Below are positions 1 through 64,000 of a stretch of 64,000 bases of DNA, in pieces. The notes under the pieces are model-generated. The model did no database searches and was not told the DNA's origin. It worked only from the letters and a program-made list of their open reading frames with translations. The stretch is from a virus (Duplodnaviria > Caudoviricetes): the IMG/VR virus record IMGVR_UViG_3300027782_000030, positions 96,001 to 160,000 of that record. One strand, written 5' to 3'. The translations under genes were made by a program, and so were the position numbers. Within the stretch, counting starts at the first letter, position 1. Every line of letters begins with the position of its first letter.

Positions 1-2
1 CT

Positions 3-3000
3 GCTGATAATAGTAGATTATTTAATAGTCAATTTTATTCATGGGATTCGTTTACAAATCTAGATAAAATTATTAATTTTAATCAATACTATTGGATTCC
101 TGAAGGTCCTGAGCAGGTTGTAGTATCATCAGACACAGTATTTGCTACTAATGATTATTTGGTAACTGATGTTGTAAATGGTTATAACATTATTCCTGTT
201 ACTTCAACTGAAGCAGGAACTACTAACCCAACATTAACATTATTAAGGGGAGGTACTTATACTTTTGCAGTAAATCAATCAGGTCAATTTTGGATTCAAG
301 GTGCACCTGGAGTAACTGGATATAGTCCTACCCAACCTAATTTACAAACCAGAGATGTATATGGGGTAGACAATAATGGTGCAACTATAGGAACGGTTAC
401 ATTTACAGTTCCTCCAAAAGATGCTCAAAATAATTATAATTTTCCTGGTAATAATTTAGTTGATGTAGTAAGTGATATTCCTTTCAATGAAGTTAACGGT
501 GCTAGAGTAAGTGATCTAGGTGGTATTGACGGTGTTACAGCATTGAACGGGTTAACCGTTATGTTTTATAACACTGGTATCACTAATGAGATTGGATTTA
601 CTTCAAACTTCTTTGACTATACTAATTATGATTATAATAATAATTTAGTAGCTACAGAAACAGTTGATGTAACTGCAACAGCATCAACTGGTAATTTAAT
701 TACATGTGATTCAACAAGCAATTTAGTTGTAGGAAATTCTATAGTATTCTCAGGAGTTGGCTTTGGTGGATTATCTATCTATTCTGAAACTCTTCCTGAT
801 ACTTTATATTTCGTAGAAAGCATTACAAGTCCTACTGAATTTTCAGTGTCATTGACTGTTGGTGGAGCACAAGTAGTACTTTCAGATGATACCGGTACAT
901 TGGTAGGCACAACTAATCAGGGATTGTTAGAAGAAGGATTCTACACAACAGTTAATCAAAATTTTTATACTATTGAGTATATCGGAGATGTAGCGAATCC
1001 TATAATCAGATTAATACCTAGTTCATTGATACCTACTAATCAAAAAATAACAGCAAATTTTGGTACTCAGTGGATAAGCAGAGTTTTCTATAAAAATGAA
1101 TTTGGTATAATTAACATTGTTCCTTTTATAAGTGCACCACTAGATACTTTATATTATCAAGACGGAACTTCTGCTAATAAAGTTGGTATAATTCGTATCA
1201 TTGACAGTAATATTACAAATACACTAGATGTAGAAACAGACATATTAGGTCAGCTACAATTCACTGCAACAAATGGGGTAGTGTTTACTAATGGATTAAA
1301 AGTAGTATTTCAGGGTGATGTAATTCCTGCAAGTTATAAAACTGGCGCATATTATGTTGAGGGTGTTGGTAGTGGAATAGAATTAATACCAGTAAGCAAT
1401 TTAATATCACCTGATCCCTTTACAGCAAGTACCTATGTACCTTGGGACACTACAGCATGGGACATTGGCAATTGGGAAGGAACTTCATATATTCCCGTAA
1501 CTCCTGATTACATTACCATTGCAAGAAATAGTATTGACCTAAATGCTTGGTCAAGAAGTAATAGATGGTTTCATATTGATGTAATCAATGCTACTGCTGA
1601 ATATAACAATGATCCTACATTGTTTACTCTATATGCTACACCTGAAAACAAAGCAAAGCGTCCTATAATTGAGTTTTACCCTAACTTACGGTTATTCAAT
1701 ACTGGCACAGAAGGTAAAGATCCTATTGACTTTATTGATTTTAGAACTACCGACGCATTTTCACAAGTTGCAGGTCAAGAAAATTATTATCCTGATGTAA
1801 CCGCATATACTGGTTATGATGCAGTTATTGCTACCGTAGTGGCAGATACCACTACTGACATTGTTATTCCTATTGATAGTGTGCAGGGTACATTTGCAAT
1901 AGGACAATATGTTGCAGATTCTACAAACTTATTACCAACCAATTCATATATTACAGACATTGTAACCACAACTACTACTGTGACTTTAACTATAGAATGG
2001 ACATTTGCTACCTCCTTCACAGGTACTGCTGTAGCGTCGGTTATAAGCACTGATACTACTGTAGATAATTATGCATTGTTTGATGGTTCAAGAGTTGTAT
2101 TTGCAGTTGATACTGATGCTAATGTAAGAAATAAAATTTATGTATCTAGATTTTCATCTATAAATGGTTCTACTCCAGTTATTACTCTAACTGAAGCGAC
2201 TGATGGTGAAGTTCTAGTTAATCAAGGAACAGTTGTACTAAGAGGGTATGTCAATCAAGGTAATGATTTTTACTTTGATGGGATTGAATGGATAGAAGCC
2301 CAAGAAAAAATAACTGTAAATCAGCCCCCATTATTTAACGTATTTGATGAAAACGGTGTTAGTTTTGGTAATGCTGATTTATATGTTGGCACTTCTTTTA
2401 TAGGTAATAAATTATTTGCATACGGCATTGGTGCAGGTATAAATGATATTGTATTAGGATTTCCAATACGGTATAGTTCTGTAGACAATGTGGGTGACAT
2501 ATCATTTGATGTATCATTAAACTTAGATACATTTAACTATGTCCAAGGTAATGAACCTATTACACAACGGGTTAATACTGGATATGTCCATCAAGCAGTT
2601 AATAGAACAGAATATATAAGACAGATTGGTTGGCAAACTGCGGTATCACCTAGTATTCAATATCAGATATTTGAATTTGATTATGATGTTTTAAATCCTA
2701 CAACAACCTTTACTTGCGATATAGCAATGATGGATGTTGCTGACACGAATTGGCCTAATATTGAAGTTTATATTAATAATGTAATACAAGATAATACTAC
2801 CTATACCGTAACGGTAAATAGTAATTCTACAGTAGTAACTCTAAACGATACTATAATAGATAACACTGTAATACAAATATTATTATTAAGCAATCAAGTA
2901 AGCAAAACCGCTTATTATAGTATCCCGATCAACTTAAATAACAATCCATTCAATGAGGATATAACTGTAGCTAACGTTGGGGATATACGAGGGCAATACC

Positions 3001-6000
3001 AAAGTATATTTTTCAACAATCCAAATACTACAGGACCTGTGTTTGGATCAAATAATTTTAGAGATTTGGGTAATTTAGTTCCATGGGGCAATCGCATTAT
3101 TCAGAATAGTGCATCACTAGTATTACCTAGCGTATTTTTACGCAAACAAAATCATAGTTTGTTTAATTCGTTATTGTTTAATAATCGTGAATATATTAAA
3201 TTTAAAACTTTATTAGTAGATACAGTTAATAATACAGATTATGTTCAGCGTTATTCACCCTCAGAAATTTTAGATAATGCATTAGATCAAATAACTTTTA
3301 GCAAGACTGATAATCAACCGTTCTTTTGGAGCGATATGCTACCTAGTAAGGCAGCATATATTACTAATACATATACTTTTGCTAATAGCTTAGATGTAAG
3401 TATATACTCATTGAGTAGAATTTATGATTTTACTACAGCAAATTACTACGGAGTTTTAGTATACTTAACAAGAACCGTAGAAAATATTACTGCAACTAAA
3501 CAATTAATAATTAATCAGGATTATACTGTAAGTTCAGATTCTCCGTCGTTGACAATAACACTTGATTTATTACCCGGCGATATTATTACTATCAAGGAAT
3601 ACAATCAAACATATGGTTCATATGTACCCAATACACCAACTAAGTTAGGATTGTATCCTGCGTTTATTCCTGCCGTAGTACAAGATATTAACTATTCACA
3701 ACCTACATATTTTATATTGGGTCATGATGGTTCTTATAACAAATTATACGGTAATTATTTACCTAATGCAAATTTATTAGTAGATTTTAGAGATCAGGCA
3801 TTATTAGAATATGAGACCCGTGTTTACAACAACTTAAAATTAAGTAATGCAATACCTATTCAAGCGTATGAAGTATTACCTGGTTTCTTTAGAACCACAG
3901 ATTATTCTTTTGACGAATGGTTAGAAATTTATAGTGTGGGCTTTTTAAATTGGGTAGGACAAAATCGTTTAGATTATAAGCGTCAATTATTCCAAACCAA
4001 TAATGAATTTACCTATAATTACTGGCAAAGTGGTAATGCAATTAATAGAGAGGCTATCTATCAAGGATATTGGAGAGGTATATATCAATATTATTACGAT
4101 ACATCTACCCCAAATACTACACCATGGGAGATGTTAGGATTTGTCAATAAACCAAGTTGGTGGGAAACTAGATATGGTCCTGCGCCCTATACTAGCGATA
4201 ACTTAGTATTATGGACTGATTTATCAGAAGGTATTGATTGGAATGATGGGAACCCTGTTGTAATTCCTGCTGCTGTCAGACCTGAATTACTTCAAGTGAT
4301 TCCAGTAGATAGTTCAGGAGATTTATTATCTCCTCTAAGAAATATAGTTGGAAGTTACAATTCAAACATTTTCCAACGTGATTGGAAAGTAGGTGATGAT
4401 GCACCAGTTGAATTTAGTTATCGTAGAAGCAGTTCATATCCTTTTGATTTAATGCGTATATTAGCATTAACTAAGCCTGCTGAATTTTTCAACTTAGGTG
4501 TTGACCTAGACAACTATAAGTATAGCGAAGAGTTTGGTCAATATCTTGTTAATAATAGAAGTCATTTAGTAATAAGCAATGTTGAAATTTATGGTTCAGG
4601 TACTGCTAAAACTAGTTACATTAATTGGATTGTTGATTATGAAAAACAAGTTGGAGTAGATGCTACTGCTAATATTACCACACTATTAGACAACTTAGAT
4701 GTACGATTAGTGTATCGTCTTGCTGGATTTAGTGACAAGACCTTACTAAAATTTTATGTAGAGAAAGGTACTCCAAACAGCAGAAATGCTTCGCTATTAA
4801 TACCTGATGAAAGTTACAGTATATTATTGTATGACAATCAACCCTTTAATCGTGTAATATATAGTGGTGTAGTGGTACAAATAAACCAATACGGATTCTC
4901 AGTATTTGGAAATTCTCAAACACAAACTTATTTTAAAACATTAAAACCATATTATAATGGTAACTATGAACGCATTGCGGTAGACAATTTAACAGTTAAA
5001 GTTTCTCAAGACCACAGCGAAGTTGAAGTTATTGTGCCATATAATACCATATATGGAACTGTACAAGAGGTAGCAACATTTTTATCTAACTATGGCGCTT
5101 GGTTAAGAAACTTAGGACTAACCTTTGAGCAACAAGCAAATGAGTTAGAAATTAATTGGAATCAAATGATTGCTGAGTTTTTATATTGGGCTCAGACTGG
5201 GTGGGAAGAAGGAAGCATTGTTACTTTAAATCCTGCTGCAAGAACTATTGCGTTTAATAAAGATAGTAACATTGTACAACCATTAACTATTCAACAAACA
5301 AATTTTATTCTAAATCAAAATTTATATCCTATTCAGAATAGAGATTTAGCAATTATTCGTGAAGGAACTCTATTCACTGCTACAGCATTAAATGATGGGG
5401 ATGCTATTTCGTATGCTCAATTTAATATTAGTAATTTTGAACATGGTATAGTTTTTGACAATATAACTCTATTCAATGACATATTATATAACTTAGTCAC
5501 CGGGTTAAGACAAAACCGTATTACTTTACGAGGAACTAAGAGTGCAGATTGGAACGGCACAGTTGATGCTCAAGGATTTATCTATAATCAAGATAATATT
5601 AAAGAATGGAATAATACTGTTACCTATACTAAGGGCGAAATTGTATTATATAAAAACAAATATTGGGTAGCATTAAAAATAGTTCAACCAAAATTGGTAT
5701 TCGAAGAACTAGAATGGAAGCGTACAGATTACGATGAAATTCAAAAAGGATTATTACCTAATAGTAGTACAAGAAGTTATGAGAGTACTCTATACTATGA
5801 TGTAAACAAAGCTAATTTAGAAAATGATGCTGACCTCTTAAGTTTCTCATTGATCGGTTACCGCCCAAGAGACTATCTAGCACTTGCTGATTTAACTGAT
5901 ATTACACAAGTAAACGTTTATAAAAACCTAATTAAATCTAAAGGAACTCGCAACGCAACCAATGCATTTAAGGGAGCGAATCTTCCTCAAGGTGGCATAG

Positions 6001-9000
6001 ACTATGACATTTATGAAAATTGGGCTATTAAATCAGGTGAATTTGGTGGACTTTTAAATAATAATTTTGTCCAGTTTAAGATCAATCAAAATTACATGAC
6101 TGGAAATCCAAGTATAGTTGGACTTACAAATGGTGTATATAACGAAGGTGTACAACAAGAAGTTCCGCTATATTCATTGTTTAATTATGGTAGACCTATT
6201 ACTTCAGTAGATATACTACCTACTATATCAGCACAAGAACCATCTACCGTTTATCCTACAGCAGGATATGTTAACTTTAACGACGTTAAAATGTCATCTT
6301 ATTTCTATTCGCAGCTTCCTTTAGCAGTGGATAGTAATAATTTAGTAGTGCCATTATCACGCCTTTATGTTCGTGATTATGTGTGGATGGCAAATTATTT
6401 ACAGCGTTGGGAAGTATTTACACCCAAATCAATGGGCATCATTTTAAATGTAAGTAATAACTTAAACGATACAGCAACAGTTACATTTAAAACTCCTCAT
6501 AATTTAACAAGATTTGAGCCTTTTGCAATTGTTAATTTTTCTGATGCTGTTAATGGTTACTATATTAGCACTGTAGTAGTAGATCAATACAGAGTATTAA
6601 TTACTTTGACTTTGGATCCTTCTGTTACTAATATTACTGGTCAAGGCGTAGGATTTAGATTCCAATCACAACGAGTGGCTCAGCCTAGTAATATAGCAGA
6701 TTTACCTTTATTAGATTCTGAATTCTTTAAGAACACGGCATGGGTAGATGAGAACACAGATGGTGGTTGGGCAGTTTATAGAAAAGGTATAAATTATCAA
6801 TATCAATTAGAATTTACTAAATCTTCTTCTGATACATTTGGTAGTGCAGTAGCAACTGGTAGCCAATTAGGTTATCTAATTGGTGATGCTGATTTAGGAC
6901 AAGCTTACCGCTATACATTCAATGATTTAACACAGACTTATGCGTTAGTACAAACACTAAGTTCAGGTACTTCATTTGGATCTACTATTGCTTATAGCAG
7001 CGACATATATGTAATTTCTGAACCTACTACTTCACCATATATTCACATATATCAACTTCAAAATAGTACTCTATCTGATGATTTGATCGTATATCAAGCA
7101 GCGATTGCCGCACCTGGTGGCGTAACAAATTGGGGTAGTGCAGTAGCAATATCAGGTAATACAAATTGGATTTATGTTTCTGACATTGTTAATAACACCG
7201 TTCATGTATATAGAAAAGCAAACATTACTACTCCCGCTACCAATCTTACTGCGGGACAAACTTATATCATTACTGATGCAGGTACTACTGATTTTACTTT
7301 AGTCGGTGCTACATCAAGCGATGTGGGAACAGCATTTGTTGCTTCAGGAGTAGGTACTGGAACCGGTCTTGCAACAAAAAGCACTTATCAAAAAGTAACA
7401 TCTATAGACGGTGATGCATTGTCATTAACTGTAGCAGGAGATAATTTTGGTTACTCTTTAGCAACAGATTATTATGGTGATACTTTAATAATTGGCACAC
7501 CTAATAAAGATTACAGTGCTACTATTGATAATTGGGGATATGTATATGTGTTTGACCGCGCAGTACAAAATATACAAGTACAAACAAACAGTGTTCCATT
7601 AACACCACAAGTATTTAATTTAGCTTGGACTCCAACAACACTATCAAAAACATTGACTGCTACTAATAGTACTGGTAATTTATTGACATTAAACAGTGTT
7701 GCAGGTATTACCGTTAACGATCCGATAATCTTTACAGGGTCAGGCTTAGCAGGAACAGAAATTATTGCAGATGAAGTATATTATGTGCGTTCAATAGTCG
7801 GTAGTGATATTACTATTAAACTTGGTAGATTTACAACATCTGCCGTAACAGTAGCTACTGTTTCTTCTATTAGTGTTCCTACTACTGTACAAAACACTCC
7901 AATCTATGTTTCGGTAAATGGAACCTTAGTTGAAGACAGTGAATATGCTATTATTTCTAATACATTAATATATACTGGGCTATTAAGTGCAGGTGATATT
8001 ATTAATGTAAGTGGTCAAGATTTTACATTGATTCAAACTCTTACTACAGAAAACACTCCTAAAGTTGGTGTGCATTTTGGTAATAGCGTAGACACAACTA
8101 TATATGCAAGTGAAATTATTGCAGGCGCTCCATATGAATTAGTTACACAAATTAAAGAAGGTGCAGTTTATCGTTATACGAATGGTGGCGGTAAATATGG
8201 AATAATAATTGGTACAAGTGATGTTAATGTTACAACACCTAGAAATGTATTAATCAACGGCTTCTTAGTAACAGTTCCAACTGGCAATGCAACAACAGTA
8301 GCCAATGCAATTAATGCAGTTGCGATACCTAACATTGTTGCATCTGCCATCGATGGTAAACTAGTACTATCTTTAGTAGATAATAATTTAGCGCAAGTAA
8401 ATGAAAAGATATTATTAAGCGCAACTAATAGCGCAACTCTAGGTGAATTAGGTATAAACATCTTTACACAAACACAAACTGTAGAATGTCCTCATACTAA
8501 TAGTCGGACACAGTTTGGTACTGTAGTTAAATTTAATGAGTATGGCAGTTTTGTTGCTAGTGCTCCAGTTGGCACAAGATTTAGCGATACTACTTTTGAT
8601 TTTATAGATGATGAAAATCAAGACAATGACACCGTGTTTGATAACAACACCACTACTTGGATAGATACCTTCCCAAATGCAGGTGCGGTATACATGTTTG
8701 ATTATTTGGCTAATTATAACGAATCTCTATTAAATTGTGGTAAGTTTGTTTATGCACAAAGTGTCAATGGTCAAAATTTAGAATACGGTCTACAACCAAA
8801 TTACGGCACTGCTTTAGACTTTAATAACTACAGTGTAATTATAGGAACACCAGGATTTAGTCCTACTAATGGTCAAGCAATAGCATATACTAATACATCA
8901 AATCAAAAAGATTGGTCAGTATATAGAAGTTCTGCACCTGTAGTTGATATTAACGGTATCGCTAACATTCAATTGTTTAGCGCCCGAACAAACGAAACTC

Positions 9001-12000
9001 TGATTAACATGGATTATATTGATCCATTACAGGGCAAAATATTAGGTGCTGCTAGAGAAAATATTGATTATGTAGCCAACACAGACCCGGCTACTTATAA
9101 TAATGGTGAACTTGTTCCTAGTAATTTAGTATGGGGAGCAATACAGATTGGTCAAATTTGGTTTAACACAACCAATGTTCGTTATGTTAATTATCATCAA
9201 AACAATAATACATACAACAGTAAATATTGGGGTACCCTATTCCCTAACAGTGATGTTGCAGTATACACATGGATAACATCTGATACACTTCCTATCAACT
9301 ACATTGGTTCAGGTACTGTGTATGATCCAACCAAGTATTCTATACAATATGTAATTAATCCTTCAGGTGCTTTATCACCAATCTATTTCTATTGGGTCAG
9401 AGATACAGGCATCATAACACCTAATTTAGGAAAAACTCTAGCTGATAGTATTATTGCTGCTTATATAGCCAATCCTAGAAATTCAGGGATTAGTTATTTT
9501 GCACCATTACTACCTAGTGTATATGCACTGTACAATGTAGGCGATTATATCAATGCTAATGACTCAGTATTAAATATTGGATTTGGTACAGGAACAAGCG
9601 ATGATGTTGTTCATAATCAATACGATTTAATAAGAGTTAATTTTGCCGATGACTTTTTACCTGGATTACCTGATATCTATCTAGGTGAAACAGAACCCTA
9701 TTCATTGTATGCTAGATTATTAGACAGTTTATCAGGGACTGATGTATCAGGTCAAGTTGTTCCTGATCCATTCTTACCACTAGCAGTACAAACTGGTGTT
9801 CTTGTTAGACCTAGACAAAGTTTCTTTTATGATAGATTGGGTGCTGTTAAAAACTTTTTTGAATCATTAAATGAAATCGTAAAAGAATATCCATTTTTTG
9901 AAATTTCTGATGCTACATTTATATACGCTTCAGGTGAATTTTTTGATGCTACTAATTATTGGGAAACAATTAATTGGTGGGCACCTGGGTATAATGACAA
10001 TACCAAATCTACAATACAAGTTCCTATATATTCTGATTTAGCTACCTTATCAGTAACAGAAGGTACTATTGTAACAGTTGCAACCAATGGGTTAGGACTA
10101 TCTGAAACTTACATTTTTGCAAATAATGAATGGCTAAGAATTGGACTAACTAACGGTACAATCAAATTTAAGAGTTCTCTTTGGGATTATGCTGGAGCAA
10201 GAATAGGTTTTGGTGATAACTTTTTTGACACTAGTCCATATGATTATTATCCTAGCGAAGAGACCCGTTGGTTAGCAAGAGCATTAACTGAGCAATTACC
10301 TTCTGAATTATTAATATATAGAAATAAAATATTAATTCTTCTTTTTGAATATATTGTTAGTGAGACAATTGAAACTCAAAATTATCTGCCATGGTTAAAT
10401 AAAACATCATTTATAGATGTAGCACATACTATTAGAGAACTATTGCCTATTGAAGTTTTTCAAAGTGATAATCAAACCTTTTTAGAAGGGTATTTAAATG
10501 AAGTTAAACCCTATCATGTAGTAATTAAAGATTTCTTGTTTAAGTATACAGGTACTAATGTATATCAAGGCAATATTACGGACTTTGATGTACCTGCACA
10601 ATTTAATACTAGTATACAGCGTTGGGTATCCCCTCAATTAGTGTATAGCAATCCTAGTGATGTAAATCAATATTTACCAACTAGCCCTATATGGCAAGAA
10701 CCCGATTATATTAATTGGTTTCAAAATTATGGTGTAAGTTTGACTGGTCAAGACGGTGTACAAATAACAACATTAACTTCTTATTTGGCACTTAATTCTG
10801 CTGAAATGTCAGTTAACAATGCACAAGGGTTCCCAATCAATGGTGTAGTACAAATTGGTACTGAACAGATTGGATACTCTTCTGTAGATAGAAATCTAAG
10901 TGTTCTTACTGGATTGACTAGAGGAGTAAACGGCACACTGATCACTAATCATATTCCTGGAGAGTTAATTTATATTAATCTTCCGGCAGTATTGGTATTA
11001 GATGGTGGTAGAGGCTATACCGAGCCTCCTAAAGTTATAGCATATATTGATCCTTTATTATATCCTTTACCAACTGTACCTGCTGTATTAACCGCAGTAA
11101 TGAGTTTAGACTCAGTGTTGAGGGTCGATGTAGTCAATCCTGGACAAGGATATGCGGTATTACCTAAGATAATAATAGATCCTTCTACTGTAATTTCTTT
11201 CGCTAGCAGTGCAGTAAGTACAACATACAATACAATAATATTGTATGCGCCGTTATTGCAGACAGGGGATTTAGTACAGTATAAAGTTAGTGCTGGCGGG
11301 ACCCAAATTGGTGGTCTAGAAAACAATCAATGGTATTATGTTAATTTATTAGAGACTTCGCCTACAGTAGTTGTAGCATTATATTCTAATTATACTGACG
11401 CAACATATGATGTTAACCGTGTTAAATTGTTTAGTACAGGCACCGGTGACCAGTCATTAAGTTTAGGGGCAAAGGCATCAGCTATTTCTACTGCATTGCC
11501 TGTTAGAGAAAATAACATTACTCTAAGATTTGACAGAACAACTTATACTTCGCAAGTAATAGATTGGCAGGCTGGTCAATATTATGGCGCATATTATGCT
11601 GGGGAATATAATAATAGTGAATCAGTAGCTAGTTCGTCTATTAAGTTACAAAGTACTCAACCTCCAATAAGTTCTATTTTAGCCAGTGCTCAAGGAGCAG
11701 TTTTTGAAATTGAAAATGTACGCAATGACAGAGTAGTAACATATTCATCTTTTATTCGTCAGGTGGCAAGTACTCAAATATTAGATAATTCAATTACTCT
11801 TACCACATTTAGTAACAACCCATTGGATGTTAACGCATCAGGCTCTACCATTGGTTTCTATGTTGGAATGCCTATCAAATTCGCAGGAGCTGTAATAGGT
11901 GGACTTGTCAATGACACTGTATACTATGTCCATAGCATTATAGATGATACTAACTTTACAATATCAGAAAGTAGCACAGGTAGCCCCGTTAAGACGCTTT

Positions 12001-15000
12001 CAAATGGAACTGTCAGCGCAGCAGGATTAGAGTGTTATGTGGGTGAAGTGACTGATACAGCAATACTAACTGTTATTTATCCTGCTATAACCAATGTTAC
12101 CGCTACCCAAGCAGCAACCAATGCTCTTACTATTCCATTAAATGCAACTGGTACAGGCGGGACTATTGGATTTTATATTAATTTACCTGTATTTTTCACA
12201 GGTACAATGTTAGGTGGGGTAATAGAAAACCAAGTATACTACATTACTACTGTAATAAACAACCAGACATTTACAATGTCTGAAACAACTAATCCAATAA
12301 CATTAAACATTACTTCAACTGACGGCACATTTGATTATATCACTACAAGTGACGATACCTCTGTGCTATCAATCAATGAACCAATAATATTCAATACTAT
12401 GGTAGTTGTTGGAGTAGATGTATTAACGTTTGGTGGGCTAGTATCAGGAACTACATATTATGTTTCAGCCATTGTCAATGCTAGCACATTCCAAGTATCA
12501 GCAAGTATTAATGGCCCGTCATTGAATTTATCTACAGTGACCACGGCCACAACTACTAGTGCATTAATGACTAGTCAGAAAAATATTGTTCAACTAACTA
12601 CCGCTACAGGTAGTGATATGGTTATTAATATCAATTTACCAGTCAGCCCAGGTCAGGTAAATGGTCAACAATTTACCTTATATCAAACTTCAGAACAATA
12701 TATTGGACTAACTGGTACTGATGGATCGTTAATAAACAGAACTATAGGTGCTGTAATAGGTACAACCGATATTGTAGCATTAACAAGTCTTAGTGGCGGG
12801 ACTACCAATGTATACATTGGAATGCCATTAGAGATTTCTCAGAATATTGGATCACTAGTAACTGGTACAACATATTATGTAATTGATGTTGGAACTATAG
12901 AAATTGAATGTACTAGCACTTCGTCATCCACTGACGCAATAACTTGTGATACAACTGATTCATTATATGTAGATATGCCAATAATATTCACTGGTACAAG
13001 TTTGGGAGGAATCTCAATCAATGTTGAATACTATGTTCATACAATTGTAGATGGCACTCACTTTAAGATTACTGGTAGCCCGAATGACGCAGTTATTACT
13101 TTACAAAATAGTAACGGTACAATGATTGGTACAGGTGAACCTTATATTCAATTATCTACTACAATAGGTGGATCAGTTGAGCCAACAGGAGATTCACAAC
13201 AAGCCGCATCAATATCGGTTGCTAGCCCCGCAGTAATTACAGTAGCAGCAGCACCAGCAAATGGCACTAAGGTTGAATTCAGAAGCACTGGCGCATTGCC
13301 AACTGGGCTATTTGAAAATATAACCTATTATGTAATAAATTCAGCAGTGACTACATTTAATGTAGCGTATGTTCCTAGTGGAACAGCAATCAATACTACT
13401 GGGAGTGGTTCAGGCACCAACATTGTAATTGTCACTGATGAAGTGTTCATAGATCAAACTCCATTAGCTGTACCTGAATTTGATGTAAGTTATATTTTAG
13501 GTGGCTATAGAGCGGTCATATCTGATCCAGGACTAGGTTATGCTGTCAACAATACTATTACTATATTAGGTACAGATATAGGCGGAACTAGTCCATTAAA
13601 TGATCTAACAATTACAGTGGATGCGGTTAACGGTACAGGGGAAATAACCAATGTAGCCTGTAGTGGTACGGTAGCGGGAGTAACTGATAGTTATTACTTA
13701 CAAGTTATATCACCAAATGAATTAGCTGTATATTCTAATCCATTAATGACTGTACCGGTGAGTGGTATTAATTTCCCTTATATCGGAATCACATCAACTA
13801 CTGCTACTGGTACTAATTTAGGAACTGATATAATAACTGTAGATTCTACTACAGGCTTTTTAGTCAATGATCCTGTGGTATTTACAGGGAATGTAGTTGG
13901 TGGATTAGTACTAGGACAAACTTATTATATTTTAGACAATGTAAATTTCACATCTACTACACTTCAAGTAAGCGAAACTCCAGCTGGTTCAGTATTTAAT
14001 ATAACAGCAACCACTTCAGTACAAAGTTTCACAATGGCTAAGGTAGGAGATTTTGCTTTATTACCTGAACCTTTCAACTTTAATCAAAGCATTGTTAAGT
14101 TTAATAACCGAGTGTATGTTTGTGTTGTTAGCAACAATGACCAAGAATTTATTTTTGGTAAATGGGAACTATTAACTAGCGGAGATCGCAGGTTAAATGC
14201 ATTAGACAGAATCATTGGATACTATCAACCTACGATAAACATGCCCGGGGTAGACCTTACTCAATTGGTAGATGGTATTATATATCCTAATAGTACATAT
14301 TTAGGTAATGCGTTTCAGCCCGATCAACAGTTTGAGATAGATACTTATTTACAAGATCAACCATTTTACCCTACTGAGGTACAATCAAAATCTGTAGTTT
14401 GGAATGGAACTAATTATTTTGTAGTAGCCGATACTTCTTCTTATTCTACTATATTATACAGCCCAACAGGAGATGATTGGGTATTTAATAAAGTATCTGA
14501 TTCTAATCTAGCAACTACTGATTTAAATTATGTAAATGGGAAGTACTTGATTACAACTAACAACCCAGCTACACCTATATTATTAAGTATTGATGGGGTT
14601 GAATGGACTGCTTCAGAAAGCTATGTTAGTCTTGGTGAAGTTACCGCAACCCCAATCGCAGATGGTCAATTAGTATTAAATTCTATAAACTACTTTAATG
14701 GTGTTTATATAGCAGTTGGACAAAATATCAACACAAGCATTGATGGTGTAACATGGAGAGAAAGATTTAAATTTACAAACGGCTTAACTAACGAATTATA
14801 CTCAGTGTTTGGAACAACTATTGCATTATCTGCTCCATACATTGCTGTTGGTAAAGGTCAGTTTATAGACTATTCAACTGGACTACAAACAGTTAGTAAT
14901 ATCAATCTAGTATATACATCTTATGACAGCATAAATTGGAATCAAGCTACTCCAGTAACTAATAAAGGTTTCTATGGTATTACATATGACACTAATATTT

Positions 15001-18000
15001 TTATTGCTGTAGGTGAAGCTGGGGTCATCTACACTTCTCAAAACGGAGCATCTTGGTTTGGTATTAATGAGACAACTGTGACCAGTGTAAATTCATCTAG
15101 TAATATATTGAATGTGGCTGCTACTGCAGGATTTAATGTCAATGATATAGTAAGATTTACTGAATCGTTCAATGTCATTTCTTCGGCTACGACATATTAT
15201 GTGGTTAGTATTCCTAGTCTAACACAAATACAAGTTAGTACAACTTTAGGCGGATTACCGATTACTTTAACTTCAGTTAATCCAACTACTACTGCCTACA
15301 TGTATCTATATCCTAGAACACAGGATCTCAATGATGTATTATATGCTAACGGTGCATTTATAGCAGTAGGAGATGCAGGAACAATACTAACCTCTGCAAC
15401 AGGGTATACTTGGACAACTGTTGCATCAGGTGTTGTTGAAAATCTAAATGGTATTAATTACAATGAAGATGATGGTGTTTGGATAGCTGTAGGAGACAAT
15501 AACACTATCATTACTAGTGATGACAACGGAGCAACTTGGACTAGCAGTTCAGTATTAGTAGTAGATCCTACTGTTTATAATGTACAGGGTGCAGAATTTT
15601 CATATGGATATGGTCCTGAAGAATTAGTGCCTGGTGTGGTTACTGATAATATAATGTTAACCGTAGCCACTCGTCCTGGAACAGATTGGCCTGCCGTAGA
15701 GTATCAACATGTTGGTTACAATGTAGTAAGTCTAGAATTAACACCCGAGTTTGAGAATCAAACATATTATAGTTTTCTTTATGCTGTTACCACTCCAGCA
15801 CAATTAACAGTGTCGGTTATAGATGGTACTACTGGAATAAGCACAACAATTTATCCTGACGCAAGTTACTATATAGATTGGGTAACTAGTCAAGTTATTT
15901 TAAATAATCCATTGACCTTTTCGCCTGTTGCAGATAGATTAAGAATTGATGTATATGAAGTGGGTAATGGAAATCAGCTAGTAAAATCTAGTACTAAATC
16001 CGATCCAATTAGAATTAATACCACTACTGGATGGAACGAAATTAACTTAGATTGTAATTATTCTGCTACTAGGTTTAATGGTAGTGGGGTGATTAGAGCA
16101 GGTACAGAACTTAAAAACACTGTGGCAACAGCAACTACTAGTAGCACAAATATTATCACCTGTGCCAGTGTAGAAGATTTTGTTTTAAATAGTCCTATTA
16201 CTTTCCAAGGTACTACTTTTGGTAATATTTTAGAAGATACTATCTATTATGTAAAGACTATTAGTTATGTAACTAGCAGTATTACTGTTTCTACTACCTA
16301 CAATGTAAGCACCGGTACTGCAGGACCCACTTTACCACTCACTACTGATACAGGTTCAATGGTTGTAATTATTCAAGTTGGTTCGGGTGCGGTTTGGACG
16401 GATCCTATATGTTATCTGAATGGTGCTAAATTAGTTTTAGGTACTACTGAAACAGTTACAAAAACAAATGGAATAACCAATACAGTTACCTGTCATACTA
16501 CTGGTACATTAATAGTAGGTCAAAATATTACCTTTAGTGATACAATGTTTGGTGGAGTTATACAGCCCCAAACAGTATACACTATACTAAGTATCAGTGA
16601 CGCCAACGAATTTGTATTAGAAGATCCTACTAACCCGGGTAATCCATTAGCATTAACTACTGCTACCGGTGGCGCCGAAATCGTTACAAATGATTATGCA
16701 TTTGGAATTGCAGAAGACGGTATAACTGCAAAGATAGTATTTGCAGTTGGAACTTATAATAATCAAAGTGATTATATATCCTATACAGTGTTTGGCGAAA
16801 CTGTTCCTACTCAATATGGCTACACTATACCTGAAACTCAAATTATATACCCAGCGACTGGTGGTAGCACATATGCATTGACTAATTATGTGGGGACAGA
16901 CAATGTTACTAATGCAATAGTTGAAGTTAATGGACTACGAGTATTAGATACAAATTATACTATTGATCCTAACCTAGATGAAATTACTTTTACGACTATT
17001 CCAGCAGTGGGCGATACTATATCAATTACATCATACAATTTAACTGATAGACAGTATCTAAGCACAATGTATGATGTAAATTCTGCAACAAGCACAGTGG
17101 CTAACATTGTAGCTATTAACAATACTATAGCTCCTTATATTGCTACTACTAATGTATCATCATGCACATCCGTTGGCAATTTAATCACCTGTGTAAGTAC
17201 ATCAGGGTTTGTAATAGGTCAAACCATTATCTTTAAGGGCACTGGATTTGGTAATATTCTTACTGATGGAACTGTTTATTATATTAAAACAGTGCCAGGG
17301 TTAACCACATTTACTATTAGCCAAACCAATGGCGGAAGTGCTTTTGATCCAGGTACAGATTCAGGATTAATAGTTGCATATGTGGGAGGTACCCCGGCCG
17401 TAAGAATAACAACAGGTGTTCCGCATGCATTGACAACTAATGAAATTGTTAGAATTGATGGGACATTAGGTTCTATTCAACTTAATAATAATACTTTTTA
17501 TGTACATGTCATAAATTCTACCCAAGTTGATTTATACTCTGAAGCTTATGACCCTGCATTTGCAGCAGTTAATTACCCAATAACTGCTATATCAAGCTAT
17601 ATAAGTGGGGGATATGTTTGGATTGATACTATATTCACTCTAGTTACTGTAGATGCAACTGCAACTTCGACTGATCCAATTAATGGAAATAGAATTACCG
17701 TGTCAACTACTCTTAATCTAGTAATAGACACCCCTGTCATATTTACTGAGTTTGGTACAGCTTTAGGTGACACATTATTAGGTGGATTGGTTGCAGGAAC
17801 TACTTATTATATTAAAGAAATCTTTAATTTAACTGAATTTTCAGTGTCCAGTGCTAGAGATGGCGATGAATTTGTTTTAACTAATGACGCAGGAACAATG
17901 AATGTTACACAGTGGGAACAGGACAATGTTGATCGTTTATGGGTAACTGTTAATGGTTATCGTGTACCATCAAGTTCATTGAGAATCAACCCTGCTAATA

Positions 18001-18728
18001 ATTTAAGCATATTGACTACAATTCAAGTAGGTGATGTAATAATTATTACTAGTATGATGCCTTCTCCGACTCCAAATGAACAAGTGTTTTTAATTAATGT
18101 GAATACGGTGAATCAAGGTGTAGTATATAGAGCAAATACACAAACTAGAACTTGGTTAGTAGAACCACTTTATAATACACATGACACGATATATGTTGAT
18201 GATGTAACTAGAATAACCGATACAGTAGTACAAAATGTTACAACTCCCGCTCCAGTTGATGGTATATACAGTATTGGCTTAAGTGCTGATAAAAATATGA
18301 TTTCTAGCATTGCCGTATTCAATGTTAGTACCAATCTTACTGTCCCTAGTAACACCTATGAAATTGTAGTAGAAAATTTATCTCCTATACTTAAAATTAG
18401 TACGGAATATGTGAACACAGGCGATAATTTAATTATAACCGTCTTAGAAGGCAACATGTTGTTTATTAATGGGGAGCAGATTAAATTCACTAGCGTAGAC
18501 TTTGATTATAATAGTATAACAGGGTTACAGCGTGGAGCAAATGGCACAGGTGAACAGGTATACATCCCGCAATATAGTGAGGTATTTAGTTTATTGTCAT
18601 CTAATAGAATGACTAATATCCTATATAATCAAACTTGGAACTCATATGATTATAATCCAACTCTAGGAGATCCGTTGCAGATAAGTAATACTCAAGCAGC
18701 AGTTTTCTTAAATGGCGATGTTAATTAA
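3..18728 (+). CDS. Giant virion structural protein (tail/baseplate hub-fibre mosaic), 5'-truncated by the window edge, >6,240 aa
   Basis: The frame of the 159..18728 ORF is open back to nt 3 (ADNSRLFNSQFYSWDSFTNLDKIINFNQYYW...), so the TTG at 159 is not the real start. The protein is T/S/V/N-rich. It has FG-GAP-like repeats (~6830-8820), Asp-box/BNR propeller motifs (~14400-15550, e.g. TSDDNGATW) and about 16 copies of a ~55-aa P-I-x-F-x-G...GG...YYV module. Confidence 0.8.
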   Translation, partial: ADNSRLFNSQFYSWDSFTNLDKIINFNQYYWIPEGPEQVVVSSDTVFATNDYLVTDVVNGYNIIPVTSTEAGTTNPTLTLLRGGTYTFAVNQSGQFWIQGAPGVTGYSPTQPNLQTRDVYGVDNNGATIGTVTFTVPPKDAQNNYNFPGNNLVDVVSDIPFNEVNGARVSDLGGIDGVTALNGLTVMFYNTGITNEIGFTSNFFDYTNYDYNNNLVATETVDVTATASTGNLITCDSTSNLVVGNSIVFSGVGFGGLSIYSETLPDTLYFVESITSPTEFSVSLTVGGAQVVLSDDTGTLVGTTNQGLLEEGFYTTVNQNFYTIEYIGDVANPIIRLIPSSLIPTNQKITANFGTQWISRVFYKNEFGIINIVPFISAPLDTLYYQDGTSANKVGIIRIIDSNITNTLDVETDILGQLQFTATNGVVFTNGLKVVFQGDVIPASYKTGAYYVEGVGSGIELIPVSNLISPDPFTASTYVPWDTTAWDIGNWEGTSYIPVTPDYITIARNSIDLNAWSRSNRWFHIDVINATAEYNNDPTLFTLYATPENKAKRPIIEFYPNLRLFNTGTEGKDPIDFIDFRTTDAFSQVAGQENYYPDVTAYTGYDAVIATVVADTTTDIVIPIDSVQGTFAIGQYVADSTNLLPTNSYITDIVTTTTTVTLTIEWTFATSFTGTAVASVISTDTTVDNYALFDGSRVVFAVDTDANVRNKIYVSRFSSINGSTPVITLTEATDGEVLVNQGTVVLRGYVNQGNDFYFDGIEWIEAQEKITVNQPPLFNVFDENGVSFGNADLYVGTSFIGNKLFAYGIGAGINDIVLGFPIRYSSVDNVGDISFDVSLNLDTFNYVQGNEPITQRVNTGYVHQAVNRTEYIRQIGWQTAVSPSIQYQIFEFDYDVLNPTTTFTCDIAMMDVADTNWPNIEVYINNVIQDNTTYTVTVNSNSTVVTLNDTIIDNTVIQILLLSNQVSKTAYYSIPINLNNNPFNEDITVANVGDIRGQYQSIFFNNPNTTGPVFGSNNFRDLGNLVPWGNRIIQNSASLVLPSVFLRKQNHSLFNSLLFNNREYIKFKTLLVDTVNNTDYVQRYSPSEILDNALDQITFSKTDNQPFFWSDMLPSKAAYITNTYTFANSLDVSIYSLSRIYDFTTANYYGVLVYLTRTVENITATKQLIINQDYTVSSDSPSLTITLDLLPGDIITIKEYNQTYGSYVPNTPTKLGLYPAFIPAVVQDINYSQPTYFILGHDGSYNKLYGNYLPNANLLVDFRDQALLEYETRVYNNLKLSNAIPIQAYEVLPGFFRTTDYSFDEWLEIYSVGFLNWVGQNRLDYKRQLFQTNNEFTYNYWQSGNAINREAIYQGYWRGIYQYYYDTSTPNTTPWEMLGFVNKPSWWETRYGPAPYTSDNLVLWTDLSEGIDWNDGNPVVIPAAVRPELLQVIPVDSSGDLLSPLRNIVGSYNSNIFQRDWKVGDDAPVEFSYRRSSSYPFDLMRILALTKPAEFFNLGVDLDNYKYSEEFGQYLVNNRSHLVISNVEIYGSGTAKTSYINWIVDYEKQVGVDATANITTLLDNLDVRLVYRLAGFSDKTLLKFYVEKGTPNSRNASLLIPDESYSILLYDNQPFNRVIYSGVVVQINQYGFSVFGNSQTQTYFKTLKPYYNGNYERIAVDNLTVKVSQDHSEVEVIVPYNTIYGTVQEVATFLSNYGAWLRNLGLTFEQQANELEINWNQMIAEFLYWAQTGWEEGSIVTLNPAARTIAFNKDSNIVQPLTIQQTNFILNQNLYPIQNRDLAIIREGTLFTATALNDGDAISYAQFNISNFEHGIVFDNITLFNDILYNLVTGLRQNRITLRGTKSADWNGTVDAQGFIYNQDNIKEWNNTVTYTKGEIVLYKNKYWVALKIVQPKLVFEELEWKRTDYDEIQKGLLPNSSTRSYESTLYYDVNKANLENDADLLSFSLIGYRPRDYLALADLTDITQVNVYKNLIKSKGTRNATNAFKGANLPQGGIDYDIYENWAIKSGEFGGLLNNNFVQFKINQNYMTGNPSIVGLTNGVYNEGVQQEVPLYSLFNYGRPITSVDILPTISAQEPSTVYPTAGYVNFNDVKMSSYFYSQLPLAVDSNNLVVPLSRLYVRDYVWMANYLQRWEVFTPKSMGIILNVSNNLNDTATVTFKTPHNLTRFEPFAIVNFSDAVNGYYISTVVVDQYRVLITLTLDPSVTNITGQGVGFRFQSQRVAQPSNIADLPLLDSEFFKNTAWVDENTDGGWAVYRKGINYQYQLEFTKSSSDTFGSAVATGSQLGYLIGDADLGQAYRYTFNDLTQTYALVQTLSSGTSFGSTIAYSSDIYVISEPTTSPYIHIYQLQNSTLSDDLIVYQAAIAAPGGVTNWGSAVAISGNTNWIYVSDIVNNTVHVYRKANITTPATNLTAGQTYIITDAGTTDFTLVGATSSDVGTAFVASGVGTGTGLATKSTYQKVTSIDGDALSLTVAGDNFGYSLATDYYGDTLIIGTPNKDYSATIDNWGYVYVFDRAVQNIQVQTNSVPLTPQVFNLAWTPTTLSKTLTATNSTGNLLTLNSVAGITVNDPIIFTGSGLAGTEIIADEVYYVRSIVGSDITIKLGRFTTSAVTVATVSSISVPTTVQNTPIYVSVNGTLVEDSEYAIISNTLIYTGLLSAGDIINVSGQDFTLIQTLTTENTPKVGVHFGNSVDTTIYASEIIAGAPYELVTQIKEGAVYRYTNGGGKYGIIIGTSDVNVTTPRNVLINGFLVTVPTGNATTVANAINAVAIPNIVASAIDGKLVLSLVDNNLAQVNEKILLSATNSATLGELGINIFTQTQTVECPHTNSRTQFGTVVKFNEYGSFVASAPVGTRFSDTTFDFIDDENQDNDTVFDNNTTTWIDTFPNAGAVYMFDYLANYNESLLNCGKFVYAQSVNGQNLEYGLQPNYGTALDFNNYSVIIGTPGFSPTNGQAIAYTNTSNQKDWSVYRSSAPVVDINGIANIQLFSARTNETLINMDYIDPLQGKILGAARENIDYVANTDPATYNNGELVPSNLVWGAIQIGQIWFNTTNVRYVNYHQNNNTYNSKYWGTLFPNSDVAVYTWITSDTLPINYIGSGTVYDPTKYSIQYVINPSGALSPIYFYWVRDTGIITPNLGKTLADSIIAAYIANPRNSGISYFAPLLPSVYALYNVGDYINANDSVLNIGFGTGTSDDVVHNQYDLIRVNFADDFLPGLPDIYLGETEPYSLYARLLDSLSGTDVSGQVVPDPFLPLAVQTGVLVRPRQSFFYDRLGAVKNFFESLNEIVKEYPFFEISDATFIYASGEFFDATNYWETINWWAPGYNDNTKSTIQVPIYSDLATLSVTEGTIVTVATNGLGLSETYIFANNEWLRIGLTNGTIKFKSSLWDYAGARIGFGDNFFDTSPYDYYPSEETRWLARALTEQLPSELLIYRNKILILLFEYIVSETIETQNYLPWLNKTSFIDVAHTIRELLPIEVFQSDNQTFLEGYLNEVKPYHVVIKDFLFKYTGTNVYQGNITDFDVPAQFNTSIQRWVSPQLVYSNPSDVNQYLPTSPIWQEPDYINWFQNYGVSLTGQDGVQITTLTSYLALNSAEMSVNNAQGFPINGVVQIGTEQIGYSSVDRNLSVLTGLTRGVNGTLITNHIPGELIYINLPAVLVLDGGRGYTEPPKVIAYIDPLLYPLPTVPAVLTAVMSLDSVLRVDVVNPGQGYAVLPKIIIDPSTVISFASSAVSTTYNTIILYAPLLQTGDLVQYKVSAGGTQIGGLENNQWYYVNLLETSPTVVVALYSNYTDATYDVNRVKLFSTGTGDQSLSLGAKASAISTALPVRENNITLRFDRTTYTSQVIDWQAGQYYGAYYAGEYNNSESVASSSIKLQSTQPPISSILASAQGAVFEIENVRNDRVVTYSSFIRQVASTQILDNSITLTTFSNNPLDVNASGSTIGFYVGMPIKFAGAVIGGLVNDTVYYVHSIIDDTNFTISESSTGSPVKTLSNGTVSAAGLECYVGEVTDTAILTVIYPAITNVTATQAATNALTIPLNATGTGGTIGFYINLPVFFTGTMLGGVIENQVYYITTVINNQTFTMSETTNPITLNITSTDGTFDYITTSDDTSVLSINEPIIFNTMVVVGVDVLTFGGLVSGTTYYVSAIVNASTFQVSASINGPSLNLSTVTTATTTSALMTSQKNIVQLTTATGSDMVININLPVSPGQVNGQQFTLYQTSEQYIGLTGTDGSLINRTIGAVIGTTDIVALTSLSGGTTNVYIGMPLEISQNIGSLVTGTTYYVIDVGTIEIECTSTSSSTDAITCDTTDSLYVDMPIIFTGTSLGGISINVEYYVHTIVDGTHFKITGSPNDAVITLQNSNGTMIGTGEPYIQLSTTIGGSVEPTGDSQQAASISVASPAVITVAAAPANGTKVEFRSTGALPTGLFENITYYVINSAVTTFNVAYVPSGTAINTTGSGSGTNIVIVTDEVFIDQTPLAVPEFDVSYILGGYRAVISDPGLGYAVNNTITILGTDIGGTSPLNDLTITVDAVNGTGEITNVACSGTVAGVTDSYYLQVISPNELAVYSNPLMTVPVSGINFPYIGITSTTATGTNLGTDIITVDSTTGFLVNDPVVFTGNVVGGLVLGQTYYILDNVNFTSTTLQVSETPAGSVFNITATTSVQSFTMAKVGDFALLPEPFNFNQSIVKFNNRVYVCVVSNNDQEFIFGKWELLTSGDRRLNALDRIIGYYQPTINMPGVDLTQLVDGIIYPNSTYLGNAFQPDQQFEIDTYLQDQPFYPTEVQSKSVVWNGTNYFVVADTSSYSTILYSPTGDDWVFNKVSDSNLATTDLNYVNGKYLITTNNPATPILLSIDGVEWTASESYVSLGEVTATPIADGQLVLNSINYFNGVYIAVGQNINTSIDGVTWRERFKFTNGLTNELYSVFGTTIALSAPYIAVGKGQFIDYSTGLQTVSNINLVYTSYDSINWNQATPVTNKGFYGITYDTNIFIAVGEAGVIYTSQNGASWFGINETTVTSVNSSSNILNVAATAGFNVNDIVRFTESFNVISSATTYYVVSIPSLTQIQVSTTLGGLPITLTSVNPTTTAYMYLYPRTQDLNDVLYANGAFIAVGDAGTILTSATGYTWTTVASGVVENLNGINYNEDDGVWIAVGDNNTIITSDDNGATWTSSSVLVVDPTVYNVQGAEFSYGYGPEELVPGVVTDNIMLTVATRPGTDWPAVEYQHVGYNVVSLELTPEFENQTYYSFLYAVTTPAQLTVSVIDGTTGISTTIYPDASYYIDWVTSQVILNNPLTFSPVADRLRIDVYEVGNGNQLVKSSTKSDPIRINTTTGWNEINLDCNYSATRFNGSGVIRAGTELKNTVATATTSSTNIITCASVEDFVLNSPITFQGTTFGNILEDTIYYVKTISYVTSSITVSTTYNVSTGTAGPTLPLTTDTGSMVVIIQVGSGAVWTDPICYLNGAKLVLGTTETVTKTNGITNTVTCHTTGTLIVGQNITFSDTMFGGVIQPQTVYTILSISDANEFVLEDPTNPGNPLALTTATGGAEIVTNDYAFGIAEDGITAKIVFAVGTYNNQSDYISYTVFGETVPTQYGYTIPETQIIYPATGGSTYALTNYVGTDNVTNAIVEVNGLRVLDTNYTIDPNLDEITFTTIPAVGDTISITSYNLTDRQYLSTMYDVNSATSTVANIVAINNTIAPYIATTNVSSCTSVGNLITCVSTSGFVIGQTIIFKGTGFGNILTDGTVYYIKTVPGLTTFTISQTNGGSAFDPGTDSGLIVAYVGGTPAVRITTGVPHALTTNEIVRIDGTLGSIQLNNNTFYVHVINSTQVDLYSEAYDPAFAAVNYPITAISSYISGGYVWIDTIFTLVTVDATATSTDPINGNRITVSTTLNLVIDTPVIFTEFGTALGDTLLGGLVAGTTYYIKEIFNLTEFSVSSARDGDEFVLTNDAGTMNVTQWEQDNVDRLWVTVNGYRVPSSSLRINPANNLSILTTIQVGDVIIITSMMPSPTPNEQVFLINVNTVNQGVVYRANTQTRTWLVEPLYNTHDTIYVDDVTRITDTVVQNVTTPAPVDGIYSIGLSADKNMISSIAVFNVSTNLTVPSNTYEIVVENLSPILKISTEYVNTGDNLIITVLEGNMLFINGEQIKFTSVDFDYNSITGLQRGANGTGEQVYIPQYSEVFSLLSSNRMTNILYNQTWNSYDYNPTLGDPLQISNTQAAVFLNGDVN

Positions 18729-18744
18729 ATGATAAATAAATACT

Positions 18745-18897
18745 ATGAAAGATAAATCTTCAGAAAGCCAAGAAAATAAGGTTCCAGTACCTGAAAAAAA
18801 ACCCAATGAAAATGGAGGTTTTTATTTTTCTTCGCATCTGAAAATTACAGACCCAAATACTAAACAAGTGCTAGTGCAAAAAAGAGGCGATAACTAA
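18745..18897 (+). CDS. Small 50-aa protein (not in ORF track)
   Basis: ATG at 18745 follows TAAATAAATA. It reads MKDKSSESQENKVPVPEKKPNENGGFYFSSHLKITDPNTKQVLVQKRGDN, and its stop overlaps the next ATG (TAATG). Confidence 0.75.
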   Translation: MKDKSSESQENKVPVPEKKPNENGGFYFSSHLKITDPNTKQVLVQKRGDN

Positions 18898-19517
18898 TGT
18901 CGGTGATTACATTATCCTATAGAATAGAAGGTTTTTTGAAAATCTACGATCCAAATAATGGAGAAATATTTGTAGAAAAGAAAAACGCTATTAACTACGA
19001 AAACATGTCAGAAGCTATTGCTAATACTTTAAGTAGTCGTGGTTATGGTGAGATTTACGAAATGGCATTTGGAAATGGTGGGGCAAGCGTAGACGAAACA
19101 GGTGTGATTACATATCTACCTCCAAACACAACTGGAATTAATGCATCATTATATAACCAAACTTATGCTAAAATTGTAGATGATACTAGTGTGTTTAATT
19201 TAGATCCTACTAGAAATAAGATGACGGTTACCCATGTAACTGGAAAACTTTATACAGACATTTTGGTACAGTGTTTATTAGACTATGGCGAGCCTGCAGG
19301 ACAAGATGCATTTGATAATAGTACACAAACTGACGGGCAATATGTATTTGATGAATTGGGATTATTGGCTAATTATGGTACAGATAATCTTGGACAAGTA
19401 ATAACACGATTGTTAACTCATGTCATCTTTCATCCTGTACAAAAAAGTTTAAATAGACAAATTCAAATAGATTACACAGTGCGAATACAAAGTCTTACGA
19501 ACTTGGTAACTATTTAA
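18897..19517 (+). CDS. Hypothetical structural protein (tail/baseplate region)
   Basis: 206-aa ORF translationally coupled to the upstream small ORF; sits in the structural block. Confidence 0.7.
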   Translation: MSVITLSYRIEGFLKIYDPNNGEIFVEKKNAINYENMSEAIANTLSSRGYGEIYEMAFGNGGASVDETGVITYLPPNTTGINASLYNQTYAKIVDDTSVFNLDPTRNKMTVTHVTGKLYTDILVQCLLDYGEPAGQDAFDNSTQTDGQYVFDELGLLANYGTDNLGQVITRLLTHVIFHPVQKSLNRQIQIDYTVRIQSLTNLVTI

Positions 19518-19550
19518 GATAAATAAAAAAGATATCGGAGTAATTGAAAA

Positions 19551-20777
19551 ATGGCATATACAATTGTTAAAAGTGATGGTACAGTATTAACGACCATTCC
19601 TGATGGTACAATTAATACAACTAGCACTTCTATTGGACTGCCGGGTAGAAACTACGCAGGATATGGGCAAACATTAGATACAAATTTTGTACATCAACTA
19701 GAAAATTTTGCCGATACTACTCCACCTGCTAATCCTCTAAGAGGGCAACTTTGGTATAATACTAATAATAGTACGCTTTATGTTTGTCCAACTGACGGTG
19801 AAGCTAATTCATTAGCATGGTTGGCATTAACATCTACTTCTAGTGGTGGAACAACTACATTCGGTGCGGTGACTGTAACCGGTAATATACAATCAAATAA
19901 TATCTCTGCTGTAAATAACAGCAATGCAAACGCTGCTACATTTAGCTATCTTACTGTCTCTGCAAATGCCAATATTGCAGACGCAAATATTACTTCTTCT
20001 AATATCGGTGGATTAATAACAACTTCTATATCTACTGGATCAGCAACTACAGCTGGTACACTAACAGGAGTTTGGACAGTCTCAGGTGGTGCTGGTGGTG
20101 CAGGAGCAAACGCTGTAATTTTTAATAGCGGTGGAATTTATATTAGTAATTCCGCAGGTGGTAATTTATACGGTATTAAAACTGACAAATATATGTACGC
20201 AAACGGAGATCCTATCTCTTTTGCAGGTACATATAGTAATTCAAACGTTTCATCTTTTTTACCTACTTATAATGGCAATCTTCTTGCTGCAAACGTTCAA
20301 ACACCTATTGTTACAACCGGAGCTAATACCACTCCAGGCACTATAACAGGTAATTGGACTCTAACAACAGGATCTAGATTTAACGCAACATATGCTGACT
20401 TGGCTGAAAGATTCGAAGCCGACGATCTATATGATGCAGGTACTGTAGTTGAATTGGGCGGAGAAAGAGAAATAACCTCAGTGAAGTATGAACTAAGTGA
20501 AGATGTATTTGGCGTCATATCAAATAGCGTAGCATACTTGATGAATTCAGGGGCTGGATCAGATGCTACTCACCCTGCTGTAGCAGTAGGTGGTAGGGTA
20601 CATGTTAAAGTCACGGGTAAAGTTCATAAAGGTCAACGATTGGTAAGTGCTGGTCAAGGTATTGCTAGAGGTGCCCTAGAAGGCGAAGCGACTGCATTTA
20701 ACACAATTGGTCGTGCATTGGCTAACAAAGAATCACTAGATGTTGGTACAGTAGAAGCCATTGTTATCATACGATAA
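19551..20777 (+). CDS. Tail fibre/spike-like protein with C-terminal peptidase G2/intramolecular-chaperone-like domain
   Basis: N-terminal anchor-like segment (GRNYAGYG...ENFA...P.NPLRGQLWY) and low-complexity S/T/N/G beta-rich shaft. The C-terminus has YADLAERFE...GTVV...FGVIS...GRVHVKV...G.RLVS. SD GGAG lies upstream. Confidence 0.65.
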   Translation: MAYTIVKSDGTVLTTIPDGTINTTSTSIGLPGRNYAGYGQTLDTNFVHQLENFADTTPPANPLRGQLWYNTNNSTLYVCPTDGEANSLAWLALTSTSSGGTTTFGAVTVTGNIQSNNISAVNNSNANAATFSYLTVSANANIADANITSSNIGGLITTSISTGSATTAGTLTGVWTVSGGAGGAGANAVIFNSGGIYISNSAGGNLYGIKTDKYMYANGDPISFAGTYSNSNVSSFLPTYNGNLLAANVQTPIVTTGANTTPGTITGNWTLTTGSRFNATYADLAERFEADDLYDAGTVVELGGEREITSVKYELSEDVFGVISNSVAYLMNSGAGSDATHPAVAVGGRVHVKVTGKVHKGQRLVSAGQGIARGALEGEATAFNTIGRALANKESLDVGTVEAIVIIR

Positions 20778-20786
20778 GGATAAAAA

Positions 20787-21740
20787 ATGACTTACGCACA
20801 ATATGGAACGGTACAAGCATCAGATTTTAATACGCTAGTAGGCGGTAACCCTACTACAACATCAGGTACACTTAATGCAGTTTGGGCAACAGGTGGTACA
20901 AACGCAGGTTATGGACAAACAGCGGTAGCTAATGTGGCAGCAGGTGGTTCAGTAGCGGCGACAAGTCAATGGGCTAGTTTAGTAAATAATACTGCTAATT
21001 CTGCTTCACACCAAGGTACTTCCATCACTTCAGTTACCGCACCTGCAGCAGGTGGAACAATTACATACCTTTCTGCTATCCCTACAAATTTAACAACGAT
21101 TTATACAAGTAGATTGAACGCTGCTACACAGGGATCAACTACAACAAATACCGCTACATATGGCAGCACTTGGTCAACTGCCATTACATTTACTCACACT
21201 GTTACTTTTAGTTCAGGTGACGCAGCACGTTACTTTTTTAATGCAGGTGGACAGTTGAAAGTTACATGTGCCCATGCTAATAATACTGCAGGGATAAATC
21301 TATTATTAAATAACTTGGCAAGTAACGTAGGTACAGTAGCATTAAGCTCGCCAATAACAGGTTCTGTTACAATTGCAAGTACATCATATAATGGGGTAAC
21401 TAGAGTGGGAGGCGGTGGAAATGCACCTACAATTTCTACTAATTCAGGTTACTATGCTCTTGGAGTAGCTAATACTACTCTGTTTACTCAAACTGCTAGT
21501 ACAGGTCCTGCTGGTTATTTAGCTACATACATAAGCATAATTGCTAAGACAAACGGCACTCAAGGGTCGAACGGAGATGTAGGCAATATCATCACTATAT
21601 ACACAGTTTGGGATGAAGTTCCAGACGGTTTAACTGCTGGCACAGGTTCTGCAACTACTGTTACCATAGTGCCACCAGAAAGTGTTTATTTACCAAGTGC
21701 TAGTTGGGGAACACCTACAGTCACCGGCACCGTAGTATAA
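20787..21740 (+). CDS. Putative tail/fibre structural protein
   Basis: 317-aa T/G/S/A-rich ORF in the structural block. Confidence 0.6.
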   Translation: MTYAQYGTVQASDFNTLVGGNPTTTSGTLNAVWATGGTNAGYGQTAVANVAAGGSVAATSQWASLVNNTANSASHQGTSITSVTAPAAGGTITYLSAIPTNLTTIYTSRLNAATQGSTTTNTATYGSTWSTAITFTHTVTFSSGDAARYFFNAGGQLKVTCAHANNTAGINLLLNNLASNVGTVALSSPITGSVTIASTSYNGVTRVGGGGNAPTISTNSGYYALGVANTTLFTQTASTGPAGYLATYISIIAKTNGTQGSNGDVGNIITIYTVWDEVPDGLTAGTGSATTVTIVPPESVYLPSASWGTPTVTGTVV

Positions 21741-21788
21741 TTTTATACCACTAGTAAATATCCATCTAAATACTCGTAGGAGAGTATT

Positions 21789-22094
21789 ATGGATACTAAG
21801 ACACTAATTGCAGATGCTAAAGCTAGATTTAGCCATAATGCAGCCAAAGCTTATTTAAAAGACAAGTACGATAGCAAATTTATTGTTGCTGATCAAGGTG
21901 GACTTTGGCGCGCCAATTTAGAAACTATTAATTTTTTGAATGCAGTGACAGATGAAAGAGTTATTTTAATTGACACCTTTGACAATCCTGTAGAAGTAAA
22001 TAGACAGGAGTTAAAAGATAAGTTATATGCTGCATACAATGTTAGCATGAATAGTTGGCATCAAGAATGGGTTGAACTAGAGAATAAACGATGA
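21789..22094 (+). CDS. Hypothetical protein (possible fibre assembly chaperone)
   Basis: 101 aa with SD AGGAG. The function is a guess from its position after the fibre genes. Confidence 0.5.
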   Translation: MDTKTLIADAKARFSHNAAKAYLKDKYDSKFIVADQGGLWRANLETINFLNAVTDERVILIDTFDNPVEVNRQELKDKLYAAYNVSMNSWHQEWVELENKR

Positions 22095-22888
22095 GAGGAG
22101 TTCTCTTATTTGCGTTTAACAGCCCAAAATTTAATTACTATGACATGGCTGTGGCTACGGCAAAACGTGCTAATCATTTTTTAGGGTTACCAGTAACGTT
22201 AATAACGGATGAAGAATCACTGCCTGAAACCTCTACATATAAATTTGATAATATCATAGTAACAGAACCTGATAAAAACAACAGGCGTGATTGGGGCATG
22301 TGGATAAACAAGGGAAGATATAAAGCATATGAGTTCAGTCCATATGATGAAACTATATTGTTAGATGTAGATTATGTTATTAATTCTAATAAATTATTAG
22401 ATACTTTTAATTTACCTACAGATTTTTGTTGTCACGATACTACTAGTTTTTTAATGAATCCCGAAGCTACTCAAGAAGTACTAAGTGGATATAGTTTTAA
22501 AACTCTATGGGCTACAGTCATTACTTTTAAAAAAACTTTAAGGGCTAGGCAAGTATTTGAGTGCCTTCAAATGGTTCAACATAATTTTGACCATTATTCA
22601 AACATTCATGGGTTTATTGCTAATACCTTTCGTAACGATTACGCATTAACACTGGCCCTAAGAATTGTTAATGGACACCTAGATAGAGAAGAAGATGTTA
22701 TACCTTGGAATCTAGTACATATCGGAAAGAACACTACAATCTATCCTGAAACTGATGATGAGTTTAATGTTGAATACACTGTAATGTTTGATAATTGGAA
22801 AAGAGGAAAAATTCGTAAAGAATTCATTACTATTAAAGATACTGACTTTCATGTTATGAATAAAGAAAACATGTTGAGGCTTATATGA
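22091..22888 (+). CDS. GT-A-fold glycosyltransferase (GT8-like)
   Basis: N-terminal GVLLFA strand, ASPYDET-like motif (FSPYDETILLDVD) with DxD, and RNDYA motif; ATGA overlap with the upstream gene. Confidence 0.7.
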   Translation: MRGVLLFAFNSPKFNYYDMAVATAKRANHFLGLPVTLITDEESLPETSTYKFDNIIVTEPDKNNRRDWGMWINKGRYKAYEFSPYDETILLDVDYVINSNKLLDTFNLPTDFCCHDTTSFLMNPEATQEVLSGYSFKTLWATVITFKKTLRARQVFECLQMVQHNFDHYSNIHGFIANTFRNDYALTLALRIVNGHLDREEDVIPWNLVHIGKNTTIYPETDDEFNVEYTVMFDNWKRGKIRKEFITIKDTDFHVMNKENMLRLI

Positions 22889-23682
22889 GTAGAGGATTCG
22901 TTATAATGGCACAAAACACTAGTGAGGTAGATTATGTTAAATGTGCCGAAACATTGGCTATGAGCATTTATAAAGTAATGCCAAAAGCAAAAGTTTCTAT
23001 CATAACCAATGACAGTGTAGATAGTACTAAGTTTGATAAGATTATTCCTTTGCCATATGGTGATTTAGATATTAGTAGTAAATGGAAACTCATCAATGAT
23101 TGGCAAGTGTACGAGGCTAGCCCGTATGATGAAACTATTAAACTAGAATCAGACATTATTATCCCTAGAGATATTATGCATTGGTTCGATGTATGTGGTA
23201 AACAAGACTTAGTGCTATGCACTACTATAAGAAATTTAAAACAAGAAATTTCAACGGTGCGTGGGTATCGTAGATTCATTGATGAGAACAAACTACCTGA
23301 TGTTTATAATGCTATTACCTATTTTAAAAAATCTGACATAGCCAAAACCTTTTTTGAAATCGTAAGAAATGTTTTTGAAAATTGGGAAGACTTTAAACGT
23401 ACATTGAAATGTAATCCACAAGAGCCAGCCAGCACAGATTGGGTGTATAGCATAGCAGCACACATAATAGGTAAAGAAAAAACTACAATGCCCACATTTA
23501 CTGAAATGAGTATGATACATATGAAACAGTTTATTAACGGTAATCCAACTGAAAATTGGACTGATACCTTTATCTATGAATGTTTATCCGATCAAATAAG
23601 AGTGCAAACAGTGCCCCAACTTTATCCTTTTCATTATCATGTTAAGAACTTTTGTGATAAAATTATGCGAGGGTACGCATGA
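22885..23682 (+). CDS. GT-A-fold glycosyltransferase paralog (GT8-like)
   Basis: ASPYDETIKLESD aligns with the previous ORF (DxD is ESD here); STDWVY motif; ATGA overlap. Confidence 0.65.
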   Translation: MSRGFVIMAQNTSEVDYVKCAETLAMSIYKVMPKAKVSIITNDSVDSTKFDKIIPLPYGDLDISSKWKLINDWQVYEASPYDETIKLESDIIIPRDIMHWFDVCGKQDLVLCTTIRNLKQEISTVRGYRRFIDENKLPDVYNAITYFKKSDIAKTFFEIVRNVFENWEDFKRTLKCNPQEPASTDWVYSIAAHIIGKEKTTMPTFTEMSMIHMKQFINGNPTENWTDTFIYECLSDQIRVQTVPQLYPFHYHVKNFCDKIMRGYA

Positions 23683-24008
23683 GCGATGATGTAGTTATTA
23701 TTTGGGAAGCGCCTAAGATTATTCCTCCCGAATTTCGTTTATACTACGACGATAAGGGCAATGTTATCTGCTATACTTGTCAAAAACTAGAAGGTCAGTA
23801 TATTGTAATTGACGCATTGACATATGCTATAGCAAGACCTGATATACGAATCATCGATGGAAAAATTTCAACAGTAGCACCCAATGCTGTAGTATATAAA
23901 CTAATGCCCGCCGATGAGGGTAAGGCATGTTCTTCAGAAGATATTAGTATAATCTCAGATGGATCTATAGAAACAACGAATTGGAAATTAAAAATTTATG
24001 AGTTATGA
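23679..24008 (+). CDS. Hypothetical protein
   Basis: 109-aa ORF coupled on both sides within the operon. Confidence 0.6.
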   Translation: MSDDVVIIWEAPKIIPPEFRLYYDDKGNVICYTCQKLEGQYIVIDALTYAIARPDIRIIDGKISTVAPNAVVYKLMPADEGKACSSEDISIISDGSIETTNWKLKIYEL

Positions 24009-24948
24009 TATAGTTGATGTAGCAGATTTAGATTGCATCTATCTTAGTTATGATGAGCCACAGAAAGAAGAGTTTTGGCTTAAGATTAAAAATATGGTTC
24101 CTTGGGCTAAAAGAGTAGATGGGGTAAAGGGCAGTGATGCAGCACACAAAGCAGCCGGTGAAGCCAGCGACACCGAAAGATTTATTCTGATTGACGGTGA
24201 TAATATGCCCGATGAAAGTTTTTTCAATCTTCAACTAGACTTTACTGATAAAGATCCTAAGTACAAAAAAGCACAGTTTCGTTGGAAAGCAATCAACAGC
24301 ATCAACGGGCTTCGTTATGGCAACGGTGGTATGAGTTCTTGGACAAAAACATATGTTAGTGAAATGCGAACCCATGAACATCAAAAAGATGGTGATCTAT
24401 CTCGTGTTGCTGATTTTTGTTTAGATAGTGCTGACAATTTGTATTGGGCAATGTATGATTGTTATAGTACTACATATCCTAACTATACTCCCTTTCAAGC
24501 ATGGCGTGCTGGCTTCCGTGAAGGTGTGAAAATGTGCTTGAATCGTGGCGCAGTTCCATCTATAGATGAATTTAAAGAAACGGTAGCAAGTCGCAACTTA
24601 AATAATCTTACTATATGGCACAATGTTGGGGCAGATGTTGATAATGGATTGTGGGCCATATATGGCGCCCGCCTTGGAACATATATGACTATGCTAACTT
24701 CTTGGGAACATGTTAATGTACAGTGGTTTGACAACTACACTGTACTATGGGAAGAACACAAAGATAAAGACTCGGAGCGTGAAGCAACACTGCTAGGTGC
24801 TGCGCTACATGATAAACTTGGATTGCCTATGTGTACTCTAAGTAAAGAGCAGAGTAAATTCTTCAAACGTCATTATAACGCAGACAAGCATAATTTAGGT
24901 CCTTTGATCACCGAAATGGATGTGATCCGTAGAATCGAAGGATGGTAA
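23998..24948 (+). CDS. GT-A-like glycosyltransferase/nucleotide-diphospho-sugar transferase
   Basis: CIYLSYDEP...GVKGSDAAH...FILIDGDN (DxD) ...NGLRYGNGG...AWRAGFREGVK. Confidence 0.6.
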   Translation: MSYDIVDVADLDCIYLSYDEPQKEEFWLKIKNMVPWAKRVDGVKGSDAAHKAAGEASDTERFILIDGDNMPDESFFNLQLDFTDKDPKYKKAQFRWKAINSINGLRYGNGGMSSWTKTYVSEMRTHEHQKDGDLSRVADFCLDSADNLYWAMYDCYSTTYPNYTPFQAWRAGFREGVKMCLNRGAVPSIDEFKETVASRNLNNLTIWHNVGADVDNGLWAIYGARLGTYMTMLTSWEHVNVQWFDNYTVLWEEHKDKDSEREATLLGAALHDKLGLPMCTLSKEQSKFFKRHYNADKHNLGPLITEMDVIRRIEGW

Positions 24949-26348
24949 TGAGTACTGAACAAAAACGCATTAAAGACATTAAGATTAAAATAGAAAATGA
25001 AGTAGGTCCTACTTTTTGTCTAGCCAAATGGCATCATGTCACAATGTATCTACAATCCGGTGAAACACATAGTTGCTATCACCCCCAACCGCATAGGATC
25101 CCATTAAGCGAAATAATTGACAACCCTTCTGCACTACATAACACTAGTCAGAAGAAAGAAGAACGAAAGTTAATGTTAGATGGTGGCAAGCCTGAGGGTT
25201 GCCAGTACTGTTGGAACATTGAAGCAATGGGTCCTGACTATATCAGTGATCGGCATATTCGCAATGCTAGCATCTTTACTGAAGAAAGATATGAACAGAC
25301 TACCAAAGGACTTTGGAATCAAAATATAAACCCTGAGTACATTGAGATTAACTTTGGTAACGAATGTAATTTTAAATGTGGTTATTGTCATCCAAAGTAC
25401 AGTACTAGTTTTTATAAAGAGATTGAAAAATATGGTCCTGTCACAACAGTAAAAAATCATCGTTGCGATATAGATTGGATGAAATTATATCAGCGTGAAG
25501 ATGACAATCCATATGTTGATGCATTTTGGAAATGGTGGCCTGAACTTCGCAAGACCCTGACTATTATGCGTATTACTGGAGGGGAACCAACTCTACATAA
25601 GTCTACATGGCAATTGTTAGATTCAATCGAAGCAGATCCGATGCCATGGTTAGAGTTAAATATTAATAGTAACTTAGGAACCAAACCTCTTCTTATAGAA
25701 CGGCTTTCTCAAAAAGTAAAAAATCTTACTGACACTGGTAAAATTAAAAGTTTTAAATTGTTCACTAGCATGGATACATGGGGTAAGCGAGCCGAGTATA
25801 TTCGCACTGGATTAGACTTAGAGTTATGGGAACAAAATTTTCATACTTACCTTAAAAACACTGATAGCCCGATTACTTTTATGATTACATTTAATATCTT
25901 TAGTGTAACTACATTTAAAAGTTTTCTTGAAAAATTAATTGAATGGCGTAAAATTTATGGGTGGTATGATGATCCTACCAATCCACAACACCGTGTAAGA
26001 TTTGACACTCCATATCTTAGAGATCCTGTTCAGTATGATATGAATATTTTACCTAAAGAAGAATTCATGCCATATATGCATGATGCTCTATCTTATATGA
26101 AAGAGAATACTGATGATACTAGAGCAGACGCATTTAGTACAATTGAGTATGAAAAATTTAAGCGTGTAGTAGATTATATGGCTGAAACGGTATACCCTGA
26201 AGAAAAATTGCTACAAGGACGTAGAGACTTTTATAATTGGTTCAACGAATTGGATGAGCGTAGAGAAACTGATATGATATCTATATTTCCTGAATATTTG
26301 GGTTTCTATCGTATGTGCCAAGAAACAAACTCACTTAACCCACTATGA
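24948..26348 (+). CDS. Radical SAM enzyme with N-terminal twitch/SPASM-like Cys cluster (#1)
   Basis: CNFKCGYC and GGEPT motifs; N-terminal FC...SC...CQYC. The start is likely 24948 (TAATG overlap) rather than 24942. Confidence 0.85.
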   Translation: MSTEQKRIKDIKIKIENEVGPTFCLAKWHHVTMYLQSGETHSCYHPQPHRIPLSEIIDNPSALHNTSQKKEERKLMLDGGKPEGCQYCWNIEAMGPDYISDRHIRNASIFTEERYEQTTKGLWNQNINPEYIEINFGNECNFKCGYCHPKYSTSFYKEIEKYGPVTTVKNHRCDIDWMKLYQREDDNPYVDAFWKWWPELRKTLTIMRITGGEPTLHKSTWQLLDSIEADPMPWLELNINSNLGTKPLLIERLSQKVKNLTDTGKIKSFKLFTSMDTWGKRAEYIRTGLDLELWEQNFHTYLKNTDSPITFMITFNIFSVTTFKSFLEKLIEWRKIYGWYDDPTNPQHRVRFDTPYLRDPVQYDMNILPKEEFMPYMHDALSYMKENTDDTRADAFSTIEYEKFKRVVDYMAETVYPEEKLLQGRRDFYNWFNELDERRETDMISIFPEYLGFYRMCQETNSLNPL

Positions 26349-27601
26349 ATAAAGAACATTTACTAAAAGAAAGCAAATCATTTTGCATGTTACCATGGGT
26401 TCATTTCACGACTAGTCCTAGTGGTGATGCACTACCGTGTTGTATAGCAAAAACACCTATTGATGAGTTTGGATTTCATCGTCCGTTGGGTAATACTACT
26501 AGAGAAAGTATGATAGAAATTGTCAATTCTAAAGGAATGAACCAACTTAGACTTGACATGCTATCAGATGTTAAGAATACTATGTGTTCGACCTGTCACG
26601 CACATGATGATTTATTATTGGGAAGTTTTCGTTCTAGTTCAAATAAACAATACAGTAAACATTTTGATAATGTAATTGCTTCTACAAACGAAGATGGTTC
26701 TTTATCTGAATTTAAGATGAGATATTTTGATATTAGGTTTAGTAACATATGTAACTTTAAATGTAGAACATGTGGACCTGACTGGAGTAGTCAATGGGAA
26801 CAAGAAAACATTAAAAATAATATTTACCAACACAATATTATTAAAAATAATAAAAAAGAATTTTTAGAAGAAGTAATCAATCAAATCCCTAATATTGAAG
26901 AAGCATACTTTGCAGGAGGTGAACCTCTTATTACAGAAGAGCACTATATTCTGTTAGAAGAAATGATTAGGCAAGGTAGAACAGACACAGTGTTAAGGTA
27001 TAATACAAATCTAAGTAATTTAAAATTTAAAAACAAAGACTTAATGAGTCTTTGGAAACAGTTTACAAATAATATACAAATTTACGCCAGTGTAGATCAT
27101 TATGGGGAACGTGCTGAATATATACGACATGGGACAGATTGGACTGTAATAGAAGAAAACTTTTTATTAGCTAAAAAATCACCATATATTCAGTTACAAA
27201 TGAATACAGTGTTAAGTTTGTATAATTATAAAACTTTTTTAGAATTTTATCAGTATTTGTTTGATAAAGGGCTATATTCATCAACAGACAATACATATTC
27301 AATATATACTATGAGTTCACCTGAATTTCTTACTTCGAATATTTTACCACAGCACCATAAAGAAGAGGGTAAAATTAAAATATTAAAGTTGATAGATATT
27401 ATGAAGTCTATGGGATTTACAAAAAAACCCAACACTCTACATTTAGTGCAGGGCATCATTGATTGGACTATGGCGCCTAGTCAAAATACATGGGACAAAT
27501 ATAAAGAAGAATTTCAAACTAATACTGAACAACGAGATTCCCTTCGAGGTGAAAGTTTTGTCAAAACTTTTCCTGAACTTGCTGATTTAATGGAGGATTA
27601 A
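26345..27601 (+). CDS. Radical SAM enzyme with N-terminal twitch/SPASM-like domain (#2)
   Basis: FCMLPW...PCC...CSTC; CNFKCRTC; FAGGEP. Confidence 0.85.
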   Translation: MNKEHLLKESKSFCMLPWVHFTTSPSGDALPCCIAKTPIDEFGFHRPLGNTTRESMIEIVNSKGMNQLRLDMLSDVKNTMCSTCHAHDDLLLGSFRSSSNKQYSKHFDNVIASTNEDGSLSEFKMRYFDIRFSNICNFKCRTCGPDWSSQWEQENIKNNIYQHNIIKNNKKEFLEEVINQIPNIEEAYFAGGEPLITEEHYILLEEMIRQGRTDTVLRYNTNLSNLKFKNKDLMSLWKQFTNNIQIYASVDHYGERAEYIRHGTDWTVIEENFLLAKKSPYIQLQMNTVLSLYNYKTFLEFYQYLFDKGLYSSTDNTYSIYTMSSPEFLTSNILPQHHKEEGKIKILKLIDIMKSMGFTKKPNTLHLVQGIIDWTMAPSQNTWDKYKEEFQTNTEQRDSLRGESFVKTFPELADLMED

Positions 27602-28831
27602 ATGGCACATGATACTGATTATTTACTAACGAAAAGTGAAACATTTTGTATGTTTCCGTGGGTTCACTTTATGGCAACACCTTCAGGAGACGTATTTCCT
27701 TGCTGTGTTGGTGTCACAGAAACTCCCATGACTAAAATAAATCCTGATTCTACCTTTGAAACTATTATTAATAGTGATAATTTTAAAAAATTACGCAGAG
27801 ATATGTTATCGGAAACTAAAAATTCAACATGCACACATTGTTACAATACAGAAAAATTTAATAAAAGTTGGCGCTCTTTTGGAAATGTTACATTTAATTC
27901 CGACATAAATGAGGTATTAAGTAATACTAAAGAAGATGGTACTCTAGACAATTTTAAAATGAAATATTATGATATTAGATTTAATAATATTTGTAATTTT
28001 AAATGCCGAATGTGCGGCCCTGATTATAGTTCACTATGGGCACAAGAAGAAAATAATAGACTAAAACCATATCATCAAATACCTGTTTATAACTTGTCAA
28101 AAAATACTAAAATTCTCTCAGAATTTTTATCACATGTTGATGATGTAGAATTTGTGTATTTTGCAGGTGGTGAACCAATGATCACTGAAGAACATTACAC
28201 TATTTTAGAAGAGTTGATTAGGAAAAATAAAACTCATGTTAAAATAAGATATAACACAAATTGCAGTGTCTTGTCATATAAAGATAAAAATATATTTGAT
28301 TTATGGAAATATTTTGATCATATTGATATATCAGCAAGTATGGATCATATAGGTGAACGTGCAGAATATATTAGAACTGGAACAGATTGGGCAGTAATTG
28401 AGAATAATTTACACAGACTTAACAATGTTGAAAATATTACATTGTCTATTAATACTGTGCTTAGTGTATATAATTATACTACATTACCATTATTATATGA
28501 ATATTTTATTGATTTTGGGATTGTTAATAGCACTGTTTCAAATAATAGTTTAATATGTACTACTGACCCTAAATATTTTGCTGCCACTACCTTGCCTAAA
28601 ATTCTGAAAGAACAATGTTTGGCAAACAATTTAAAACTGCTTGATAAGATGAATTCTATAAATTCAGGATACTTAATTGAACCGGCTATTAAGTTTACAA
28701 ATTCAAGTGATGATTGGGATAAACAAAAAGAAAACTTTTTAAAAGAAACTTTATTGAGAGATGGGCTTAGAAACGATTCGTTTGAAAAAACTTTTCCTGA
28801 ATTAAAAATGATGATGGATATTAATTCATGA
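27602..28831 (+). CDS. Radical SAM enzyme with N-terminal twitch/SPASM-like domain (#3)
   Basis: FCMFPW...PCC...CTHC; CNFKCRMC; FAGGEP. Confidence 0.85.
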   Translation: MAHDTDYLLTKSETFCMFPWVHFMATPSGDVFPCCVGVTETPMTKINPDSTFETIINSDNFKKLRRDMLSETKNSTCTHCYNTEKFNKSWRSFGNVTFNSDINEVLSNTKEDGTLDNFKMKYYDIRFNNICNFKCRMCGPDYSSLWAQEENNRLKPYHQIPVYNLSKNTKILSEFLSHVDDVEFVYFAGGEPMITEEHYTILEELIRKNKTHVKIRYNTNCSVLSYKDKNIFDLWKYFDHIDISASMDHIGERAEYIRTGTDWAVIENNLHRLNNVENITLSINTVLSVYNYTTLPLLYEYFIDFGIVNSTVSNNSLICTTDPKYFAATTLPKILKEQCLANNLKLLDKMNSINSGYLIEPAIKFTNSSDDWDKQKENFLKETLLRDGLRNDSFEKTFPELKMMMDINS

Positions 28832-30057
28832 TTGATAAAAATTATTTACTAAATGAAAGTAAAGTGTTTTGTATGTTTCCATGGATGCACTTAAATGTAA
28901 CTCCTAAGGGAGATATATATCCCTGTTGTAGCAATGACTACACTGTTCCATATGGCAATACTAAAGAAACTAGCCTCAAAGAAGCATTTAATAATCACCA
29001 AATGAAACAATTGAGATTAGATATGTTGGCTAACAAACCAAACAAGATATGTAACTTTTGCTATAAACATGAAGAAGCAGGTCCCCATAGTTTCAGAAAC
29101 TATAGCAAAGAACAGTTTGGTAAACACTTTGATGAGATTATACCCACTACACTTGAAGATGGTACTGTTCCTGAATTCAAAATGCATTACTTTGATATTA
29201 GGTTTAGTAACATATGCAACTTCAAATGCAGAACATGTGGGTCAGAATTTAGTAGTCAATGGGGAGCAGAAATGCGAGCCAATCATGATCCTAAACATCC
29301 TATAGTGATTCATGCCGACGAAAAAGGCAATTTACTTCGTGAAGTATTGGATCAGGTAGAACATATTGATTTGGCATATTTTGCGGGTGGCGAGCCTACT
29401 CTGACAGAAGAACACTATATTATGTTAGAGGAAATGATTCGCAAAAAGCGTACGGATATTACACTTAGGTATAATACTAATGCTAGTAATATTAAGTTCA
29501 AAGACTATGATTTGTTAGACATGTGGAAACACTTTAAAAAAATTGAACTAAGTTGTAGTATAGATCATTATGGCGAACGGGCTGAATGGTTACGACATGG
29601 AACTGATTGGGGTCTAGTTGAAAGTAACCTGTTAAAGTTTAGAGAATTAGATTATATCTCATTCCAATTGAACACTGTTTTTTCATTGTTTAACTACTTG
29701 ACTATTGGAGAATTCTACTCGTATCTAAAAAGTAAAGGATTGGTTCGTACTCATGATTGGTATCATAGTTTATACTTAGCAGTGCATCCTAGTCACTATA
29801 GTGCTAAGAGTTTACCCAAAGAATTAAAGATTGATGCGACAAATAAGGCTATGGCTTGGGCAAATCAGTATCGGGATGATGAAACATCATTATCACGTTT
29901 AGTAACAGATGCGGTTAACTTTGCAAAAGATTCTGATATTTGGGCTGAGAATAAAGAAACATTTATGATGCATACTGGATCAGGGGATAAGATACGAGGC
30001 GAAAATTTTTGGAAAACATTCCCTGAATTAAATAAACTACAAGATTTGACGGAGTAA
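28828..30057 (+). CDS. Radical SAM enzyme with N-terminal twitch/SPASM-like domain (#4)
   Basis: FCMFPW...PCC...CNFC; CNFKCRTC; FAGGEP. Confidence 0.85.
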   Translation: MIDKNYLLNESKVFCMFPWMHLNVTPKGDIYPCCSNDYTVPYGNTKETSLKEAFNNHQMKQLRLDMLANKPNKICNFCYKHEEAGPHSFRNYSKEQFGKHFDEIIPTTLEDGTVPEFKMHYFDIRFSNICNFKCRTCGSEFSSQWGAEMRANHDPKHPIVIHADEKGNLLREVLDQVEHIDLAYFAGGEPTLTEEHYIMLEEMIRKKRTDITLRYNTNASNIKFKDYDLLDMWKHFKKIELSCSIDHYGERAEWLRHGTDWGLVESNLLKFRELDYISFQLNTVFSLFNYLTIGEFYSYLKSKGLVRTHDWYHSLYLAVHPSHYSAKSLPKELKIDATNKAMAWANQYRDDETSLSRLVTDAVNFAKDSDIWAENKETFMMHTGSGDKIRGENFWKTFPELNKLQDLTE

Positions 30058-30059
30058 AA

Positions 30060-31337
30060 ATGCAAAACCCCTTGGTAATAGAAAATTTAGTTAAGTTTGG
30101 AAAACACTTTTGTGTATTACCTTGGGTACATTTTCACTCATGGCCAGACGGTAAAGTAATGCCTTGTTGTGTCGCAGATAGTTCTATGCCAGTGGCAAAT
30201 ATTAATGATGGCGAATCTATTATTCAGATGATGAATAGTGATGACTACAAAAAAATGCGTGAAGCAATGCTAGTTGATGAGCCTGTCGAAGCATGTAGAA
30301 GGTGTTATGACTTAGAACTATTAGGTACGTGGACTATGCGTAAAAGTCATAATAAACGCAGAGGTCTAGAATATGTTAACATGATTGCAGAAACTACCGA
30401 TGATGACGGTACTATTTCTGAATTCAACATGAAGTATATGGACTTGCGTTTCAGTAATATGTGTAATATGAAATGCCGTAGTTGTGGTCCTGGATGTAGT
30501 AGTCTTTGGGCACAGGAATATGTTGATGAAAAGGGCATAGATGAATACGAAAAGCATTTTAAAACTAAAAAAATTGTAGTCAATACCGCAGAAGAAATGA
30601 GTTTTATGAGTAAACTAAAACCATATCTTAAAGACGTATTAGAAGTTTATTTTGCAGGTGGAGAAATCATTATTACTCCTGAGCATTATGAGTGCTTAGA
30701 CTACTGGGTTGAAAATGGATTGACGGATCAAGTTGAGTTGACCTATACTACTAATTTTAGTGCAATGAAATATAAAGACAAAGACTTGCTTGGGTATTGG
30801 AAGAAGTTCCCTCAATTAAAAATTTGGGCTAGCCTAGATGCACATGGCGATGTAGCAGAAGTTATACGCAAGGGTACAGATTGGGAAAGAATTGTTAAAA
30901 ACATTAGAACATTAAAAGAACAAGTACCTCATGCACAATTTCAAATTACCCCAACCCTTAGCATTTGGAATATATTTGATTTCCCTGATTTTTTTGATTA
31001 TCTGATTAAAGAAAATTTGATAGATGATAAGACAACTAGCCCAAGATTTAATCTAGCAACTAATCCATGGTACGCAAACATCATGATTCTACCTGTTTCT
31101 GTTAAACATAGGTTAATGGAATTGTACAGAGTGTATGCGGATAGATATGAAAATGTCAATATTGAACTACACAATGGCTTTAAAATGATAATTTACAATT
31201 TAAGCGTTGGTGAAGAGAATAAAGGCGGCATTTTAGAGTTTAAAAAGTTCAATGATGAACTAAATCAATTTAGAAATGAAAAGATAGAAGATATTATTCC
31301 TGAACTCAAAGAGATATATCAGTGGGCCGAAAGTTAA
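30060..31337 (+). CDS. Radical SAM enzyme with N-terminal twitch/SPASM-like domain (#5)
   Basis: FCVLPW...PCC...CRRC; CNMKCRSC; FAGGE. Confidence 0.85.
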   Translation: MQNPLVIENLVKFGKHFCVLPWVHFHSWPDGKVMPCCVADSSMPVANINDGESIIQMMNSDDYKKMREAMLVDEPVEACRRCYDLELLGTWTMRKSHNKRRGLEYVNMIAETTDDDGTISEFNMKYMDLRFSNMCNMKCRSCGPGCSSLWAQEYVDEKGIDEYEKHFKTKKIVVNTAEEMSFMSKLKPYLKDVLEVYFAGGEIIITPEHYECLDYWVENGLTDQVELTYTTNFSAMKYKDKDLLGYWKKFPQLKIWASLDAHGDVAEVIRKGTDWERIVKNIRTLKEQVPHAQFQITPTLSIWNIFDFPDFFDYLIKENLIDDKTTSPRFNLATNPWYANIMILPVSVKHRLMELYRVYADRYENVNIELHNGFKMIIYNLSVGEENKGGILEFKKFNDELNQFRNEKIEDIIPELKEIYQWAES

Positions 31338-32299
31338 TAGCTATAGAGGCTCCCCAGCCTTACTTGGCCGTTACATGGCAAGTTAATAACTATTGTAACT
31401 TTAGGTGTAGTTATTGTAACCCGGGTAATTGGGGAGGCACTGACATCAATGATGGCAATCTAGACTTATACATCAACAATCTAGATATTATCATTAATCG
31501 TTATAGAGAGATAGGTTATAAGAATTTTAAATTTTTCTTTAGTGGTGGTGAGCCCACTGCTTGGCGTAACTTTATTCCAATATGTGAATGGTTATACAAA
31601 GAACTACCCCATGCTACTCTAGCCGTTAACACTAACCTAAGTCGCCCATTGAAATGGTGGCAAAAGAATCATTATCTATTTGATGATGTGGTCGCTAGTT
31701 TCCATGTAGAGTTTGCCGATAAAAATCGCTATGAAGAAAATAGTATATTCTTATGCGATAAGGTAAACTATTTGGCTACTAAGATGTTACTACATGAAGA
31801 AAGATTTTGGGAAATAGTAGAATTTGGTAAGCACTTAAAAACAGTAATGCCAAACTACTTTTTAGAATGGACTCCGCTATTTGATGAGATGAGTGTAAAC
31901 GCAGGTCCTTGGACATACAAAGATCCTGCAAAAACCCAGTTCATTAACGATTGTACATCAGAGCATCAACAAACTAAACCAAAGCCTGATAAACGATCAA
32001 ACTACAATGTTAGTTATAATAGATACGACGATAATCATTATGAAGTATGTAATAGCAACGAAGTGATTGTTGCGGGTAATAATTATTTTAGCGGTTGGAA
32101 CTGCAATGTAGGTGATGCTATTTTTATCAATCCAGTAGGCGAGGTCAGTTTAGCAAGTTGTGGTATGGGTGGTAATGTGGGTCATATATTAAAGGATATT
32201 TCTCGTGTTGGACCTAAACAAATCATTTGCAAAAAAGAACATTGCCATTGTGGCACAGACATTATAATCCCTAAATTTATAAACAATGGCAATTCTTAA
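31322..32299 (+). CDS. Radical SAM enzyme with C-terminal Cys-rich auxiliary cluster (#6)
   Basis: CNFRCSYC; SGGEPT; C-terminal WNC...SC...CKKEHCHC; GTG start. Confidence 0.85.
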   Translation: MGRKLIAIEAPQPYLAVTWQVNNYCNFRCSYCNPGNWGGTDINDGNLDLYINNLDIIINRYREIGYKNFKFFFSGGEPTAWRNFIPICEWLYKELPHATLAVNTNLSRPLKWWQKNHYLFDDVVASFHVEFADKNRYEENSIFLCDKVNYLATKMLLHEERFWEIVEFGKHLKTVMPNYFLEWTPLFDEMSVNAGPWTYKDPAKTQFINDCTSEHQQTKPKPDKRSNYNVSYNRYDDNHYEVCNSNEVIVAGNNYFSGWNCNVGDAIFINPVGEVSLASCGMGGNVGHILKDISRVGPKQIICKKEHCHCGTDIIIPKFINNGNS

Positions 32300-33515
32300 T
32301 AGAGACTCTTATCCTAAGATTCATACTAGTTTTGAAAAAGTAGGTACACCGCATTGGACAGCACCTGTTAACAAGACTGTTACAGAAGGAAATGTAACTT
32401 TTCAAGTATATTACTTTGATGAAAATAAAGATTATTGGTTCATTGACATATATAACGGAAATGCATTTGAATGTTACCCTATAGAAACTATTCTTCCTGA
32501 AGAAATATTAAGAAAAGTTTACAATAAGGAAGTAATATTATTAATTTCAAATACTCATGAAACTTATCACAGTTGTATTACTGGAATATATAGAGATTTG
32601 GTAGTTAGGGCTAATATCCCTATAGAGCAGATAATATTTCTAACCGAGTCTGCTGATATAATAGAAGAAGTAGACATTGTAAGACAAAAATATAATTTAG
32701 AACGAATCAATGTTGAATGGATAAGAACATTTGAGTTCAACGCAAAAAGTCAATTTTTACATATGTTTACTAATCCACCATTAACTCTTGAAAATAAACA
32801 TTATGATAAAAAGTTTCTAAGTTTTAATCGCCATATGATGACTCACGGTAGATTGCATAGAGGCGGTTTAATAGCATTATTATGTGCTATGAACTTATTA
32901 GACAATGGATTCGTTAGTGCTGGAATGTTTTATGAATATCCAACTTGGAATGACATTTTAAATGAGTTAAAACGTTACCATAATGACAGTGAAGAATTCA
33001 TTCAGTTATTAATGGCTAACGAACAACGAATTTTAAATATTGGCGACTTGACTGTAGATGTAGATAGCACTGTTTTAAAAGAGCGTGATAATGCTTATCT
33101 TTTACCTTCTATAGCTAAATTTTATGAAGATTCTTATTTTAGCGTAGTTACTGAAACAAATTGTTTTGCTAAAGGAATAATGCAGGGTGATATAACTCCA
33201 CCTGGTAGATTACTAAGTGAAAAAACATTTAAAACGATTGCTATTAAACATCCCTTCATTATAGTAGCTAGAGCTAAAACACTTGAATTGCTTAGAGAAA
33301 TAGGATATAGAACATTTAGTCCATGGATAGACGAAAGTTATGACAATGAATTAAATGAATCAGCTAGAATGTTAATGATAGTTAAAGAAATAAAAAGATT
33401 GTGTGAATTATCTTCTGACCAGTTAGTTGAGTTTTTAAACAATACTAGAGAGATTTGCGAATACAATCATCAAGTATTATTGAGTAAAAATAAATGGACA
33501 ACACAACTAAATTAA
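32286..33515 (+). CDS. Uncharacterised glycosyltransferase-like protein (YFS.VTET...EK...PF...DESYD family, copy 1)
   Basis: C-terminal SYFSVVTETN...SEKTFK...HPFII...GYRTF...DESYD. Only a remote resemblance to the GT10/GT-B C-terminal lobe. Confidence 0.5.
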   Translation: MAILNRDSYPKIHTSFEKVGTPHWTAPVNKTVTEGNVTFQVYYFDENKDYWFIDIYNGNAFECYPIETILPEEILRKVYNKEVILLISNTHETYHSCITGIYRDLVVRANIPIEQIIFLTESADIIEEVDIVRQKYNLERINVEWIRTFEFNAKSQFLHMFTNPPLTLENKHYDKKFLSFNRHMMTHGRLHRGGLIALLCAMNLLDNGFVSAGMFYEYPTWNDILNELKRYHNDSEEFIQLLMANEQRILNIGDLTVDVDSTVLKERDNAYLLPSIAKFYEDSYFSVVTETNCFAKGIMQGDITPPGRLLSEKTFKTIAIKHPFIIVARAKTLELLREIGYRTFSPWIDESYDNELNESARMLMIVKEIKRLCELSSDQLVEFLNNTREICEYNHQVLLSKNKWTTQLN

Positions 33516-33516
33516 A

Positions 33517-33625
33517 ATGCGATTTAATATATTTTGTAGGTGACAGTGTAACATTTGCGATGGATCAACTTTATATAGCAGATAAAATTTTAGAACATAT
33601 TGAAAAATTTAATATATTAAATTAA
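33517..33625 (+). pseudogene. Collapsed remnant of an SGNH/GDSL-family gene
   Basis: ATG at 33517, then in an offset frame DLIYFVGDSVTFA (GDS block I) joined directly to MDQLYIADKILEHIEKFNILN* (C-terminal-helix-like). The stop overlaps the convergent gene's stop in TTAA at 33622-33625. Confidence 0.45.
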
Positions 33626-33969
33626 CCATACTTCTTCATTTCTCTTACTGGGTCATTTAGTTTTTCTGCCATACTATTTTTTAAATCGTACCGTTTATGC
33701 ATTACATCTCTGACATGCAATGCTCTACGACCCACTTCTGCTAAATCGTATAAATGTTCAACACGGAATTTTTTAAAATCATCTTCTAAATCCCACACTT
33801 CCGCGTGTACTTCATATAATTGATCAAGTTCGTCCTTTATTAGTTCAAAATCAATGTCATGTAATTGTTCAGTGTAGAAGTCTAGTTCTTCTTTATTATT
33901 GCCTAATTTTGCAAATTTTAATTTGGCAATGCAATAACGGTCTACTAATTCTATTATTGGGAATTTCAT
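33622..33969 (-). CDS. Hypothetical helical protein (possibly DUF6165-like)
   Basis: 115 aa; IELVDR...KLK...VWDLEDD...RA...R..LKN pattern recalled from small proteins found beside glycosyltransferases. Confidence 0.5.
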   Translation of the reverse strand: MKFPIIELVDRYCIAKLKFAKLGNNKEELDFYTEQLHDIDFELIKDELDQLYEVHAEVWDLEDDFKKFRVEHLYDLAEVGRRALHVRDVMHKRYDLKNSMAEKLNDPVREMKKYG

Positions 33970-34670
33970 AAGTTATCTTTAATTAAATTTAAAATTTCAA
34001 TCTGCTGCTGAGGTGAGGTATGATAATGGGCATCACCGAAGATATCAACATAATTCTGTTTATATGTGTTACCGGTAATACATTCATACCATGGTACTTC
34101 AGTAATTGGCATATTAAGTAAATCAATGACTAATATAGCAGGTATATTACTTACATATAATTTATGTAATACTGCTTGCATACACCATAAATCTATTTTT
34201 CTTTTCATCATGGGTGAATACATATGCATGAACCATTGTTTTATAGCATCGTCCTTTTCTTTGGGAGCATGAGCTTTAGGGAATTTTGTTATAATTGGCT
34301 CATGTAATAACGACATAAGATTCTCACTAATTAAGGACGGCGAAGTATTATTATTTAATATCCTAGGATAATATGATATATCGAATAAGCTAGCACACCT
34401 ATTTACATATCTATTATCATTGTCTTCACCTGAAGTAGTGCTTAATTCTATGCGGTCAATGACCGTAGTCCCAAATAATATTAGATCAGGTTTATCTAAT
34501 ATGGCCTGTTCAATTTGCAGTGCGATTCCACCGTTACTCATTCCCCCGCGAGCATATGTAACAAGGTCATATCCTAATTCCTTAGCAAACAATTCTGAAA
34601 AATGAGTATTTTTATAATTATTATAATCTGGTGTCATCCAACTATCACCGCATACTATTAATTTTGGCAT
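33966..34670 (-). CDS. SGNH/GDSL-like hydrolase or acyltransferase
   Basis: N-terminal LIVCGDSW, then GGMSN, and C-terminal DAHYH. Confidence 0.6.
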   Translation of the reverse strand: MPKLIVCGDSWMTPDYNNYKNTHFSELFAKELGYDLVTYARGGMSNGGIALQIEQAILDKPDLILFGTTVIDRIELSTTSGEDNDNRYVNRCASLFDISYYPRILNNNTSPSLISENLMSLLHEPIITKFPKAHAPKEKDDAIKQWFMHMYSPMMKRKIDLWCMQAVLHKLYVSNIPAILVIDLLNMPITEVPWYECITGNTYKQNYVDIFGDAHYHTSPQQQIEILNLIKDNL

Positions 34671-35866
34671 ATTTCTACCTTAGGAAAATATTTTAAGAAA
34701 ATGTCTTGCTCAATATTACGCACAGTTTTAATTCTTTTACTAATCTCTGTAAAAAAGTTCCAAGCCAATGGCATAAACACAAGCCGATCATTTGAACTAA
34801 ACTCTTTGATAGCATCAGGTCCTTTTATAAGAATATTTGTTCCTGGCGTATACAAATTATGCTTTAATGGGTTGTCATCTATAATCAAATCTAACTTCAT
34901 ATCTAAGAAATTCAATAGTGTATTACCTTTTGCGGCTGCACCGTAGCCAATTATTTTATAGCCGTTAAACTTATAGGACTCTATAGTACGCTTTAACTCG
35001 TCCATATTACTTTTGACATTTTTTTCCCATATAGTATACGTTTTTATGTTTAGTAAGGCTTTCTCTGTTTTGATTTTGTCATCGATGGTCGATGAATCAT
35101 CCTTAGTACTTAATATGAATAAGTAACTGTTACCGTGTACAGGAGTTTTGATAGCGTCAATCAAGTATAGCCCTGCTCTTTTGGCTAACTCATACAGACT
35201 GTTGATATTAAAGAAATTAATATGCTCATGGTATATAGTATCAAACTCATTATTCAGAACCATATCTGCTTGACTAGTCTGAATGAATAATAGTGTATGG
35301 TCACGCATCAACTTTTTACAAGTTTGTAAGAATTCTAGTGGGTTAGGATTATGTGCAAAAACATTTTGGGCAGTTATAGCATCAAATTCATATTTAATTT
35401 TATCTACCACATCAGGACCAAAAAAGTCACATATGACATTATGTTTTGCTGAACTAGTAGGATATATATTTTCTGCTGGATCTACACCAAACGTGTTAAA
35501 CCCTCTAGACTTGAAAGAATCTAATTGAGTTCCGTCATTGCATCCAATATCTAATACATTGGATGTTTGTTTGTTTAGTTTTTCAATGACATAATTAGCA
35601 AACCATTCGCTATAATCTTTTAGGGTTTTGCTAGTACCGCTTACATACAAGTAGTTTTTATAGATTGTTTTTGGATCAACCGTATGAGTTAATTGAAGAT
35701 GATAGCAGATTCTGCATAAATTTACTGCTAGAGGATACCGATCTTCAATCCCATCTTTAAGATTGAGATAACTGTTAGCCAATGGTTGAATACCTAGGTC
35801 AAGCGCCAATGACAAATTTTTATTACCACACGCTAAACACGCATGATTGTATTCTATTTTACTCAT
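34658..35866 (-). CDS. NDP-sugar C-methyltransferase (Zn-binding N-domain, SAM domain, C-terminal Methyltransf_14-like domain)
   Basis: CLACG...LDLGIQPLAN...CRIC; VLDIGCNDG; QNVFAH; IYHEH; GYGAAAKGNTLLN. Confidence 0.85.
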   Translation of the reverse strand: MSKIEYNHACLACGNKNLSLALDLGIQPLANSYLNLKDGIEDRYPLAVNLCRICYHLQLTHTVDPKTIYKNYLYVSGTSKTLKDYSEWFANYVIEKLNKQTSNVLDIGCNDGTQLDSFKSRGFNTFGVDPAENIYPTSSAKHNVICDFFGPDVVDKIKYEFDAITAQNVFAHNPNPLEFLQTCKKLMRDHTLLFIQTSQADMVLNNEFDTIYHEHINFFNINSLYELAKRAGLYLIDAIKTPVHGNSYLFILSTKDDSSTIDDKIKTEKALLNIKTYTIWEKNVKSNMDELKRTIESYKFNGYKIIGYGAAAKGNTLLNFLDMKLDLIIDDNPLKHNLYTPGTNILIKGPDAIKEFSSNDRLVFMPLAWNFFTEISKRIKTVRNIEQDIFLKYFPKVEICQN

Positions 35867-36764
35867 ATGGTATGAACTGGTTTCTATTGCTAAAGGTTGT
35901 CTGATCTATCTTAGATACAATATCATTGACAATTGAGTCAATAGTCTCTTTAAACTGAAAGTTATAAGTATGCTTAAATTTTTGAGTGTTCATAATAAAA
36001 TCATAAACGCCTGTTACGCTAGGTTGTATTTTTATATTTGAAGTAGTTAAACTACTAACCATTAGGCTAATGTTATCAACAGTGTCATAGAAGCTAGCCA
36101 AGTTGTATATTCCAACTTTTGGATTCTGTAGTACACTATTAACTGCAAGACCAATATCAGCGATACCCAATATTGGTCTTGTTATTTCTTTATTATTAAT
36201 AAAAATGGTACCCAACTCAATTGATTTTTTAGTCATTGAATTAATCATTAGGTCTTCCCGCATGTTTGGACTCCATCCATTCACTGTTCCAAATCTAAAT
36301 CCAATTATATTATACCCATCTTGAATAAACTTTAGTGCATGTGTATCAAGCGTGTATTTGGTTAGATCATAGTTGTTTATGGGTTTAAATAGCAAGTTAT
36401 TATCTTCGCTCGTTTCTTTGGCAGAGTTACCGTACACACTTCCGCTGCTTGCATAAATCAATGTTTGTTTTTTGTCAATCATTGATACCAAATTGACAAA
36501 GTTATTAACATTGTTGTTAAAACTTGAAGTAATATCGCCGTTACACATATTCACTGAACTATGACCGGCAAGTAGAATTATGGCATCAAACTTACCTAGG
36601 AATTCTTTGGAAAGAGTATTGTAATCCTGTGTAATACTAGTACCTAGATTTCTTTCAAACCAACAAAGGTCAACACTCTGCATTTGGTATTGATATTGAA
36701 GGTCATGTATTAGTCTAGATCCTATATATCCATTGCCTCCCAAAATTAAGACTGTTTTAGCCAT
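35859..36764 (-). CDS. NAD-dependent NDP-sugar epimerase/dehydratase (extended SDR)
   Basis: GGNGYIG; YASSGSVYG; YDLTK (YxxxK). Confidence 0.85.
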   Translation of the reverse strand: MAKTVLILGGNGYIGSRLIHDLQYQYQMQSVDLCWFERNLGTSITQDYNTLSKEFLGKFDAIILLAGHSSVNMCNGDITSSFNNNVNNFVNLVSMIDKKQTLIYASSGSVYGNSAKETSEDNNLLFKPINNYDLTKYTLDTHALKFIQDGYNIIGFRFGTVNGWSPNMREDLMINSMTKKSIELGTIFINNKEITRPILGIADIGLAVNSVLQNPKVGIYNLASFYDTVDNISLMVSSLTTSNIKIQPSVTGVYDFIMNTQKFKHTYNFQFKETIDSIVNDIVSKIDQTTFSNRNQFIPYE

Positions 36765-36771
36765 TGTGATT

Positions 36772-36803
36772 TATTTATATGGTAATATAGTCTACAATAA
36801 ATA
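36772..36803. promoter_or_regulatory. Back-to-back T4-type late-promoter motifs driving divergent genes
   Basis: TATAAATA on the - strand at 36772-36779, 7 nt from the ATG at 36764. AATAAATA on the + strand at 36796-36803, 5 nt from the ATG at 36809. Confidence 0.6.
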
Positions 36804-36808
36804 ATGTA

Positions 36809-37951
36809 ATGATTGTGAATAATCTTAAATTCTATTATATAGATACTGTATCTGCCTCAGATAATGAAGTCCCTTCAATTAGGTACGCCAGTGCTTATCA
36901 ATCGTTGCCGATATATTCTAACCATAATTATTATTACATAGAATTTAAACGGTCTCTTTCTAGTTTATCTGAATGTTTGATTAAGGACAATGTATTACAT
37001 CAGCTAGTACACGGTGACTTATACCTTGCGCTATGTAATAGTCATGAAGCCTTTCATTCTGTAGTTGATGAAGTATATGAACACGCTGTAATAGAATTAG
37101 CCATTCCTGAACATAAGATTATATTAATAAGCGAATCAGCGGATATAGTCACTGAAGTTAACGATGTGGCATTACAATTGGGTAAACATCCTATTAAAAC
37201 TCTTTGGGCTAGAATTTTTGAATGGGCAGGTAATAGATATATTAATTCCGTTTTAAACGGTAAAACTAATCCCAAATTAATAGACAAATCTTTTGGTAAA
37301 GCTTTTTTAAATTTTAATAGGAGATGGAGAACACACAGACCTGCTTTAGTAGCATTATTATTTGCTAATAATTTATTAGATAGGGGTTATGTAAGTTTGG
37401 CTCCGGTAGAGGGAACGAATTGGGAACTGATTTGGTGGTCATTAGTATCGTATCATAATGAAGAGATATCTACATTGTTAACAATGTACAAAGACGATAT
37501 ATGCAACATACCTCCTTTATTTTTAGACGCCGAAAATATGGAAGTCAACCGAGTTGAACATAGTGAGTCAGTAGCATATTTGTATAATGACAGTTATTTT
37601 AGCATAGTGACTGAAACAAATTATTATGCCAATCAACCGGGACGATTCTTCAGTGAAAAAGTTTTTAAACCAGTTGTTATGGAACATCCATTTATAATAG
37701 TATCTAGGCCACATTCACTAGCAAAATTTAAAGAATTGGGCTATAAATCATTTAGTCCATATATTGATGAATCATACGATGAAGTAGAAGATGACTCGGA
37801 AAGATTACTAGCGATAGTAAACGAAATAAAAAGATTGTCTCTTTTATCCCCTACAGAATTGTCAGAATTTTTAATCAATGTAAAGCCTATATGCGATTAT
37901 AATTTTAAAATTTTGTTAACTAAAAAAAATTTTATTACCCATTTAAATTAA
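36809..37951 (+). CDS. Uncharacterised glycosyltransferase-like protein (copy 2; paralog of 32286..33515)
   Basis: FLNFNRRWRTHR...SYFSIVTETN...SEKVFKP...HPFII...GYKSF...DESYD. Confidence 0.5.
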   Translation: MIVNNLKFYYIDTVSASDNEVPSIRYASAYQSLPIYSNHNYYYIEFKRSLSSLSECLIKDNVLHQLVHGDLYLALCNSHEAFHSVVDEVYEHAVIELAIPEHKIILISESADIVTEVNDVALQLGKHPIKTLWARIFEWAGNRYINSVLNGKTNPKLIDKSFGKAFLNFNRRWRTHRPALVALLFANNLLDRGYVSLAPVEGTNWELIWWSLVSYHNEEISTLLTMYKDDICNIPPLFLDAENMEVNRVEHSESVAYLYNDSYFSIVTETNYYANQPGRFFSEKVFKPVVMEHPFIIVSRPHSLAKFKELGYKSFSPYIDESYDEVEDDSERLLAIVNEIKRLSLLSPTELSEFLINVKPICDYNFKILLTKKNFITHLN

Positions 37952-37953
37952 CT

Positions 37954-38763
37954 ATGACAGATTTATCTAACATTGATTTTGGTAAATATAAACGCTTCTT
38001 TGCGTTTGGATGCAGTTTTACTTCATATCATTGGCCTACTTGGGCTGATGTATTAGCATCTGAAATGCCTAATGCTGAATTTTACAATTTTGGACATTGC
38101 GGTGGTGGTAATTCAATGATATCTAATCGCATTGCTGAAGCAAATTGTAGATATAAATTTACCGATACTGATTTAGTTGTGCCGATGTGGACTACATTTT
38201 GTAGAGAAGATAGGTATAGAACTGGTCAATGGATGAGTACTGGTAATATGTTTAGCCAAAATGAATTTGATGAAGAATTTGTGAGAAAATATTGCGACCC
38301 AATTGGATATTTGTTAAGAGATTTAGCAATAATTACTGTTACAAGTACCTATCTTAAATCCTTGCCTTCTGATTCATTCATGTTAAATGGAGTACCTTAT
38401 ACTTATCAAATGGATATTGAAACCGCACCATATCCAAAATTAAAAGAAATTTTGGAATTATATAAAGACACTATTAGCTTAACTCCACCTGCATTAGTTG
38501 ATTTAGAATTAGGAGGTGAATTTAAACACGGTCATGAATACTCAAGGATGCATAATGGTGATTGGTACTTAGACTATCATCCAAACACATTGCATTATAA
38601 TGGATACCTTAAAAAAATAGGTCTACCGTTAACATCTAAATCTTCAATGTATACAGAACATTCAATGACATTGTTAAAATCAACTAAAACAGAAGCACAA
38701 TTGATCATCGCCTTTAATAAAATGGTTGACGATAGAAATACAAAATTAAAAAATCTTTTTTGA
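37954..38763 (+). CDS. SGNH-like protein
   Basis: FAFGCSFT...W...NFGHCGGGN...DYHP. Confidence 0.55.
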   Translation: MTDLSNIDFGKYKRFFAFGCSFTSYHWPTWADVLASEMPNAEFYNFGHCGGGNSMISNRIAEANCRYKFTDTDLVVPMWTTFCREDRYRTGQWMSTGNMFSQNEFDEEFVRKYCDPIGYLLRDLAIITVTSTYLKSLPSDSFMLNGVPYTYQMDIETAPYPKLKEILELYKDTISLTPPALVDLELGGEFKHGHEYSRMHNGDWYLDYHPNTLHYNGYLKKIGLPLTSKSSMYTEHSMTLLKSTKTEAQLIIAFNKMVDDRNTKLKNLF

Positions 38764-38777
38764 ACTTAGGAATATTA

Positions 38778-41132
38778 ATGAAAAAAGTAACAATGATTGG
38801 AGTAGGCAAATTAGGACAAGACTGTGCTGAGGTAATGGCAGACGCGGGCTATGATGTAATCGGTTATGATATAGAACCTAGGTCACCTAAGTTTCCTATG
38901 ATGAATACTATTAAAGAAGCAGTCATTGACCGTGATATTATTTTTATTGCTGCACCAACACCACATGATCCTATATACGGCGGTGAAACTCCTACTAGTC
39001 ATTTACCTAATAAAGACTTTAATTATAATATAGTAATCAATATACTCAATGAGGTAAACATATTCGTTAATAAAAAGCAACTAGTTGTACTTATAAGCAC
39101 CGTGTTACCCGGGACAGTTCGTAATCATTTAGAACCTTGTATTACTAACGCTAGATTCATTTACAACCCATACTTGATTGCAATGGGCACGGTCAAATGG
39201 GACATGGTAAACCCTGAAATGATTATCATTGGAACAGAAGATGGTAGTATTACAGGTGATGCACAAGAGTTGATTGATTTTTATAATGTGTTTATGAATA
39301 ATAATCCTAGGTACGAAGTAGGTACTTGGGATGAAGCAGAATCAATAAAGATTTTTTATAATACTTTTATTAGTACTAAGTTAGCACTAGTGAATATGGT
39401 TCAAGACGTAGCCGAAACAAACGGCAACATTAATGTAGACATTGTTACCAAAGCATTAGCAAATAGTACACAGCGTATTATGGGCCCTGCATATATGCAA
39501 GCTGGCTTAGGAGATGCAGGAGCGTGTCATCCTAGAGATAATATTGCATTAAGGTATTTAGCCGATAGATTAGACTTGGGCTATGATCTGTTTGATTGCA
39601 TAATGACCGCTAGAGAAGTACAAGCAGAGCGTATGGCACTCAGATGTTTAAAGAATGGTAAGAACGTCACTATTATCGGTAAAGCATATAAACCTAAAGT
39701 ACCTTACACAAATGGTAGCGCTAGCATGTTGGTCGGTTATTATATTGAAAAACATGGAGGCTATATTAATTATTACGATGAAAATACAGGTGATTTAGAT
39801 TTAAAAACAGAATGGACTGAAGTATATTTAATTGGATATTGGGAAGATTGGGTGCATCATGCATTAAATAATATTCCATGTGATTATAGGTCAGTAGTTA
39901 TAATTGATCCATGGAGGAAGATTTCTGACCATAATGCATCTTATAAGTTTGAAACTATCGAATACGGTAACACTAGACCAAAAAATATATATGGGGTAGA
40001 AAACTCTCAATATCTAATTTATCAAACCGGTCATTTAAAGAATTTGTTTGGGTTATGGCCTGAAATGGAAAAACATAAAGATATTATTCATCTCATTGAT
40101 GCTGAATCAGGTCTAACAAAATTTCATTTGAGACCCACGGAATTGATTGTAGAAGAAATATTAGAGGCTTCTAAGAATGGAAAAATTAAATTTTTATTTA
40201 ATAATTTAGCTGAAGGATATCAAATTCCAGCAGTAGACAAAATTCACCGCATTGCAAATATATTAGAAAATCAAATTGATTCCAAGAATCTTATATATTT
40301 GACATCTTCGCCCGGAGTAGAACAAATATATGAAGATTTGTTTTCCAGTAAAAAGAATAAAAATTGGAAAAATAAAATTTCAATATTGTCTGCCCATGCT
40401 TTTCATTTATATACTCAGTGGAGTATGTTAGAGCTTAAAGAGTTAACTAATTATATAATTAAAGAAAAATCTAAAGATTTTTTATGTTTCAACAAAGTTC
40501 CTCGTGAGCATCGAATCAGACTACTTAATAGAGTGCTAGAGCATAATATGCTAGATAAAGGTTATTATTCGTTTGAAGGGTTACCAAATTGGTTAGACTT
40601 TTTACCCGAAGAATTCAACAGCATCAAATTAAATGAAAATAAATTTCCAATAAAATTAAATATAACCCCTGAAAGACCAAATCCGTTAATGGTAGAAGTT
40701 CAGGATCTTAAATATTTTGATGATAGTTATTTTAGTATAGTTACCGAAACAACTTTTTATAATAATGACCATCCGCGTATTGTTAGATATGGGACCTTAG
40801 ATAATATTTTTATTACTGAAAAGACTTTTAAATGTTTTCCTGCAATGCACCCGTTCATTGTATTTGCTTATCCTAATTTATTATCTGAATTAAGAAAACT
40901 TGGGTATAAAACGTTTGCACCCTTTATAGATGAATCATATGATACTATTATCAATGATGATGATAGATTTGAAGCAATATGGAAAGAAATAACTAGATTA
41001 TTACATAAAACACCTGAAGAATGGATTCAATGGCAATCTGGCATCAAAGAAATCGTTGAATTTAATAAAAATCATTTTTATTCAAATACAAATTATTCTT
41101 CTACCCCTATTGACGATATTTTTGGAGACTAA
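38778..41132 (+). CDS. UDP-glucose/GDP-mannose dehydrogenase family protein fused to a C-terminal GT-like domain (copy 3)
   Basis: GVGKLG Rossmann motif, AAPTP, STVLPGT, YNPY, IKIFYNTF, and GLGDAGACHPRD (catalytic Cys). The C-terminal half carries SYFSIVTET...TEKTFK...HPFI...DESYD. The start is likely the ATG at 38778, after AGGA. Confidence 0.8.
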   Translation: MKKVTMIGVGKLGQDCAEVMADAGYDVIGYDIEPRSPKFPMMNTIKEAVIDRDIIFIAAPTPHDPIYGGETPTSHLPNKDFNYNIVINILNEVNIFVNKKQLVVLISTVLPGTVRNHLEPCITNARFIYNPYLIAMGTVKWDMVNPEMIIIGTEDGSITGDAQELIDFYNVFMNNNPRYEVGTWDEAESIKIFYNTFISTKLALVNMVQDVAETNGNINVDIVTKALANSTQRIMGPAYMQAGLGDAGACHPRDNIALRYLADRLDLGYDLFDCIMTAREVQAERMALRCLKNGKNVTIIGKAYKPKVPYTNGSASMLVGYYIEKHGGYINYYDENTGDLDLKTEWTEVYLIGYWEDWVHHALNNIPCDYRSVVIIDPWRKISDHNASYKFETIEYGNTRPKNIYGVENSQYLIYQTGHLKNLFGLWPEMEKHKDIIHLIDAESGLTKFHLRPTELIVEEILEASKNGKIKFLFNNLAEGYQIPAVDKIHRIANILENQIDSKNLIYLTSSPGVEQIYEDLFSSKKNKNWKNKISILSAHAFHLYTQWSMLELKELTNYIIKEKSKDFLCFNKVPREHRIRLLNRVLEHNMLDKGYYSFEGLPNWLDFLPEEFNSIKLNENKFPIKLNITPERPNPLMVEVQDLKYFDDSYFSIVTETTFYNNDHPRIVRYGTLDNIFITEKTFKCFPAMHPFIVFAYPNLLSELRKLGYKTFAPFIDESYDTIINDDDRFEAIWKEITRLLHKTPEEWIQWQSGIKEIVEFNKNHFYSNTNYSSTPIDDIFGD

Positions 41133-41135
41133 TAA

Positions 41136-43385
41136 TTGGATTTTAACCTAACGTCATTAGCAGTAGATAAGTTAGTTCCTAAAGAACGGCCTACAGAAGA
41201 TATTGCCGATGCCCGACATCGTAATATGATGGAGGCTATAGCGCCCTATGCAAAGAAAACAGAACAAAAAAATCTAACACCTGTATATGTTAATTATAAA
41301 ACCCGCAATACTAAATTAGTATTGGTATTATGTCCTGAATGGAGTCCGTATATGCCGCCCTTTAGTCTAGCTAGACTAAGTGGTATAGCAAAAAGTGCAG
41401 GATATGAAACTACTATTATGGATTTGAATGTTAGAGCCTATAACGAATATCGTAACGATTGGCAACCTAATAAAAAACTCCCATTCAGACTATGGGATCC
41501 TAGTAGCAGTTGGCACTGGCTAGGCGAGACTTATATGAATGATATTCATCCCGTATTAGAGCCTGTACTTAGTAAAGCAATAGATGATATAGTTGAACTA
41601 AATCCTGAAGTAGTTGGCTTTAGTATATATTATATTAGTGAAGAGCCAACTAAGTGGATGTGTAAAGAACTCAAACGTAGACTGCCCAATGTAAAAATTG
41701 CAGTAGGTGGACCCAACGTACACAAGAGTTGGTTTAAAGTAGAACCATATTATGATTATGCAGTTGTGGGTGAAGGTGAGGCAAACTTATTAGTATTACT
41801 TGAAGAAGTAGAAAACGGTATCAACCACAGTGAACCTAAGATTCTAGATCAACCCGAAGAGCAGCGTATCAACATAAATGGCTTGCCTATGCCAGACTAT
41901 GAGTCTATAGATTTTAGTCAATATGAATTGCCTAACGGAGTAAACACAGAAATTAGTAGGGGCTGTACAGCAAAATGTACTTTTTGCGAAGAGACACATT
42001 TTTGGCGATATCGTCAGCGTCAATCTGTTGATTTGATTACGGAAATCGAATGGCTATACTATAATAAGGGTACAGATGTTGTTTGGTTCATTGATAGTTT
42101 AGTCAATGGCAACTTAAAAGAGTTGAGGGCTTTTGTCAAAGGAGTCGCCGCTAAAGGTCTTAAGATTAAGTGGACAGGATATGCCCGCTGTGACGGCCGA
42201 ATGGATCTAGAATACATGAAAGATTTAGCTGCCGGTGGTTGTATCATGTTTAACTATGGGATAGAATCCGGTAGTCAAAAAGTATTGGACGATATGGCTA
42301 AAGGCGTCACGATTGCAGAGATGGAACAAAACTTCATCGATGGTAAAAAGGTGGGTATATGGGCTGCTACAAACTGGATTGTAGGATTCCCCACTGAAAA
42401 TTTTCAAGACTATGCCGATAGCATGACACTACTATGGCGTATGCGTAATAATAATATTAATAACGCCGGCTTGGGAGTAGGTTATGGCTTGGGCCCAGAA
42501 ACTATAGTAGGTCAAAACCCGCATAAATTTAATATTAGTTGGCACAAGTATCAAGGACATTGGATTACAAAAGACTTGACAATGGGTGGAACTCATGTAA
42601 TGACTAGAGTAAAAACTTTTCACATGTTTGCCGATTTTATACAGGGGTGTAGTGAAGTCCCGATTAGTTATCCAGTGAGACACGGTTTAGCAAGAGAACA
42701 TTATAAAATAGAATTGAATGATCCTAAGTGTATCAAAGAAATTGAATATGAAAAATTTGATTATAATATTATTAAAGTAGATATTAATCCATTTGCTAAT
42801 ACATTAGTAAATGAAATGTGGCCATTCTTTCGAATGCTTTGGAAAACTAGAGGTGGATATAAAGCTGTAGTGAAATTTCATCCTGACATTGATTTAAAAG
42901 AGTTTGGCAGTCAGTTTGGACCCGGCATGTATTATGCTACTTATAAGTTTGATATCACGGATGACGGCAAGTGGGATGCCGATTTTGATATTATTTTTAA
43001 TCAAGTAGATAATATATTTGACGATAGAGAACGTCCGCCTCTAGGTAGAAAAGGTCCTTTTTACGCACAAGACTATAGTAGAATTCAAGCTAATACAGCC
43101 AAACGTGCCCGTAAATTAGCAAAGCCAACATGGAGCGATGAAGAAGGTAGAGATGGACAAGATTTTACAGACTTGTTAAATGAAGAACAAATGTTAAATG
43201 AAACTATTGACTTCTCATTTAAGCTACATTGGGTTGAGTCAGGTGATTGGGGCAACTATGCCGACTATGAAGTTAAAGTTTCTAATACTACTATCGTTGT
43301 GATTCCTGAAAAGAAAGCAATGTCGGCTACAGAATTTGCTACAATTGACGTAACATCTATTAAAAAACGTGAACCCAATACTTGA
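41136..43385 (+). CDS. Cobalamin-binding radical SAM enzyme (class B methyltransferase-like)
   Basis: N-terminal B12-binding-like segment (PPFSLARL...DLN...VVGFS...VGGP); EISRGCTAKCTFC; YGIESGSQKVL; WIVGFPTE. TTG start. Confidence 0.85.
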   Translation: MDFNLTSLAVDKLVPKERPTEDIADARHRNMMEAIAPYAKKTEQKNLTPVYVNYKTRNTKLVLVLCPEWSPYMPPFSLARLSGIAKSAGYETTIMDLNVRAYNEYRNDWQPNKKLPFRLWDPSSSWHWLGETYMNDIHPVLEPVLSKAIDDIVELNPEVVGFSIYYISEEPTKWMCKELKRRLPNVKIAVGGPNVHKSWFKVEPYYDYAVVGEGEANLLVLLEEVENGINHSEPKILDQPEEQRININGLPMPDYESIDFSQYELPNGVNTEISRGCTAKCTFCEETHFWRYRQRQSVDLITEIEWLYYNKGTDVVWFIDSLVNGNLKELRAFVKGVAAKGLKIKWTGYARCDGRMDLEYMKDLAAGGCIMFNYGIESGSQKVLDDMAKGVTIAEMEQNFIDGKKVGIWAATNWIVGFPTENFQDYADSMTLLWRMRNNNINNAGLGVGYGLGPETIVGQNPHKFNISWHKYQGHWITKDLTMGGTHVMTRVKTFHMFADFIQGCSEVPISYPVRHGLAREHYKIELNDPKCIKEIEYEKFDYNIIKVDINPFANTLVNEMWPFFRMLWKTRGGYKAVVKFHPDIDLKEFGSQFGPGMYYATYKFDITDDGKWDADFDIIFNQVDNIFDDRERPPLGRKGPFYAQDYSRIQANTAKRARKLAKPTWSDEEGRDGQDFTDLLNEEQMLNETIDFSFKLHWVESGDWGNYADYEVKVSNTTIVVIPEKKAMSATEFATIDVTSIKKREPNT

Positions 43386-43953
43386 GTTTGAAACGGTTAT
43401 AAAAGAATATTATAACAGCCCATATGCGGTTACAACTGATTGTTGTACCCACGCTATTGAACTATGTATTAGGTTATTAAAGCCAACTGAGGTATCATGT
43501 CCAAAACACACCTACCTAAGTGTTCCAATGACATTTGAAAAATTAAATCTAGATTGGAGATTTAAAAATTTTAAATGGAATGATTATTATTATATAACTA
43601 ATAATATTATTGATGCGGCAGTATATTGGAAGCCCGATGGATATATCCCTAATACATATATGTGCTTGTCATTTCAATTTAAAAAGCATTTAAATGTGGG
43701 TAGAGGTGGCATGATATTAACCGACGATTATGAATCTTATAAAAAATTAAAAAAGATGAGTTATGATGGTAGGCTTCCCGATATTGCATGGGCTGAACAA
43801 GACGTAGACACATTGGGTTATCATTATTATATGACACCTGAAACTGCTGAGTTGGGTTTAGATAGATTTCACGAAGTAAAGGACATTGAACCTAGACAAT
43901 GGTCTTGGAAAGACTATCCCGACTTAACAACAATGAGTGTATTCAAATGCTAA
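43369..43953 (+). CDS. DegT/DnrJ/EryC1/StrS-family PLP aminotransferase (short form)
   Basis: AVTTDCCTHA; IDAA; LSFQFKKHL.VGRGGMILTDD (PLP Lys region); GYHYYM. It is only 194 aa. Confidence 0.8.
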   Translation: MNPILEFETVIKEYYNSPYAVTTDCCTHAIELCIRLLKPTEVSCPKHTYLSVPMTFEKLNLDWRFKNFKWNDYYYITNNIIDAAVYWKPDGYIPNTYMCLSFQFKKHLNVGRGGMILTDDYESYKKLKKMSYDGRLPDIAWAEQDVDTLGYHYYMTPETAELGLDRFHEVKDIEPRQWSWKDYPDLTTMSVFKC

Positions 43954-44909
43954 GTAAAAACGAGTGGGATCCACTTAAAACCGTGATTGTTGGTATAGCA
44001 GATAATGCTACTAGACCAATTATATCTACAAGCGTTAGGACTGTTAACTATGCTGATGTAAAAGATGTGAGTACGATTGAATGTGGTCCATATCCTGTAC
44101 AAGTCATAGAAGAAGCGAATCAGGATTTAGAAACACTAAGTGATTTTCTTAAGAAAGAAAACATTAAGGTATTACGCCCTGAAGCAAATCATCCTAGGTA
44201 TTATAACTATTGCCCAAGAGATACGGTATTAATACATGATGAATTAGTATTGGCTACACCAACTGCACTAAGTGAACGACGCCATGAATGGACTAGTTCT
44301 GCGAAGCATTTAAATATAGTTACAGTAGCACCTATACCAAATGATGATATAATTTATAATACTGAATGTATAGGTAATCCTGATATTTTAGCATTAAATG
44401 AAATAGATCCTTGTTTTGATGCTGCTAATATTATTAGAGCAAATGAAGACCTTTATTATCTAGTTAGTAATACTGGTAATAAAAAAGGTGCAGAATACTT
44501 AAGGTCATTGGGCAAAACTGTACATACTATTGAAAACGTATATAGTTATATTCATATTGATAGTACTATTGCATTTTTGCGTGAGGGTTTAATGTTGTTA
44601 AACCCAAAAAGAATTACGAATGTCAAAGAACAATTACCCAAATCATTGCATAATTGGGATATAATATGGGCTACTGAGCCAATAGATATTGGACATTACC
44701 CCGGTATATGCAATGCTAGTGTTTGGATAAATGTAAATTTGTTATCTATCAATCCTAACTTAGTAGTTCTAGAAGAACACCAACACAATTTACGAATAGA
44801 ATTAGAAAAATACGGTATTGAATCAGCAATGTTACCAATGCGTCATGCTAGAACATTAGGTGGTTGTTTTCACTGTGTGACATTAGATTTAGTTAGAGAT
44901 GATAAATGA
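43947..44909 (+). CDS. Amidinotransferase (glycine / scyllo-inosamine-phosphate amidinotransferase family)
   Basis: NEWDPLK.VIVG; CPRD; FDAAN; HIDST; GGCFHCVTLD (catalytic Cys). The start is likely 43947 rather than 43899. Confidence 0.88.
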   Translation: MLSKNEWDPLKTVIVGIADNATRPIISTSVRTVNYADVKDVSTIECGPYPVQVIEEANQDLETLSDFLKKENIKVLRPEANHPRYYNYCPRDTVLIHDELVLATPTALSERRHEWTSSAKHLNIVTVAPIPNDDIIYNTECIGNPDILALNEIDPCFDAANIIRANEDLYYLVSNTGNKKGAEYLRSLGKTVHTIENVYSYIHIDSTIAFLREGLMLLNPKRITNVKEQLPKSLHNWDIIWATEPIDIGHYPGICNASVWINVNLLSINPNLVVLEEHQHNLRIELEKYGIESAMLPMRHARTLGGCFHCVTLDLVRDDK

Positions 44910-46627
44910 GTAAATGGCGTCGAGGACATGTTGGTAGATTTTGGTATACTGAAGAGGTTAAAAATCTTAATTATACTAAACAACCTATAACTCAAGATGA
45001 AGTTGACCAATGGGTATCTAAAGGTTATGATTACGTAAAGAGCTTTACGGGCAGCATGTATGATAATAAAAACCCAATGCCTGAATTTATTAATAGACTT
45101 AAAGATATCTTTTACAACTATAAAAATCTTACGTTTACTTTTTATAAAATGAGTACATTGGAAATTATGCCTGAGCATTCTGATCACTATAATACATATA
45201 TGAAATTATATGGGGCAGATTACAAAAATGTACACCGCATCTTATTAATGTTAGAAGATTGGAAACCCGGGCATTACTTGGAAATAGATGGCACTGGTAT
45301 TATTAATTGGGTAGCAGGTGATTACTTTATTTGGGAAAATGATTGCAAACATGCTGCTGCTAATATAGGTGTAGAAGATAGATATACTTTACAGATTACG
45401 GCTGAAATACTTAGCGACAACTCAACTGACTATAAACTACATTGGTATAATATTCCTGATAGAGAATCAAAAACCGAATCATCTCAATACTATATGAATA
45501 GGGTACTAAACGGAGTAACTGATAATATAAGAAATGAACCATTGTATATTTACATGCTTAATCAACAAATTGTTGAACTAGAAACAATAATACATGATCA
45601 AAGTACAGTACAGTATTTAAATGAAAAGGGTATTACATTTTATCTAACAGAACCATTATGCGGCTATACAAGATTACCTAGGAAACATACACTATCAATT
45701 TATTCAGAATTTAAAGGTGATGAAGATTCTTCTGCTTTACGGGCAGACGAGTTAGATAGCATTAAAGAATATGTTATCAGAAATAAATTAACTAATGTTA
45801 ATGTTTATACATGTGATTATGACGCTAAAACATATTATCCTTACTATAAATCTTTTATGAATATAGAAACAGATGATTTGTTTATTAGAACCATACCACA
45901 AAAAACAGTATTCCATACCAATGTCAAAGCTGCTTTTAATAAAAAATTTATTTGTTTAAATTGGAGATTTACTCCTCATAGGCAATTATTAGCCGCATAC
46001 TTGTCTCAAAAATCTAGCACTATTAGTTGGTATTTTAGGGGAGATTTGCCTGTTGTAGGGCACTATAATTGGATTAGTATTTTTTCACTTAGAGACCCTA
46101 AATATTTTAATACTTTAATAGATGGCATCACATATCTAAATGCTAACGCACCTCTGAGTGTTGACTTACCTGATGTAGAATCTATCTCTTTATATGATAC
46201 TGCTCATGGCGAATTTATTCCTAATAGTCAAATACTGAATAATAGTTCCAATGAGATAATAGAAAATGCTTATTTGAATGTGTTTTGTGATATAGTTACT
46301 GAGTCTAGATTCGCTCAGCCAACTGGTAACTTTAGCGAAAAGGTATTTCACCCTATATGGTATAAAAAGCCTTTCGTATTGGCAGCGCCTCCTCATACAC
46401 TAAAATATTTAAAAGAAGAAGGGTATAAAACCTTCAATGAATTTTGGGATGAAAGTTATGATGACTGTGAAAATCATGAAGAAAGATTAATGAAAATATT
46501 TGATGTAATAGATTTCATTGATAGTAAATCTATAGACGAATTGCGTGAAATGTATGAGCAAATGAAGCCAATACTAAAACATAATTATGATTTAATAAAG
46601 CAAAAACTGCCCACAGTAGAAAAGTAA
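44906..46627 (+). CDS. 2OG-Fe(II) oxygenase domain fused to a GT-like domain (copy 4)
   Basis: N-terminal PEHSDH (HxD)...HAAAN...RYTLQIT; C-terminal DIVTESRF...SEKVF.P...KPFV...GYKTF...DESYD. Confidence 0.7.
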   Translation: MSKWRRGHVGRFWYTEEVKNLNYTKQPITQDEVDQWVSKGYDYVKSFTGSMYDNKNPMPEFINRLKDIFYNYKNLTFTFYKMSTLEIMPEHSDHYNTYMKLYGADYKNVHRILLMLEDWKPGHYLEIDGTGIINWVAGDYFIWENDCKHAAANIGVEDRYTLQITAEILSDNSTDYKLHWYNIPDRESKTESSQYYMNRVLNGVTDNIRNEPLYIYMLNQQIVELETIIHDQSTVQYLNEKGITFYLTEPLCGYTRLPRKHTLSIYSEFKGDEDSSALRADELDSIKEYVIRNKLTNVNVYTCDYDAKTYYPYYKSFMNIETDDLFIRTIPQKTVFHTNVKAAFNKKFICLNWRFTPHRQLLAAYLSQKSSTISWYFRGDLPVVGHYNWISIFSLRDPKYFNTLIDGITYLNANAPLSVDLPDVESISLYDTAHGEFIPNSQILNNSSNEIIENAYLNVFCDIVTESRFAQPTGNFSEKVFHPIWYKKPFVLAAPPHTLKYLKEEGYKTFNEFWDESYDDCENHEERLMKIFDVIDFIDSKSIDELREMYEQMKPILKHNYDLIKQKLPTVEK

Positions 46628-46648
46628 ATACTTATAAGGAGCACATTT

Positions 46649-46747
46649 ATGTTTATATTTAAATGGATTAAGAATATTATCCGAGAATACAAATACCGTA
46701 AAAGAATTAAAGAATTACGCAAACGGGATCCTTTCATATACAAATGA
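46649..46747 (+). CDS. 32-aa basic peptide (not in ORF track), coupled to the carbamoyltransferase
   Basis: TAAATA and SD AAGGAG lie upstream. It reads MFIFKWIKNIIREYKYRKRIKELRKRDPFIYK, with an ATGA overlap to 46744. Confidence 0.75.
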   Translation: MFIFKWIKNIIREYKYRKRIKELRKRDPFIYK

Positions 46748-48225
46748 ACTATGTAGGCATATCAGCAGGGTTTCATGACGCTGCAATCAGTGTAATAGAC
46801 AATGCAGGCAACCTATTATTTGCTGGGCATAGTGAACGTTATAGTAAGAAAAAACACGATAAAGACTTATGTGAAGAATTATTAGCCGACGCATTAAGTT
46901 ACTGTAATTCAGAATCATTAGAGTATCACTACTACGAAAGACCTTGGTTGAAAGCACTTAGACAGGTGCGTAGTGGTGAGGGTTTTGTTTGGCCAAGTTG
47001 GAAAAACTTATTAGGTCCCATCTATAATCAAATGGGTAAACCAAAGATACATGTACATGGTCATCATCTATGCCATGCAGCAGCAGGATTTCAAACCAGT
47101 CCTTATAGTGACGCCACAGTTGTAATAATTGACGCTATAGGTGAGTTTGACACTATGACGATTTGGGATGCTAGATATGACCTTATAACTGGCAAGGCTA
47201 CCTATGAGAAACTATGGAGTATGCAATATCCAAACAGTGTTGGATTATTTTATTCAGCAATGACTGAGCGAGTCGGGTTGCGTCCACTAGATGAAGAATA
47301 TATTCTTATGGGCATGGCTGCATATGGTCATCCTCATCATGTTGATGATATGTTTGATGCGTTAATAGATGATGATGACATATTGACCTTTAAGCAGAAT
47401 TTACATGTTGGGGTAAGTAAAGAATTTTTGAAAAACGCCAAAGATACAGACATTGCCAGCAGTAGTCAAAATATAGTAGAATATATGATTACTCTAGTTG
47501 TTAGTAAGGCCAAAAGTCTAGGTAGAAGTAGAAATCTAGTCTACGGTGGTGGGGTGGCATTGAATTGTTTAGCAAATAGATTATTAGGAAATATATATGA
47601 AAATATTTGGATTATGCCGAACCCTGGTGATGCAGGTAATAGCCTTGGTGCAGCATGTCTTGGCTATGGCACTAAACTTAATTGGAGTAATGCTTTTCTT
47701 GGGCATGATATTACTGGGGATTATCCTGTTCATCGGTTACTTGATGTTCTACTTACTGATCGGATGGTTGGTGTTGCGTCCGGTAGGGCAGAATTCGGAC
47801 CGCGGGCCTTAGGTAATCGTAGTCTGTTGGCAGATCCTCGCGGAGATGATATCAAAGACAGAGTAAATGAGATTAAGCGTAGACAAAAGTTTAGACCATT
47901 TGCTCCTATTATTCTTGAGGAATATGTGCATGATTATTTTGACATGCCAAGGTCTTGGAAAAATAGTAGATACATGCAAGTAATTGCTAACTGTAAATTT
48001 CCTGATCGGTTTCCTGCTATCGCTCATGCCGACAAAACTAGCAGAGTACAAACTGTACCAAAAGATGGCTCGGGTATTAGAGAGTTATTAGAGAAATGGT
48101 ATGTAATAACCGAATGTCCTATGTTGTTGAATACTAGTCTAAACATTCGTGGCGAGCCAATGGTCAATGACAGGGCCGATGCTGACAGATTTGAAAAACT
48201 GTATGGGGTTAAAGTTCTGTCATAA
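46744..48225 (+). CDS. O-carbamoyltransferase (NodU/CmcH/TobZ family)
   Basis: GISAGFHDAA; HHLCHAA; DAIGE; GGVALNC; PGDAG; EFGPRALGNRS; FRPFAP; LNTSLN. Confidence 0.9.
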   Translation: MNYVGISAGFHDAAISVIDNAGNLLFAGHSERYSKKKHDKDLCEELLADALSYCNSESLEYHYYERPWLKALRQVRSGEGFVWPSWKNLLGPIYNQMGKPKIHVHGHHLCHAAAGFQTSPYSDATVVIIDAIGEFDTMTIWDARYDLITGKATYEKLWSMQYPNSVGLFYSAMTERVGLRPLDEEYILMGMAAYGHPHHVDDMFDALIDDDDILTFKQNLHVGVSKEFLKNAKDTDIASSSQNIVEYMITLVVSKAKSLGRSRNLVYGGGVALNCLANRLLGNIYENIWIMPNPGDAGNSLGAACLGYGTKLNWSNAFLGHDITGDYPVHRLLDVLLTDRMVGVASGRAEFGPRALGNRSLLADPRGDDIKDRVNEIKRRQKFRPFAPIILEEYVHDYFDMPRSWKNSRYMQVIANCKFPDRFPAIAHADKTSRVQTVPKDGSGIRELLEKWYVITECPMLLNTSLNIRGEPMVNDRADADRFEKLYGVKVLS

Positions 48226-48236
48226 GTAACTACATC

Positions 48237-51200
48237 ATGAGAGATGTATTTTATTACGGTAAAAAACCCAACGTTCACCCAAAAGAAAAATTTGCGACTT
48301 CAATAGAAGATGCCAGGAGTCAATGTACCACTGAACATTTTTGGATAATCAATGAATACTGTGATTATCGCAATCTAGATTGGGACTTTGATTTTGAATT
48401 CTTACCCGATGAAGATGTATGGGCAGAAGACCATAACAATGTATGGCCCAGCCAACATCAAAAAGACAGTGGCACTTGGCTATGTCCAAAGAAAAACAGT
48501 GATATAATTATCTATCGTGCTGATGTTGACCCTGTTATTCGTAAGAATATAAAGAATGACAATTGGGTAATATTATATGAAATTGATGAAATTAACTTTG
48601 ATTTTAGTTGGCATCCTGATCCAACTGATCCTTCCTATACTTATGTATGGGGTAACCAATGGCACTCTGGTAAGATTATGCCTACGGTTAAATATTCCGT
48701 ACTTGGTTCGTTAGAAGTAAAATATATTGAAAATAATATTGCGATATTAGCACAATTGCCTGAAAACTTTGATATTTTTGAAGAAGTTGAGAATTTTGAT
48801 TTTAGTTGGCATCCTAATCCAACTAGTCCTCCTTACATATATGTTTGGGGTAATCAATGGAATATCCCTCAGGACAAAATATCTATTCAATATAAAGTTG
48901 ATGGTGCGACCGAACATAATTATATGGCCGAACGTGCGATTCGTAAACCATGTACAGGTAATTGGATAATACCTGATAATGTTGATACAATTGGGTTTGA
49001 CTTTAGTTGGGAACCTAGCCCAGCGGATCAACCTTATATTTACCAATTTGGCACTCAGTGGCAAAAGACAGGTGGTCCACAATATTTAACACCAGGCGTA
49101 CATAAAAATAGTGACATTAAGTATATTGATTTGCAAAAAGTAAAAATATTGCCTAATAAAGATAACTTTATTATCTTAGACAATATTATTGTAGATGATT
49201 TTGATTATAGTTGGCATTCTGATGAAACAGAAGAACCATACATATACGTATTTGGTAATAATTTATATGCGGCTGAAATTATGCCAACTATCCAGTACGT
49301 ACCTAAAAACGCAGTTAGATTAACATCAGGTAAACCAATTGAACAAATAAAATATGTCAATGACTTAGTTGCTAAATTAGGAGAGAATAGAAATAATTGG
49401 GTTATTCATCAGCCAATAGATGAAATTAAATTTGATTTTAGTTGGGTGCCTAATCCTAAAGATCCCCCTTACATATATGTTTGGGGTAACAAATATATTT
49501 CAAACATATATAAACCAACGGTTGAATATATAGTTGAAGGTGCAACTGAAATAAAATACATGGATGACAGTGTTGCTGTATTACCCGAGCTTGATCGATG
49601 GTATATACCAAATAATATTGATGATACTGGTTTTGATTACACATGGAGACCTGATCCATTAGAACCTGTATTAATTTGGCAATTTGGCACTCAGTGGCAG
49701 AAGACAGGTGGACCTAGATATACCATGCCTAGCGCTATTGAAATCAAATATATTGACAGTCAAAAAGTAAAAGCACTGCCTAACAAAAATTGGACTATAC
49801 CTAAAAATATTGATGTATCTGAATTTGATTTTAGTTGGCACCCAGATGACACTTCACCTTCTTACATATATAGATTTCCTACACAGTGGGCAATGAGTGG
49901 TGGTCCAATTTACACTGTAGTTGGAGCAACAGAAGTAAAGTATATAGATATCTTTAGGGCTAAAGCGCTACCTAATACAGACAATTGGGAATTCGATTCT
50001 AACAATATTGATTCGTCTATCTTTGATTTTAGTTGGCACCCATATGCTGAAGATGAGCCTTTCATATATCAATTTGGTACTCAATGGCAAAAGACAGGTG
50101 GTCCTAGATATTTAACTCCAGGAGTTCATAAAAATAGTCCTGTAAAATATATTGATACACGAATTATAAAAGCAAAAAGATTGCCGAACAAAAATAATTT
50201 TGTTATTTTAGATGACAATGTTATATCTGATTTTGATTATAGTTGGCATCATGATGATACTGAAGAACTTTTTATATATGTATTTGGTAACAATTTATAT
50301 TCTGCTGAAATTATGCCAACTATCCAGTACGTACCTAAAAACGCAGTTAGATTAACATCAGGTAAACCAATTGAACAAATAAAATATGTTAATGACTTAG
50401 TTGCCAAGTTAGGAGAAAATAGAAATAATTGGGTAATATATCAACCAATAGATGAATCTAAATTTGATTTTAGCTGGGTCCCCAATCCCAAAGACCCAGC
50501 TTACATATACTGTTGGGGTAACAAATTTATTTCCAATGTATATAAACCAACCATTGAATATATAGTTGAAGGTGCAACTGAAATCAAATACATGGATGAC
50601 AATGTTGTAGTAGTACCTGAAAGCGATCGGTGGTATATACCAAGTAATATTGATGATACTGGCTTTGACTATACATGGAGACCTAATCCATTAGAACCTG
50701 ATTTAATTTGGCAGTTTGGTACTCAATGGCAAAAAACCGGCGGCCCAAGATATATTATGCCCGGTGCTATTGAAGTCAAATATATTGACAGTCAAAAAGT
50801 AAAAGCACTTTCTAATAAAAATTGGACTATACCTGAAAATATAGATGTGTCTGAATTTGATTTTAGTTGGCATCCAGATGATACAAGTCCACCGTATATT
50901 TATAGATTCCCAACTCAATGGGCAATAAGCGGCGGACCTAATTATATAGTTGAAGGTGCTACTGAAATAAAATATATTGATAAGCTTAAGGCTAAAGCAC
51001 TTCCTTGTAAAGATTATTGGGATTTTAATTCTGCTATAGTTGATGAAAATAGTTTTGATTTTAGTTGGCATCCATATGCAGAAGACGAGCCTTTTATATA
51101 TCAATTTGGAACACAATGGCAGAAAACAGGTGGTCCTAGATATTTAACTCCAGGTGTTCATAAAAACAGTCCCATAAAATATATCGATACACGAATTATT

Positions 51201-54200
51201 AAATCAAAAAGATTGCCAAACAAAAATAATTTTATTATCATTGATAATAACATAATTGACAGTTTTGATTGGTCATGGCACCCTGATGAAACAGAAGAGC
51301 CATTTGTTTATATATTTGGTAATAATCAGTACTCGGCTGAGATAATGCCAACTATAAAATATGTTGTAGAAGGTGCTGCTGAAATAAAATATGTTAACGA
51401 TATAATTGCTACTTTAGGTGAAAACAAAACCTATTGGGAAATGCCTGAAGGTGTGAATATTATCAACTTTGATTTTAGTTGGGTACCTAACCCTAAAGAC
51501 CCTGCTTACATATATGAATTTGGTACTCAATGGAATGATAGAGGAGGACCAAAATATGTTCCTCCTAATAAAGGGCTTAGATTAGCATCAGGTAAACTTA
51601 TCGGTCAATATAAGTATGTCAGTGATCAAATTGCTACAGTAGGGGAAAATAAAACAAATTGGATCATACCTAATAATATTGACATTACAGGTTTTGATTT
51701 TAGTTGGGTCCCACATCCCGATGATCCGCCATATGTATATGAATTTGGTACCCAATGGCAGCAGACAGGAGGGCCCAAGTATATAGTTGAGAATGCTACT
51801 GAAGTTAAATATGTAGATATATTTAAAGTTAGAATGTTACCCAATAGTGATAATTGGGAAGTACCTGATAATATAGATAGCACTAAATTTGATTTTAGCT
51901 GGCATCCAAATTCAACTGAAGAACCCTACACATATAAATTTGGAACTCAGTGGCAAAAGACTGGAGGTCCTAGTTATTTAACACCTGGTATTCATAAAAA
52001 CAGTCCGATAAAATATATTGATAATCAAGTACTTAGTAGTATTAGATTACCCAACAAAGACAATTTTACTATATTAGATAATATTATTGTTGCTGATTTT
52101 GATTACAGTTGGCACCCTGACGAAACTGAAGAGCCGTATGTGTACGTATTTGGTAATAATTATTATCCAGCTGAGATAATGCCAACTATTCAATATGTAC
52201 CCGAAAATGTAGTCAGAGCAGCATCAGGGATACCAATTGAGCCAATTAAATATGTTAATAATGTGGTTGCAACATTAGGACAAAATAAAACTAATTGGAT
52301 AGTACATCAGCCGATAGATGAAAGTAAGTTTGATTTCAGTTGGGTACCTAATCCCAAAGATCCTCCTTATATCTATGTTTGGGGTAACAAGTATATTTCA
52401 AACATATATAAACCTACATTGGAATATGTTCCTTCTGAAATTCCTAGACTAGCAACAGGTAAACCAATTGGTCAAATTAAGTATATGGATGATGACGTTG
52501 AAGTTCTTCCCGAATGGGATAATTGGATTATACCTGAAGATATAGATAAAAATAGTTTTGATTTTACATGGAGACCTGATCCACGTGAGCCTGATTTTAT
52601 ATATCAATTTGGTACACAACATCAAAAAACAGGTGGTCCTCAGTATATTACCTTAGGTATCCCTAGACTAGCAACAGGAAAACCAATTGGCGGTCAAGTT
52701 AAATATGTTGATGGTATAAAGGCTAAAAAGCTACCTAATAAAACTAATTGGACTAATCCTAGCAAAGCGGATGTTAGTACATTTGATTTCAGTTGGCACC
52801 CGGACGATACGTCACCTCCTTACATATATCAATTTGGTACATTATTAGATAGAGAAGATGGACCTAGGTATATGACTCCAAAGACTAATGGAGTGATTGT
52901 TTATTTGGAAAAAGTTGAAAAAGAAATTGAGGAAGTTATAGAAGAATTGGTACGAGGTGATTTCCCTAAATATTATATTTCTACTACCCTTGAAGATTTG
53001 GTAAAAGAACACCCAAATGAAATGTTTTGGGCATTAAATCCTAATTTAGATTATAGTGATTTTGATTTTGATTGGAGACCTAATATTGACCGATCACAGT
53101 ATGAATCAGAATATGTTCATGTGTTTGGATCTAGTGAAAGTGAAAAAACACAGACATATCTAGTTAATAGTATAATGTGGGAGAAAGGTTTTAGAGAATT
53201 AAATTGGGTCGTTGACAAAAAACTTGATGATGTAACATTATTTAAAATGTTCAAAAAATCCGATATGTTCTTTGTAGATAGAAGTAACCTAGAATCTCAC
53301 GCAAGATTTGAACAACTTAAAGTTAAATTTCCTAATATACAAAAGACAAGATACCTAAATAGTTGGGTTGATACTATTAATCGTTGTATAAATCGTGCAA
53401 GTAGTAATTTATGTTGGATATTAAACAGTGAATTAGATTATAGTAATTTTGATTTTGATTATTATCCTAATCCTTGGCAAATGAAAATGGTCCATGTATT
53501 TGGAACACAATGGAGTCATTGGGGGTCAACATTCATGGTCAACCGAGAATCATTTGCTGAAGATACTAAATGGATTAAAATTATAGAGCATTTAAGTAAT
53601 CTTAACTTTGTAAAAGATAGAATTGCTATAGCTGATAACAATGTATATGACATATATGTTGTAGACCACGGTAATAAAGAAACAGCCACTGTGGTTGATC
53701 AATTGACTAATAAAGCGTGTGGTAAATCAGTTAATACTATTAAATATACCGAAAATTATTTACTTACATTTAGAAATCTATTAAGACAATTACCTGAAAA
53801 GAAAGAACATTATATTTGGTTATGTAGTAGCATATGTGACTATAGTAATTTTGACTTTAGTTATATATGCGATCCTTTTGCCCGTGAGCAATTGCATGTA
53901 TTTCCTAGTGATACTCAAAAATTAGGTGATACCTTTTTAGTTAATATTAATAAGTTTCGTGAATTAATTAATAATATGACTTTATTAAATGAATATAATA
54001 AAATCAATTATAATCAACATCAAAAAGTTAAAAGATTAGAACCGCCCACTATTATTACTAATTACGATTCTCATGTATTAAGTGTAATGGAAGACTTTGA
54101 TTTCCCATATGCTGTGTTTTTATCTGAAGATAATAAAGATTTAAAAGTCAATGACGAAGAGCCGATTAGTTTATGGAGCAGTGACACTAAAAACATTGTT

Positions 54201-54986
54201 GTTACTAGCACAGGTGGAACAAGAATAGTAGTTCCCAAAGAGGCTAAAAATTATGTAGATACGCAATTGTATGATTACCCCTACATTAAAAAGGCTAGTA
54301 GACTTGTGCCTAGTAATGTTTTAGACATTGTGTTTTTAAGTAATGGTGAGCCCAATGCAGATGAAAACTATGAAAACTTGTTAAAACTAACTCGTGGGTT
54401 ACCAAATAAAGTTACTAGAATAGAAGGCATAAATGGTAGAGTAGCCGCTTATCATAAAACAGCAGAGGCTAGTAATACTAACTGGTATTTTGTTGTTTGG
54501 GGTAAACTATTTGTTAATCCAAAGTTTGATTGGTCGTGGCAACCTGATAGATTACAAATACCTAAGAACTATATATTTCATGCAAAAAATCCATTGAATG
54601 GATTAATATATGGCCATCAAGCAGTTGTTGCGTATAATAAAAAATTAGCATTATCTACTAAAGGTAATCAATTAGACTTTACTATGGAAAGTCCACATCA
54701 GGTAGTACCTATATTATCAGGGACCGCTAATTATAATAGTGATGCATGGACTACATGGAGAACTGCATTTAGAGAGTGTATTAAACTTAGATATGATAAT
54801 ACTGAAGAAAGCAAAAATAGATTAAAAATTTGGTTAACTAAAGCCGATGGAAATTTTGCAGACTTTAGTATTCAAGGCGCTAACGATGCTATAGAGTATT
54901 TTGATAGTGTGGATGGTGAGTATTCTAAACTCAAACTAAGCTACGAATGGGCTTGGCTGAGAGAAAAGTTCCAAAAATTTGACTAA
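48237..54986 (+). CDS. 2,249-aa protein with 21 tandem ~70-aa Trp-rich repeats and a C-terminal GT-A-like domain
   Basis: 21 copies of FD(F/Y)(S/T)W.P....(Y/F)IY.FG..W..TGGP.Y. The C-terminus (from ~54320) aligns with 23998..24948. Confidence 0.8.
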   Translation: MRDVFYYGKKPNVHPKEKFATSIEDARSQCTTEHFWIINEYCDYRNLDWDFDFEFLPDEDVWAEDHNNVWPSQHQKDSGTWLCPKKNSDIIIYRADVDPVIRKNIKNDNWVILYEIDEINFDFSWHPDPTDPSYTYVWGNQWHSGKIMPTVKYSVLGSLEVKYIENNIAILAQLPENFDIFEEVENFDFSWHPNPTSPPYIYVWGNQWNIPQDKISIQYKVDGATEHNYMAERAIRKPCTGNWIIPDNVDTIGFDFSWEPSPADQPYIYQFGTQWQKTGGPQYLTPGVHKNSDIKYIDLQKVKILPNKDNFIILDNIIVDDFDYSWHSDETEEPYIYVFGNNLYAAEIMPTIQYVPKNAVRLTSGKPIEQIKYVNDLVAKLGENRNNWVIHQPIDEIKFDFSWVPNPKDPPYIYVWGNKYISNIYKPTVEYIVEGATEIKYMDDSVAVLPELDRWYIPNNIDDTGFDYTWRPDPLEPVLIWQFGTQWQKTGGPRYTMPSAIEIKYIDSQKVKALPNKNWTIPKNIDVSEFDFSWHPDDTSPSYIYRFPTQWAMSGGPIYTVVGATEVKYIDIFRAKALPNTDNWEFDSNNIDSSIFDFSWHPYAEDEPFIYQFGTQWQKTGGPRYLTPGVHKNSPVKYIDTRIIKAKRLPNKNNFVILDDNVISDFDYSWHHDDTEELFIYVFGNNLYSAEIMPTIQYVPKNAVRLTSGKPIEQIKYVNDLVAKLGENRNNWVIYQPIDESKFDFSWVPNPKDPAYIYCWGNKFISNVYKPTIEYIVEGATEIKYMDDNVVVVPESDRWYIPSNIDDTGFDYTWRPNPLEPDLIWQFGTQWQKTGGPRYIMPGAIEVKYIDSQKVKALSNKNWTIPENIDVSEFDFSWHPDDTSPPYIYRFPTQWAISGGPNYIVEGATEIKYIDKLKAKALPCKDYWDFNSAIVDENSFDFSWHPYAEDEPFIYQFGTQWQKTGGPRYLTPGVHKNSPIKYIDTRIIKSKRLPNKNNFIIIDNNIIDSFDWSWHPDETEEPFVYIFGNNQYSAEIMPTIKYVVEGAAEIKYVNDIIATLGENKTYWEMPEGVNIINFDFSWVPNPKDPAYIYEFGTQWNDRGGPKYVPPNKGLRLASGKLIGQYKYVSDQIATVGENKTNWIIPNNIDITGFDFSWVPHPDDPPYVYEFGTQWQQTGGPKYIVENATEVKYVDIFKVRMLPNSDNWEVPDNIDSTKFDFSWHPNSTEEPYTYKFGTQWQKTGGPSYLTPGIHKNSPIKYIDNQVLSSIRLPNKDNFTILDNIIVADFDYSWHPDETEEPYVYVFGNNYYPAEIMPTIQYVPENVVRAASGIPIEPIKYVNNVVATLGQNKTNWIVHQPIDESKFDFSWVPNPKDPPYIYVWGNKYISNIYKPTLEYVPSEIPRLATGKPIGQIKYMDDDVEVLPEWDNWIIPEDIDKNSFDFTWRPDPREPDFIYQFGTQHQKTGGPQYITLGIPRLATGKPIGGQVKYVDGIKAKKLPNKTNWTNPSKADVSTFDFSWHPDDTSPPYIYQFGTLLDREDGPRYMTPKTNGVIVYLEKVEKEIEEVIEELVRGDFPKYYISTTLEDLVKEHPNEMFWALNPNLDYSDFDFDWRPNIDRSQYESEYVHVFGSSESEKTQTYLVNSIMWEKGFRELNWVVDKKLDDVTLFKMFKKSDMFFVDRSNLESHARFEQLKVKFPNIQKTRYLNSWVDTINRCINRASSNLCWILNSELDYSNFDFDYYPNPWQMKMVHVFGTQWSHWGSTFMVNRESFAEDTKWIKIIEHLSNLNFVKDRIAIADNNVYDIYVVDHGNKETATVVDQLTNKACGKSVNTIKYTENYLLTFRNLLRQLPEKKEHYIWLCSSICDYSNFDFSYICDPFAREQLHVFPSDTQKLGDTFLVNINKFRELINNMTLLNEYNKINYNQHQKVKRLEPPTIITNYDSHVLSVMEDFDFPYAVFLSEDNKDLKVNDEEPISLWSSDTKNIVVTSTGGTRIVVPKEAKNYVDTQLYDYPYIKKASRLVPSNVLDIVFLSNGEPNADENYENLLKLTRGLPNKVTRIEGINGRVAAYHKTAEASNTNWYFVVWGKLFVNPKFDWSWQPDRLQIPKNYIFHAKNPLNGLIYGHQAVVAYNKKLALSTKGNQLDFTMESPHQVVPILSGTANYNSDAWTTWRTAFRECIKLRYDNTEESKNRLKIWLTKADGNFADFSIQGANDAIEYFDSVDGEYSKLKLSYEWAWLREKFQKFD
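48560..52900 (+). repeat. Coding tandem repeat array (~210-nt unit, 1032-nt higher-order period)
   Basis: Equivalent codons recur at an offset of 1032 nt (49683/50715; 50049/51081; 50112/51144). There is an exact 86-bp duplicate at 49272-49357 = 50304-50389. Confidence 0.85.
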
Positions 54987-55007
54987 ATATATAGAAGGTG
55001 ATATACT
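54979..55007 (+). promoter_or_regulatory. sigma70-type promoter (extended -10)
   Basis: TTGACT-17 nt-TATACT with TG at 54999-55000; TAAATA overlaps the -35/spacer boundary. Confidence 0.7.
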
Positions 55008-55037
55008 GTAGTCATCGGTAACACAACGGAGGTTGAT

Positions 55038-55292
55038 ATGAAACGAGTTCTTGGTCTTGTCGTAGCGTTAGGTCTTGGTGCAAGTGCTACTGGTTGCGCC
55101 AGTCATCAGGTTGCCCCCGCAATTGTAGGGGCAGTAGTTGGAGTAGCGGTTGCAGATGCGGCTTACCGTCGTCCTGTAGTGGTTCAGGGTCCTGTTGTTA
55201 TTCAGCAACGTCAGTATCCTACAAATTATAATCGTCAGCCGGTTTATGTGTGTGACTACTATACTATCCCTAACCGTTGTTCTTGGCAATAA
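55038..55292 (+). CDS. Putative small lipoprotein
   Basis: SD GGAGG; signal peptide MKRVLGLVVALGLGASATG-C (lipobox-like); Gly-zipper-like GAVVG helix. Confidence 0.6.
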   Translation: MKRVLGLVVALGLGASATGCASHQVAPAIVGAVVGVAVADAAYRRPVVVQGPVVIQQRQYPTNYNRQPVYVCDYYTIPNRCSWQ

Positions 55293-55306
55293 TAGGAGAT
55301 CGTAAA

Positions 55307-55627
55307 ATGAAAACAAAAATTCTAGCTGCCGTGCTAGCCATGGCTCCATTAAGTGGCATGGCCCAACACCATCAAGGGTTCAGACATTTTGACCATCATC
55401 AACACTACAGAGGTGGATTGGGATGGGTAGCACCTGCTGTAATCGGTGGTGCTGTAGTATATGGACTAACCCGCCCTGCACCAGTAATCGTTCAACAACC
55501 GCCGGTTTATATTCAACAACCTATTATAGTAGACTCATCACAGGTTGTAATCATTGATGGAGTATCTTACATTAAACAGGCCATGATTATTAATGGAGTA
55601 ACACAAGAGGTATTGGTACGCCAATAA
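55307..55627 (+). CDS. Putative secreted/membrane small protein
   Basis: Start is likely 55307 (SD AGGAG). Signal peptide MKTKILAAVLAMAPLSGMA, His-rich segment, VIGGAVVYG helix and a P/Q/V-rich tail. Confidence 0.6.
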   Translation: MKTKILAAVLAMAPLSGMAQHHQGFRHFDHHQHYRGGLGWVAPAVIGGAVVYGLTRPAPVIVQQPPVYIQQPIIVDSSQVVIIDGVSYIKQAMIINGVTQEVLVRQ

Positions 55628-55633
55628 TAAACA

Positions 55634-55783
55634 ATGTTTAAATTTAAATTATGGGTTAGGATTAATCCCTATCAAACTGCTCATACTGTAGTTTGGGCCA
55701 GCAACGCACTGGAGGCCAAACAATTAGGTGAGACTCAGTATGGTGTAGGCAATGTGCTTAACTATACGCAAATAGATGAATAA
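55634..55783 (+). CDS. 49-aa hypothetical protein (not in ORF track)
   Basis: MFKFKLWVRINPYQTAHTVVWASNALEAKQLGETQYGVGNVLNYTQIDE fills the gap between two genes. Confidence 0.6.
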   Translation: MFKFKLWVRINPYQTAHTVVWASNALEAKQLGETQYGVGNVLNYTQIDE

Positions 55784-55789
55784 CCTATA

Positions 55790-56941
55790 ATGAATAATTT
55801 TATAGTTTATAACCCATCATCTTTGGATGGGACAGTATACAATATATTTTTTAATATTTTTGGTAGATATACAGATATCGTAGAAGATGTTAAACTGTTT
55901 AGTGGTATTTCAGTCTTAACATTAAGAGAAGATTTATTGTTAACAAAAAATCCACTAATGTTTAATTATTATGAAATTTACATGTACAGAAAATCTAAAG
56001 GGTTACCTACAAAAATTATCATTGATTGGTCATTAGAGGGTCAATGTCATAATTCAAGTTTATCAACTTTATTCAAGGAAAACGAACTTAATATTGATAA
56101 AGATATATTATTTGTACATAATGATTCTTCTAATAGAATTTGGGTTCCGTTTAATATTGGACAACAGTTAACTATTGATTACCATGCATTAGATGCATAT
56201 AAAAGGTGTATTATTACCTCTAGCAATTTGACTGACAGAACCTTAGTAAAAGACAGAAAAAATGGATTAAATTTATTAATAGGTAAATTAAAAACAAAAC
56301 ATTCTAGATTTTTGGCAGCATATTATTTTTATAAATATGATTTACTTGATAGTGCTGTATTAGGTTTGCATGTACTACCAGAAGATATTGTCACAAGGAT
56401 GAAACTACATCCTGCATATTATGATATGAACTTTTATAATAAAATTGTACCATTATTAGGACCAGCGGATTCAGTTTCTAAACTACACGATACGAATGAA
56501 GGGTGTACAGCAGAAGATGGCGGGTGGCCATTTGATCCAAACATATTTAAAAATTCTAGTATAAGCTATGTTTGTGAAACCTATGATATTGACAAAGGAA
56601 TTTTTCCATACTTAGTGACAGAAAAATTTTATAGGTCTATTATTAATAAACATCCGTTTGTAGTGCAAGCCGGTTCAGGTCAATTAAACACTGTTAAATC
56701 TTTGGGGTTTGAAACCTTTTCATCTATCATTGATGAAAGTTATAATGATTATGATGTTCTTGATTATTCACATGTTGAAAAAACTGTATTAGCCGCAAAG
56801 GATTTTTTATCAAAACTATCTAATAATGCTGATAAAATACAAGAAATTGTAGACTATAATTATAATCGTTGGCTATCAAGAAGTAAGGATGAATATGATA
56901 AGACTACTGATTTTTTTATCAGATTTATAAATAATCAGTAA
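55790..56941 (+). CDS. Uncharacterised glycosyltransferase-like protein (copy 5)
   Basis: SISYVCET...TEKFYR...HPFVV...GFETF...DESYN. Confidence 0.5.
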   Translation: MNNFIVYNPSSLDGTVYNIFFNIFGRYTDIVEDVKLFSGISVLTLREDLLLTKNPLMFNYYEIYMYRKSKGLPTKIIIDWSLEGQCHNSSLSTLFKENELNIDKDILFVHNDSSNRIWVPFNIGQQLTIDYHALDAYKRCIITSSNLTDRTLVKDRKNGLNLLIGKLKTKHSRFLAAYYFYKYDLLDSAVLGLHVLPEDIVTRMKLHPAYYDMNFYNKIVPLLGPADSVSKLHDTNEGCTAEDGGWPFDPNIFKNSSISYVCETYDIDKGIFPYLVTEKFYRSIINKHPFVVQAGSGQLNTVKSLGFETFSSIIDESYNDYDVLDYSHVEKTVLAAKDFLSKLSNNADKIQEIVDYNYNRWLSRSKDEYDKTTDFFIRFINNQ

Positions 56942-56949
56942 ATAAAAGT

Positions 56950-57262
56950 ATTGTTGTAAAAGCCGTGAGGAAAGAAGCAAGTCAAAAGACGGGCAAGACG
57001 GGGGTGCGAATCCCCCCACCTCCACCAAAAGCATACTAGAGTGACGCTGGGGAAGAGTAATAGGCAGCGGTCGATAAATCTTCCAAGTATGCTTCTGATG
57101 GGGGTGACTAGAATCGATTGACGGATGAGTAGATGAGTGGACAACACGAGAGGCGATGGACGTAATCCAAGCAAAATCTATAAATGCCAACGATGAGGTA
57201 TTTTCTTTAGCCGCATGAGGCTGAGACGGAGTAGGACAGACTCTGTAAAATAACCAACCTGT
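56950..57262 (+). ncRNA. ssrA: Circularly permuted (two-piece) tmRNA
   Basis: Acceptor piece: T-arm GGGGG-TGCGAAT-CCCCC (57000-57016), then CACCTCC-A-CCA ending at 57027. Intervening segment 57028-57099. The coding piece starts GGGGGTG at 57100 and pairs with CACCTCC, including the G3.U wobble. Resume codon GCC at 57186, tag ANDEVFSLAA* (57186-57218), stop inside the TTAGCC/GGCTGA hairpin. The outer ends are approximate. Confidence 0.9.
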
Positions 57263-57290
57263 AATAGGCCCGCAAGGGCCTATTATTTTG
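57262..57290 (+). terminator. Intrinsic terminator after tmRNA
   Basis: TAATAGGCCC-GCAA-GGGCCTATTA followed by a T-rich run. Confidence 0.85.
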
Positions 57291-57316
57291 TTGTTTTTTC
57301 GCAACAAACCCAAAAT

Positions 57317-57345
57317 TTGACATTAATTCGGCATAAGCGTATACT
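57317..57345 (+). promoter_or_regulatory. sigma70-type early promoter
   Basis: TTGACA-17 nt-TATACT. Confidence 0.8.
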
Positions 57346-57375
57346 ATATCTATAGTGAGAAACAAGGAGAGCGAA

Positions 57376-57747
57376 ATGAGCGAACTGACTTACAAGACTT
57401 GGGAAGAGTACACTCCGCTTGAGCAGGCCGCAATGACCTACTGGGACATGTACAAGGACGCTTACAATTTCCGCCCCCGTAGTGTAGACACGTCCACATG
57501 GACGCTGGCCGACTTCCAAAAGGAGTTCGAAACCCTTCAGTTTATCATCGACCGTGATGAGGCCCAGCGTATCGAGGACGAGGCTGCGGCCGTGACTCGG
57601 TTCGAAGCCCGTATTGCTAGCATCATCCAACTTGGTGCTAGGGACCGTGCAATGGCACTGCGTTGGATTCACGAGGCTGAGGACACCGGCGGCGACGATG
57701 AGTACCTCTGCTACACGGTTGGCATCCCTTATGGATACTTCAAATGA
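57376..57747 (+). CDS. Hypothetical early protein
   Basis: Start is likely 57376 (SD AAGGAG); GC-richer codons than the neighbouring structural and enzyme genes. Confidence 0.7.
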   Translation: MSELTYKTWEEYTPLEQAAMTYWDMYKDAYNFRPRSVDTSTWTLADFQKEFETLQFIIDRDEAQRIEDEAAAVTRFEARIASIIQLGARDRAMALRWIHEAEDTGGDDEYLCYTVGIPYGYFK

Positions 57748-57857
57748 CATTCACTTTAACTACCCCAACTGGTAAGGTTATGCAGTTCTATTTGCAGGCT
57801 ATGGCTGAAATGTATCAGACACTTTACCAAGGCACAATCACTAAGGTTTCTGCTTGA
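57744..57857 (+). CDS. 37-aa hypothetical protein (not in ORF track)
   Basis: ATGA overlap; MTFTLTTPTGKVMQFYLQAMAEMYQTLYQGTITKVSA. Its TGA stop lies inside the next -35 box (TTGACA). Confidence 0.55.
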   Translation: MTFTLTTPTGKVMQFYLQAMAEMYQTLYQGTITKVSA

Positions 57858-57882
57858 CATTAATTCAGGCAGTTGCTATAAT
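57854..57882 (+). promoter_or_regulatory. Consensus sigma70 promoter
   Basis: TTGACA-17 nt-TATAAT. Confidence 0.85.
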
Positions 57883-57916
57883 CTTTTTATCGTAGTTTTT
57901 TCAACAGGAGTAAGAA

Positions 57917-59017
57917 ATGGCTCAAGTATCTGACAATCTCACCGTTACTAGTGTTCAGGCCCGTAAGGCAATTCTCAAGGCGTTCAAGGTCAAACGTCCC
58001 GTGTTTCTTTGGGGTCCTCCCGGAATCGGTAAGAGTGAGGTTGTTTCCGAAATCACCGAGGAGCTCGGTGGTTTCATGATTGATTTGCGTATGGCGCAAA
58101 TGGAACCCACTGACATTCGTGGTATTCCCTTTTTCAACAAAGACAATGGCAAGATGGACTGGGCGCCCCCGGTTGATCTTCCTGACGAGGAACTTGCTAG
58201 CCAGTATCCTATCGTCTGTTTGTTCTTGGACGAGATGAACTCGGCTGCCCCTGCTGTACAGGCTGCAGGATATCAGTTGATTCTCAATCGCCGTGTTGGT
58301 AAGTACAAACTTCCTGATAACGTGGTGATTGTCGCGGCAGGTAACCGTGATAGCGACAAGGGTGTTACTTATCGTATGCCGATGCCCCTTGCTAATCGGT
58401 TCTTGCATATTGAAATGCGCCCCGACTTCACTTCGTGGCAGAACTGGGCAGTTAACAAAGGTATCCACAAGGATGTGGTTGGTTATCTGTCATTCGCTAA
58501 ACAGGATCTCTATGACTTTGATTCAAAGTCCTCTAGCCGCGCATTTGCTACTCCCCGTACTTGGTGCTTTGTCAGCGATTTGTTGAATGATGAAGAGGAT
58601 ACTGATTCCGATACCCTGTTCAACTTGGTTGCAGGTTCTGTTGGTGAAGGTCTTGCTGTTAAGTTTATGGCACACCGTAAGGTTGCGGGTCAGATGCCCG
58701 AGCCTAGCGACATTCTCGCAGGTAAGGTCAAGGAACTCCGTGTCAAGGAAGTGTCGGCAATGTACTCCCTCACGATTAGCCTGTGCTATGAATTGAAGGA
58801 TGCGCTTGACAACAAGCGTGTATCTAACAAACAGTTCCATGAAATGGCTGATAATTTCTTCAGTTACATCATGGCTAACTTTGAAACTGAGTTGGTCGTA
58901 ATGGGTGCAAAGGTCGCTCTGAAAACTTATCGTCTTCCGATCGAACCCAGTCAGTTGAAGCATTTTGATGACTTCCACAAGAAATACGGCAAGTACATTG
59001 TAGAAGCAGGTAACTGA
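57917..59017 (+). CDS. MoxR-like AAA+ ATPase
   Basis: Walker A GPPGIGKS; Walker B LFLDE; AAGN; PLANRF; SD AGGAG. Confidence 0.85.
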   Translation: MAQVSDNLTVTSVQARKAILKAFKVKRPVFLWGPPGIGKSEVVSEITEELGGFMIDLRMAQMEPTDIRGIPFFNKDNGKMDWAPPVDLPDEELASQYPIVCLFLDEMNSAAPAVQAAGYQLILNRRVGKYKLPDNVVIVAAGNRDSDKGVTYRMPMPLANRFLHIEMRPDFTSWQNWAVNKGIHKDVVGYLSFAKQDLYDFDSKSSSRAFATPRTWCFVSDLLNDEEDTDSDTLFNLVAGSVGEGLAVKFMAHRKVAGQMPEPSDILAGKVKELRVKEVSAMYSLTISLCYELKDALDNKRVSNKQFHEMADNFFSYIMANFETELVVMGAKVALKTYRLPIEPSQLKHFDDFHKKYGKYIVEAGN

Positions 59018-59020
59018 TCA

Positions 59021-59045
59021 AAGGGGAGGCAACTCCCCTTTTTTC
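59021..59045 (+). terminator. Intrinsic terminator
   Basis: AAGGGGAG-GCAA-CTCCCCTT followed by TTTT. Confidence 0.8.
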
Positions 59046-59047
59046 AT

Positions 59048-59076
59048 TTGCAATTAAATACGGTATATGTTACAAT
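59048..59076 (+). promoter_or_regulatory. sigma70-type promoter (extended -10)
   Basis: TTGCAA-17 nt-TACAAT with TG at 59068-59069; TAAATA in the spacer. Confidence 0.65.
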
Positions 59077-59104
59077 ATAGCATATATACGATAAAGGAGT
59101 AGGT

Positions 59105-60388
59105 ATGAGTGATGTAGTCGCCCCAACTAAAAAACGCAAGCGCAGTAAAAAATTTGAGAACTTGGTCGGTCCTACCGACGCTAAAGTAGACTTCAATGCC
59201 CGTGAGCGGTTGGTAACTGCCCGCATTGGTCTGCTTCTCCGTCATTCATTCTTTGGTAACCTTGCGACCCGTATGCAACTGGTTAACGCCGATGAATGGT
59301 GTAGTACAGCCGCTACCGACGGCTTGAAATTCTATTACAATTCTCGGTTCATTATGATGCTAAAGCCCAAGGAAGTTGAATTCTTGGTTGGGCATGAAGT
59401 GCTCCACGTAGTCTACGATCATATCGGTCGTCGAGGCAATCGTGATCCCCAACTTTGGAACATTGCTGATGACTACGCCGTTAATGCCGATCTAAAACGG
59501 CACAAGGTCGGTGAGTTTATTAAAACCGTTCCTTGCTTGTACGAAGCAAAATACGACGGGAAGTCTGCCGAAGAAATCTATGATGACCTTTACGAAAAGG
59601 CAGAAAAGATTAACGTCGAGGATTTGATCGACCAAATGATTGATGATCATATGGAAGGTGAAAGTCAAGGTGAGAGTGACGGCGAAGAAATTGACGGTAG
59701 CGGTAAGGGCAAAGGTCGTCCTAAGATGAGCCCTGAGGAGCGTGAGCGTGTACGTCAGGAAGTCAAGCAGGCTATCATCAATGCCGCACAAGGTGCAGAA
59801 GCAGGTTCTGTTCCTAAAGGTGTTGAGCGGTTGATCAAACATCATACTAATCCAGTAATGCCTTGGCGTGAGTTGATTCAAACTAACTTGACCAGTTCTA
59901 TTCGTACCGACTTTAGTTTTATTCGCCCTAATCGTCGCGGTTGGCACATGGATGCTATCATGCCTGGTATGACCCCGGGTGAAGAAATTGATGTTGTGGT
60001 TAGCCTTGATATGTCAGGGTCTATCACTGATAAACAAGGACAGGCATTCTTAGGTGAGATTGCAGGTATGATGGATGCCTTTGACGGATACAAAGTACAT
60101 GTATTCTGTTTTGATACAGAAATCTACAATCCACAAGACTTTACCAGCGAGAACCTAGATTCAATTGATTCATATGAACCAGTTGGTGGCGGTGGTACTG
60201 ACTTTGATGCTATCTTCGGCTATCTTAAAGAAAACGCAATCGAACCAAAACGTTTGATTGTATTTACAGATGGTTATCCTTGCGGTAGTTGGGGAGATCC
60301 TGACTATTGCGATACGACTTGGATCATTCATGGTGATAAGGATCCGAACCCCCCGTTTGGGACTTTCGCTATCTATGACGAGAAGTGA
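59105..60388 (+). CDS. HExxH metallopeptidase-like + VWA domain protein (DUF2201-like MoxR partner)
   Basis: HEVLH; C-terminal MIDAS DMSGS ... GGGGTDF ... VFTDG. Confidence 0.85.
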   Translation: MSDVVAPTKKRKRSKKFENLVGPTDAKVDFNARERLVTARIGLLLRHSFFGNLATRMQLVNADEWCSTAATDGLKFYYNSRFIMMLKPKEVEFLVGHEVLHVVYDHIGRRGNRDPQLWNIADDYAVNADLKRHKVGEFIKTVPCLYEAKYDGKSAEEIYDDLYEKAEKINVEDLIDQMIDDHMEGESQGESDGEEIDGSGKGKGRPKMSPEERERVRQEVKQAIINAAQGAEAGSVPKGVERLIKHHTNPVMPWRELIQTNLTSSIRTDFSFIRPNRRGWHMDAIMPGMTPGEEIDVVVSLDMSGSITDKQGQAFLGEIAGMMDAFDGYKVHVFCFDTEIYNPQDFTSENLDSIDSYEPVGGGGTDFDAIFGYLKENAIEPKRLIVFTDGYPCGSWGDPDYCDTTWIIHGDKDPNPPFGTFAIYDEK

Positions 60389-60620
60389 CCTGATATATGA
60401 ATCCCCCGATAAGGGGGAAACTATATATGCTAGGAAAGCAGGATCCACTGAAAGAGTATTACTATCGATGAGTGAAAAGGCTTGGTCCCGTATCAATGAA
60501 CAGGAACAAGCCGAAGTTTGGAAAGATATTAGAGCATTGGCAAAGACTAATCCATCATTGAATGATGTTTTGGATAGATTGTTAGTAGTATATAACCTTA
60601 TCAAAAAAGAAAACTTATGA
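60375..60620 (+). CDS. Hypothetical protein
   Basis: Start is likely the ATG at 60375 (MTRSDLIYESPDKGETIYARK...), not 60258, which would overlap deep into the VWA gene. Confidence 0.65.
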   Translation: MTRSDLIYESPDKGETIYARKAGSTERVLLSMSEKAWSRINEQEQAEVWKDIRALAKTNPSLNDVLDRLLVVYNLIKKENL

Positions 60621-61024
60621 TGTATATTGGTAATAGTTTGGGTGGTTGCTTGCAGAGTATCCTACGCGGCGAAGTGTCCGAGGACCAAGTTTTGATGATT
60701 ATTACTAGGACTAAGTGTGAAACCTATGAGCAGTATATTGGGGTAATTAAGTTGTATTATGATGAAGGTAATCAGTACGCTAGGAATTCCCAAAGATATG
60801 ACTTCTCAAAATTTGATTTTGAAACCGTTATGGAGTTGGCTTCCAAACTTTATAATTCAGGCAGGATCCATCAACCTAGATTGTACTCAGAGAGTAAGTA
60901 TTTGCCTATTACCTTTGCTTTTAAAGACCTTTGGTTAGAAGTAGTGCCAACCAATAATAACTCTTCACCCGCAGTAGTAGATGCGTATGAAAAATATAAA
61001 ATGCTAGCCACACTAACTCAATGA
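60617..61024 (+). CDS. Hypothetical protein
   Basis: 135-aa ORF with ATGA overlaps. Confidence 0.65.
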   Translation: MMYIGNSLGGCLQSILRGEVSEDQVLMIITRTKCETYEQYIGVIKLYYDEGNQYARNSQRYDFSKFDFETVMELASKLYNSGRIHQPRLYSESKYLPITFAFKDLWLEVVPTNNNSSPAVVDAYEKYKMLATLTQ

Positions 61025-61254
61025 CATTCCTTGATCCCATAACTTGGTTTACTTACCGTCGATTAGAGTTTAAGCCAACACATTTTGTATTGGCTAAAAC
61101 CCCGGTAACTGCTAAGTCTATGGCATGGATAGCTACCACGCTTAACGGTAGGTATTCACTAGTTACTATAATGGATGAGGATTATCAAAAATTTCAAGTT
61201 CCTGCGTTTGAAGATCCAGGAGAAGCAGTATTATATGAACTAACTTGGTCATAA
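61021..61254 (+). CDS. Hypothetical protein
   Basis: 77-aa ORF with ATGA overlap. Confidence 0.6.
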   Translation: MTFLDPITWFTYRRLEFKPTHFVLAKTPVTAKSMAWIATTLNGRYSLVTIMDEDYQKFQVPAFEDPGEAVLYELTWS

Positions 61255-61311
61255 TAAATTTTTACTATACAACAGAAATCAATTAAATAATTACATAATC
61301 AGGAGATTAAT

Positions 61312-61983
61312 ATGAGTTTCTTAAGACATGTAGGCAAACACGGTGATCGTAAAATAGCAGTTATCTTTAGGGAGGTCCCTGGAGAGCCACATATGTGTTT
61401 GGTAACATACACTGAAACATTGAATATGCACGTTCATGATCCTATGATTCAATGCATTGAAAGTGATATTGGGCAATCAAGTCAAAACCTAGCAGACGCA
61501 CTAAATAGGACTTATACCAAAGATGGTAAACCTATTCTTCATGTACTTCACCATGAAGGTCAACTTAAAAAGGTTAATACAGAACAAATTGTAATGACCC
61601 CTCAACCTAATACTAGAATCAAACTGAATGAATTAAACAAGATTCTAAACGAAATGCAACAAGGTGAGGATGCTGTTCGTAGATTAGCCGAAATGGATAA
61701 GAGCATGGGATTGCAAGATCCGGCTGATGTAGTCCGTAGAATGCGTGGTCCACAACCTGGTGTTCAAGGATCAGGTGATATTTTAGGTGATACATCATTA
61801 GCACAACAGAGAATTGAACAAGCACAAAAAATGGAACGTGAGGCACAGGGGCTATTAGCTGAATCAAAGCGTTTAATGGATGAGGCTAAATCATTAGATC
61901 CAAGTGTTGGTACATCAACCATGCCAGTCATTGAAACTAAACCAGTTAAAGCAAGAAAACCAAGAGCGAAAGTTAGTGCATAA
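61312..61983 (+). CDS. Hypothetical protein with C-terminal coiled coil
   Basis: 223 aa; SD AGGAG and upstream TAAATA. Confidence 0.65.
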   Translation: MSFLRHVGKHGDRKIAVIFREVPGEPHMCLVTYTETLNMHVHDPMIQCIESDIGQSSQNLADALNRTYTKDGKPILHVLHHEGQLKKVNTEQIVMTPQPNTRIKLNELNKILNEMQQGEDAVRRLAEMDKSMGLQDPADVVRRMRGPQPGVQGSGDILGDTSLAQQRIEQAQKMEREAQGLLAESKRLMDEAKSLDPSVGTSTMPVIETKPVKARKPRAKVSA

Positions 61984-62285
61984 TGTCACCTGAATTTATA
62001 TCCAAATGGGAACACATCCTTGAGGATGTTGAAAAGCAAAAAATACCCGTGCAATTTATTAAAAAAATAGTTATTAAATTACAAGGCATGGGTAGAAAAC
62101 AGCAAACAATCAACATTGAGAAGTTTTTAAATCAAGGATTGGACCCAGATCAAATTGAAGAAGCGGTAAGCAGGAAGCTTCAAGAACTAGACGATACTAT
62201 TACCAGTGTAGAGTTTATTCTTAATGTTCAAAGCATTGCCGATACGGTTCAACCTACTACAGATGAGTTATTGAAAAATTTATGA
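61983..62285 (+). CDS. Hypothetical protein
   Basis: 100 aa with TAATG overlap. Confidence 0.6.
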   Translation: MSPEFISKWEHILEDVEKQKIPVQFIKKIVIKLQGMGRKQQTINIEKFLNQGLDPDQIEEAVSRKLQELDDTITSVEFILNVQSIADTVQPTTDELLKNL

Positions 62286-62755
62286 ATTTGATTGTGGCCT
62301 GTGATCCAAAAGGTGGTATTGGATATCTGAACAAATTACCCTGGAGTAAAATCGAGGGTGATTTGCTACGCTTCAAAAGACTAACACAAGATAAAACCGT
62401 TGTTATGGGCCGTAATACTTGGGATAGTCTTCCAATGAAACCATTACCTAACAGGTTTAATGTTGTAGTAACTACCAAACCAATCCAGTTACCTGCCAAT
62501 GTTAAAACTATTTCAAATTTAAATGATTTAAAATATTTTCACGAACCATGGATAATGGGTGGTGCAGCACTAATCAGATCCTGTTGGGAAAAAATTAATA
62601 AAATTCATTTGACTAAAACCTTTGTTGAATATGCCTGTGATACTTTTATAGATTTAAGAAAATTACACGGCGAGTTTAGAATTTCGCATGAAGAGATTCA
62701 TAGCGATCATGTATATGAAATTTGGGATAGAGATTATCCCGACTATTGGAAATAA
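62282..62755 (+). CDS. folA: Dihydrofolate reductase
   Basis: IVA...GGIG..NKLPW..IEGDL.RFKRLT...VVMGRNTWDSLP.KPLPNR.N; IMGG. Confidence 0.92.
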   Translation: MNLIVACDPKGGIGYLNKLPWSKIEGDLLRFKRLTQDKTVVMGRNTWDSLPMKPLPNRFNVVVTTKPIQLPANVKTISNLNDLKYFHEPWIMGGAALIRSCWEKINKIHLTKTFVEYACDTFIDLRKLHGEFRISHEEIHSDHVYEIWDRDYPDYWK

Positions 62756-62757
62756 AT

Positions 62758-63600
62758 GTGAAATTATACTTAGAGTTACTTAAAGATATACTAGATAACG
62801 GTGATGATAAAGACGATAGAACTGGTGTAGGAACTATATCGGTATTTGGTAGACAATTACGATTTGATTTACGCAAGGGATTTCCCGCTGTTACTACTAA
62901 AAAACTAGCATGGAAAGCCTGTGTAGGTGAATTGCTATGGTTTATCGAAGGTAGTGGGGATGAACGCAGATTAGCAGAGATAACACATGGTACTAGAGAT
63001 GGCACTGTTACTATTTGGACTCCAAATGCTTTGGCATCTTATTGGAAACCTAAAGCCAAGTTTGAAGGGGATTTGGGTAGAGTATATGGAGTACAATGGC
63101 GAGATTGGGTAACCAATTCAAGGCATATTGACCAATTGACAAATTTGTTAGAAGGATTGAAATCAGATCCTAGTGGTCGCAGACATATTCTTAGTGCATG
63201 GAATGTTGGTGAATTAGATCAAATGGCATTGCCACCTTGTCATATTATGAGTCAATATTATGTGAACAAGAACCGTGAATTGAGTTGTCATATGTATCAG
63301 AGGTCAGTAGATGTTTTCTTGGGTCTACCTTTCAATATTGCTAGTTACGCTCTACTAACTCATTTGATTGCCCATCATTGTGGTTACAAAGTTGGTGAAT
63401 TAGTTATTAGTACAGGGGATACACATATCTATAAAAACCATGTAGAACAAGTTAAAGAACAATTATCTCGTGATCCATTACCCTTACCTACATTAATGCT
63501 ACCAGTAGAAAAGAAAGATATTTTTGAAATGACTATGAATGATATACACTTAGAAGGATATAGTAGTCATGGTCCAATCAAAGCGGAAATGGCTGTATGA
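62758..63600 (+). CDS. thyA: Thymidylate synthase (ThyA type)
   Basis: DRTGVGT; GDLGRVYGVQWR; RRHILSAWN; ALPPCH; QRSVDVFLGLPFNIASY; GDTHIYKNH. The start is likely the GTG at 62758. Confidence 0.95.
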   Translation: MKLYLELLKDILDNGDDKDDRTGVGTISVFGRQLRFDLRKGFPAVTTKKLAWKACVGELLWFIEGSGDERRLAEITHGTRDGTVTIWTPNALASYWKPKAKFEGDLGRVYGVQWRDWVTNSRHIDQLTNLLEGLKSDPSGRRHILSAWNVGELDQMALPPCHIMSQYYVNKNRELSCHMYQRSVDVFLGLPFNIASYALLTHLIAHHCGYKVGELVISTGDTHIYKNHVEQVKEQLSRDPLPLPTLMLPVEKKDIFEMTMNDIHLEGYSSHGPIKAEMAV

Positions 63601-63845
63601 AAGACTATATAGAAACCAAGGTACATTACTTCAGAGTAGGTGATGCAGAAGATCCTGATATCTATGCCGCTCAACCTCTTTGGGAATTCCAACAATCAGA
63701 AAAAGGTAAGTGGATTATGGAAAATTCTATAGAAACACCTACTTGGCATAGACATGTAGATCATAATACATTTGGGTATGGTTATTATGTTACCGCTAAA
63801 TTGCCTAAAGAAAAATATACATTTTTCAAACTTAAGTTTGATTAA
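63597..63845 (+). CDS. Hypothetical protein
   Basis: 82 aa with ATGA overlap. Confidence 0.6.
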   Translation: MKDYIETKVHYFRVGDAEDPDIYAAQPLWEFQQSEKGKWIMENSIETPTWHRHVDHNTFGYGYYVTAKLPKEKYTFFKLKFD

Positions 63846-63870
63846 TTGATTCCCGTAGATAAATACGGGC

Positions 63871-64000
63871 ATGTGGATCTTATCTGTTTTACCTAGTTAC
63901 GCTATACATGGTTTATTAACTGTTGGTATTATTGGTGTAATTCTAGGCTTTGTATTAGGGTTTATACCACTTGTTGGCAAGTATAAACTCCCTATTCAAA
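63871..64000 (+). CDS. Membrane protein, 3'-truncated by the window edge
   Basis: ATG 5 nt after TAAATA; MWILSVLPSYAIHGLLTVGIIGVILGFVLGFIPLVGKYKLPIQ... is hydrophobic. Confidence 0.6.
   Translation, partial: MWILSVLPSYAIHGLLTVGIIGVILGFVLGFIPLVGKYKLPIQ

Follow-up and report, generated by a model that had tools for sequence, protein, structure and literature searches.

In a large, uncultured freshwater phage, six intact radical SAM genes (R1–R6) lie on the plus strand at positions 24942–32299 of the window, the whole 64,000-nucleotide stretch of DNA analysed here. The array of R1–R5 is a further case of an already catalogued kind, the NF033640 family (N_Twi_rSAM), for which searches of the literature and the PDB brought up neither a characterised member nor a solved structure, nor any paper that names the family. 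The genes belong to a conserved and apparently coupled phage module, and we put the chance that this module tailors a sugar or glycan built by the neighbouring sugar enzymes at about even. The six genes, taken from the ORF list, are as follows.

R1, 24942–26348, plus strand: 468 aa; N_Twi radical SAM protein of the R1 subfamily, CGYC motif, single Cys in place of the CC doublet
R2, 26345–27601, plus strand: 418 aa; N_Twi radical SAM protein, accessory copy within the phage-only R2/3/4 clade
R3, 27602–28831, plus strand: 409 aa; N_Twi radical SAM protein, accessory copy within the R2/3/4 clade
R4, 28828–30057, plus strand: 409 aa; N_Twi radical SAM protein, the R2/3/4 clade member that is never lost
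R5, 30060–31337, plus strand: 425 aa; N_Twi radical SAM protein of the R5 subfamily, always directly 5' of R6
R6, 31322–32299, plus strand: 325 aa, GTG start; conventional radical SAM layout with a C-terminal twitch-like five-Cys domain

The preliminary description of this DNA had the six genes all adjacent or overlapping, and the ORF coordinates agree, giving junctions, in order from R1/R2 to R5/R6, of a 4-nt overlap, direct abutment, a 4-nt overlap, a 2-nt gap and a 16-nt overlap. The R1 start given there, 24948, corresponds to an alternative ATG. The ORF list places twelve genes between 21789 and 33515 with no intergenic gap larger than 2 nt, a spacing that predicts one jointly transcribed and translationally coupled block. 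A scan for T4-type late promoters (TATAAATA) found none inside the block or ahead of it; across the window the motif occurs less often than expected. The remaining genes of the block are listed below.

s101, 21789–22094, plus strand: small conserved protein that opens the block, in the same position in most of 77 related viral loci
GTa, 22091–22888, plus strand: 265 aa; order kept in viral loci
GTb, 22885–23682, plus strand: 265 aa, paralog-like; phrog_1903
s109, 23679–24008, plus strand: small conserved protein
G316, 23998–24948, plus strand: 316 aa; directly 5' of R1 in 65 of 66 loci
U409, 32286–33515, plus strand: closes the block; one of four local paralogs

No family was detected for any of these six proteins in Pfam and NCBIfam scans. 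A DxD-like motif spotted by eye offers a lead, and only a lead, towards a transferase role for GTa. Few genes of the block are as conserved as G316, whose Atlas clusters are exclusively viral; since a profile search against Pfam, NCBIfam and the PDB brought no meaningful match, its assignment as a GT-A transferase is a guess. U409 shares matches with the products of 36809–37951, 38760–41132 and 44906–46627 and has a faint GT10 lead in the Atlas (0.78).

Membership of R1–R5 in NF033640 is clear. The model scored 310.8, 357.1, 351.2, 367.4 and 357.4 bits for R1 to R5, respectively (E-values from 1.5e-92 to 9e-110, far from chance), against a curated cut-off of 170 bits, and the proteins covered model positions ~1–398 from end to end, which the family definition demands. 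Their alignment bears out the N-terminal FC..W.H...C(C)...CxxC segment previously noticed ahead of CxxxCxxC in five paralogs, and refines it to FC..W.H...G....C...CxxC ahead of CX3CX2C, with F25, C26, W30, H32, G40, C45, C87, C90, C142, C146 and C149 (R1 numbering) invariant and a CC doublet in R2–R5 that is a single C in R1. The half-SPASM (twitch) motif, C-x13-G-x4-C ... CxxC, is canonical, its four cysteines agree with the twitch consensus, and the same combination of N-terminal Cys and CX3CX2C is kept across 54 diverse NF033640 members. SPASM and twitch domains are usually placed C-terminally. The domain-permuted layout proposed earlier is therefore real but not new, because R1–R5 match end to end a family that is curated on exactly this feature.

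Domain models locate the same elements. Pfam SPASM (PF13186, gathering score 21.5 bits) matched residues ~14–85 of R2 (40.0 bits), R3 (34.9), R4 (44.8) and R5 (33.5), and gave no Pfam match in R1, although R1 retains all four Cys. The CX3CX2C cluster motif and the SAM-binding GGE motif, hallmarks of the radical SAM domain (PF04055), are invariant in R1–R5, with the PF04055 score above gathering in R2–R4 and slightly below it in R1, R5 and R6. The C-terminus of R1–R5 is a family-specific helical domain that ends in a conserved FPEL motif, and the AF2 model of R4 (pLDDT 94.7) begins at the N-terminus with a beta-hairpin plus helices, continues as a partial TIM barrel and closes with the C-terminal helical domain. 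The radical SAM motifs end in CGYC in R1 and in CRTC, CRMC, CRTC and CRSC in R2–R5, so that the non-aromatic residue previously reported before the last Cys of the second to fifth enzymes is present. This residue is T, S, M, I or G in 278 of 351 distinct family members and Y in the other 73, which mostly have CGYC or CSYC, the form seen in R1; given that majority, the non-aromatic type is a trait of the family and not a local oddity. A profile search with R1–R5 recovered 5043 clusters (50% identity) at E <= 1e-30, and R4 has 2722 close homologs. Some NF033640 proteins also carry TPR or Sel1 repeats as fusions.

After NF033640, the next-best sequence matches were the models for prokaryotic viperin (NF038283), MoaA (TIGR02666) and QueE, and viperin likewise led the PDB matches by sequence (E 6e-4). 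These matches would suit a nucleotide, DNA or RNA substrate, with viperin- or MoaA-like chemistry or hypermodification and with the sugar genes as unrelated neighbours, a reading that we consider highly improbable. The three models reached 20–37 bits, over the cores of the R enzymes only, whereas the curated cut-offs are 180 bits for viperin and 284 bits for MoaA; membership in either family was rejected, and scores so far under the cut-offs indicate that nothing beyond the generic core is in common. The array is, moreover, coupled to putative glycan genes, and the genes that adjoin it are tail genes rather than replication genes. The family maps to no characterised housekeeping enzyme that we found; such a mapping had been named as one that would refute the original proposal.

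R6 scored 26.1 bits against NF033640, over the core alone, and is for that reason not a member; it is also under the cut-off of all NCBIfam families and has no PF13186 match in the Pfam scan. The C-terminal Cys cluster ascribed to the sixth enzyme nevertheless holds, with C261, C280, C303, C308 and C310 invariant across 22 relatives together with C25/C29/C32 and G75-G76-E77. When the R6 C-terminus was compared with the N_Twi N-terminal domain by hhalign, the beta-hairpin alone was aligned (probability 4%), so homology between the two Cys domains is not evident from sequence. The AF2 model of R6 (pLDDT 86.5) is a barrel of alternating strands and helices. A complex prediction for R5 and R6 scored 0.00, which has no bearing on binding either way. 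R1–R5 share the architecture of NF033640, a family without an assigned reaction; what distinguishes the phage operon is the combination of five members from three deep subfamilies with a sixth radical SAM enzyme from outside the family.

A scan of genome contigs with R4 alone gave no match, and an alignment-based scan was required. Of 66 related viral contigs, 65 keep the order G316–R1–(R2/3/4 clade, 1–3 copies)–R5–R6, the 16-nt overlap of R5 and R6 is conserved, and the block lies directly behind the tail genes t206/t408/t317 in related phage loci. The R2/R3/R4 clade is confined to phage contigs (support 99–100); within it only R4 is always retained, R2 is present in just part of the related phages, and three copies occur in only 9 of the 66 loci. 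R1 represents a deep subfamily shared with Bdellovibrionota genes (SH-aLRT 98–100), and R5 groups with bacterial N_Twi genes that precede an R6-type gene (SH-aLRT 97). The fixed phage gene order, the phage-only R2/3/4 clade and the deep R1 and R5 subfamilies shared with Bdellovibrionota are newly seen here, as is the purifying selection described below. Searches of GenBank phages at the nucleotide and protein levels found no close cultured relative, the only matches being 23–25% identical proteins of Vibrio phages K566 and K567 and Ralstonia phage RsoM2USA.

All six R genes are under purifying selection, with dN/dS values of 0.03–0.13. The ratio is 0.03 in R1, R4 and R6 and 0.037 in G316, and the range for R1, R4, R5, R6 and G316 is 0.03–0.055; R2 (0.10) and R3 (0.13) make up the 0.10–0.13 range. 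R1 is 21–23% identical to the other paralogs, R2, R3 and R4 are 39–48% identical to one another, and R5 is ~30% identical to R4. These identities, together with selection acting on each gene, substantiate the suggestion that the paralogs are old and diverged and not recent copies, a pattern that fits the sub-functionalisation proposed from the sequence.

Thirty loci came from bacterial genome or MAG records; the genes most often found beside them were further rSAMs, GT2, PhyH, B12-rSAM and GT1. In Bdellovibrionota, an R5-type gene followed by an R6-type gene, plus an R1-type gene, recurs; in one such locus (L073) these are accompanied by a GT2, an AsnB-like amidotransferase and a B12-rSAM of 65% identity. 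In L042, a bacterial cassette that is clearly chromosomal, the flanking genes encode PrkA, a pseudouridine synthase and a HAD hydrolase, with no adjoining glycosyltransferase. Arrays of 5–6 copies in four MAG contigs (L024, L045, L029 and L020) were rejected as independent bacterial support, since their synteny with the phage extends to the tail genes; they probably derive from phages and were binned with the MAGs.

Beyond the coupled block, the window encodes an island of further enzymes, many of them sugar-related.

34658–35866, minus strand: sugar C-methyltransferase (Pfam Methyltransf_14/13/23)
35859–36764, minus strand: SDR epimerase/dehydratase (Pfam Epimerase)
38760–43953, plus strand: UDP-glucose/GDP-mannose dehydrogenase-like protein (790 aa), B12-binding radical SAM protein (749 aa) and short DegT-type protein, from family scans
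46744–48225, plus strand: NodU/Nol-like carbamoyltransferase (NF041651 E 5e-38, below cut-off; phrog_1601 E 2e-91)

The UDP-glucose dehydrogenase-like gene lies ~6 kb downstream of the array. Sugar or glycan tailoring is favoured on account of these surrounding sugar-related genes (C-methyltransferase, SDR, UGDH-like, DegT-type and NodU-like), and because no NF033640 member has a known substrate, it is the gene context that points to sugar chemistry. Each enzyme would carry a [4Fe-4S] cluster that cleaves SAM, plus an auxiliary cluster ligated entirely by Cys, which would conduct electrons as its counterpart does in BtrN or anSME. The R1, R4, R5 and R6 subfamilies would each start a different step by hydrogen abstraction, with oxidation, epimerisation, decarboxylation and dehydration as candidates, and would act either on a single sugar scaffold or on separate glycan residues, while R2 and R3 may be lineage-specific extras that widen or vary the chemistry. 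The product would probably decorate the virion or tail fibres or the surface of the infected cell. Against sugar tailoring stand the L042 cassette with no adjoining glycosyltransferase, the failure of the immediate partners to match any family, the peptide substrates of most characterised SPASM/twitch enzymes, the ties among the fold matches, and the TPR or Sel1 fusions of some members, as such repeats usually bind proteins.

The fold comparison was also weighed in favour of sugar tailoring, as both R6 and the R4 core match enzymes of the twitch/SPASM class best. The best fold match of R6 is BlsE (7vob_C; Z 15.3 over 270 residues, rmsd 4.1, R6 residues 12–322), and BlsE is also the best match of the R4 core (Z 13.3). 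anSME gave Z scores of 13.1 for the R4 core and 13.7 for R6, and CteB, SkfB, ChlB, EpeE, MoaA and viperin are also among the top matches. The BlsE scores are within ~1.3 of those of CteB, anSME, SkfB and MoaA, so the fold matches tie among generic radical SAM cores and the likeness to BlsE is no proof of function. BlsE is cytosylglucuronate decarboxylase (PDB 7VOB); its substrate is a sugar acid derived from glucuronic acid, and a UDP-glucose dehydrogenase-like protein is among the products of the island. Sequence identity to BlsE, however, is 10–14%. Of the six enzymes, R3 alone matched the BlsE family TIGR04466 (16.8 bits against a cut-off of 400 bits), with no match for R6 at E <= 0.01. As the cut-off was not reached, membership was rejected and the likeness is structural only.

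BtrN, a 2-deoxy-scyllo-inosamine dehydrogenase (PDB 4M7T), is the founding twitch enzyme and has a sugar-like substrate. Its four-Cys half-SPASM, which binds an auxiliary [4Fe-4S] cluster, resembles that of R1–R5, and BtrN residues 185–258 align to positions 11–82 of the R1–R5 profile. The twitch is C-terminal in BtrN and N-terminal in R1–R5, however, and the similarity is marginal (E 0.03), confined to the twitch motif and with nothing pointing to the same reaction.

The BlsE fold matches of both R6 and the R4 core and the alignment of the BtrN twitch with the N-terminal domain would also fit an island whose product is small and soluble, for instance a pseudo-sugar of the aminoglycoside or nucleoside kind, with the enzymes acting on free intermediates as BtrN, BlsE, AprD4 and DesII do. 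C-methyltransferase, aminotransferase, carbamoyltransferase and B12-rSAM genes typify tailoring in such pathways, and in one published annotation of a cyanophage, similar genes are labelled 'antibiotic synthesis' (PMC12801897). We nonetheless judge a soluble product improbable. Among the scanned proteins there is no scaffold-forming enzyme such as 2-deoxy-scyllo-inosose synthase, no exporter was seen, and the matches to the BlsE, BtrN and AprD4 family models are all far under their cut-offs. That the module keeps its place behind the tail genes in 65 of the 66 phage loci points to a structural role instead.

The substrate could instead be a protein or peptide, with the giant virion protein, the tail fibres or a small co-operonic protein as candidates, modified by crosslinks, epimerisation or beta-carbon chemistry as in maturases of the sactipeptide, PoyD and anSME types. 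Most characterised SPASM/twitch enzymes act on peptides, and the top fold matches include CteB, SkfB, anSME, ChlB and EpeE. The module lies directly behind the tail genes and a giant ORF of at least 6241 aa just upstream, members fused to TPR or Sel1 repeats are known, the island contains an Asp/Arg-hydroxylase-like gene, and s101 and s109 are two conserved small proteins within the operon. R1–R5 share with anSME, CteB, SkfB and PqqE the subclass of the radical SAM core and the auxiliary-cluster motif, as the Pfam SPASM matches of R2–R5 reflect. The auxiliary domain of those maturases, in contrast, is C-terminal and often has 7–8 Cys for two clusters, and an RRE at the N-terminus is present in many of them, whereas R1–R5 have a single N-terminal four-Cys set, no detected RRE and their own C-terminal helical domain. 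Pfam and NCBIfam scans found no RRE/PqqD-like or leader-binding domain in the six enzymes, s101 and s109 appear by eye unlike precursor peptides (no repeated or Cys/Gly-rich core), the giant ORF has no recognisable repeat target (a weak FG-GAP repeat alone in the Pfam scan), and the other annotated neighbours are sugar enzymes. On this balance, a protein or peptide substrate appears unlikely, though it is the foremost of the alternatives.

Within the favoured sugar or glycan tailoring, a more specific proposal can be made, tentatively and with considerable doubt. G316, R1, R4, R5 and R6 may constitute an undescribed radical glycan-editing pathway, in which NF033640 subfamilies and a BlsE-like partner perform successive C–H activations on a phage-made tail-fibre sugar, with R2 and R3 as variable add-ons and the gain and loss of R2/3/4 copies diversifying the decoration for host recognition or evasion. 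If true, this would provide the first function for a family with thousands of members.

Radical SAM enzymes are oxygen-sensitive and iron-demanding, so a set of them must repay its cost, and phages keep this fixed multi-enzyme NF033640 set beside their tail genes under strong purifying selection. The NF033640 reaction, once solved, would annotate thousands of genes and could reveal new radical sugar chemistry and a route to phage surface variation. The compact and predicted translationally coupled phage module, with its defined candidate partners, offers a practical entry point for the biochemistry. Radical SAM cassettes have been mentioned in passing, with no family or function given, in the host-recognition cluster adjoining the tail fibres of pelagimyophages, large aquatic myophages that likewise carry a variable number of radical SAM genes beside tail-fibre genes (PMC7029224).

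Six radical SAM (rSAM) genes, R1–R6, lie in tandem at 24942–32299 of the window and are read from the following ORFs.

R1, starting at 24942 or 24948, plus strand, 468 aa
R2, within 24942–32299, plus strand, 418 aa
R3, within 24942–32299, plus strand, 409 aa
R4, within 24942–32299, plus strand, 409 aa
R5, within 24942–32299, plus strand, 425 aa
R6, ending the array at 32299, plus strand, 325 aa

The junctions from R1/R2 to R5/R6 consist of a 4-nt overlap, direct abutment (0 nt), a 4-nt overlap, a 2-nt gap and a 16-nt overlap, and the array is enclosed in a twelve-gene block (21789–33515) in which every junction overlaps, abuts or leaves a gap of at most 2 nt. Two ATG codons could start R1; the one at 24948, which overlaps the preceding TAA by one base, is that chosen in the preliminary description. 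The IMG/VR source record (200,570 bp, estimated completeness 58%; the window is its bases 96001–160000) encodes ten rSAM genes, and near-identical copies of 24942–32299 occur in several freshwater metagenomes. Directly upstream of the tail-like genes, an ORF of at least 6241 aa (3–18728, plus strand) continues past the window's 5' edge; a Pfam scan returned only a weak FG-GAP repeat, and the ORF may encode a giant protein of the virion or its fibres.

R1–R5 each match the NCBIfam family NF033640 (N_Twi_rSAM, with a twitch domain N-terminal to the radical SAM core) end to end at 311–367 bits, against a cut-off of 170 bits. Pfam places SPASM at residues ~14–85 of R2–R5, followed by the Radical_SAM domain. 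A five-way alignment revealed invariant C26, G40 and C45 (R1 numbering), with the G-x4-C spacing of the first half of the SPASM consensus, the CxxC pair C87 and C90, the SAM-cluster motif C142, C146 and C149, and G213-G214-E215; this pattern is also invariant or nearly so among 54 diverse family members. The family matches and invariant cysteines confirm that five of the six array genes have an N-terminal cysteine motif before the SAM motif, as the preliminary description had it. The permuted layout that it singled out is present but not new, being the defining feature of this curated family. Likewise, the non-aromatic residue before the last SAM-motif cysteine was read correctly but is a family trait: among 351 distinct members, 278 have T, S, M, I or G at this position and 73 have Y, mostly as CGYC or CSYC, the form carried by R1. 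The N-terminal domain of R1–R5 marginally resembles the twitch of BtrN (4M7T, residues 185–258; E 0.03).

A profile of R1–R5 finds 5043 clusters at 50% identity (E ≤ 1e-30), among them tandem fusions and proteins fused to TPR or Sel1 repeats. Full-text literature searches returned no paper naming NF033640. The array is a typical member of a known, unstudied kind, adding an example and not a new phenomenon. The Elusimicrobia metagenome-assembled genome (MAG) MJ-2014_bin-0981 has N_Twi genes on at least nine contigs (L048, L049, L052, L058 and L044 among them), many of them tandem ORFs of 700–1000 aa, that is, fused to extra domains. A seventh, very divergent member in the record (199 bits; G000:C1:32129-33259, L006 1495–2664) lies outside the window and adjoins a minus-strand protein with a PP-loop-like SGGADS motif, read by eye.

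The AF2 model of R4 (pLDDT 94.7) comprises a β-hairpin and helices resembling twitch domains (residues 1–110), a partial TIM barrel (120–320) and a helical domain (330–406) ending in a conserved FPEL motif. Searches of solved structures and Swiss-Prot gave no match past the generic radical SAM core (Foldseek TM 0.3–0.5), and VIA-align matches to BlsE (Z 13.3) and anSME (Z 13.1) covered residues 120–373 only. R6, at 26 bits, is not a member of NF033640. Its relatives retain C25/C29/C32 and five C-terminal cysteines (C261, C280, C303, C308 and C310), bearing out the C-terminal cluster noted previously, and residues 12–322 of its AF2 model (pLDDT 86.5) align with twitch/SPASM-class enzymes, BlsE first (Z 15.3), then CteB, ChlB, SkfB, anSME and MoaA (Z 13.6–14.0). 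R6 is therefore built in the conventional way, its twitch-like domain lying at the C-terminus.

A search with R6 collected 77 viral contigs, 66 with enough upstream sequence for gene order to be counted. The order G316 (the gene 5' of R1), R1, R2/3/4 clade, R5, R6 is kept in 65 of these 66, with one R2/3/4-clade copy in 18 or 19 loci, two in 37 and three in 9. Tail genes and s101-GTa-GTb-s109 lie on the 5' side, and the 3' side varies among U380/U409 paralogs, a UGDH-like gene, a B12-binding rSAM (B12-rSAM) and a carbamoyltransferase. In quick LG+G4 trees (SH-aLRT support only), R2, R3 and R4 form one clade of phage contigs only (support 99–100). Each has orthologs in other phages, so the duplications are old and the paralogs are diverged rather than recent copies, as proposed earlier; R4 alone is always kept. 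Against the two nearest relatives, dN/dS is 0.02–0.07 for G316, R1, R4, R5 and R6 and 0.10–0.13 for R2 and R3, ratios that are approximate at dS ~1. The six genes are all functional, with the accessory R2 and R3 under weaker constraint. In a related 363-kb JGI phage contig (L008), the G316 ortholog is flanked by two HNH_3 endonuclease genes (3600–5728), and the stretch from the R1 ortholog to the R4 ortholog holds a run of ten small ORFs (7175–9941) where R2/R3 would lie.

R1 falls into a deep subfamily that also holds genes of Bdellovibrionota MAGs (support 98–100), and R5 groups with precisely the bacterial N_Twi genes behind which an R6-type gene lies (loci L073, L042 and L057; support 97). 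The R6-type genes of these loci are 38–46% identical to R6. L042 is genuinely chromosomal, because PrkA and a pseudouridine synthase flank it; L073 additionally holds a GT2, an AsnB-like amidotransferase and a B12-rSAM 65% identical to that of the window. After the R6-type gene, these Bdellovibrionota cassettes carry a short (~338 aa), very divergent N-terminal-SPASM rSAM on its own deep tree branch.

L042, 13608–14624, short N-terminal-SPASM rSAM
L073, 7811–8827, short N-terminal-SPASM rSAM
L057, 11396–12418, short N-terminal-SPASM rSAM

MAG contigs with five to six copies (L024, L045, L029 and L020; Haliscomenobacter EUL_031 ctg1 and ctg3, Legionellales SP228 and Verrucomicrobia TMED56) show synteny with the window from tail genes through carbamoyltransferase. 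They are most likely misbinned phage contigs and were dropped as bacterial evidence on account of this synteny. Further rSAMs, GT2, PhyH, B12-rSAM and GT1 most often adjoined family members at 30 loci drawn from records of bacterial genomes and MAGs, of which a few are probably misbinned phage; none of these partners was dominant.

The annotated neighbours of the array in the window are as follows.

minus strand, sugar C-methyltransferase
minus strand, SDR epimerase/dehydratase
UDP-glucose/GDP-mannose dehydrogenase-like protein
B12-binding rSAM
43369–43953, plus strand, DegT/DnrJ/EryC1-type protein, 194 aa
NodU/Nol-like carbamoyltransferase

Pelagimyophages are reported to carry radical SAM cassettes inside a host-recognition cluster, adjoining tail fibres (PMC7029224). 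These cassettes, the sugar-enzyme neighbours and the bacterial tally favour sugar or glycan tailoring, which we put at about an even chance. Each rSAM subfamily would perform a different radical step, with a four-cysteine auxiliary cluster acting as electron conduit; here we infer that this cluster is present, which class of substrate is used, which types of reaction take place and where the product goes. Modification of a protein or peptide is a serious rival, if an improbable one, supported by the TPR fusions in the family, structural neighbours that act on peptides and the giant candidate virion protein next to the array. Less likely is a soluble product resembling an aminoglycoside or nucleoside, and nucleotide chemistry is very improbable. 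The earlier proposal of an assembly line acting on sugars or virion proteins is partly supported.

The DegT/DnrJ/EryC1-type protein spans part of the 360-position model, best at positions 165–240, and may represent an aminotransferase in truncated or split form. The products of 32286–33515, 36809–37951, 38760–41132 and 44906–46627 match the same ORF set in related contigs, which suggests that the island holds a second multi-copy family. Among these products, one has 790 aa with a UGDH-like N-terminal 280 residues, and for U409 (32286–33515), the last gene of the twelve-gene block, Atlas gives a faint GT10 lead only.

Follow-up and report, generated by a model that had tools for sequence, protein, structure and literature searches.

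Several described systems resemble parts of the locus analysed here. The nearest solved structure to its amidinotransferase is StrB1 (1BWD), the L-arginine:inosamine-phosphate amidinotransferase that works with StsC in streptidine biosynthesis. Acceptors used within this enzyme family also include glycine, lysine, polyamines and a saxitoxin precursor. The Ugd-ArnA-ArnB series combines a UDP-glucose dehydrogenase (UGDH), an SDR and a transaminase of the DegT family, which work one after the other to give UDP-4-amino-4-deoxy-L-arabinose (Ara4N) for lipid A modification. A phage NodU-family enzyme found by MetaGPA carbamoylates 5-hydroxymethylcytosine (5hmC) in DNA and RNA and co-occurs with dCMP hydroxymethylase; carbamoyltransferases on unmodified contigs adjoin glycosyltransferases (PMC8670742). 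Genes of the cultured, T4-like Synechococcus phage S-SCSM2R (PQ898602.1) have been read as 'antibiotic synthesis genes' (PMC12801897).

The window (the whole 64,000-nucleotide stretch analysed) is part of a lytic, T4-like giant freshwater phage, as the gp23 capsid gene of the 200-kb record shows for its T4-like identity (E 3e-98). As the record is only 58% complete, gene absences from it are provisional. The six genes that the earlier note placed in one run at 41136-48225 proved to be real: all are intact, lie on the + strand and are tightly packed, with short gaps or overlaps between neighbours. Given the E-values and the conservation across 66 viral loci, the run is far beyond chance. Its small peptide also held up, with corrected coordinates. 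The run contains the following features:

41136-43385, +: B12-binding (class B) radical SAM enzyme, 749 aa (PF02310 + PF04055)
43369-43953, +: minimal DegT-family PLP aminotransferase (mini-DegT), 194 aa (PF01041)
43947-44909, +: StrB1/AGAT-family amidinotransferase, 320 aa (phmmer to 1BWD)
44906-45430, +: Fe(II)/2-oxoglutarate (2OG) oxygenase domain, N-terminal ~170 aa of a fusion (VIA-align fold matches)
45431-46627, +: X domain, virus-restricted alpha/beta, fusion residues 177-573 (paralogy, structure matches)
46649-46747, +: conserved basic peptide, 32 aa (AAGGAG ribosome-binding site)
46744-48225, +: NodU/CmcH/TobZ-family O-carbamoyltransferase, 493 aa (PF02543 + PF16861)

Co-occurrence was assessed in 66 related viral loci, dereplicated to 35 groups. 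The amidinotransferase was present in all 35 groups and the mini-DegT, usually adjacent to it, in 33. The oxygenase domain, fused or free, was found in 65 of the 66 loci; this third fixed member had not been singled out previously. The fixed core is thus the trio of 2OG oxygenase, mini-DegT and amidinotransferase. The B12 radical-SAM enzyme (22/35 groups) and the carbamoyltransferase (18/35) are optional add-ons rather than parts of a fixed unit, so that the co-occurrence proposed for these genes stood for the mini-DegT/amidinotransferase pair and not for these two. S-SCSM2R has the same trio (ORF305, ORF308 and ORF309), embedded among five annotated glycosyltransferases, and its amidinotransferase is 56% identical to that of the window. 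Unlike the window, its locus is without the B12 radical-SAM enzyme, carbamoyltransferase and peptide, and its oxygenase is free-standing.

The amidinotransferase, which begins at the second ATG of the ORF at 43899, matched StrB1 over its full length (phmmer, E 9.4e-54) and shares its Asp/His/Cys catalytic set; across 21 phage sequences, D92, D158, H203, D205 and C310 do not vary. It had no Pfam match, being missed by the curated Pfam amidinotransferase model. Unlike StrB1, it is 28 aa shorter, with trimmed loops, and falls in a clade of its own: the phage enzymes form one clade (100/100) that lies next to two Pseudobdellovibrionaceae sequences. The polyamine amidinotransferase HsvA (2.5e-31) was the second-best PDB match, human AGAT scored ~1e-28, and SxtG was also among the matches. 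Since family members use other acceptors, and HsvA and SxtG are among the matches, similarity to StrB1 does not fix the acceptor.

As in the pairing of StsC with StrB1, the partner of the phage amidinotransferase is a DegT-family aminotransferase. The family assignment made earlier was borne out (DegT_DnrJ_EryC1, 57 bits against a cut-off of 19.8), but in a minimal form: in contrast to the streptidine system, the partner is a one-domain protein of about half the usual DegT length, consisting of the large domain only, and the oxygenase is a fixed third member. It is not a gene fragment: of the 61 related loci with the gene, most encode a protein of 194-200 aa, and this length is shared by at least 8000 database clusters. 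D82, S101-F-Q-x-x-K106 and R112-G-G are the same in all 33 sequences compared, and the PLP lysine is retained. Foldseek searches with an AF2 model (pLDDT 95) returned only sugar aminotransferases at the top (TM by query 0.65-0.78), with ArnB among the best, and 50 of the 50 top fold matches were DegT-family sugar, cyclitol or AHBA-type aminotransferases. The C-terminal domain, which normally assists in binding the nucleotide part of an NDP-sugar, is missing from the mini-DegT, which may therefore act on something other than a standard NDP-sugar.

The oxygenase belongs to a 573-aa fusion protein (44906-46627, +), which had been described as a 2OG-oxygenase-glycosyltransferase fusion. The first half of that description stands. 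Residues 1-169 adopt an Fe/2OG oxygenase fold (VIA-align Z 13.5-12 against 2OG oxygenases, among them the prolyl-hydroxylase type), 21-22 of 22 sequences keep H91-x-D93...H149 and R159, and in many loci the domain is a separate 163-176-aa gene adjoining the amidinotransferase. The glycosyltransferase label for residues 177-573 is weakly supported. This X domain had no match to Pfam or PDB sequences; its AFDB-cluster matches were uncharacterised proteins and one GT1 entry (E 5.6e-7), and an Atlas feature search gave GT10 at 0.79. A GT-B-like glycosyltransferase is possible. Paralogues were found by tblastn and clustering at 32286-33515, at 36809-37951, in the C-terminal half of 38760-41132 and in the C-terminal part of 55790-56941. 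In architecture only, the fusion resembles the collagen lysyl hydroxylase-glycosyltransferase fusions human LH3 and mimivirus L230, which also join a 2OG oxygenase to a transferase-like domain in one polypeptide; entries for both were among the structural matches of its N-terminal domain, but its second domain has no sequence relation to theirs.

The core trio lies in surroundings of nucleotide-sugar chemistry, with these features nearby:

34658-35866: sugar C-methyltransferase, adjoining the SDR gene (Methyltransf_14, Methyltransf_13, Methyltransf_23)
35859-36764, -: extended-SDR NDP-sugar epimerase/dehydratase-like enzyme (PF01370, 1e-19)
36772-36779, -: mirror late-promoter-like box, preceding the SDR/C-methyltransferase operon
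36795-36803, +: T4-type late-promoter-like box CAATAAATA, 5' of the forward operon 36809-54986
38760-41132, +: UDP-glucose/GDP-mannose dehydrogenase fused to an X domain, 790 aa (PF03721 + PF00984; TIGR03026, 6e-38)
48237-54986, +: 2249-aa repeat protein, last in the operon (tandem FDFSW...PYIY...GTQW repeats)

In about 28 of the 35 groups, a gene for UGDH or for an SDR dehydratase/epimerase is no more than 10 kb away; UGDH alone accounts for 22, or 23 if one fusion is counted, and the SDR adjoining the window's operon is seen in only 3. In the smallest loci, a GDP_Man_Dehyd-type SDR is two genes from the trio. The nearest bacterial relatives, two Pseudobdellovibrionaceae (Bdellovibrio-like) loci, have a corresponding cluster, in which the UGDH, SDR and mini-DegT genes are consecutive and adjoin those for the amidinotransferase, the X domain and a radical-SAM enzyme.

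Our best reading of the stretch, to which we give about even weight for and against, is that it would encode a tailoring branch of a phage glycan pathway, by a guanidino-sugar route. A host nucleotide sugar would be converted to a keto-sugar, with the UGDH-X fusion as the likely entry point here and an NDP-sugar 4,6-dehydratase-type SDR in other lineages. The 2OG oxygenase would either make the keto group or hydroxylate a neighbouring position; amination of the keto group would be the task of the mini-DegT. The amidinotransferase would then pass the amidino group of L-arginine via the catalytic C310 (with H203 and D158) to this amine, yielding ornithine and a guanidino-sugar, which would carry a positive charge. 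Incorporation of the sugar into a glycan would fall to the GT-like X domains, one of which is fused to the oxygenase. Roughly half of the lineages, this phage among them, would go further: there the B12 radical-SAM enzyme and the TobZ-type O-carbamoyltransferase with its partner peptide would each add a decoration. While the gene identities, catalytic residues, folds, gene coupling, co-occurrence and late-promoter placement are shown here, we infer all substrates, the step order, arginine as donor and the destination, which would most likely be a virion or fibre-associated protein. As the earlier note proposed, the product might alter virion charge or shield against host defences.

The acceptor might instead be a small amine (polyamine, amino acid) or a peptide or protein residue, which we consider unlikely. 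For example, the oxygenase, if prolyl/aspartyl-hydroxylase-like, could hydroxylate a fibre protein, the GT-like domain glycosylate it after the manner of the collagen-modifying fusions, and the amidinotransferase turn lysine- or ornithine-type amines into guanidines. The best structural matches of the oxygenase do include protein prolyl, lysyl and aspartyl hydroxylases, with LH3 and the mimivirus lysyl hydroxylases, but sugar-acting AviO1, EvdO2, HygX, PolD and PasI score about equally. The match to HsvA, the many twitch/SPASM radical-SAM enzymes upstream and the giant repeat protein at the operon end are also consistent with such an acceptor, as is the truncated mini-DegT, which suggests an open active site. 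So is the top NCBIfam match of the radical-SAM enzyme, a RiPP C-methyltransferase family, although it is far under the cut-off. However, it is not obvious what a DegT-family enzyme would do in protein-residue chemistry, the 50 top fold matches of the mini-DegT are all of the sugar, cyclitol or AHBA type, and most lineages have UGDH or SDR genes along with the trio.

The earlier note had invoked streptidine logic and a sugar or cyclitol product. The pathway logic and the sugar fit the data above, and the product is more likely a sugar than a streptidine-like cyclitol because no cyclitol-forming gene (myo-inositol-phosphate synthase or 2-deoxy-scyllo-inosose/DHQ-synthase type) was found in the 200-kb, 58%-complete record. 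No cyclitol synthase, kinase or phosphatase partners of the streptidine type were found for the amidinotransferase. The lack of a cyclitol-forming gene in the record also counts against a diffusible aminocyclitol- or aminoglycoside-like secondary metabolite, which is improbable despite the published annotation of S-SCSM2R and the occurrence of StrB1, StsC-type aminotransferases, TobZ and class B radical-SAM methylases as aminoglycoside enzymes. The window ORFs scanned included no export or self-resistance gene, the five GT-like paralogues point to a polymer or conjugate, and the genes are predicted to be co-transcribed late with the 2249-aa protein.

The late assignment comes from the promoter-like boxes, which flank the operon. 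Only 10 copies of ATAAATA are present where 55 would be expected. Eight of the 10 are in short intergenic stretches preceding genes, and the + strand has none between 36809 and 54986. The six genes are therefore most likely transcribed late, within this one operon, as judged from motif placement. The operon sits between giant fibre-like genes and ends in the 2249-aa protein, which has at least 20 tandem repeats of 64-77 aa, no match in Pfam or PHROG, and a C-terminal ~230 aa related to a 316-aa protein at 23998-24948. This protein follows the module in 47 of the 66 loci and may be the target or scaffold of the glycan.

This setting, in a lytic T4-like phage, argues against delivery of the guanidino- or carbamoyl-glycan to the host envelope (LPS, capsule or other surface polymer) rather than the virion, as does the failure to find an initiating phosphoglycosyltransferase or Wzx-type flippase in the 200 kb. 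An envelope destination, which we consider unlikely, could mean a superinfection block or an altered surface of the lysing cell. It draws on the Bdellovibrio-like chromosomal clusters, for which a cell-surface polymer is the natural destination; next to one of them are a second UGDH/SDR pair and a gene for a polysaccharide lyase. Their UGDH, SDR, DegT order is reminiscent of the Ara4N lipid A pathway, an assignment that we infer, but no formyltransferase, ArnC or ArnT was seen and an amidinotransferase follows the transaminase.

Of the two optional enzymes, the radical-SAM protein is probably a C-methylase. Its B12-binding (42 bits) and Radical_SAM (56 bits) domains exceed the Pfam cut-offs, it has a CxxxCxxC motif (CTAKCTFC) and an uncharacterised 316-aa C-terminal extension, and its best NCBIfam matches are B12-rSAM methyltransferase families, all far under cut-offs.

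The carbamoyltransferase, like TobZ, NovN, GdmN and NodU, has both the Kae1-like and the YrdC-like domain (Carbam_trans_N, 121 bits; Carbam_trans_C, 158 bits; both above cut-off), and it matched phrog_1601 at 1.7e-91. Its PDB relatives NovN (1e-45), GdmN (1e-40) and TobZ (3e-33) all carbamoylate sugar or polyketide hydroxyls. Compared by family, it shares its Pfam families with the phage-encoded 5hmC carbamoyltransferase, and DNA hypermodification could be proposed, in which it would form 5-carbamoyloxymethylcytosine while the aminotransferase and amidinotransferase decorated a base side chain. Aminotransferases and radical-SAM enzymes do occur in thymidine hypermodification pathways. This reading is nevertheless highly improbable: the record's single thymidylate-synthase-family gene encodes a canonical ThyA (E 9e-88 to the E. 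coli enzyme) rather than a hydroxymethylase, no DNA-hydroxymethylase gene was found in the 200-kb, 58%-complete record, the neighbours are nucleotide-sugar enzymes, and the setting next to glycosyltransferases is as on the unmodified contigs (PMC8670742).

Unlike its characterised relatives, the phage carbamoyltransferase is 493 rather than 570-700 aa long and is always accompanied by the 32-aa basic peptide, which has no known counterpart. The TGA of the peptide overlaps the carbamoyltransferase ATG (ATGA), and its alignment has 15 invariant residues, with an invariant tail, YRKRxKELxKRDPFIY. The motif was present in 26 of 26 loci with a ~495-aa carbamoyltransferase and in none of 40 other loci. 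The peptide is thus strictly tied, genetically, to the carbamoyltransferase.

The window (GC ~33%) covers bases 96001-160000 of a 200,570-bp IMG/VR virus record, which CheckV rates as 58% complete. Among the proteins of the record is a major capsid protein of T4 type (Pfam Gp23, E 2.7e-98), and the record is therefore assigned to a large T4-like myovirus. Six plus-strand ORFs fill positions 41136-48225. They encode, in order, a B12 radical-SAM enzyme, a short DegT-type aminotransferase (mini-DegT), an amidinotransferase, a fusion of an Fe(II)/2OG oxygenase to a second domain (the X domain), a small peptide and a carbamoyltransferase. The run is arranged for translational coupling. The 3' end of the radical-SAM gene overlaps the following gene by 17 nt, the amidinotransferase ATG (43947) precedes the aminotransferase stop, which lies 7 nt beyond at 43953, and the ATGA at 44906-44909 is common to the amidinotransferase stop and the fusion-gene start. 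An AAGGAG ribosome-binding site serves the 32-codon ORF, whose TGA overlaps the ATG of the carbamoyltransferase gene (46744). The gene list of the earlier note proved correct by Pfam, phmmer and structure-model assignments, with some amendments: the protein called DegT belongs to that family but is half-size, the oxygenase half of what was called a 2OG-oxygenase-GT fusion stands on fold and residues while the glycosyltransferase half is unproven, and the small peptide is real but its coordinates become 46649-46747.

The amidinotransferase gave no match to the Pfam amidinotransferase model at E up to 10, and none in NCBIfam, so its identity was decided by PDB sequence search. With phmmer, residues 3-318 matched StrB1 (1BWD, 9.4e-54), HsvA (2.5e-31), human AGAT (~1e-28) and SxtG (1.9e-24). 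The motifs PRD (D92), FDAAN (D158), HIDST (H203, D205) and FHC (C310) line up with StrB1, and these five residues are invariant in an alignment of 21 phage sequences. The protein has the catalytic Cys-His-Asp triad and the two guanidinium-binding Asp residues of the AGAT/StrB1 family; we take the five residues to correspond to D170, D254, H303, D305 and C407 of AGAT.

The aminotransferase matched DegT_DnrJ_EryC1 (PF01041) with 57.4 bits (cut-off 19.8), at profile positions 23-90 and 166-240 only. D82 (IIDAA), the S101-F-Q-x-x-K106 segment with the PLP lysine, and R112-G-G are invariant among 33 sequences. It does not have the two-domain, 360-400-aa architecture (large PLP domain and C-terminal small domain) of the DegT/DnrJ/EryC1/StrS family, and at 194 aa, with ~40% of targets covered, it is a minimal variant of this family and not a standard member. 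The AF2 model (pLDDT 95.4) has six strands of at least three residues and one short bridge, which we interpret as the large-domain sheet of fold type I. The best 50 Foldseek matches in the PDB were all DegT family (TM by query 0.65-0.78), with ~40% of the target covered and TM by target of 0.32-0.42. Most were sugar aminotransferases (GDP-perosamine synthase, ArnB, AtmS13, CalS13), together with BtrR and AHBA synthase. In standard DegT enzymes the small domain and N-terminal arm help to enclose the nucleotide-sugar; mini-DegT is without both, and its modelled active site is therefore probably more open. A frameshift or fragment was ruled out as the reason for the short length, because the protein is 194-200 aa long in most of the 61 viral loci that carry one, and a database search returned at least 8000 mini-aminotransferase clusters, with almost all of the matches listed ~195 aa long. 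By its conserved length, invariant residues and fold, it is a genuine minimal enzyme and not debris. The amidinotransferase is likewise abundant (5620 clusters in the database search), and two such small enzymes, a 194-aa PLP aminotransferase and a 320-aa amidinotransferase, could be of use for enzymology and glyco-engineering.

Residues 1-169 of the 573-aa fusion model as an Fe(II)/2OG oxygenase (AF2 pLDDT 90; VIA Z 13.5, rmsd 3.2, 154 residues aligned). The iron triad (H91-x-D93, H149) and the 2OG-binding R159 are kept in 21-22 of 22 homologues, so that the double-stranded beta-helix fold, HxD...H and Arg of this class are all present. Pfam Asp_Arg_Hydrox scored 21.5 bits against this domain, below its cut-off of 22.6. 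The X domain had no Pfam match among its 36 members, and its profile had none among PDB sequences. Foldseek and VIA searches with the whole fusion model, in which the N-domain filled the match lists, gave no named family for the X half, and nothing among the Swiss-Prot models matched it. Its likeness to glycosyltransferases consists of a single, weak GT1 entry in the AFDB clusters (E 5.6e-7, TM by hit 0.58) and GT10 at 0.79 in an Atlas feature search, which is a lead only. The domain carries the conserved motifs KKFxxxNxRxRxHR and ET..F...SEKTFKPI..HPF. Copies are free-standing or fused to UDP-glucose dehydrogenase (UGDH), to the 2OG oxygenase, or to a 383-aa protein at 55790, and in one relative (locus L031) a single 968-aa protein combines oxygenase, X domain and UGDH. 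Five paralogues of this virus-restricted alpha/beta domain lie in the window:

32286-33515, X-domain paralogue
36809-37951, X-domain paralogue
40400-41132, X-domain paralogue
45431-46627, X domain of the oxygenase fusion
56500-56941, X-domain paralogue

We scanned IMG/VR with the amidinotransferase as query, which gave 66 loci (56-84% identity), mapped the window proteins onto them, clustered all locus ORFs, and dereplicated the loci into 35 groups.

Occurrence of module genes in the 35 dereplicated groups of viral loci
Amidinotransferase: 35/35
Mini-DegT: 33/35
X-domain family: 29/35
B12 radical-SAM enzyme: 22/35
Carbamoyltransferase: 18/35

The amidinotransferase usually lies directly 3' of mini-DegT, with stop and start overlapping. 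The oxygenase domain is present in 65 of the 66 loci, either fused to an X domain or as a free gene of 163-176 aa abutting the amidinotransferase. These counts define the fixed unit as oxygenase, mini-aminotransferase and amidinotransferase, while the radical-SAM enzyme and carbamoyltransferase are lineage-specific additions. The earlier note would have been refuted had the genes failed to co-occur across relatives; the aminotransferase and amidinotransferase pass this check, and the other two enzymes are optional. Some lineages have a SAM methyltransferase between the aminotransferase and amidinotransferase. In locus L005 (6805-7650) this is a 282-aa, SAM-dependent, Cons_hypoth95/MTS-like protein, and equivalent gaps of ~840 nt occur in L008-L012, L025, L052 and L063. 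Its position hints at N-methylation of the amine or guanidine.

Searching one genome per prokaryotic species yielded 329 relatives of the amidinotransferase, none above 46% identity. In a maximum-likelihood tree the phage amidinotransferases form one clade (100/100), with two Pseudobdellovibrionaceae sequences nearest to it (100/97). The combination of a mini-DegT (42-49% identity) with UGDH, SDR, X-domain and N-twitch radical-SAM genes occurs only in these two bacterial loci. Oxygenase-like and X domains are shared by two further Bdellovibrionota loci. The cluster of the isolate Bdellovibrio sp. HCB2-146 lies in a 2.2-Mb contig with housekeeping genes on either side, and runs UGDH, SDR and mini-DegT, after which come further radical-SAM genes, a polysaccharide lyase and another UGDH/SDR pair:

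Contig 1, ~1.858-1.880 Mb, HCB2-146 island (loci L071/L151): amidinotransferase, mini-DegT, UGDH, SDR, X-domain gene; additionally at least six radical-SAM genes, a polysaccharide lyase and a fatty-acid hydroxylase

A 161-aa Bdellovibrio ORF downstream of mini-DegT was considered as the oxygenase domain and ruled out on checking. Judged by the tree and by the cluster in its bacterial neighbours, the module is a distinct subfamily common to T4-like phages and these predatory bacteria.

The trio is also present in a cultured phage, Synechococcus phage S-SCSM2R (244 kb), as ORF305 ('AHBA synthase', 195 aa), ORF308 (2OG oxygenase) and ORF309 ('inosamine amidinotransferase', 56% identical to that of the window), where it stands among five annotated glycosyltransferases. 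The question is therefore directly testable with the cultured pair Synechococcus WH7803 and S-SCSM2R. The same genome (locus L152, 213353-216336) has a second, distant 'glycine amidinotransferase', ORF266, which adjoins two 2OG oxygenases and KdsA/KdsB, so the pairing of an amidinotransferase-like gene and a 2OG oxygenase may be a motif that recurs in phages. ORF266 and ORF269 were detected in CsCl-purified virion preparations (PMC12801897). A distant amidinotransferase (25% identity) also occurs in Campylobacter phages of the CP220 type, next to a radical-SAM gene. The trio genes of S-SCSM2R have been listed, by annotation, as 'antibiotic synthesis genes' (PMC12801897); that the product is a diffusible, aminoglycoside-like metabolite nevertheless seems to us very improbable. 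Our literature search found no paper that assigns a product to such a module.

The lineage-specific enzymes belong to known families. The B12 radical-SAM protein matched PF02310 (42 bits) and PF04055 (56 bits), both above cut-off, has CTAKCTFC as its CxxxCxxC motif, and places a B12-binding domain before the radical SAM core, as in class B enzymes; it reached no NCBIfam equivalog cut-off and is therefore given no specific function by name. The carbamoyltransferase has Carbam_trans_N (121 bits, cut-off 24) and Carbam_trans_C (158 bits, cut-off 27) in one chain and matches NovN, GdmN and TobZ, which places it in the NodU/CmcH/TobZ O-carbamoyltransferase family, although it missed the NodU equivalog cut-off (131 versus 1000 bits). 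Orthologues of the small peptide are 32-36 aa long with an invariant tail, YRKRxKELxKRDPFIY. The motif [RK][RK]DPF[IVL]Y occurs in all 26 loci with a ~495-aa carbamoyltransferase and in none of the other 40, which include three with a divergent 567-aa carbamoyltransferase. In four loci (L013, L027, L053, L059) the peptide is encoded elsewhere in the operon, and not directly upstream of the carbamoyltransferase. As it co-occurs even when displaced, a trans-acting partner is favoured, and a cis-acting leader or arrest peptide is less likely. The PFIY tail may resemble those of small DUF5989-type proteins adjoining bacterial carbamoyltransferases; in bacterial loci L102 and L142, however, no small ORF with PFIY was found close to the carbamoyltransferase.

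What is the substrate of the trio? The forward operon (36809-54986) includes a UGDH fused to an X domain, and the divergent late operon encodes an extended-SDR epimerase/dehydratase (35859-36764, minus strand) and a sugar C-methyltransferase (34658-35866). In 27 of the 35 groups, or 28 counting the UGDH fusion of L031, the amidinotransferase has a UGDH or SDR gene within 10 kb, and the trio of the smallest loci (L024 type) is two genes away from a GDP_Man_Dehyd-type SDR. The acceptor could instead be a non-sugar amine or a protein residue; beside this sugar-gene context we consider that unlikely. Searches of the 200-kb record, provisional as it is 58% complete, found no inositol-phosphate synthase (PF07994), no DHQ/DOI-synthase type (PF01761), and no sugar-1-phosphate nucleotidyltransferase. 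The absence of cyclitol-forming and nucleotidyltransferase genes points to host nucleotide sugars, and not a cyclitol, as starting material. The analogy drawn earlier with streptidine therefore holds as chemical logic and not as membership of a cyclitol pathway.

The sole PF00303 gene in the record (62746-63600, plus strand) encodes a canonical thymidylate synthase, which matches E. coli ThyA at E 9e-88 and 1TIS, presumably T4 td, at 1.6e-78. Nothing in it points to a hydroxymethylase variant, and the 58%-complete record has no dCMP hydroxymethylase as a partner for the carbamoyltransferase. A known phage carbamoyltransferase does act on DNA, in the route to 5-carbamoyloxymethylcytosine (PMC8670742), while carbamoyltransferases on unmodified contigs adjoin glycosyltransferases (PMC8670742). 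As the only thymidylate-synthase-family gene here is a canonical ThyA, unlike in that route, hypermodification of DNA is scarcely credible.

ATAAATA, the T4 late-promoter core, is five-fold depleted in the window (10 copies versus 55 expected). Eight of these sites fall in short intergenic stretches that precede genes. The ten sites are:

18732, 18736, 19519, 36797, 56331, 56927 and 63859, ATAAATA
36772, minus strand, ATAAATA
two others, ATAAATA

The late box CAATAAATA (36795-36803) stands directly before the forward operon and its mirror image precedes the divergent SDR/methyltransferase operon, with the two boxes 18 nt apart within 36772-36803. There is no plus-strand ATAAATA within 36809-54986, so the tailoring genes are probably transcribed late, on one transcript, with a 2249-aa protein (48237-54986, plus strand). 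Scans for sigma-70 promoters and terminators gave sites no more numerous than in shuffled sequence. The 2249-aa protein follows the tailoring genes in 47 of the 66 loci. It is made up largely of at least 20 tandem repeats of 64-77 aa (FDFSWxPxP..PYIYxFGTQWQKTGGP..KYID), is rich in Trp, Tyr and Pro, and matched nothing in Pfam or PHROG; the C-terminal ~230 aa show homology to a 316-aa protein at 23998-24948. No collagen-like G-X-Y runs were found in the giant proteins. Nor did the 200-kb record, again provisionally because it is incomplete, contain an initiating phosphoglycosyltransferase or Wzx flippase. Given these absences and the late-type promoters of the operon, a destination in the host envelope instead of on the virion is, in our estimate, decidedly unlikely.

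Our best reading is a guanidino-sugar tailoring pathway, to which we give an even chance. The analysis establishes the gene identities, catalytic residues, folds, gene coupling, co-occurrence and promoter placement; from these we infer the substrates, step order, donor and destination as follows. A host nucleotide sugar would be oxidised to a keto-sugar, by UGDH here and by a 4,6-dehydratase-type SDR in other lineages; the 2OG oxygenase would either create the keto group or hydroxylate the sugar. Mini-DegT would aminate the keto-sugar, and the amidinotransferase would pass an amidino group from L-arginine, through a Cys310-amidino intermediate, to the new amine, giving a guanidino-sugar and ornithine. 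The GT-like X domains would then install the sugar, and further decorations would come, in this lineage, from the B12 radical-SAM enzyme and from the carbamoyltransferase together with its peptide. The gene run described in the earlier note was confirmed as an observation, and its interpretation was supported in part. More tentatively, we suggest that a portable trio, common to Bdellovibrio-like predators and T4-like phages, turns the hydroxyl or keto position of a sugar into a guanidinium on a virion glycan, and that the peptide is an obligate subunit or substrate-presenting partner of a trimmed O-carbamoyltransferase.

If the pathway is as proposed, phages make cationic guanidino-sugars in a late, structure-linked operon, and these could alter how virions meet negatively charged host surfaces. 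To our knowledge, natural guanidino-sugars have not been described in glycoconjugates, and we know of such chemistry only from aminocyclitol antibiotics. Novelty lies not in the enzyme families, which are known, but in the fixed trio with its minimal aminotransferase, the phage/Bdellovibrio-specific amidinotransferase clade, and the strict pairing of peptide and carbamoyltransferase. All three are abundant, and a cultured phage makes them testable.

Two further features of the window were observed. A 5'-open ORF of more than 6241 aa (3-18728, plus strand), Thr/Val/Asn-rich and Lys/Cys-poor, probably encodes a giant fibre or adhesin, and sits directly upstream of tail-associated genes and the glycan cluster. 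At 57917-60388 (plus strand) the gene for a MoxR-type AAA ATPase precedes that for a DUF2201 metallopeptidase/VWA protein, a pair that also adjoins the amidinotransferase-oxygenase pair in locus L057.

Follow-up and report, generated by a model that had tools for sequence, protein, structure and literature searches.

Phage-borne tmRNAs were tabulated in 2014 (PMC4131195), and huge phages carrying tmRNA together with SmpB were described in 2020 (PMC7162821). In 2022, Buchholz et al. reported the two-piece tmRNA of the OM43 phage Melnitz and, in a set of 133 unique phage tmRNAs, counted 53 two-piece forms, most of them aquatic (PMC9004378). The Melnitz tmRNA is of the alpha type though its host lies on the beta branch, a mismatch between type and host, and permuted forms also occur in Stenotrophomonas phages, whose hosts carry one-piece tmRNA (PMC9004378). 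The tmRNA database of 2025 contains 79 phage sequences and introduced the Rfam model RF04321 (PMC11915505). In bacteria, the beta two-piece tmRNA (RF01850) is found in Accumulibacter, Methyloversatilis and other Rhodocyclaceae. The basic biology of the phage two-piece tmRNA is already published; the gene described here is a further example rather than the first of its kind, and alone it opens no new question. Newly added here are the phage-only distribution of its tag, its mixture of beta-like features with a G at T-loop position 55 (G55), and the inconsistent Rfam labels within its family.

The gene is located at 56952–57296 on the plus strand of a 64,000-nucleotide stretch of viral DNA (the window), corresponding to 96001–160000 of a 200,570-bp IMG/VR virus record. 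Both sequence reading and an Rfam scan identify it as a circularly permuted (two-piece) tmRNA gene. Full-length matches were obtained with tmRNA_permuted (RF04321; 111.5 bits against a cut-off of 47, E 6e-21, 56966–57218) and beta_tmRNA (RF01850; 98.2 bits against a cut-off of 84, E 1e-28, 56929–57288), and since both exceed the curated gathering score, the resemblance is not a matter of chance; the beta model wins the clan competition with 98.2 bits. The two-piece permuted tmRNA proposed in an earlier note, made from the letters alone, is thereby confirmed as real, and the gene is probably functional. The particulars of that note also hold: the CCA ending at 57027 and the 5' half beginning at 57100 can be read directly from the sequence, the G3·U pair of the 7-bp acceptor stem is G57102·U57021, and the frame 57186–57218 encodes exactly ANDEVFSLAA. 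Covariance models and ARAGORN had been named there as checks. Both models accept the gene, and ARAGORN, run on both the window and the entire record, reported 21 tRNAs and no tmRNA at this locus or elsewhere, so that pipelines relying on ARAGORN only would overlook such a gene. The coordinates of all features are collected in Table 1.

Table 1. Features of the permuted tmRNA gene, in window coordinates.
Feature	Position	Strand	Remarks
TATAAATA, T4-late-promoter-like box	56926..56933	+	within the final codons of the ORF before the gene
TAAATA, alternative -10-like box	56939..56944	+	7 nt ahead of the first helix strand
Acceptor piece	56952..57027	+	outer P2 strand, hairpin, P2a strand, T arm, acceptor strand, ACCA
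Outer P2 strand UGUUG(U)	56952-57	+	from comparison with L003 and beta tmRNAs
Internal hairpin CCGU/ACGG	56963-66 / 56989-92	+	
P2a strand	56992-96	+	
T arm	57000..57016	+	5-bp stem (57000-04 / 57012-16) and 7-nt loop UGCGAAU
3' acceptor strand CACCUCC	57017-23	+	pairs with 57100-06
Discriminator A	57024	+	
Encoded CCA	57025-27	+	
Intervening sequence, 72 nt	57028..57099	+	own 9-bp closing stem; predicted to be removed
Coding piece	57100..57296	+	5' acceptor strand, D-loop analogue, P2, PK1, tag, two hairpins, terminator
5' acceptor strand GGGGGUG	57100-06	+	seven pairs including G57102·U57021 (G3·U70)
P2 partner strand CAACA	57142-46	+	pairs with UGUUG 56952-56
PK1 region, contains CGAGAGGCGAUGGACG	57147..57169	+	candidate pairing UGGA 57157-60 / UCCA 57166-69
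Tag frame	57186..57218	+	GCC AAC GAT GAG GTA TTT TCT TTA GCC GCA TGA; ANDEVFSLAA
Resume codon GCC	57186	+	UAUAAAU just before
Stop codon TGA	57216-18	+	
Stop-codon-enclosing helix UUUAGCC/GGCUGAG	57206..57246	+	predicted, MFE fold
7-bp hairpin	57226-46	+	predicted, MFE fold
Intrinsic terminator	57261..57296	+	11-pair stem (57261-86), 4-nt loop, T run

The tRNA-Ala-like domain is complete, comprising the 7-bp acceptor stem, G3·U70, the discriminator A and the encoded CCA. Both of its stems covary in relatives, the acceptor stem as GGGGGUG/CACCUCC, GGGGCUG/CAGCUCC and GGGGGCG/CGCCUCC, and the T stem as GGGGG/CCCCC, GGCGG/CCGCC, GCGGG/CCCGC, GUGGG/CCCAC and GCCGG/CCGGC. RNAalifold, applied to 85 diverse phage permuted tmRNAs, found no helices beyond the T arm and the acceptor stem, and neither a plain MFE fold nor cofolding recovered P2, which was therefore placed by comparison with the nearest viral relative (L003) and the bacterial beta sequences. 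The outer P2 helix, misplaced by cmscan owing to an insertion of ~15 nt, displays a compensatory change, with UGUUG/CAACA in the window versus UGCUG/CAGCA in L003, the beta consensus being gGUUG/CAACc. Adjacent to this helix are an A-rich bulge and then the internal hairpin, with CCGU/ACGG here and CCGG/CCGG in Accumulibacter. In the MFE fold of the precursor, the spacer is predicted to form a separate hairpin whose 9-bp closing stem prolongs the acceptor stem, and it contains no ORF of meaningful size.

Two elements of the body are weaker. P2a has only 3–5 Watson-Crick pairs with purine-purine mismatches (A96-U18, A95-U19, C94-G20, a G·A mismatch and G92-C22) versus 6–7 pairs in relatives. 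Although the PK1 stretch CGAGAGGCGAUGGACG is identical to the two-piece tmRNA of Accumulibacter at 14 of 16 positions, only 2–3 pairs plus UGGA/UCCA can be drawn for its stem, and the pseudoknot pairing is a candidate. The gene resembles the bacterial beta two-piece tmRNAs in gene order, in the internal hairpin of the acceptor piece, in the outer P2 helix with a bulge of 4–5 nt after it, in the sequence of the PK1 stretch and in the ANDE-x-F-x-LAA style of the tag. The bacterial examples differ in scoring ~164 bits with RF04321 against 111 bits here, in the T loop UUCGAUU, in a spacer of 3–21 nt against 72 nt, and in the tag ANDERFALAA, whereas the window gene belongs to a phage and has a low GC content.

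The T loop UGCGAAU carries G55, where tRNAs and tmRNAs normally have U55, and thus departs at this position from the canonical pattern U54 U55 C56 R A N N, as do many phage permuted tmRNAs. More than 120 viral contigs bear the T-arm/acceptor pattern; 69 of the 70 with G55 are permuted, versus 24 permuted and 36 non-permuted contigs with U55. The Rfam alpha consensus loop GGCGGUA likewise has G55, whereas UUCGAUU is the consensus of the beta and merged models, and the window gene accordingly combines a beta-like body (PK1, outer P2 and tag) with an alpha-like T-loop position. A UGCRAWU loop was found in 0 of 401 sampled Pseudomonadota genomes, in a pattern search that is weak since it had no U55 positive control.

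Among described phages, the Methylophilales phage Melnitz and the pelagimyophage-like contigs (PMC9004378) share with the window phage a permuted ssrA in a T4-like aquatic myophage, a stand-alone transcription unit and, as far as reported, no phage SmpB. The Melnitz tmRNA differs in its alpha type and in its glutamine riboswitch, as the Rfam scan detected no riboswitch in the window, and the window phage is a jumbo phage of ~350 kb from another T4-like lineage. The cultured Sinorhizobium phage Phosso (PV764938.1), also a jumbo phage with a permuted tmRNA, has a major capsid protein 65% identical to that of the window phage. Its tmRNA (349596–350198, minus strand) is of the alpha type, in agreement with the alphaproteobacterial host, and scores 108 bits with RF01849 and 113 bits with RF04321, with the T loop GGCGGUA and the tag ANDNVSTKVALAA. 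Its spacer is ~370 nt according to cmscan (CCA at ~L269:2042 and 5' acceptor strand GGGGCUG at ~L269:1628, gene at L269:1501–2103 on the minus strand). Several ORFs of 40–57 codons lie in the Phosso spacer. The GenBank record of Phosso has no annotation at the tmRNA locus.

The source of the window is a freshwater T4-like jumbo phage with ~33% GC, the tmRNA gene itself having 46–48%. CheckV estimates the record to be 58% complete, which implies a genome of ~350 kb, and the stretch 55800–59000 was detected in 16 or more freshwater metagenome runs that belong to many different studies. The claim that the gene is phage-encoded agrees with the IMG/VR assignment, the T4-type gp23 capsid gene and the 21 tRNA genes. 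The best capsid relatives are all jumbo myoviruses of Proteobacteria, namely Vibrio phage 2.275.O (67%), the Pseudomonas PA5oct group (66%), Phosso and the E. coli 121Q-like phages (62%). When the gene and two relatives were compared by BLASTN with 50,697 phage records, only the T arms of other phages matched, so there is no close isolate among them. The 21 tRNA genes form one block at 9257–24110 of the record (minus strand), which includes no tRNA-Ala despite the alanine-accepting tmRNA. No match to SmpB (PF01668) was found in the 58%-complete record of 200 kb, and the RNA is therefore assumed to use host SmpB.

The upstream neighbour of the tmRNA gene is a 383-aa ORF without known function, and the downstream neighbour is a 130-aa gene with a PHROG match only. 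Some 0.6 kb downstream, at 57917–60388 on the plus strand, a gene for a MoxR-like AAA ATPase (PHROG 1297) is followed by one for a putative metallopeptidase (DUF2201) that has a VWA-like domain and for which the PHROG 1314 label of 'HNH endonuclease' is an apparent misnomer. The annotations of these four neighbours suggest no functional link with the tmRNA. Giant ORFs are also present on the plus strand, one at 3–18728 (>6,241 codons, running off the window start) and another at 48237–54986 (2,249 codons).

The tag was searched for as any coding of ANDEVFSLAA followed by a stop. It occurs in 0 of 185,579 bacterial and archaeal species genomes (one genome each) and in 16 other viral contigs, 15 of which are Rfam-confirmed permuted tmRNAs (86–132 bits), while the sixteenth (L014) is cut by the contig end. 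The tag is also absent from the supplements of PMC11915505 and PMC9004378. Six different codings of the peptide occur, with Ser as TCT in some and as AGC in others, a count that is biased as a measure of selection because the pattern forced the peptide. Spacers among the relatives range from 11 to ~100 nt. Clan competition is won by the beta model for L003, L005, L007 and L011 and by the alpha model for most others, so the Rfam labels are inconsistent within the same-tag family.

The nearest relative, L003, lies on a 27.8-kb contig rated 8% complete and therefore also comes from a jumbo phage. The same-tag set further includes a complete 162-kb phage whose capsid protein is only 38% identical to that of the window phage, so the tmRNA occurs in at least two distinct T4-like lineages. 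In smaller T4-like phages (L005, L007, L010, L011, L017 and L004) the tmRNA is located between a conserved gene pair, whose homologues are ~145 kb apart in the window phage (C1:196323–196823 and C1:51360–51700), and the context of the tmRNA thus differs in the jumbo phage. The genes flanking the tmRNA in the window do not stand beside it in the family loci, which have no neighbour in common with it.

When the pattern was relaxed to ANDE-x-F-x-LAA, more than 120 genome matches were obtained, nearly all from Burkholderiales, which bears out the description of this tag style as betaproteobacterial. The tags are almost all ANDERFALAA on standard one-piece tmRNAs, and the permuted form is limited to five of Rhodocyclaceae type. 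A permuted tmRNA with the tag ANDEVFALAA was found on NZ_JBDOPO010000284.1 (L125; 2624 bp, low coverage, 41% GC) in a Rubritalea (Verrucomicrobiota) MAG. As the same MAG has other tmRNA-like matches on another contig, this piece is probably a mis-binned phage fragment.

The betaproteobacterial host that the earlier note had deduced from the tag did not find the same backing, given the lack of the exact tag in all species genomes searched and the scoring of same-tag relatives as either alpha or beta. Nor is derivation from a betaproteobacterial genome borne out, with none of the species genomes searched bearing the same tag and a T loop off the beta consensus. A host of this class is possible, at slightly less than even odds. 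The mismatch seen in Melnitz likewise calls for caution in assigning hosts from tmRNA type.

The motif TATAAATA, the T4 late-promoter consensus, is present where the earlier note had reported it, at 56926–56933. It is depleted in the window (4 copies versus 17.9 expected) and in the 200-kb record (18 versus ~46 expected), where 11 of the 18 copies are outside long ORFs, and several relatives likewise have it shortly ahead of their tmRNA. This depletion and placement make a role as a promoter motif of the phage plausible. Another copy, at 36772–36779 on the minus strand, directly precedes a minus-strand operon starting at 36764. TAAATA occupies the position of the -10 box in the Rfam beta_tmRNA consensus and may represent an alternative promoter box for the tmRNA. 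Expression late in infection, for which the TATAAATA motif is the one pointer, and an anti-defence role of the RNA, both raised in the earlier note, are hypotheses.

The terminator noted downstream was recovered as the 11-pair stem with its T run, the only one in the 800-nt region scanned versus 0.3 expected from shuffles. The next gene has its own strong sigma-70-like promoter (57317–57345), just as the tmRNA has its own terminator. Transcription of the gene in a close strain is suggested by a lake metatranscriptome (X19), in which two contigs ~97% identical to the tmRNA gene cover 56964–57142 with the spacer included (depth 12.9, 4 differences) and 57113–57256 (depth 33.5, 4 differences). 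No X19 contig covers the ~450 nt on either side (56500–56950 and 57279–57700), and coverage without flanks fits an abundant stable RNA. The contig that spans the spacer points to unprocessed precursor or to the presence of DNA; no processed ends were seen, which assembled contigs cannot show. The helix map of the acceptor piece begins at 56952 and the RNA contigs at 56964. An adapter remnant directly before 56964 in two contigs is a weak hint that the RNA 5' end might lie there, leaving out the outer P2 strand. The lake metatranscriptomes X17 and X20 yielded only a 51-nt piece from a relative (window 57142–57192, 5 differences), and run X18 gave no contig that could be placed here. The X17 and X20 contigs share the stretch from PK1 to the resume codon with the window, have other flanks, and continue past GCC AAC G roughly as ANANTFEYFKVP, which reads as another related tmRNA with a different, longer tag.

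The mechanism proposed here follows tmRNA elsewhere, with the sequence features, conservation and presence in an RNA library established for the locus itself. Transcription would start at an adjacent upstream promoter (TATAAATA, TAAATA or both) and yield a single precursor ending at the terminator. Host tRNA-processing enzymes would then act on it, with RNase P cutting before G57100 and 3' trimming halting at CCA57027, and the loss of the hairpin spacer would leave acceptor and coding pieces joined by the acceptor stem and P2. Host alanyl-tRNA synthetase would charge the RNA through G3·U70 and A73, and with SmpB and EF-Tu it would enter ribosomes stalled on broken mRNAs. Translation would resume at GCC57186 and append (A)ANDEVFSLAA, whose LAA end would mark the product for proteases of the ClpXP type. 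The phage would probably benefit from a ribosome pool kept free while it degrades host nucleic acids and turns off transcription of host ssrA.

The preferred reading, with a probability of about 0.85, is that the freshwater T4-like jumbo phage has here a functioning, circularly permuted ssrA gene. It draws on the full-length Rfam matches, the Ala identity elements, the covariation, the same-tag contigs, the terminator, the X19 RNA and the documented phage tmRNAs. It is weakened by the missing SmpB, G55, the weak P2a, the short PK1 stem, the score of 111 versus ~164 bits and the spacer-spanning RNA contig. Part of this would also suit a decoy or modulator that soaks up host SmpB, AlaRS or EF-Tu or competes with host tmRNA, thereby blocking or re-routing trans-translation: no phage SmpB was found in the incomplete record, the T loop is unusual, P2a and PK1 are weaker than in cellular tmRNAs, and there is a precedent in mycobacteriophage DS6A, whose RNA consists of the tRNA-like domain only and for which a decoy-type role was suggested (cited in PMC4131195 and PMC11915505). 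However, the tag frame, resume context, stop and LAA end, all needless for a pure decoy, are kept in a divergent family, and such a role is improbable.

Phages are known to acquire ssrA fragments through integration at tmRNA genes, and in many viral contigs nothing but the 3' end of a standard tmRNA is present (the 36 non-permuted matches), so the gene might be imagined as a passenger without a function in infection, either a recently captured or decaying cellular copy or what is left of an integration site. The chance of this is very small, because the gene is complete with its own terminator, its tag is confined to viral contigs among the genomes searched, one RNA library contains it but not its flanks, and it is conserved across distinct phage lineages despite its high GC in a 33% GC genome. 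Hardly any weight falls on the region being a protein gene with only secondary RNA likeness. A 145-codon minus-strand ORF with a TTG start does exist at 56876–57313, but it has no Pfam or PHROG match, the plus strand fits two RNA models at E ≤1e-20, and the stems covary while spacers of 11 to ~100 nt would break any frame.

As a working permuted ssrA gene, the locus adds a freshwater jumbo phage to the phages that carry their own ribosome-rescue RNA. ARAGORN-based annotation overlooks it and similar genes, for example the unannotated one of Phosso. The phage-only tag and the mixed alpha and beta features warn against predicting phage hosts from tmRNA type or tag style. A more speculative and rather doubtful proposal is that the ANDEVFSLAA tmRNAs form a phage-restricted lineage decoupled from host ssrA, with a beta-like body and a G55 loop, which moves between unrelated T4-like phages of differing genome size and uses a tag unused by the sampled bacteria. 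If true, the tag, and perhaps the T loop, would be tuned to a phage-specific purpose, for example to give tagged proteins another fate or to evade some host factor whose target is cellular tmRNA.
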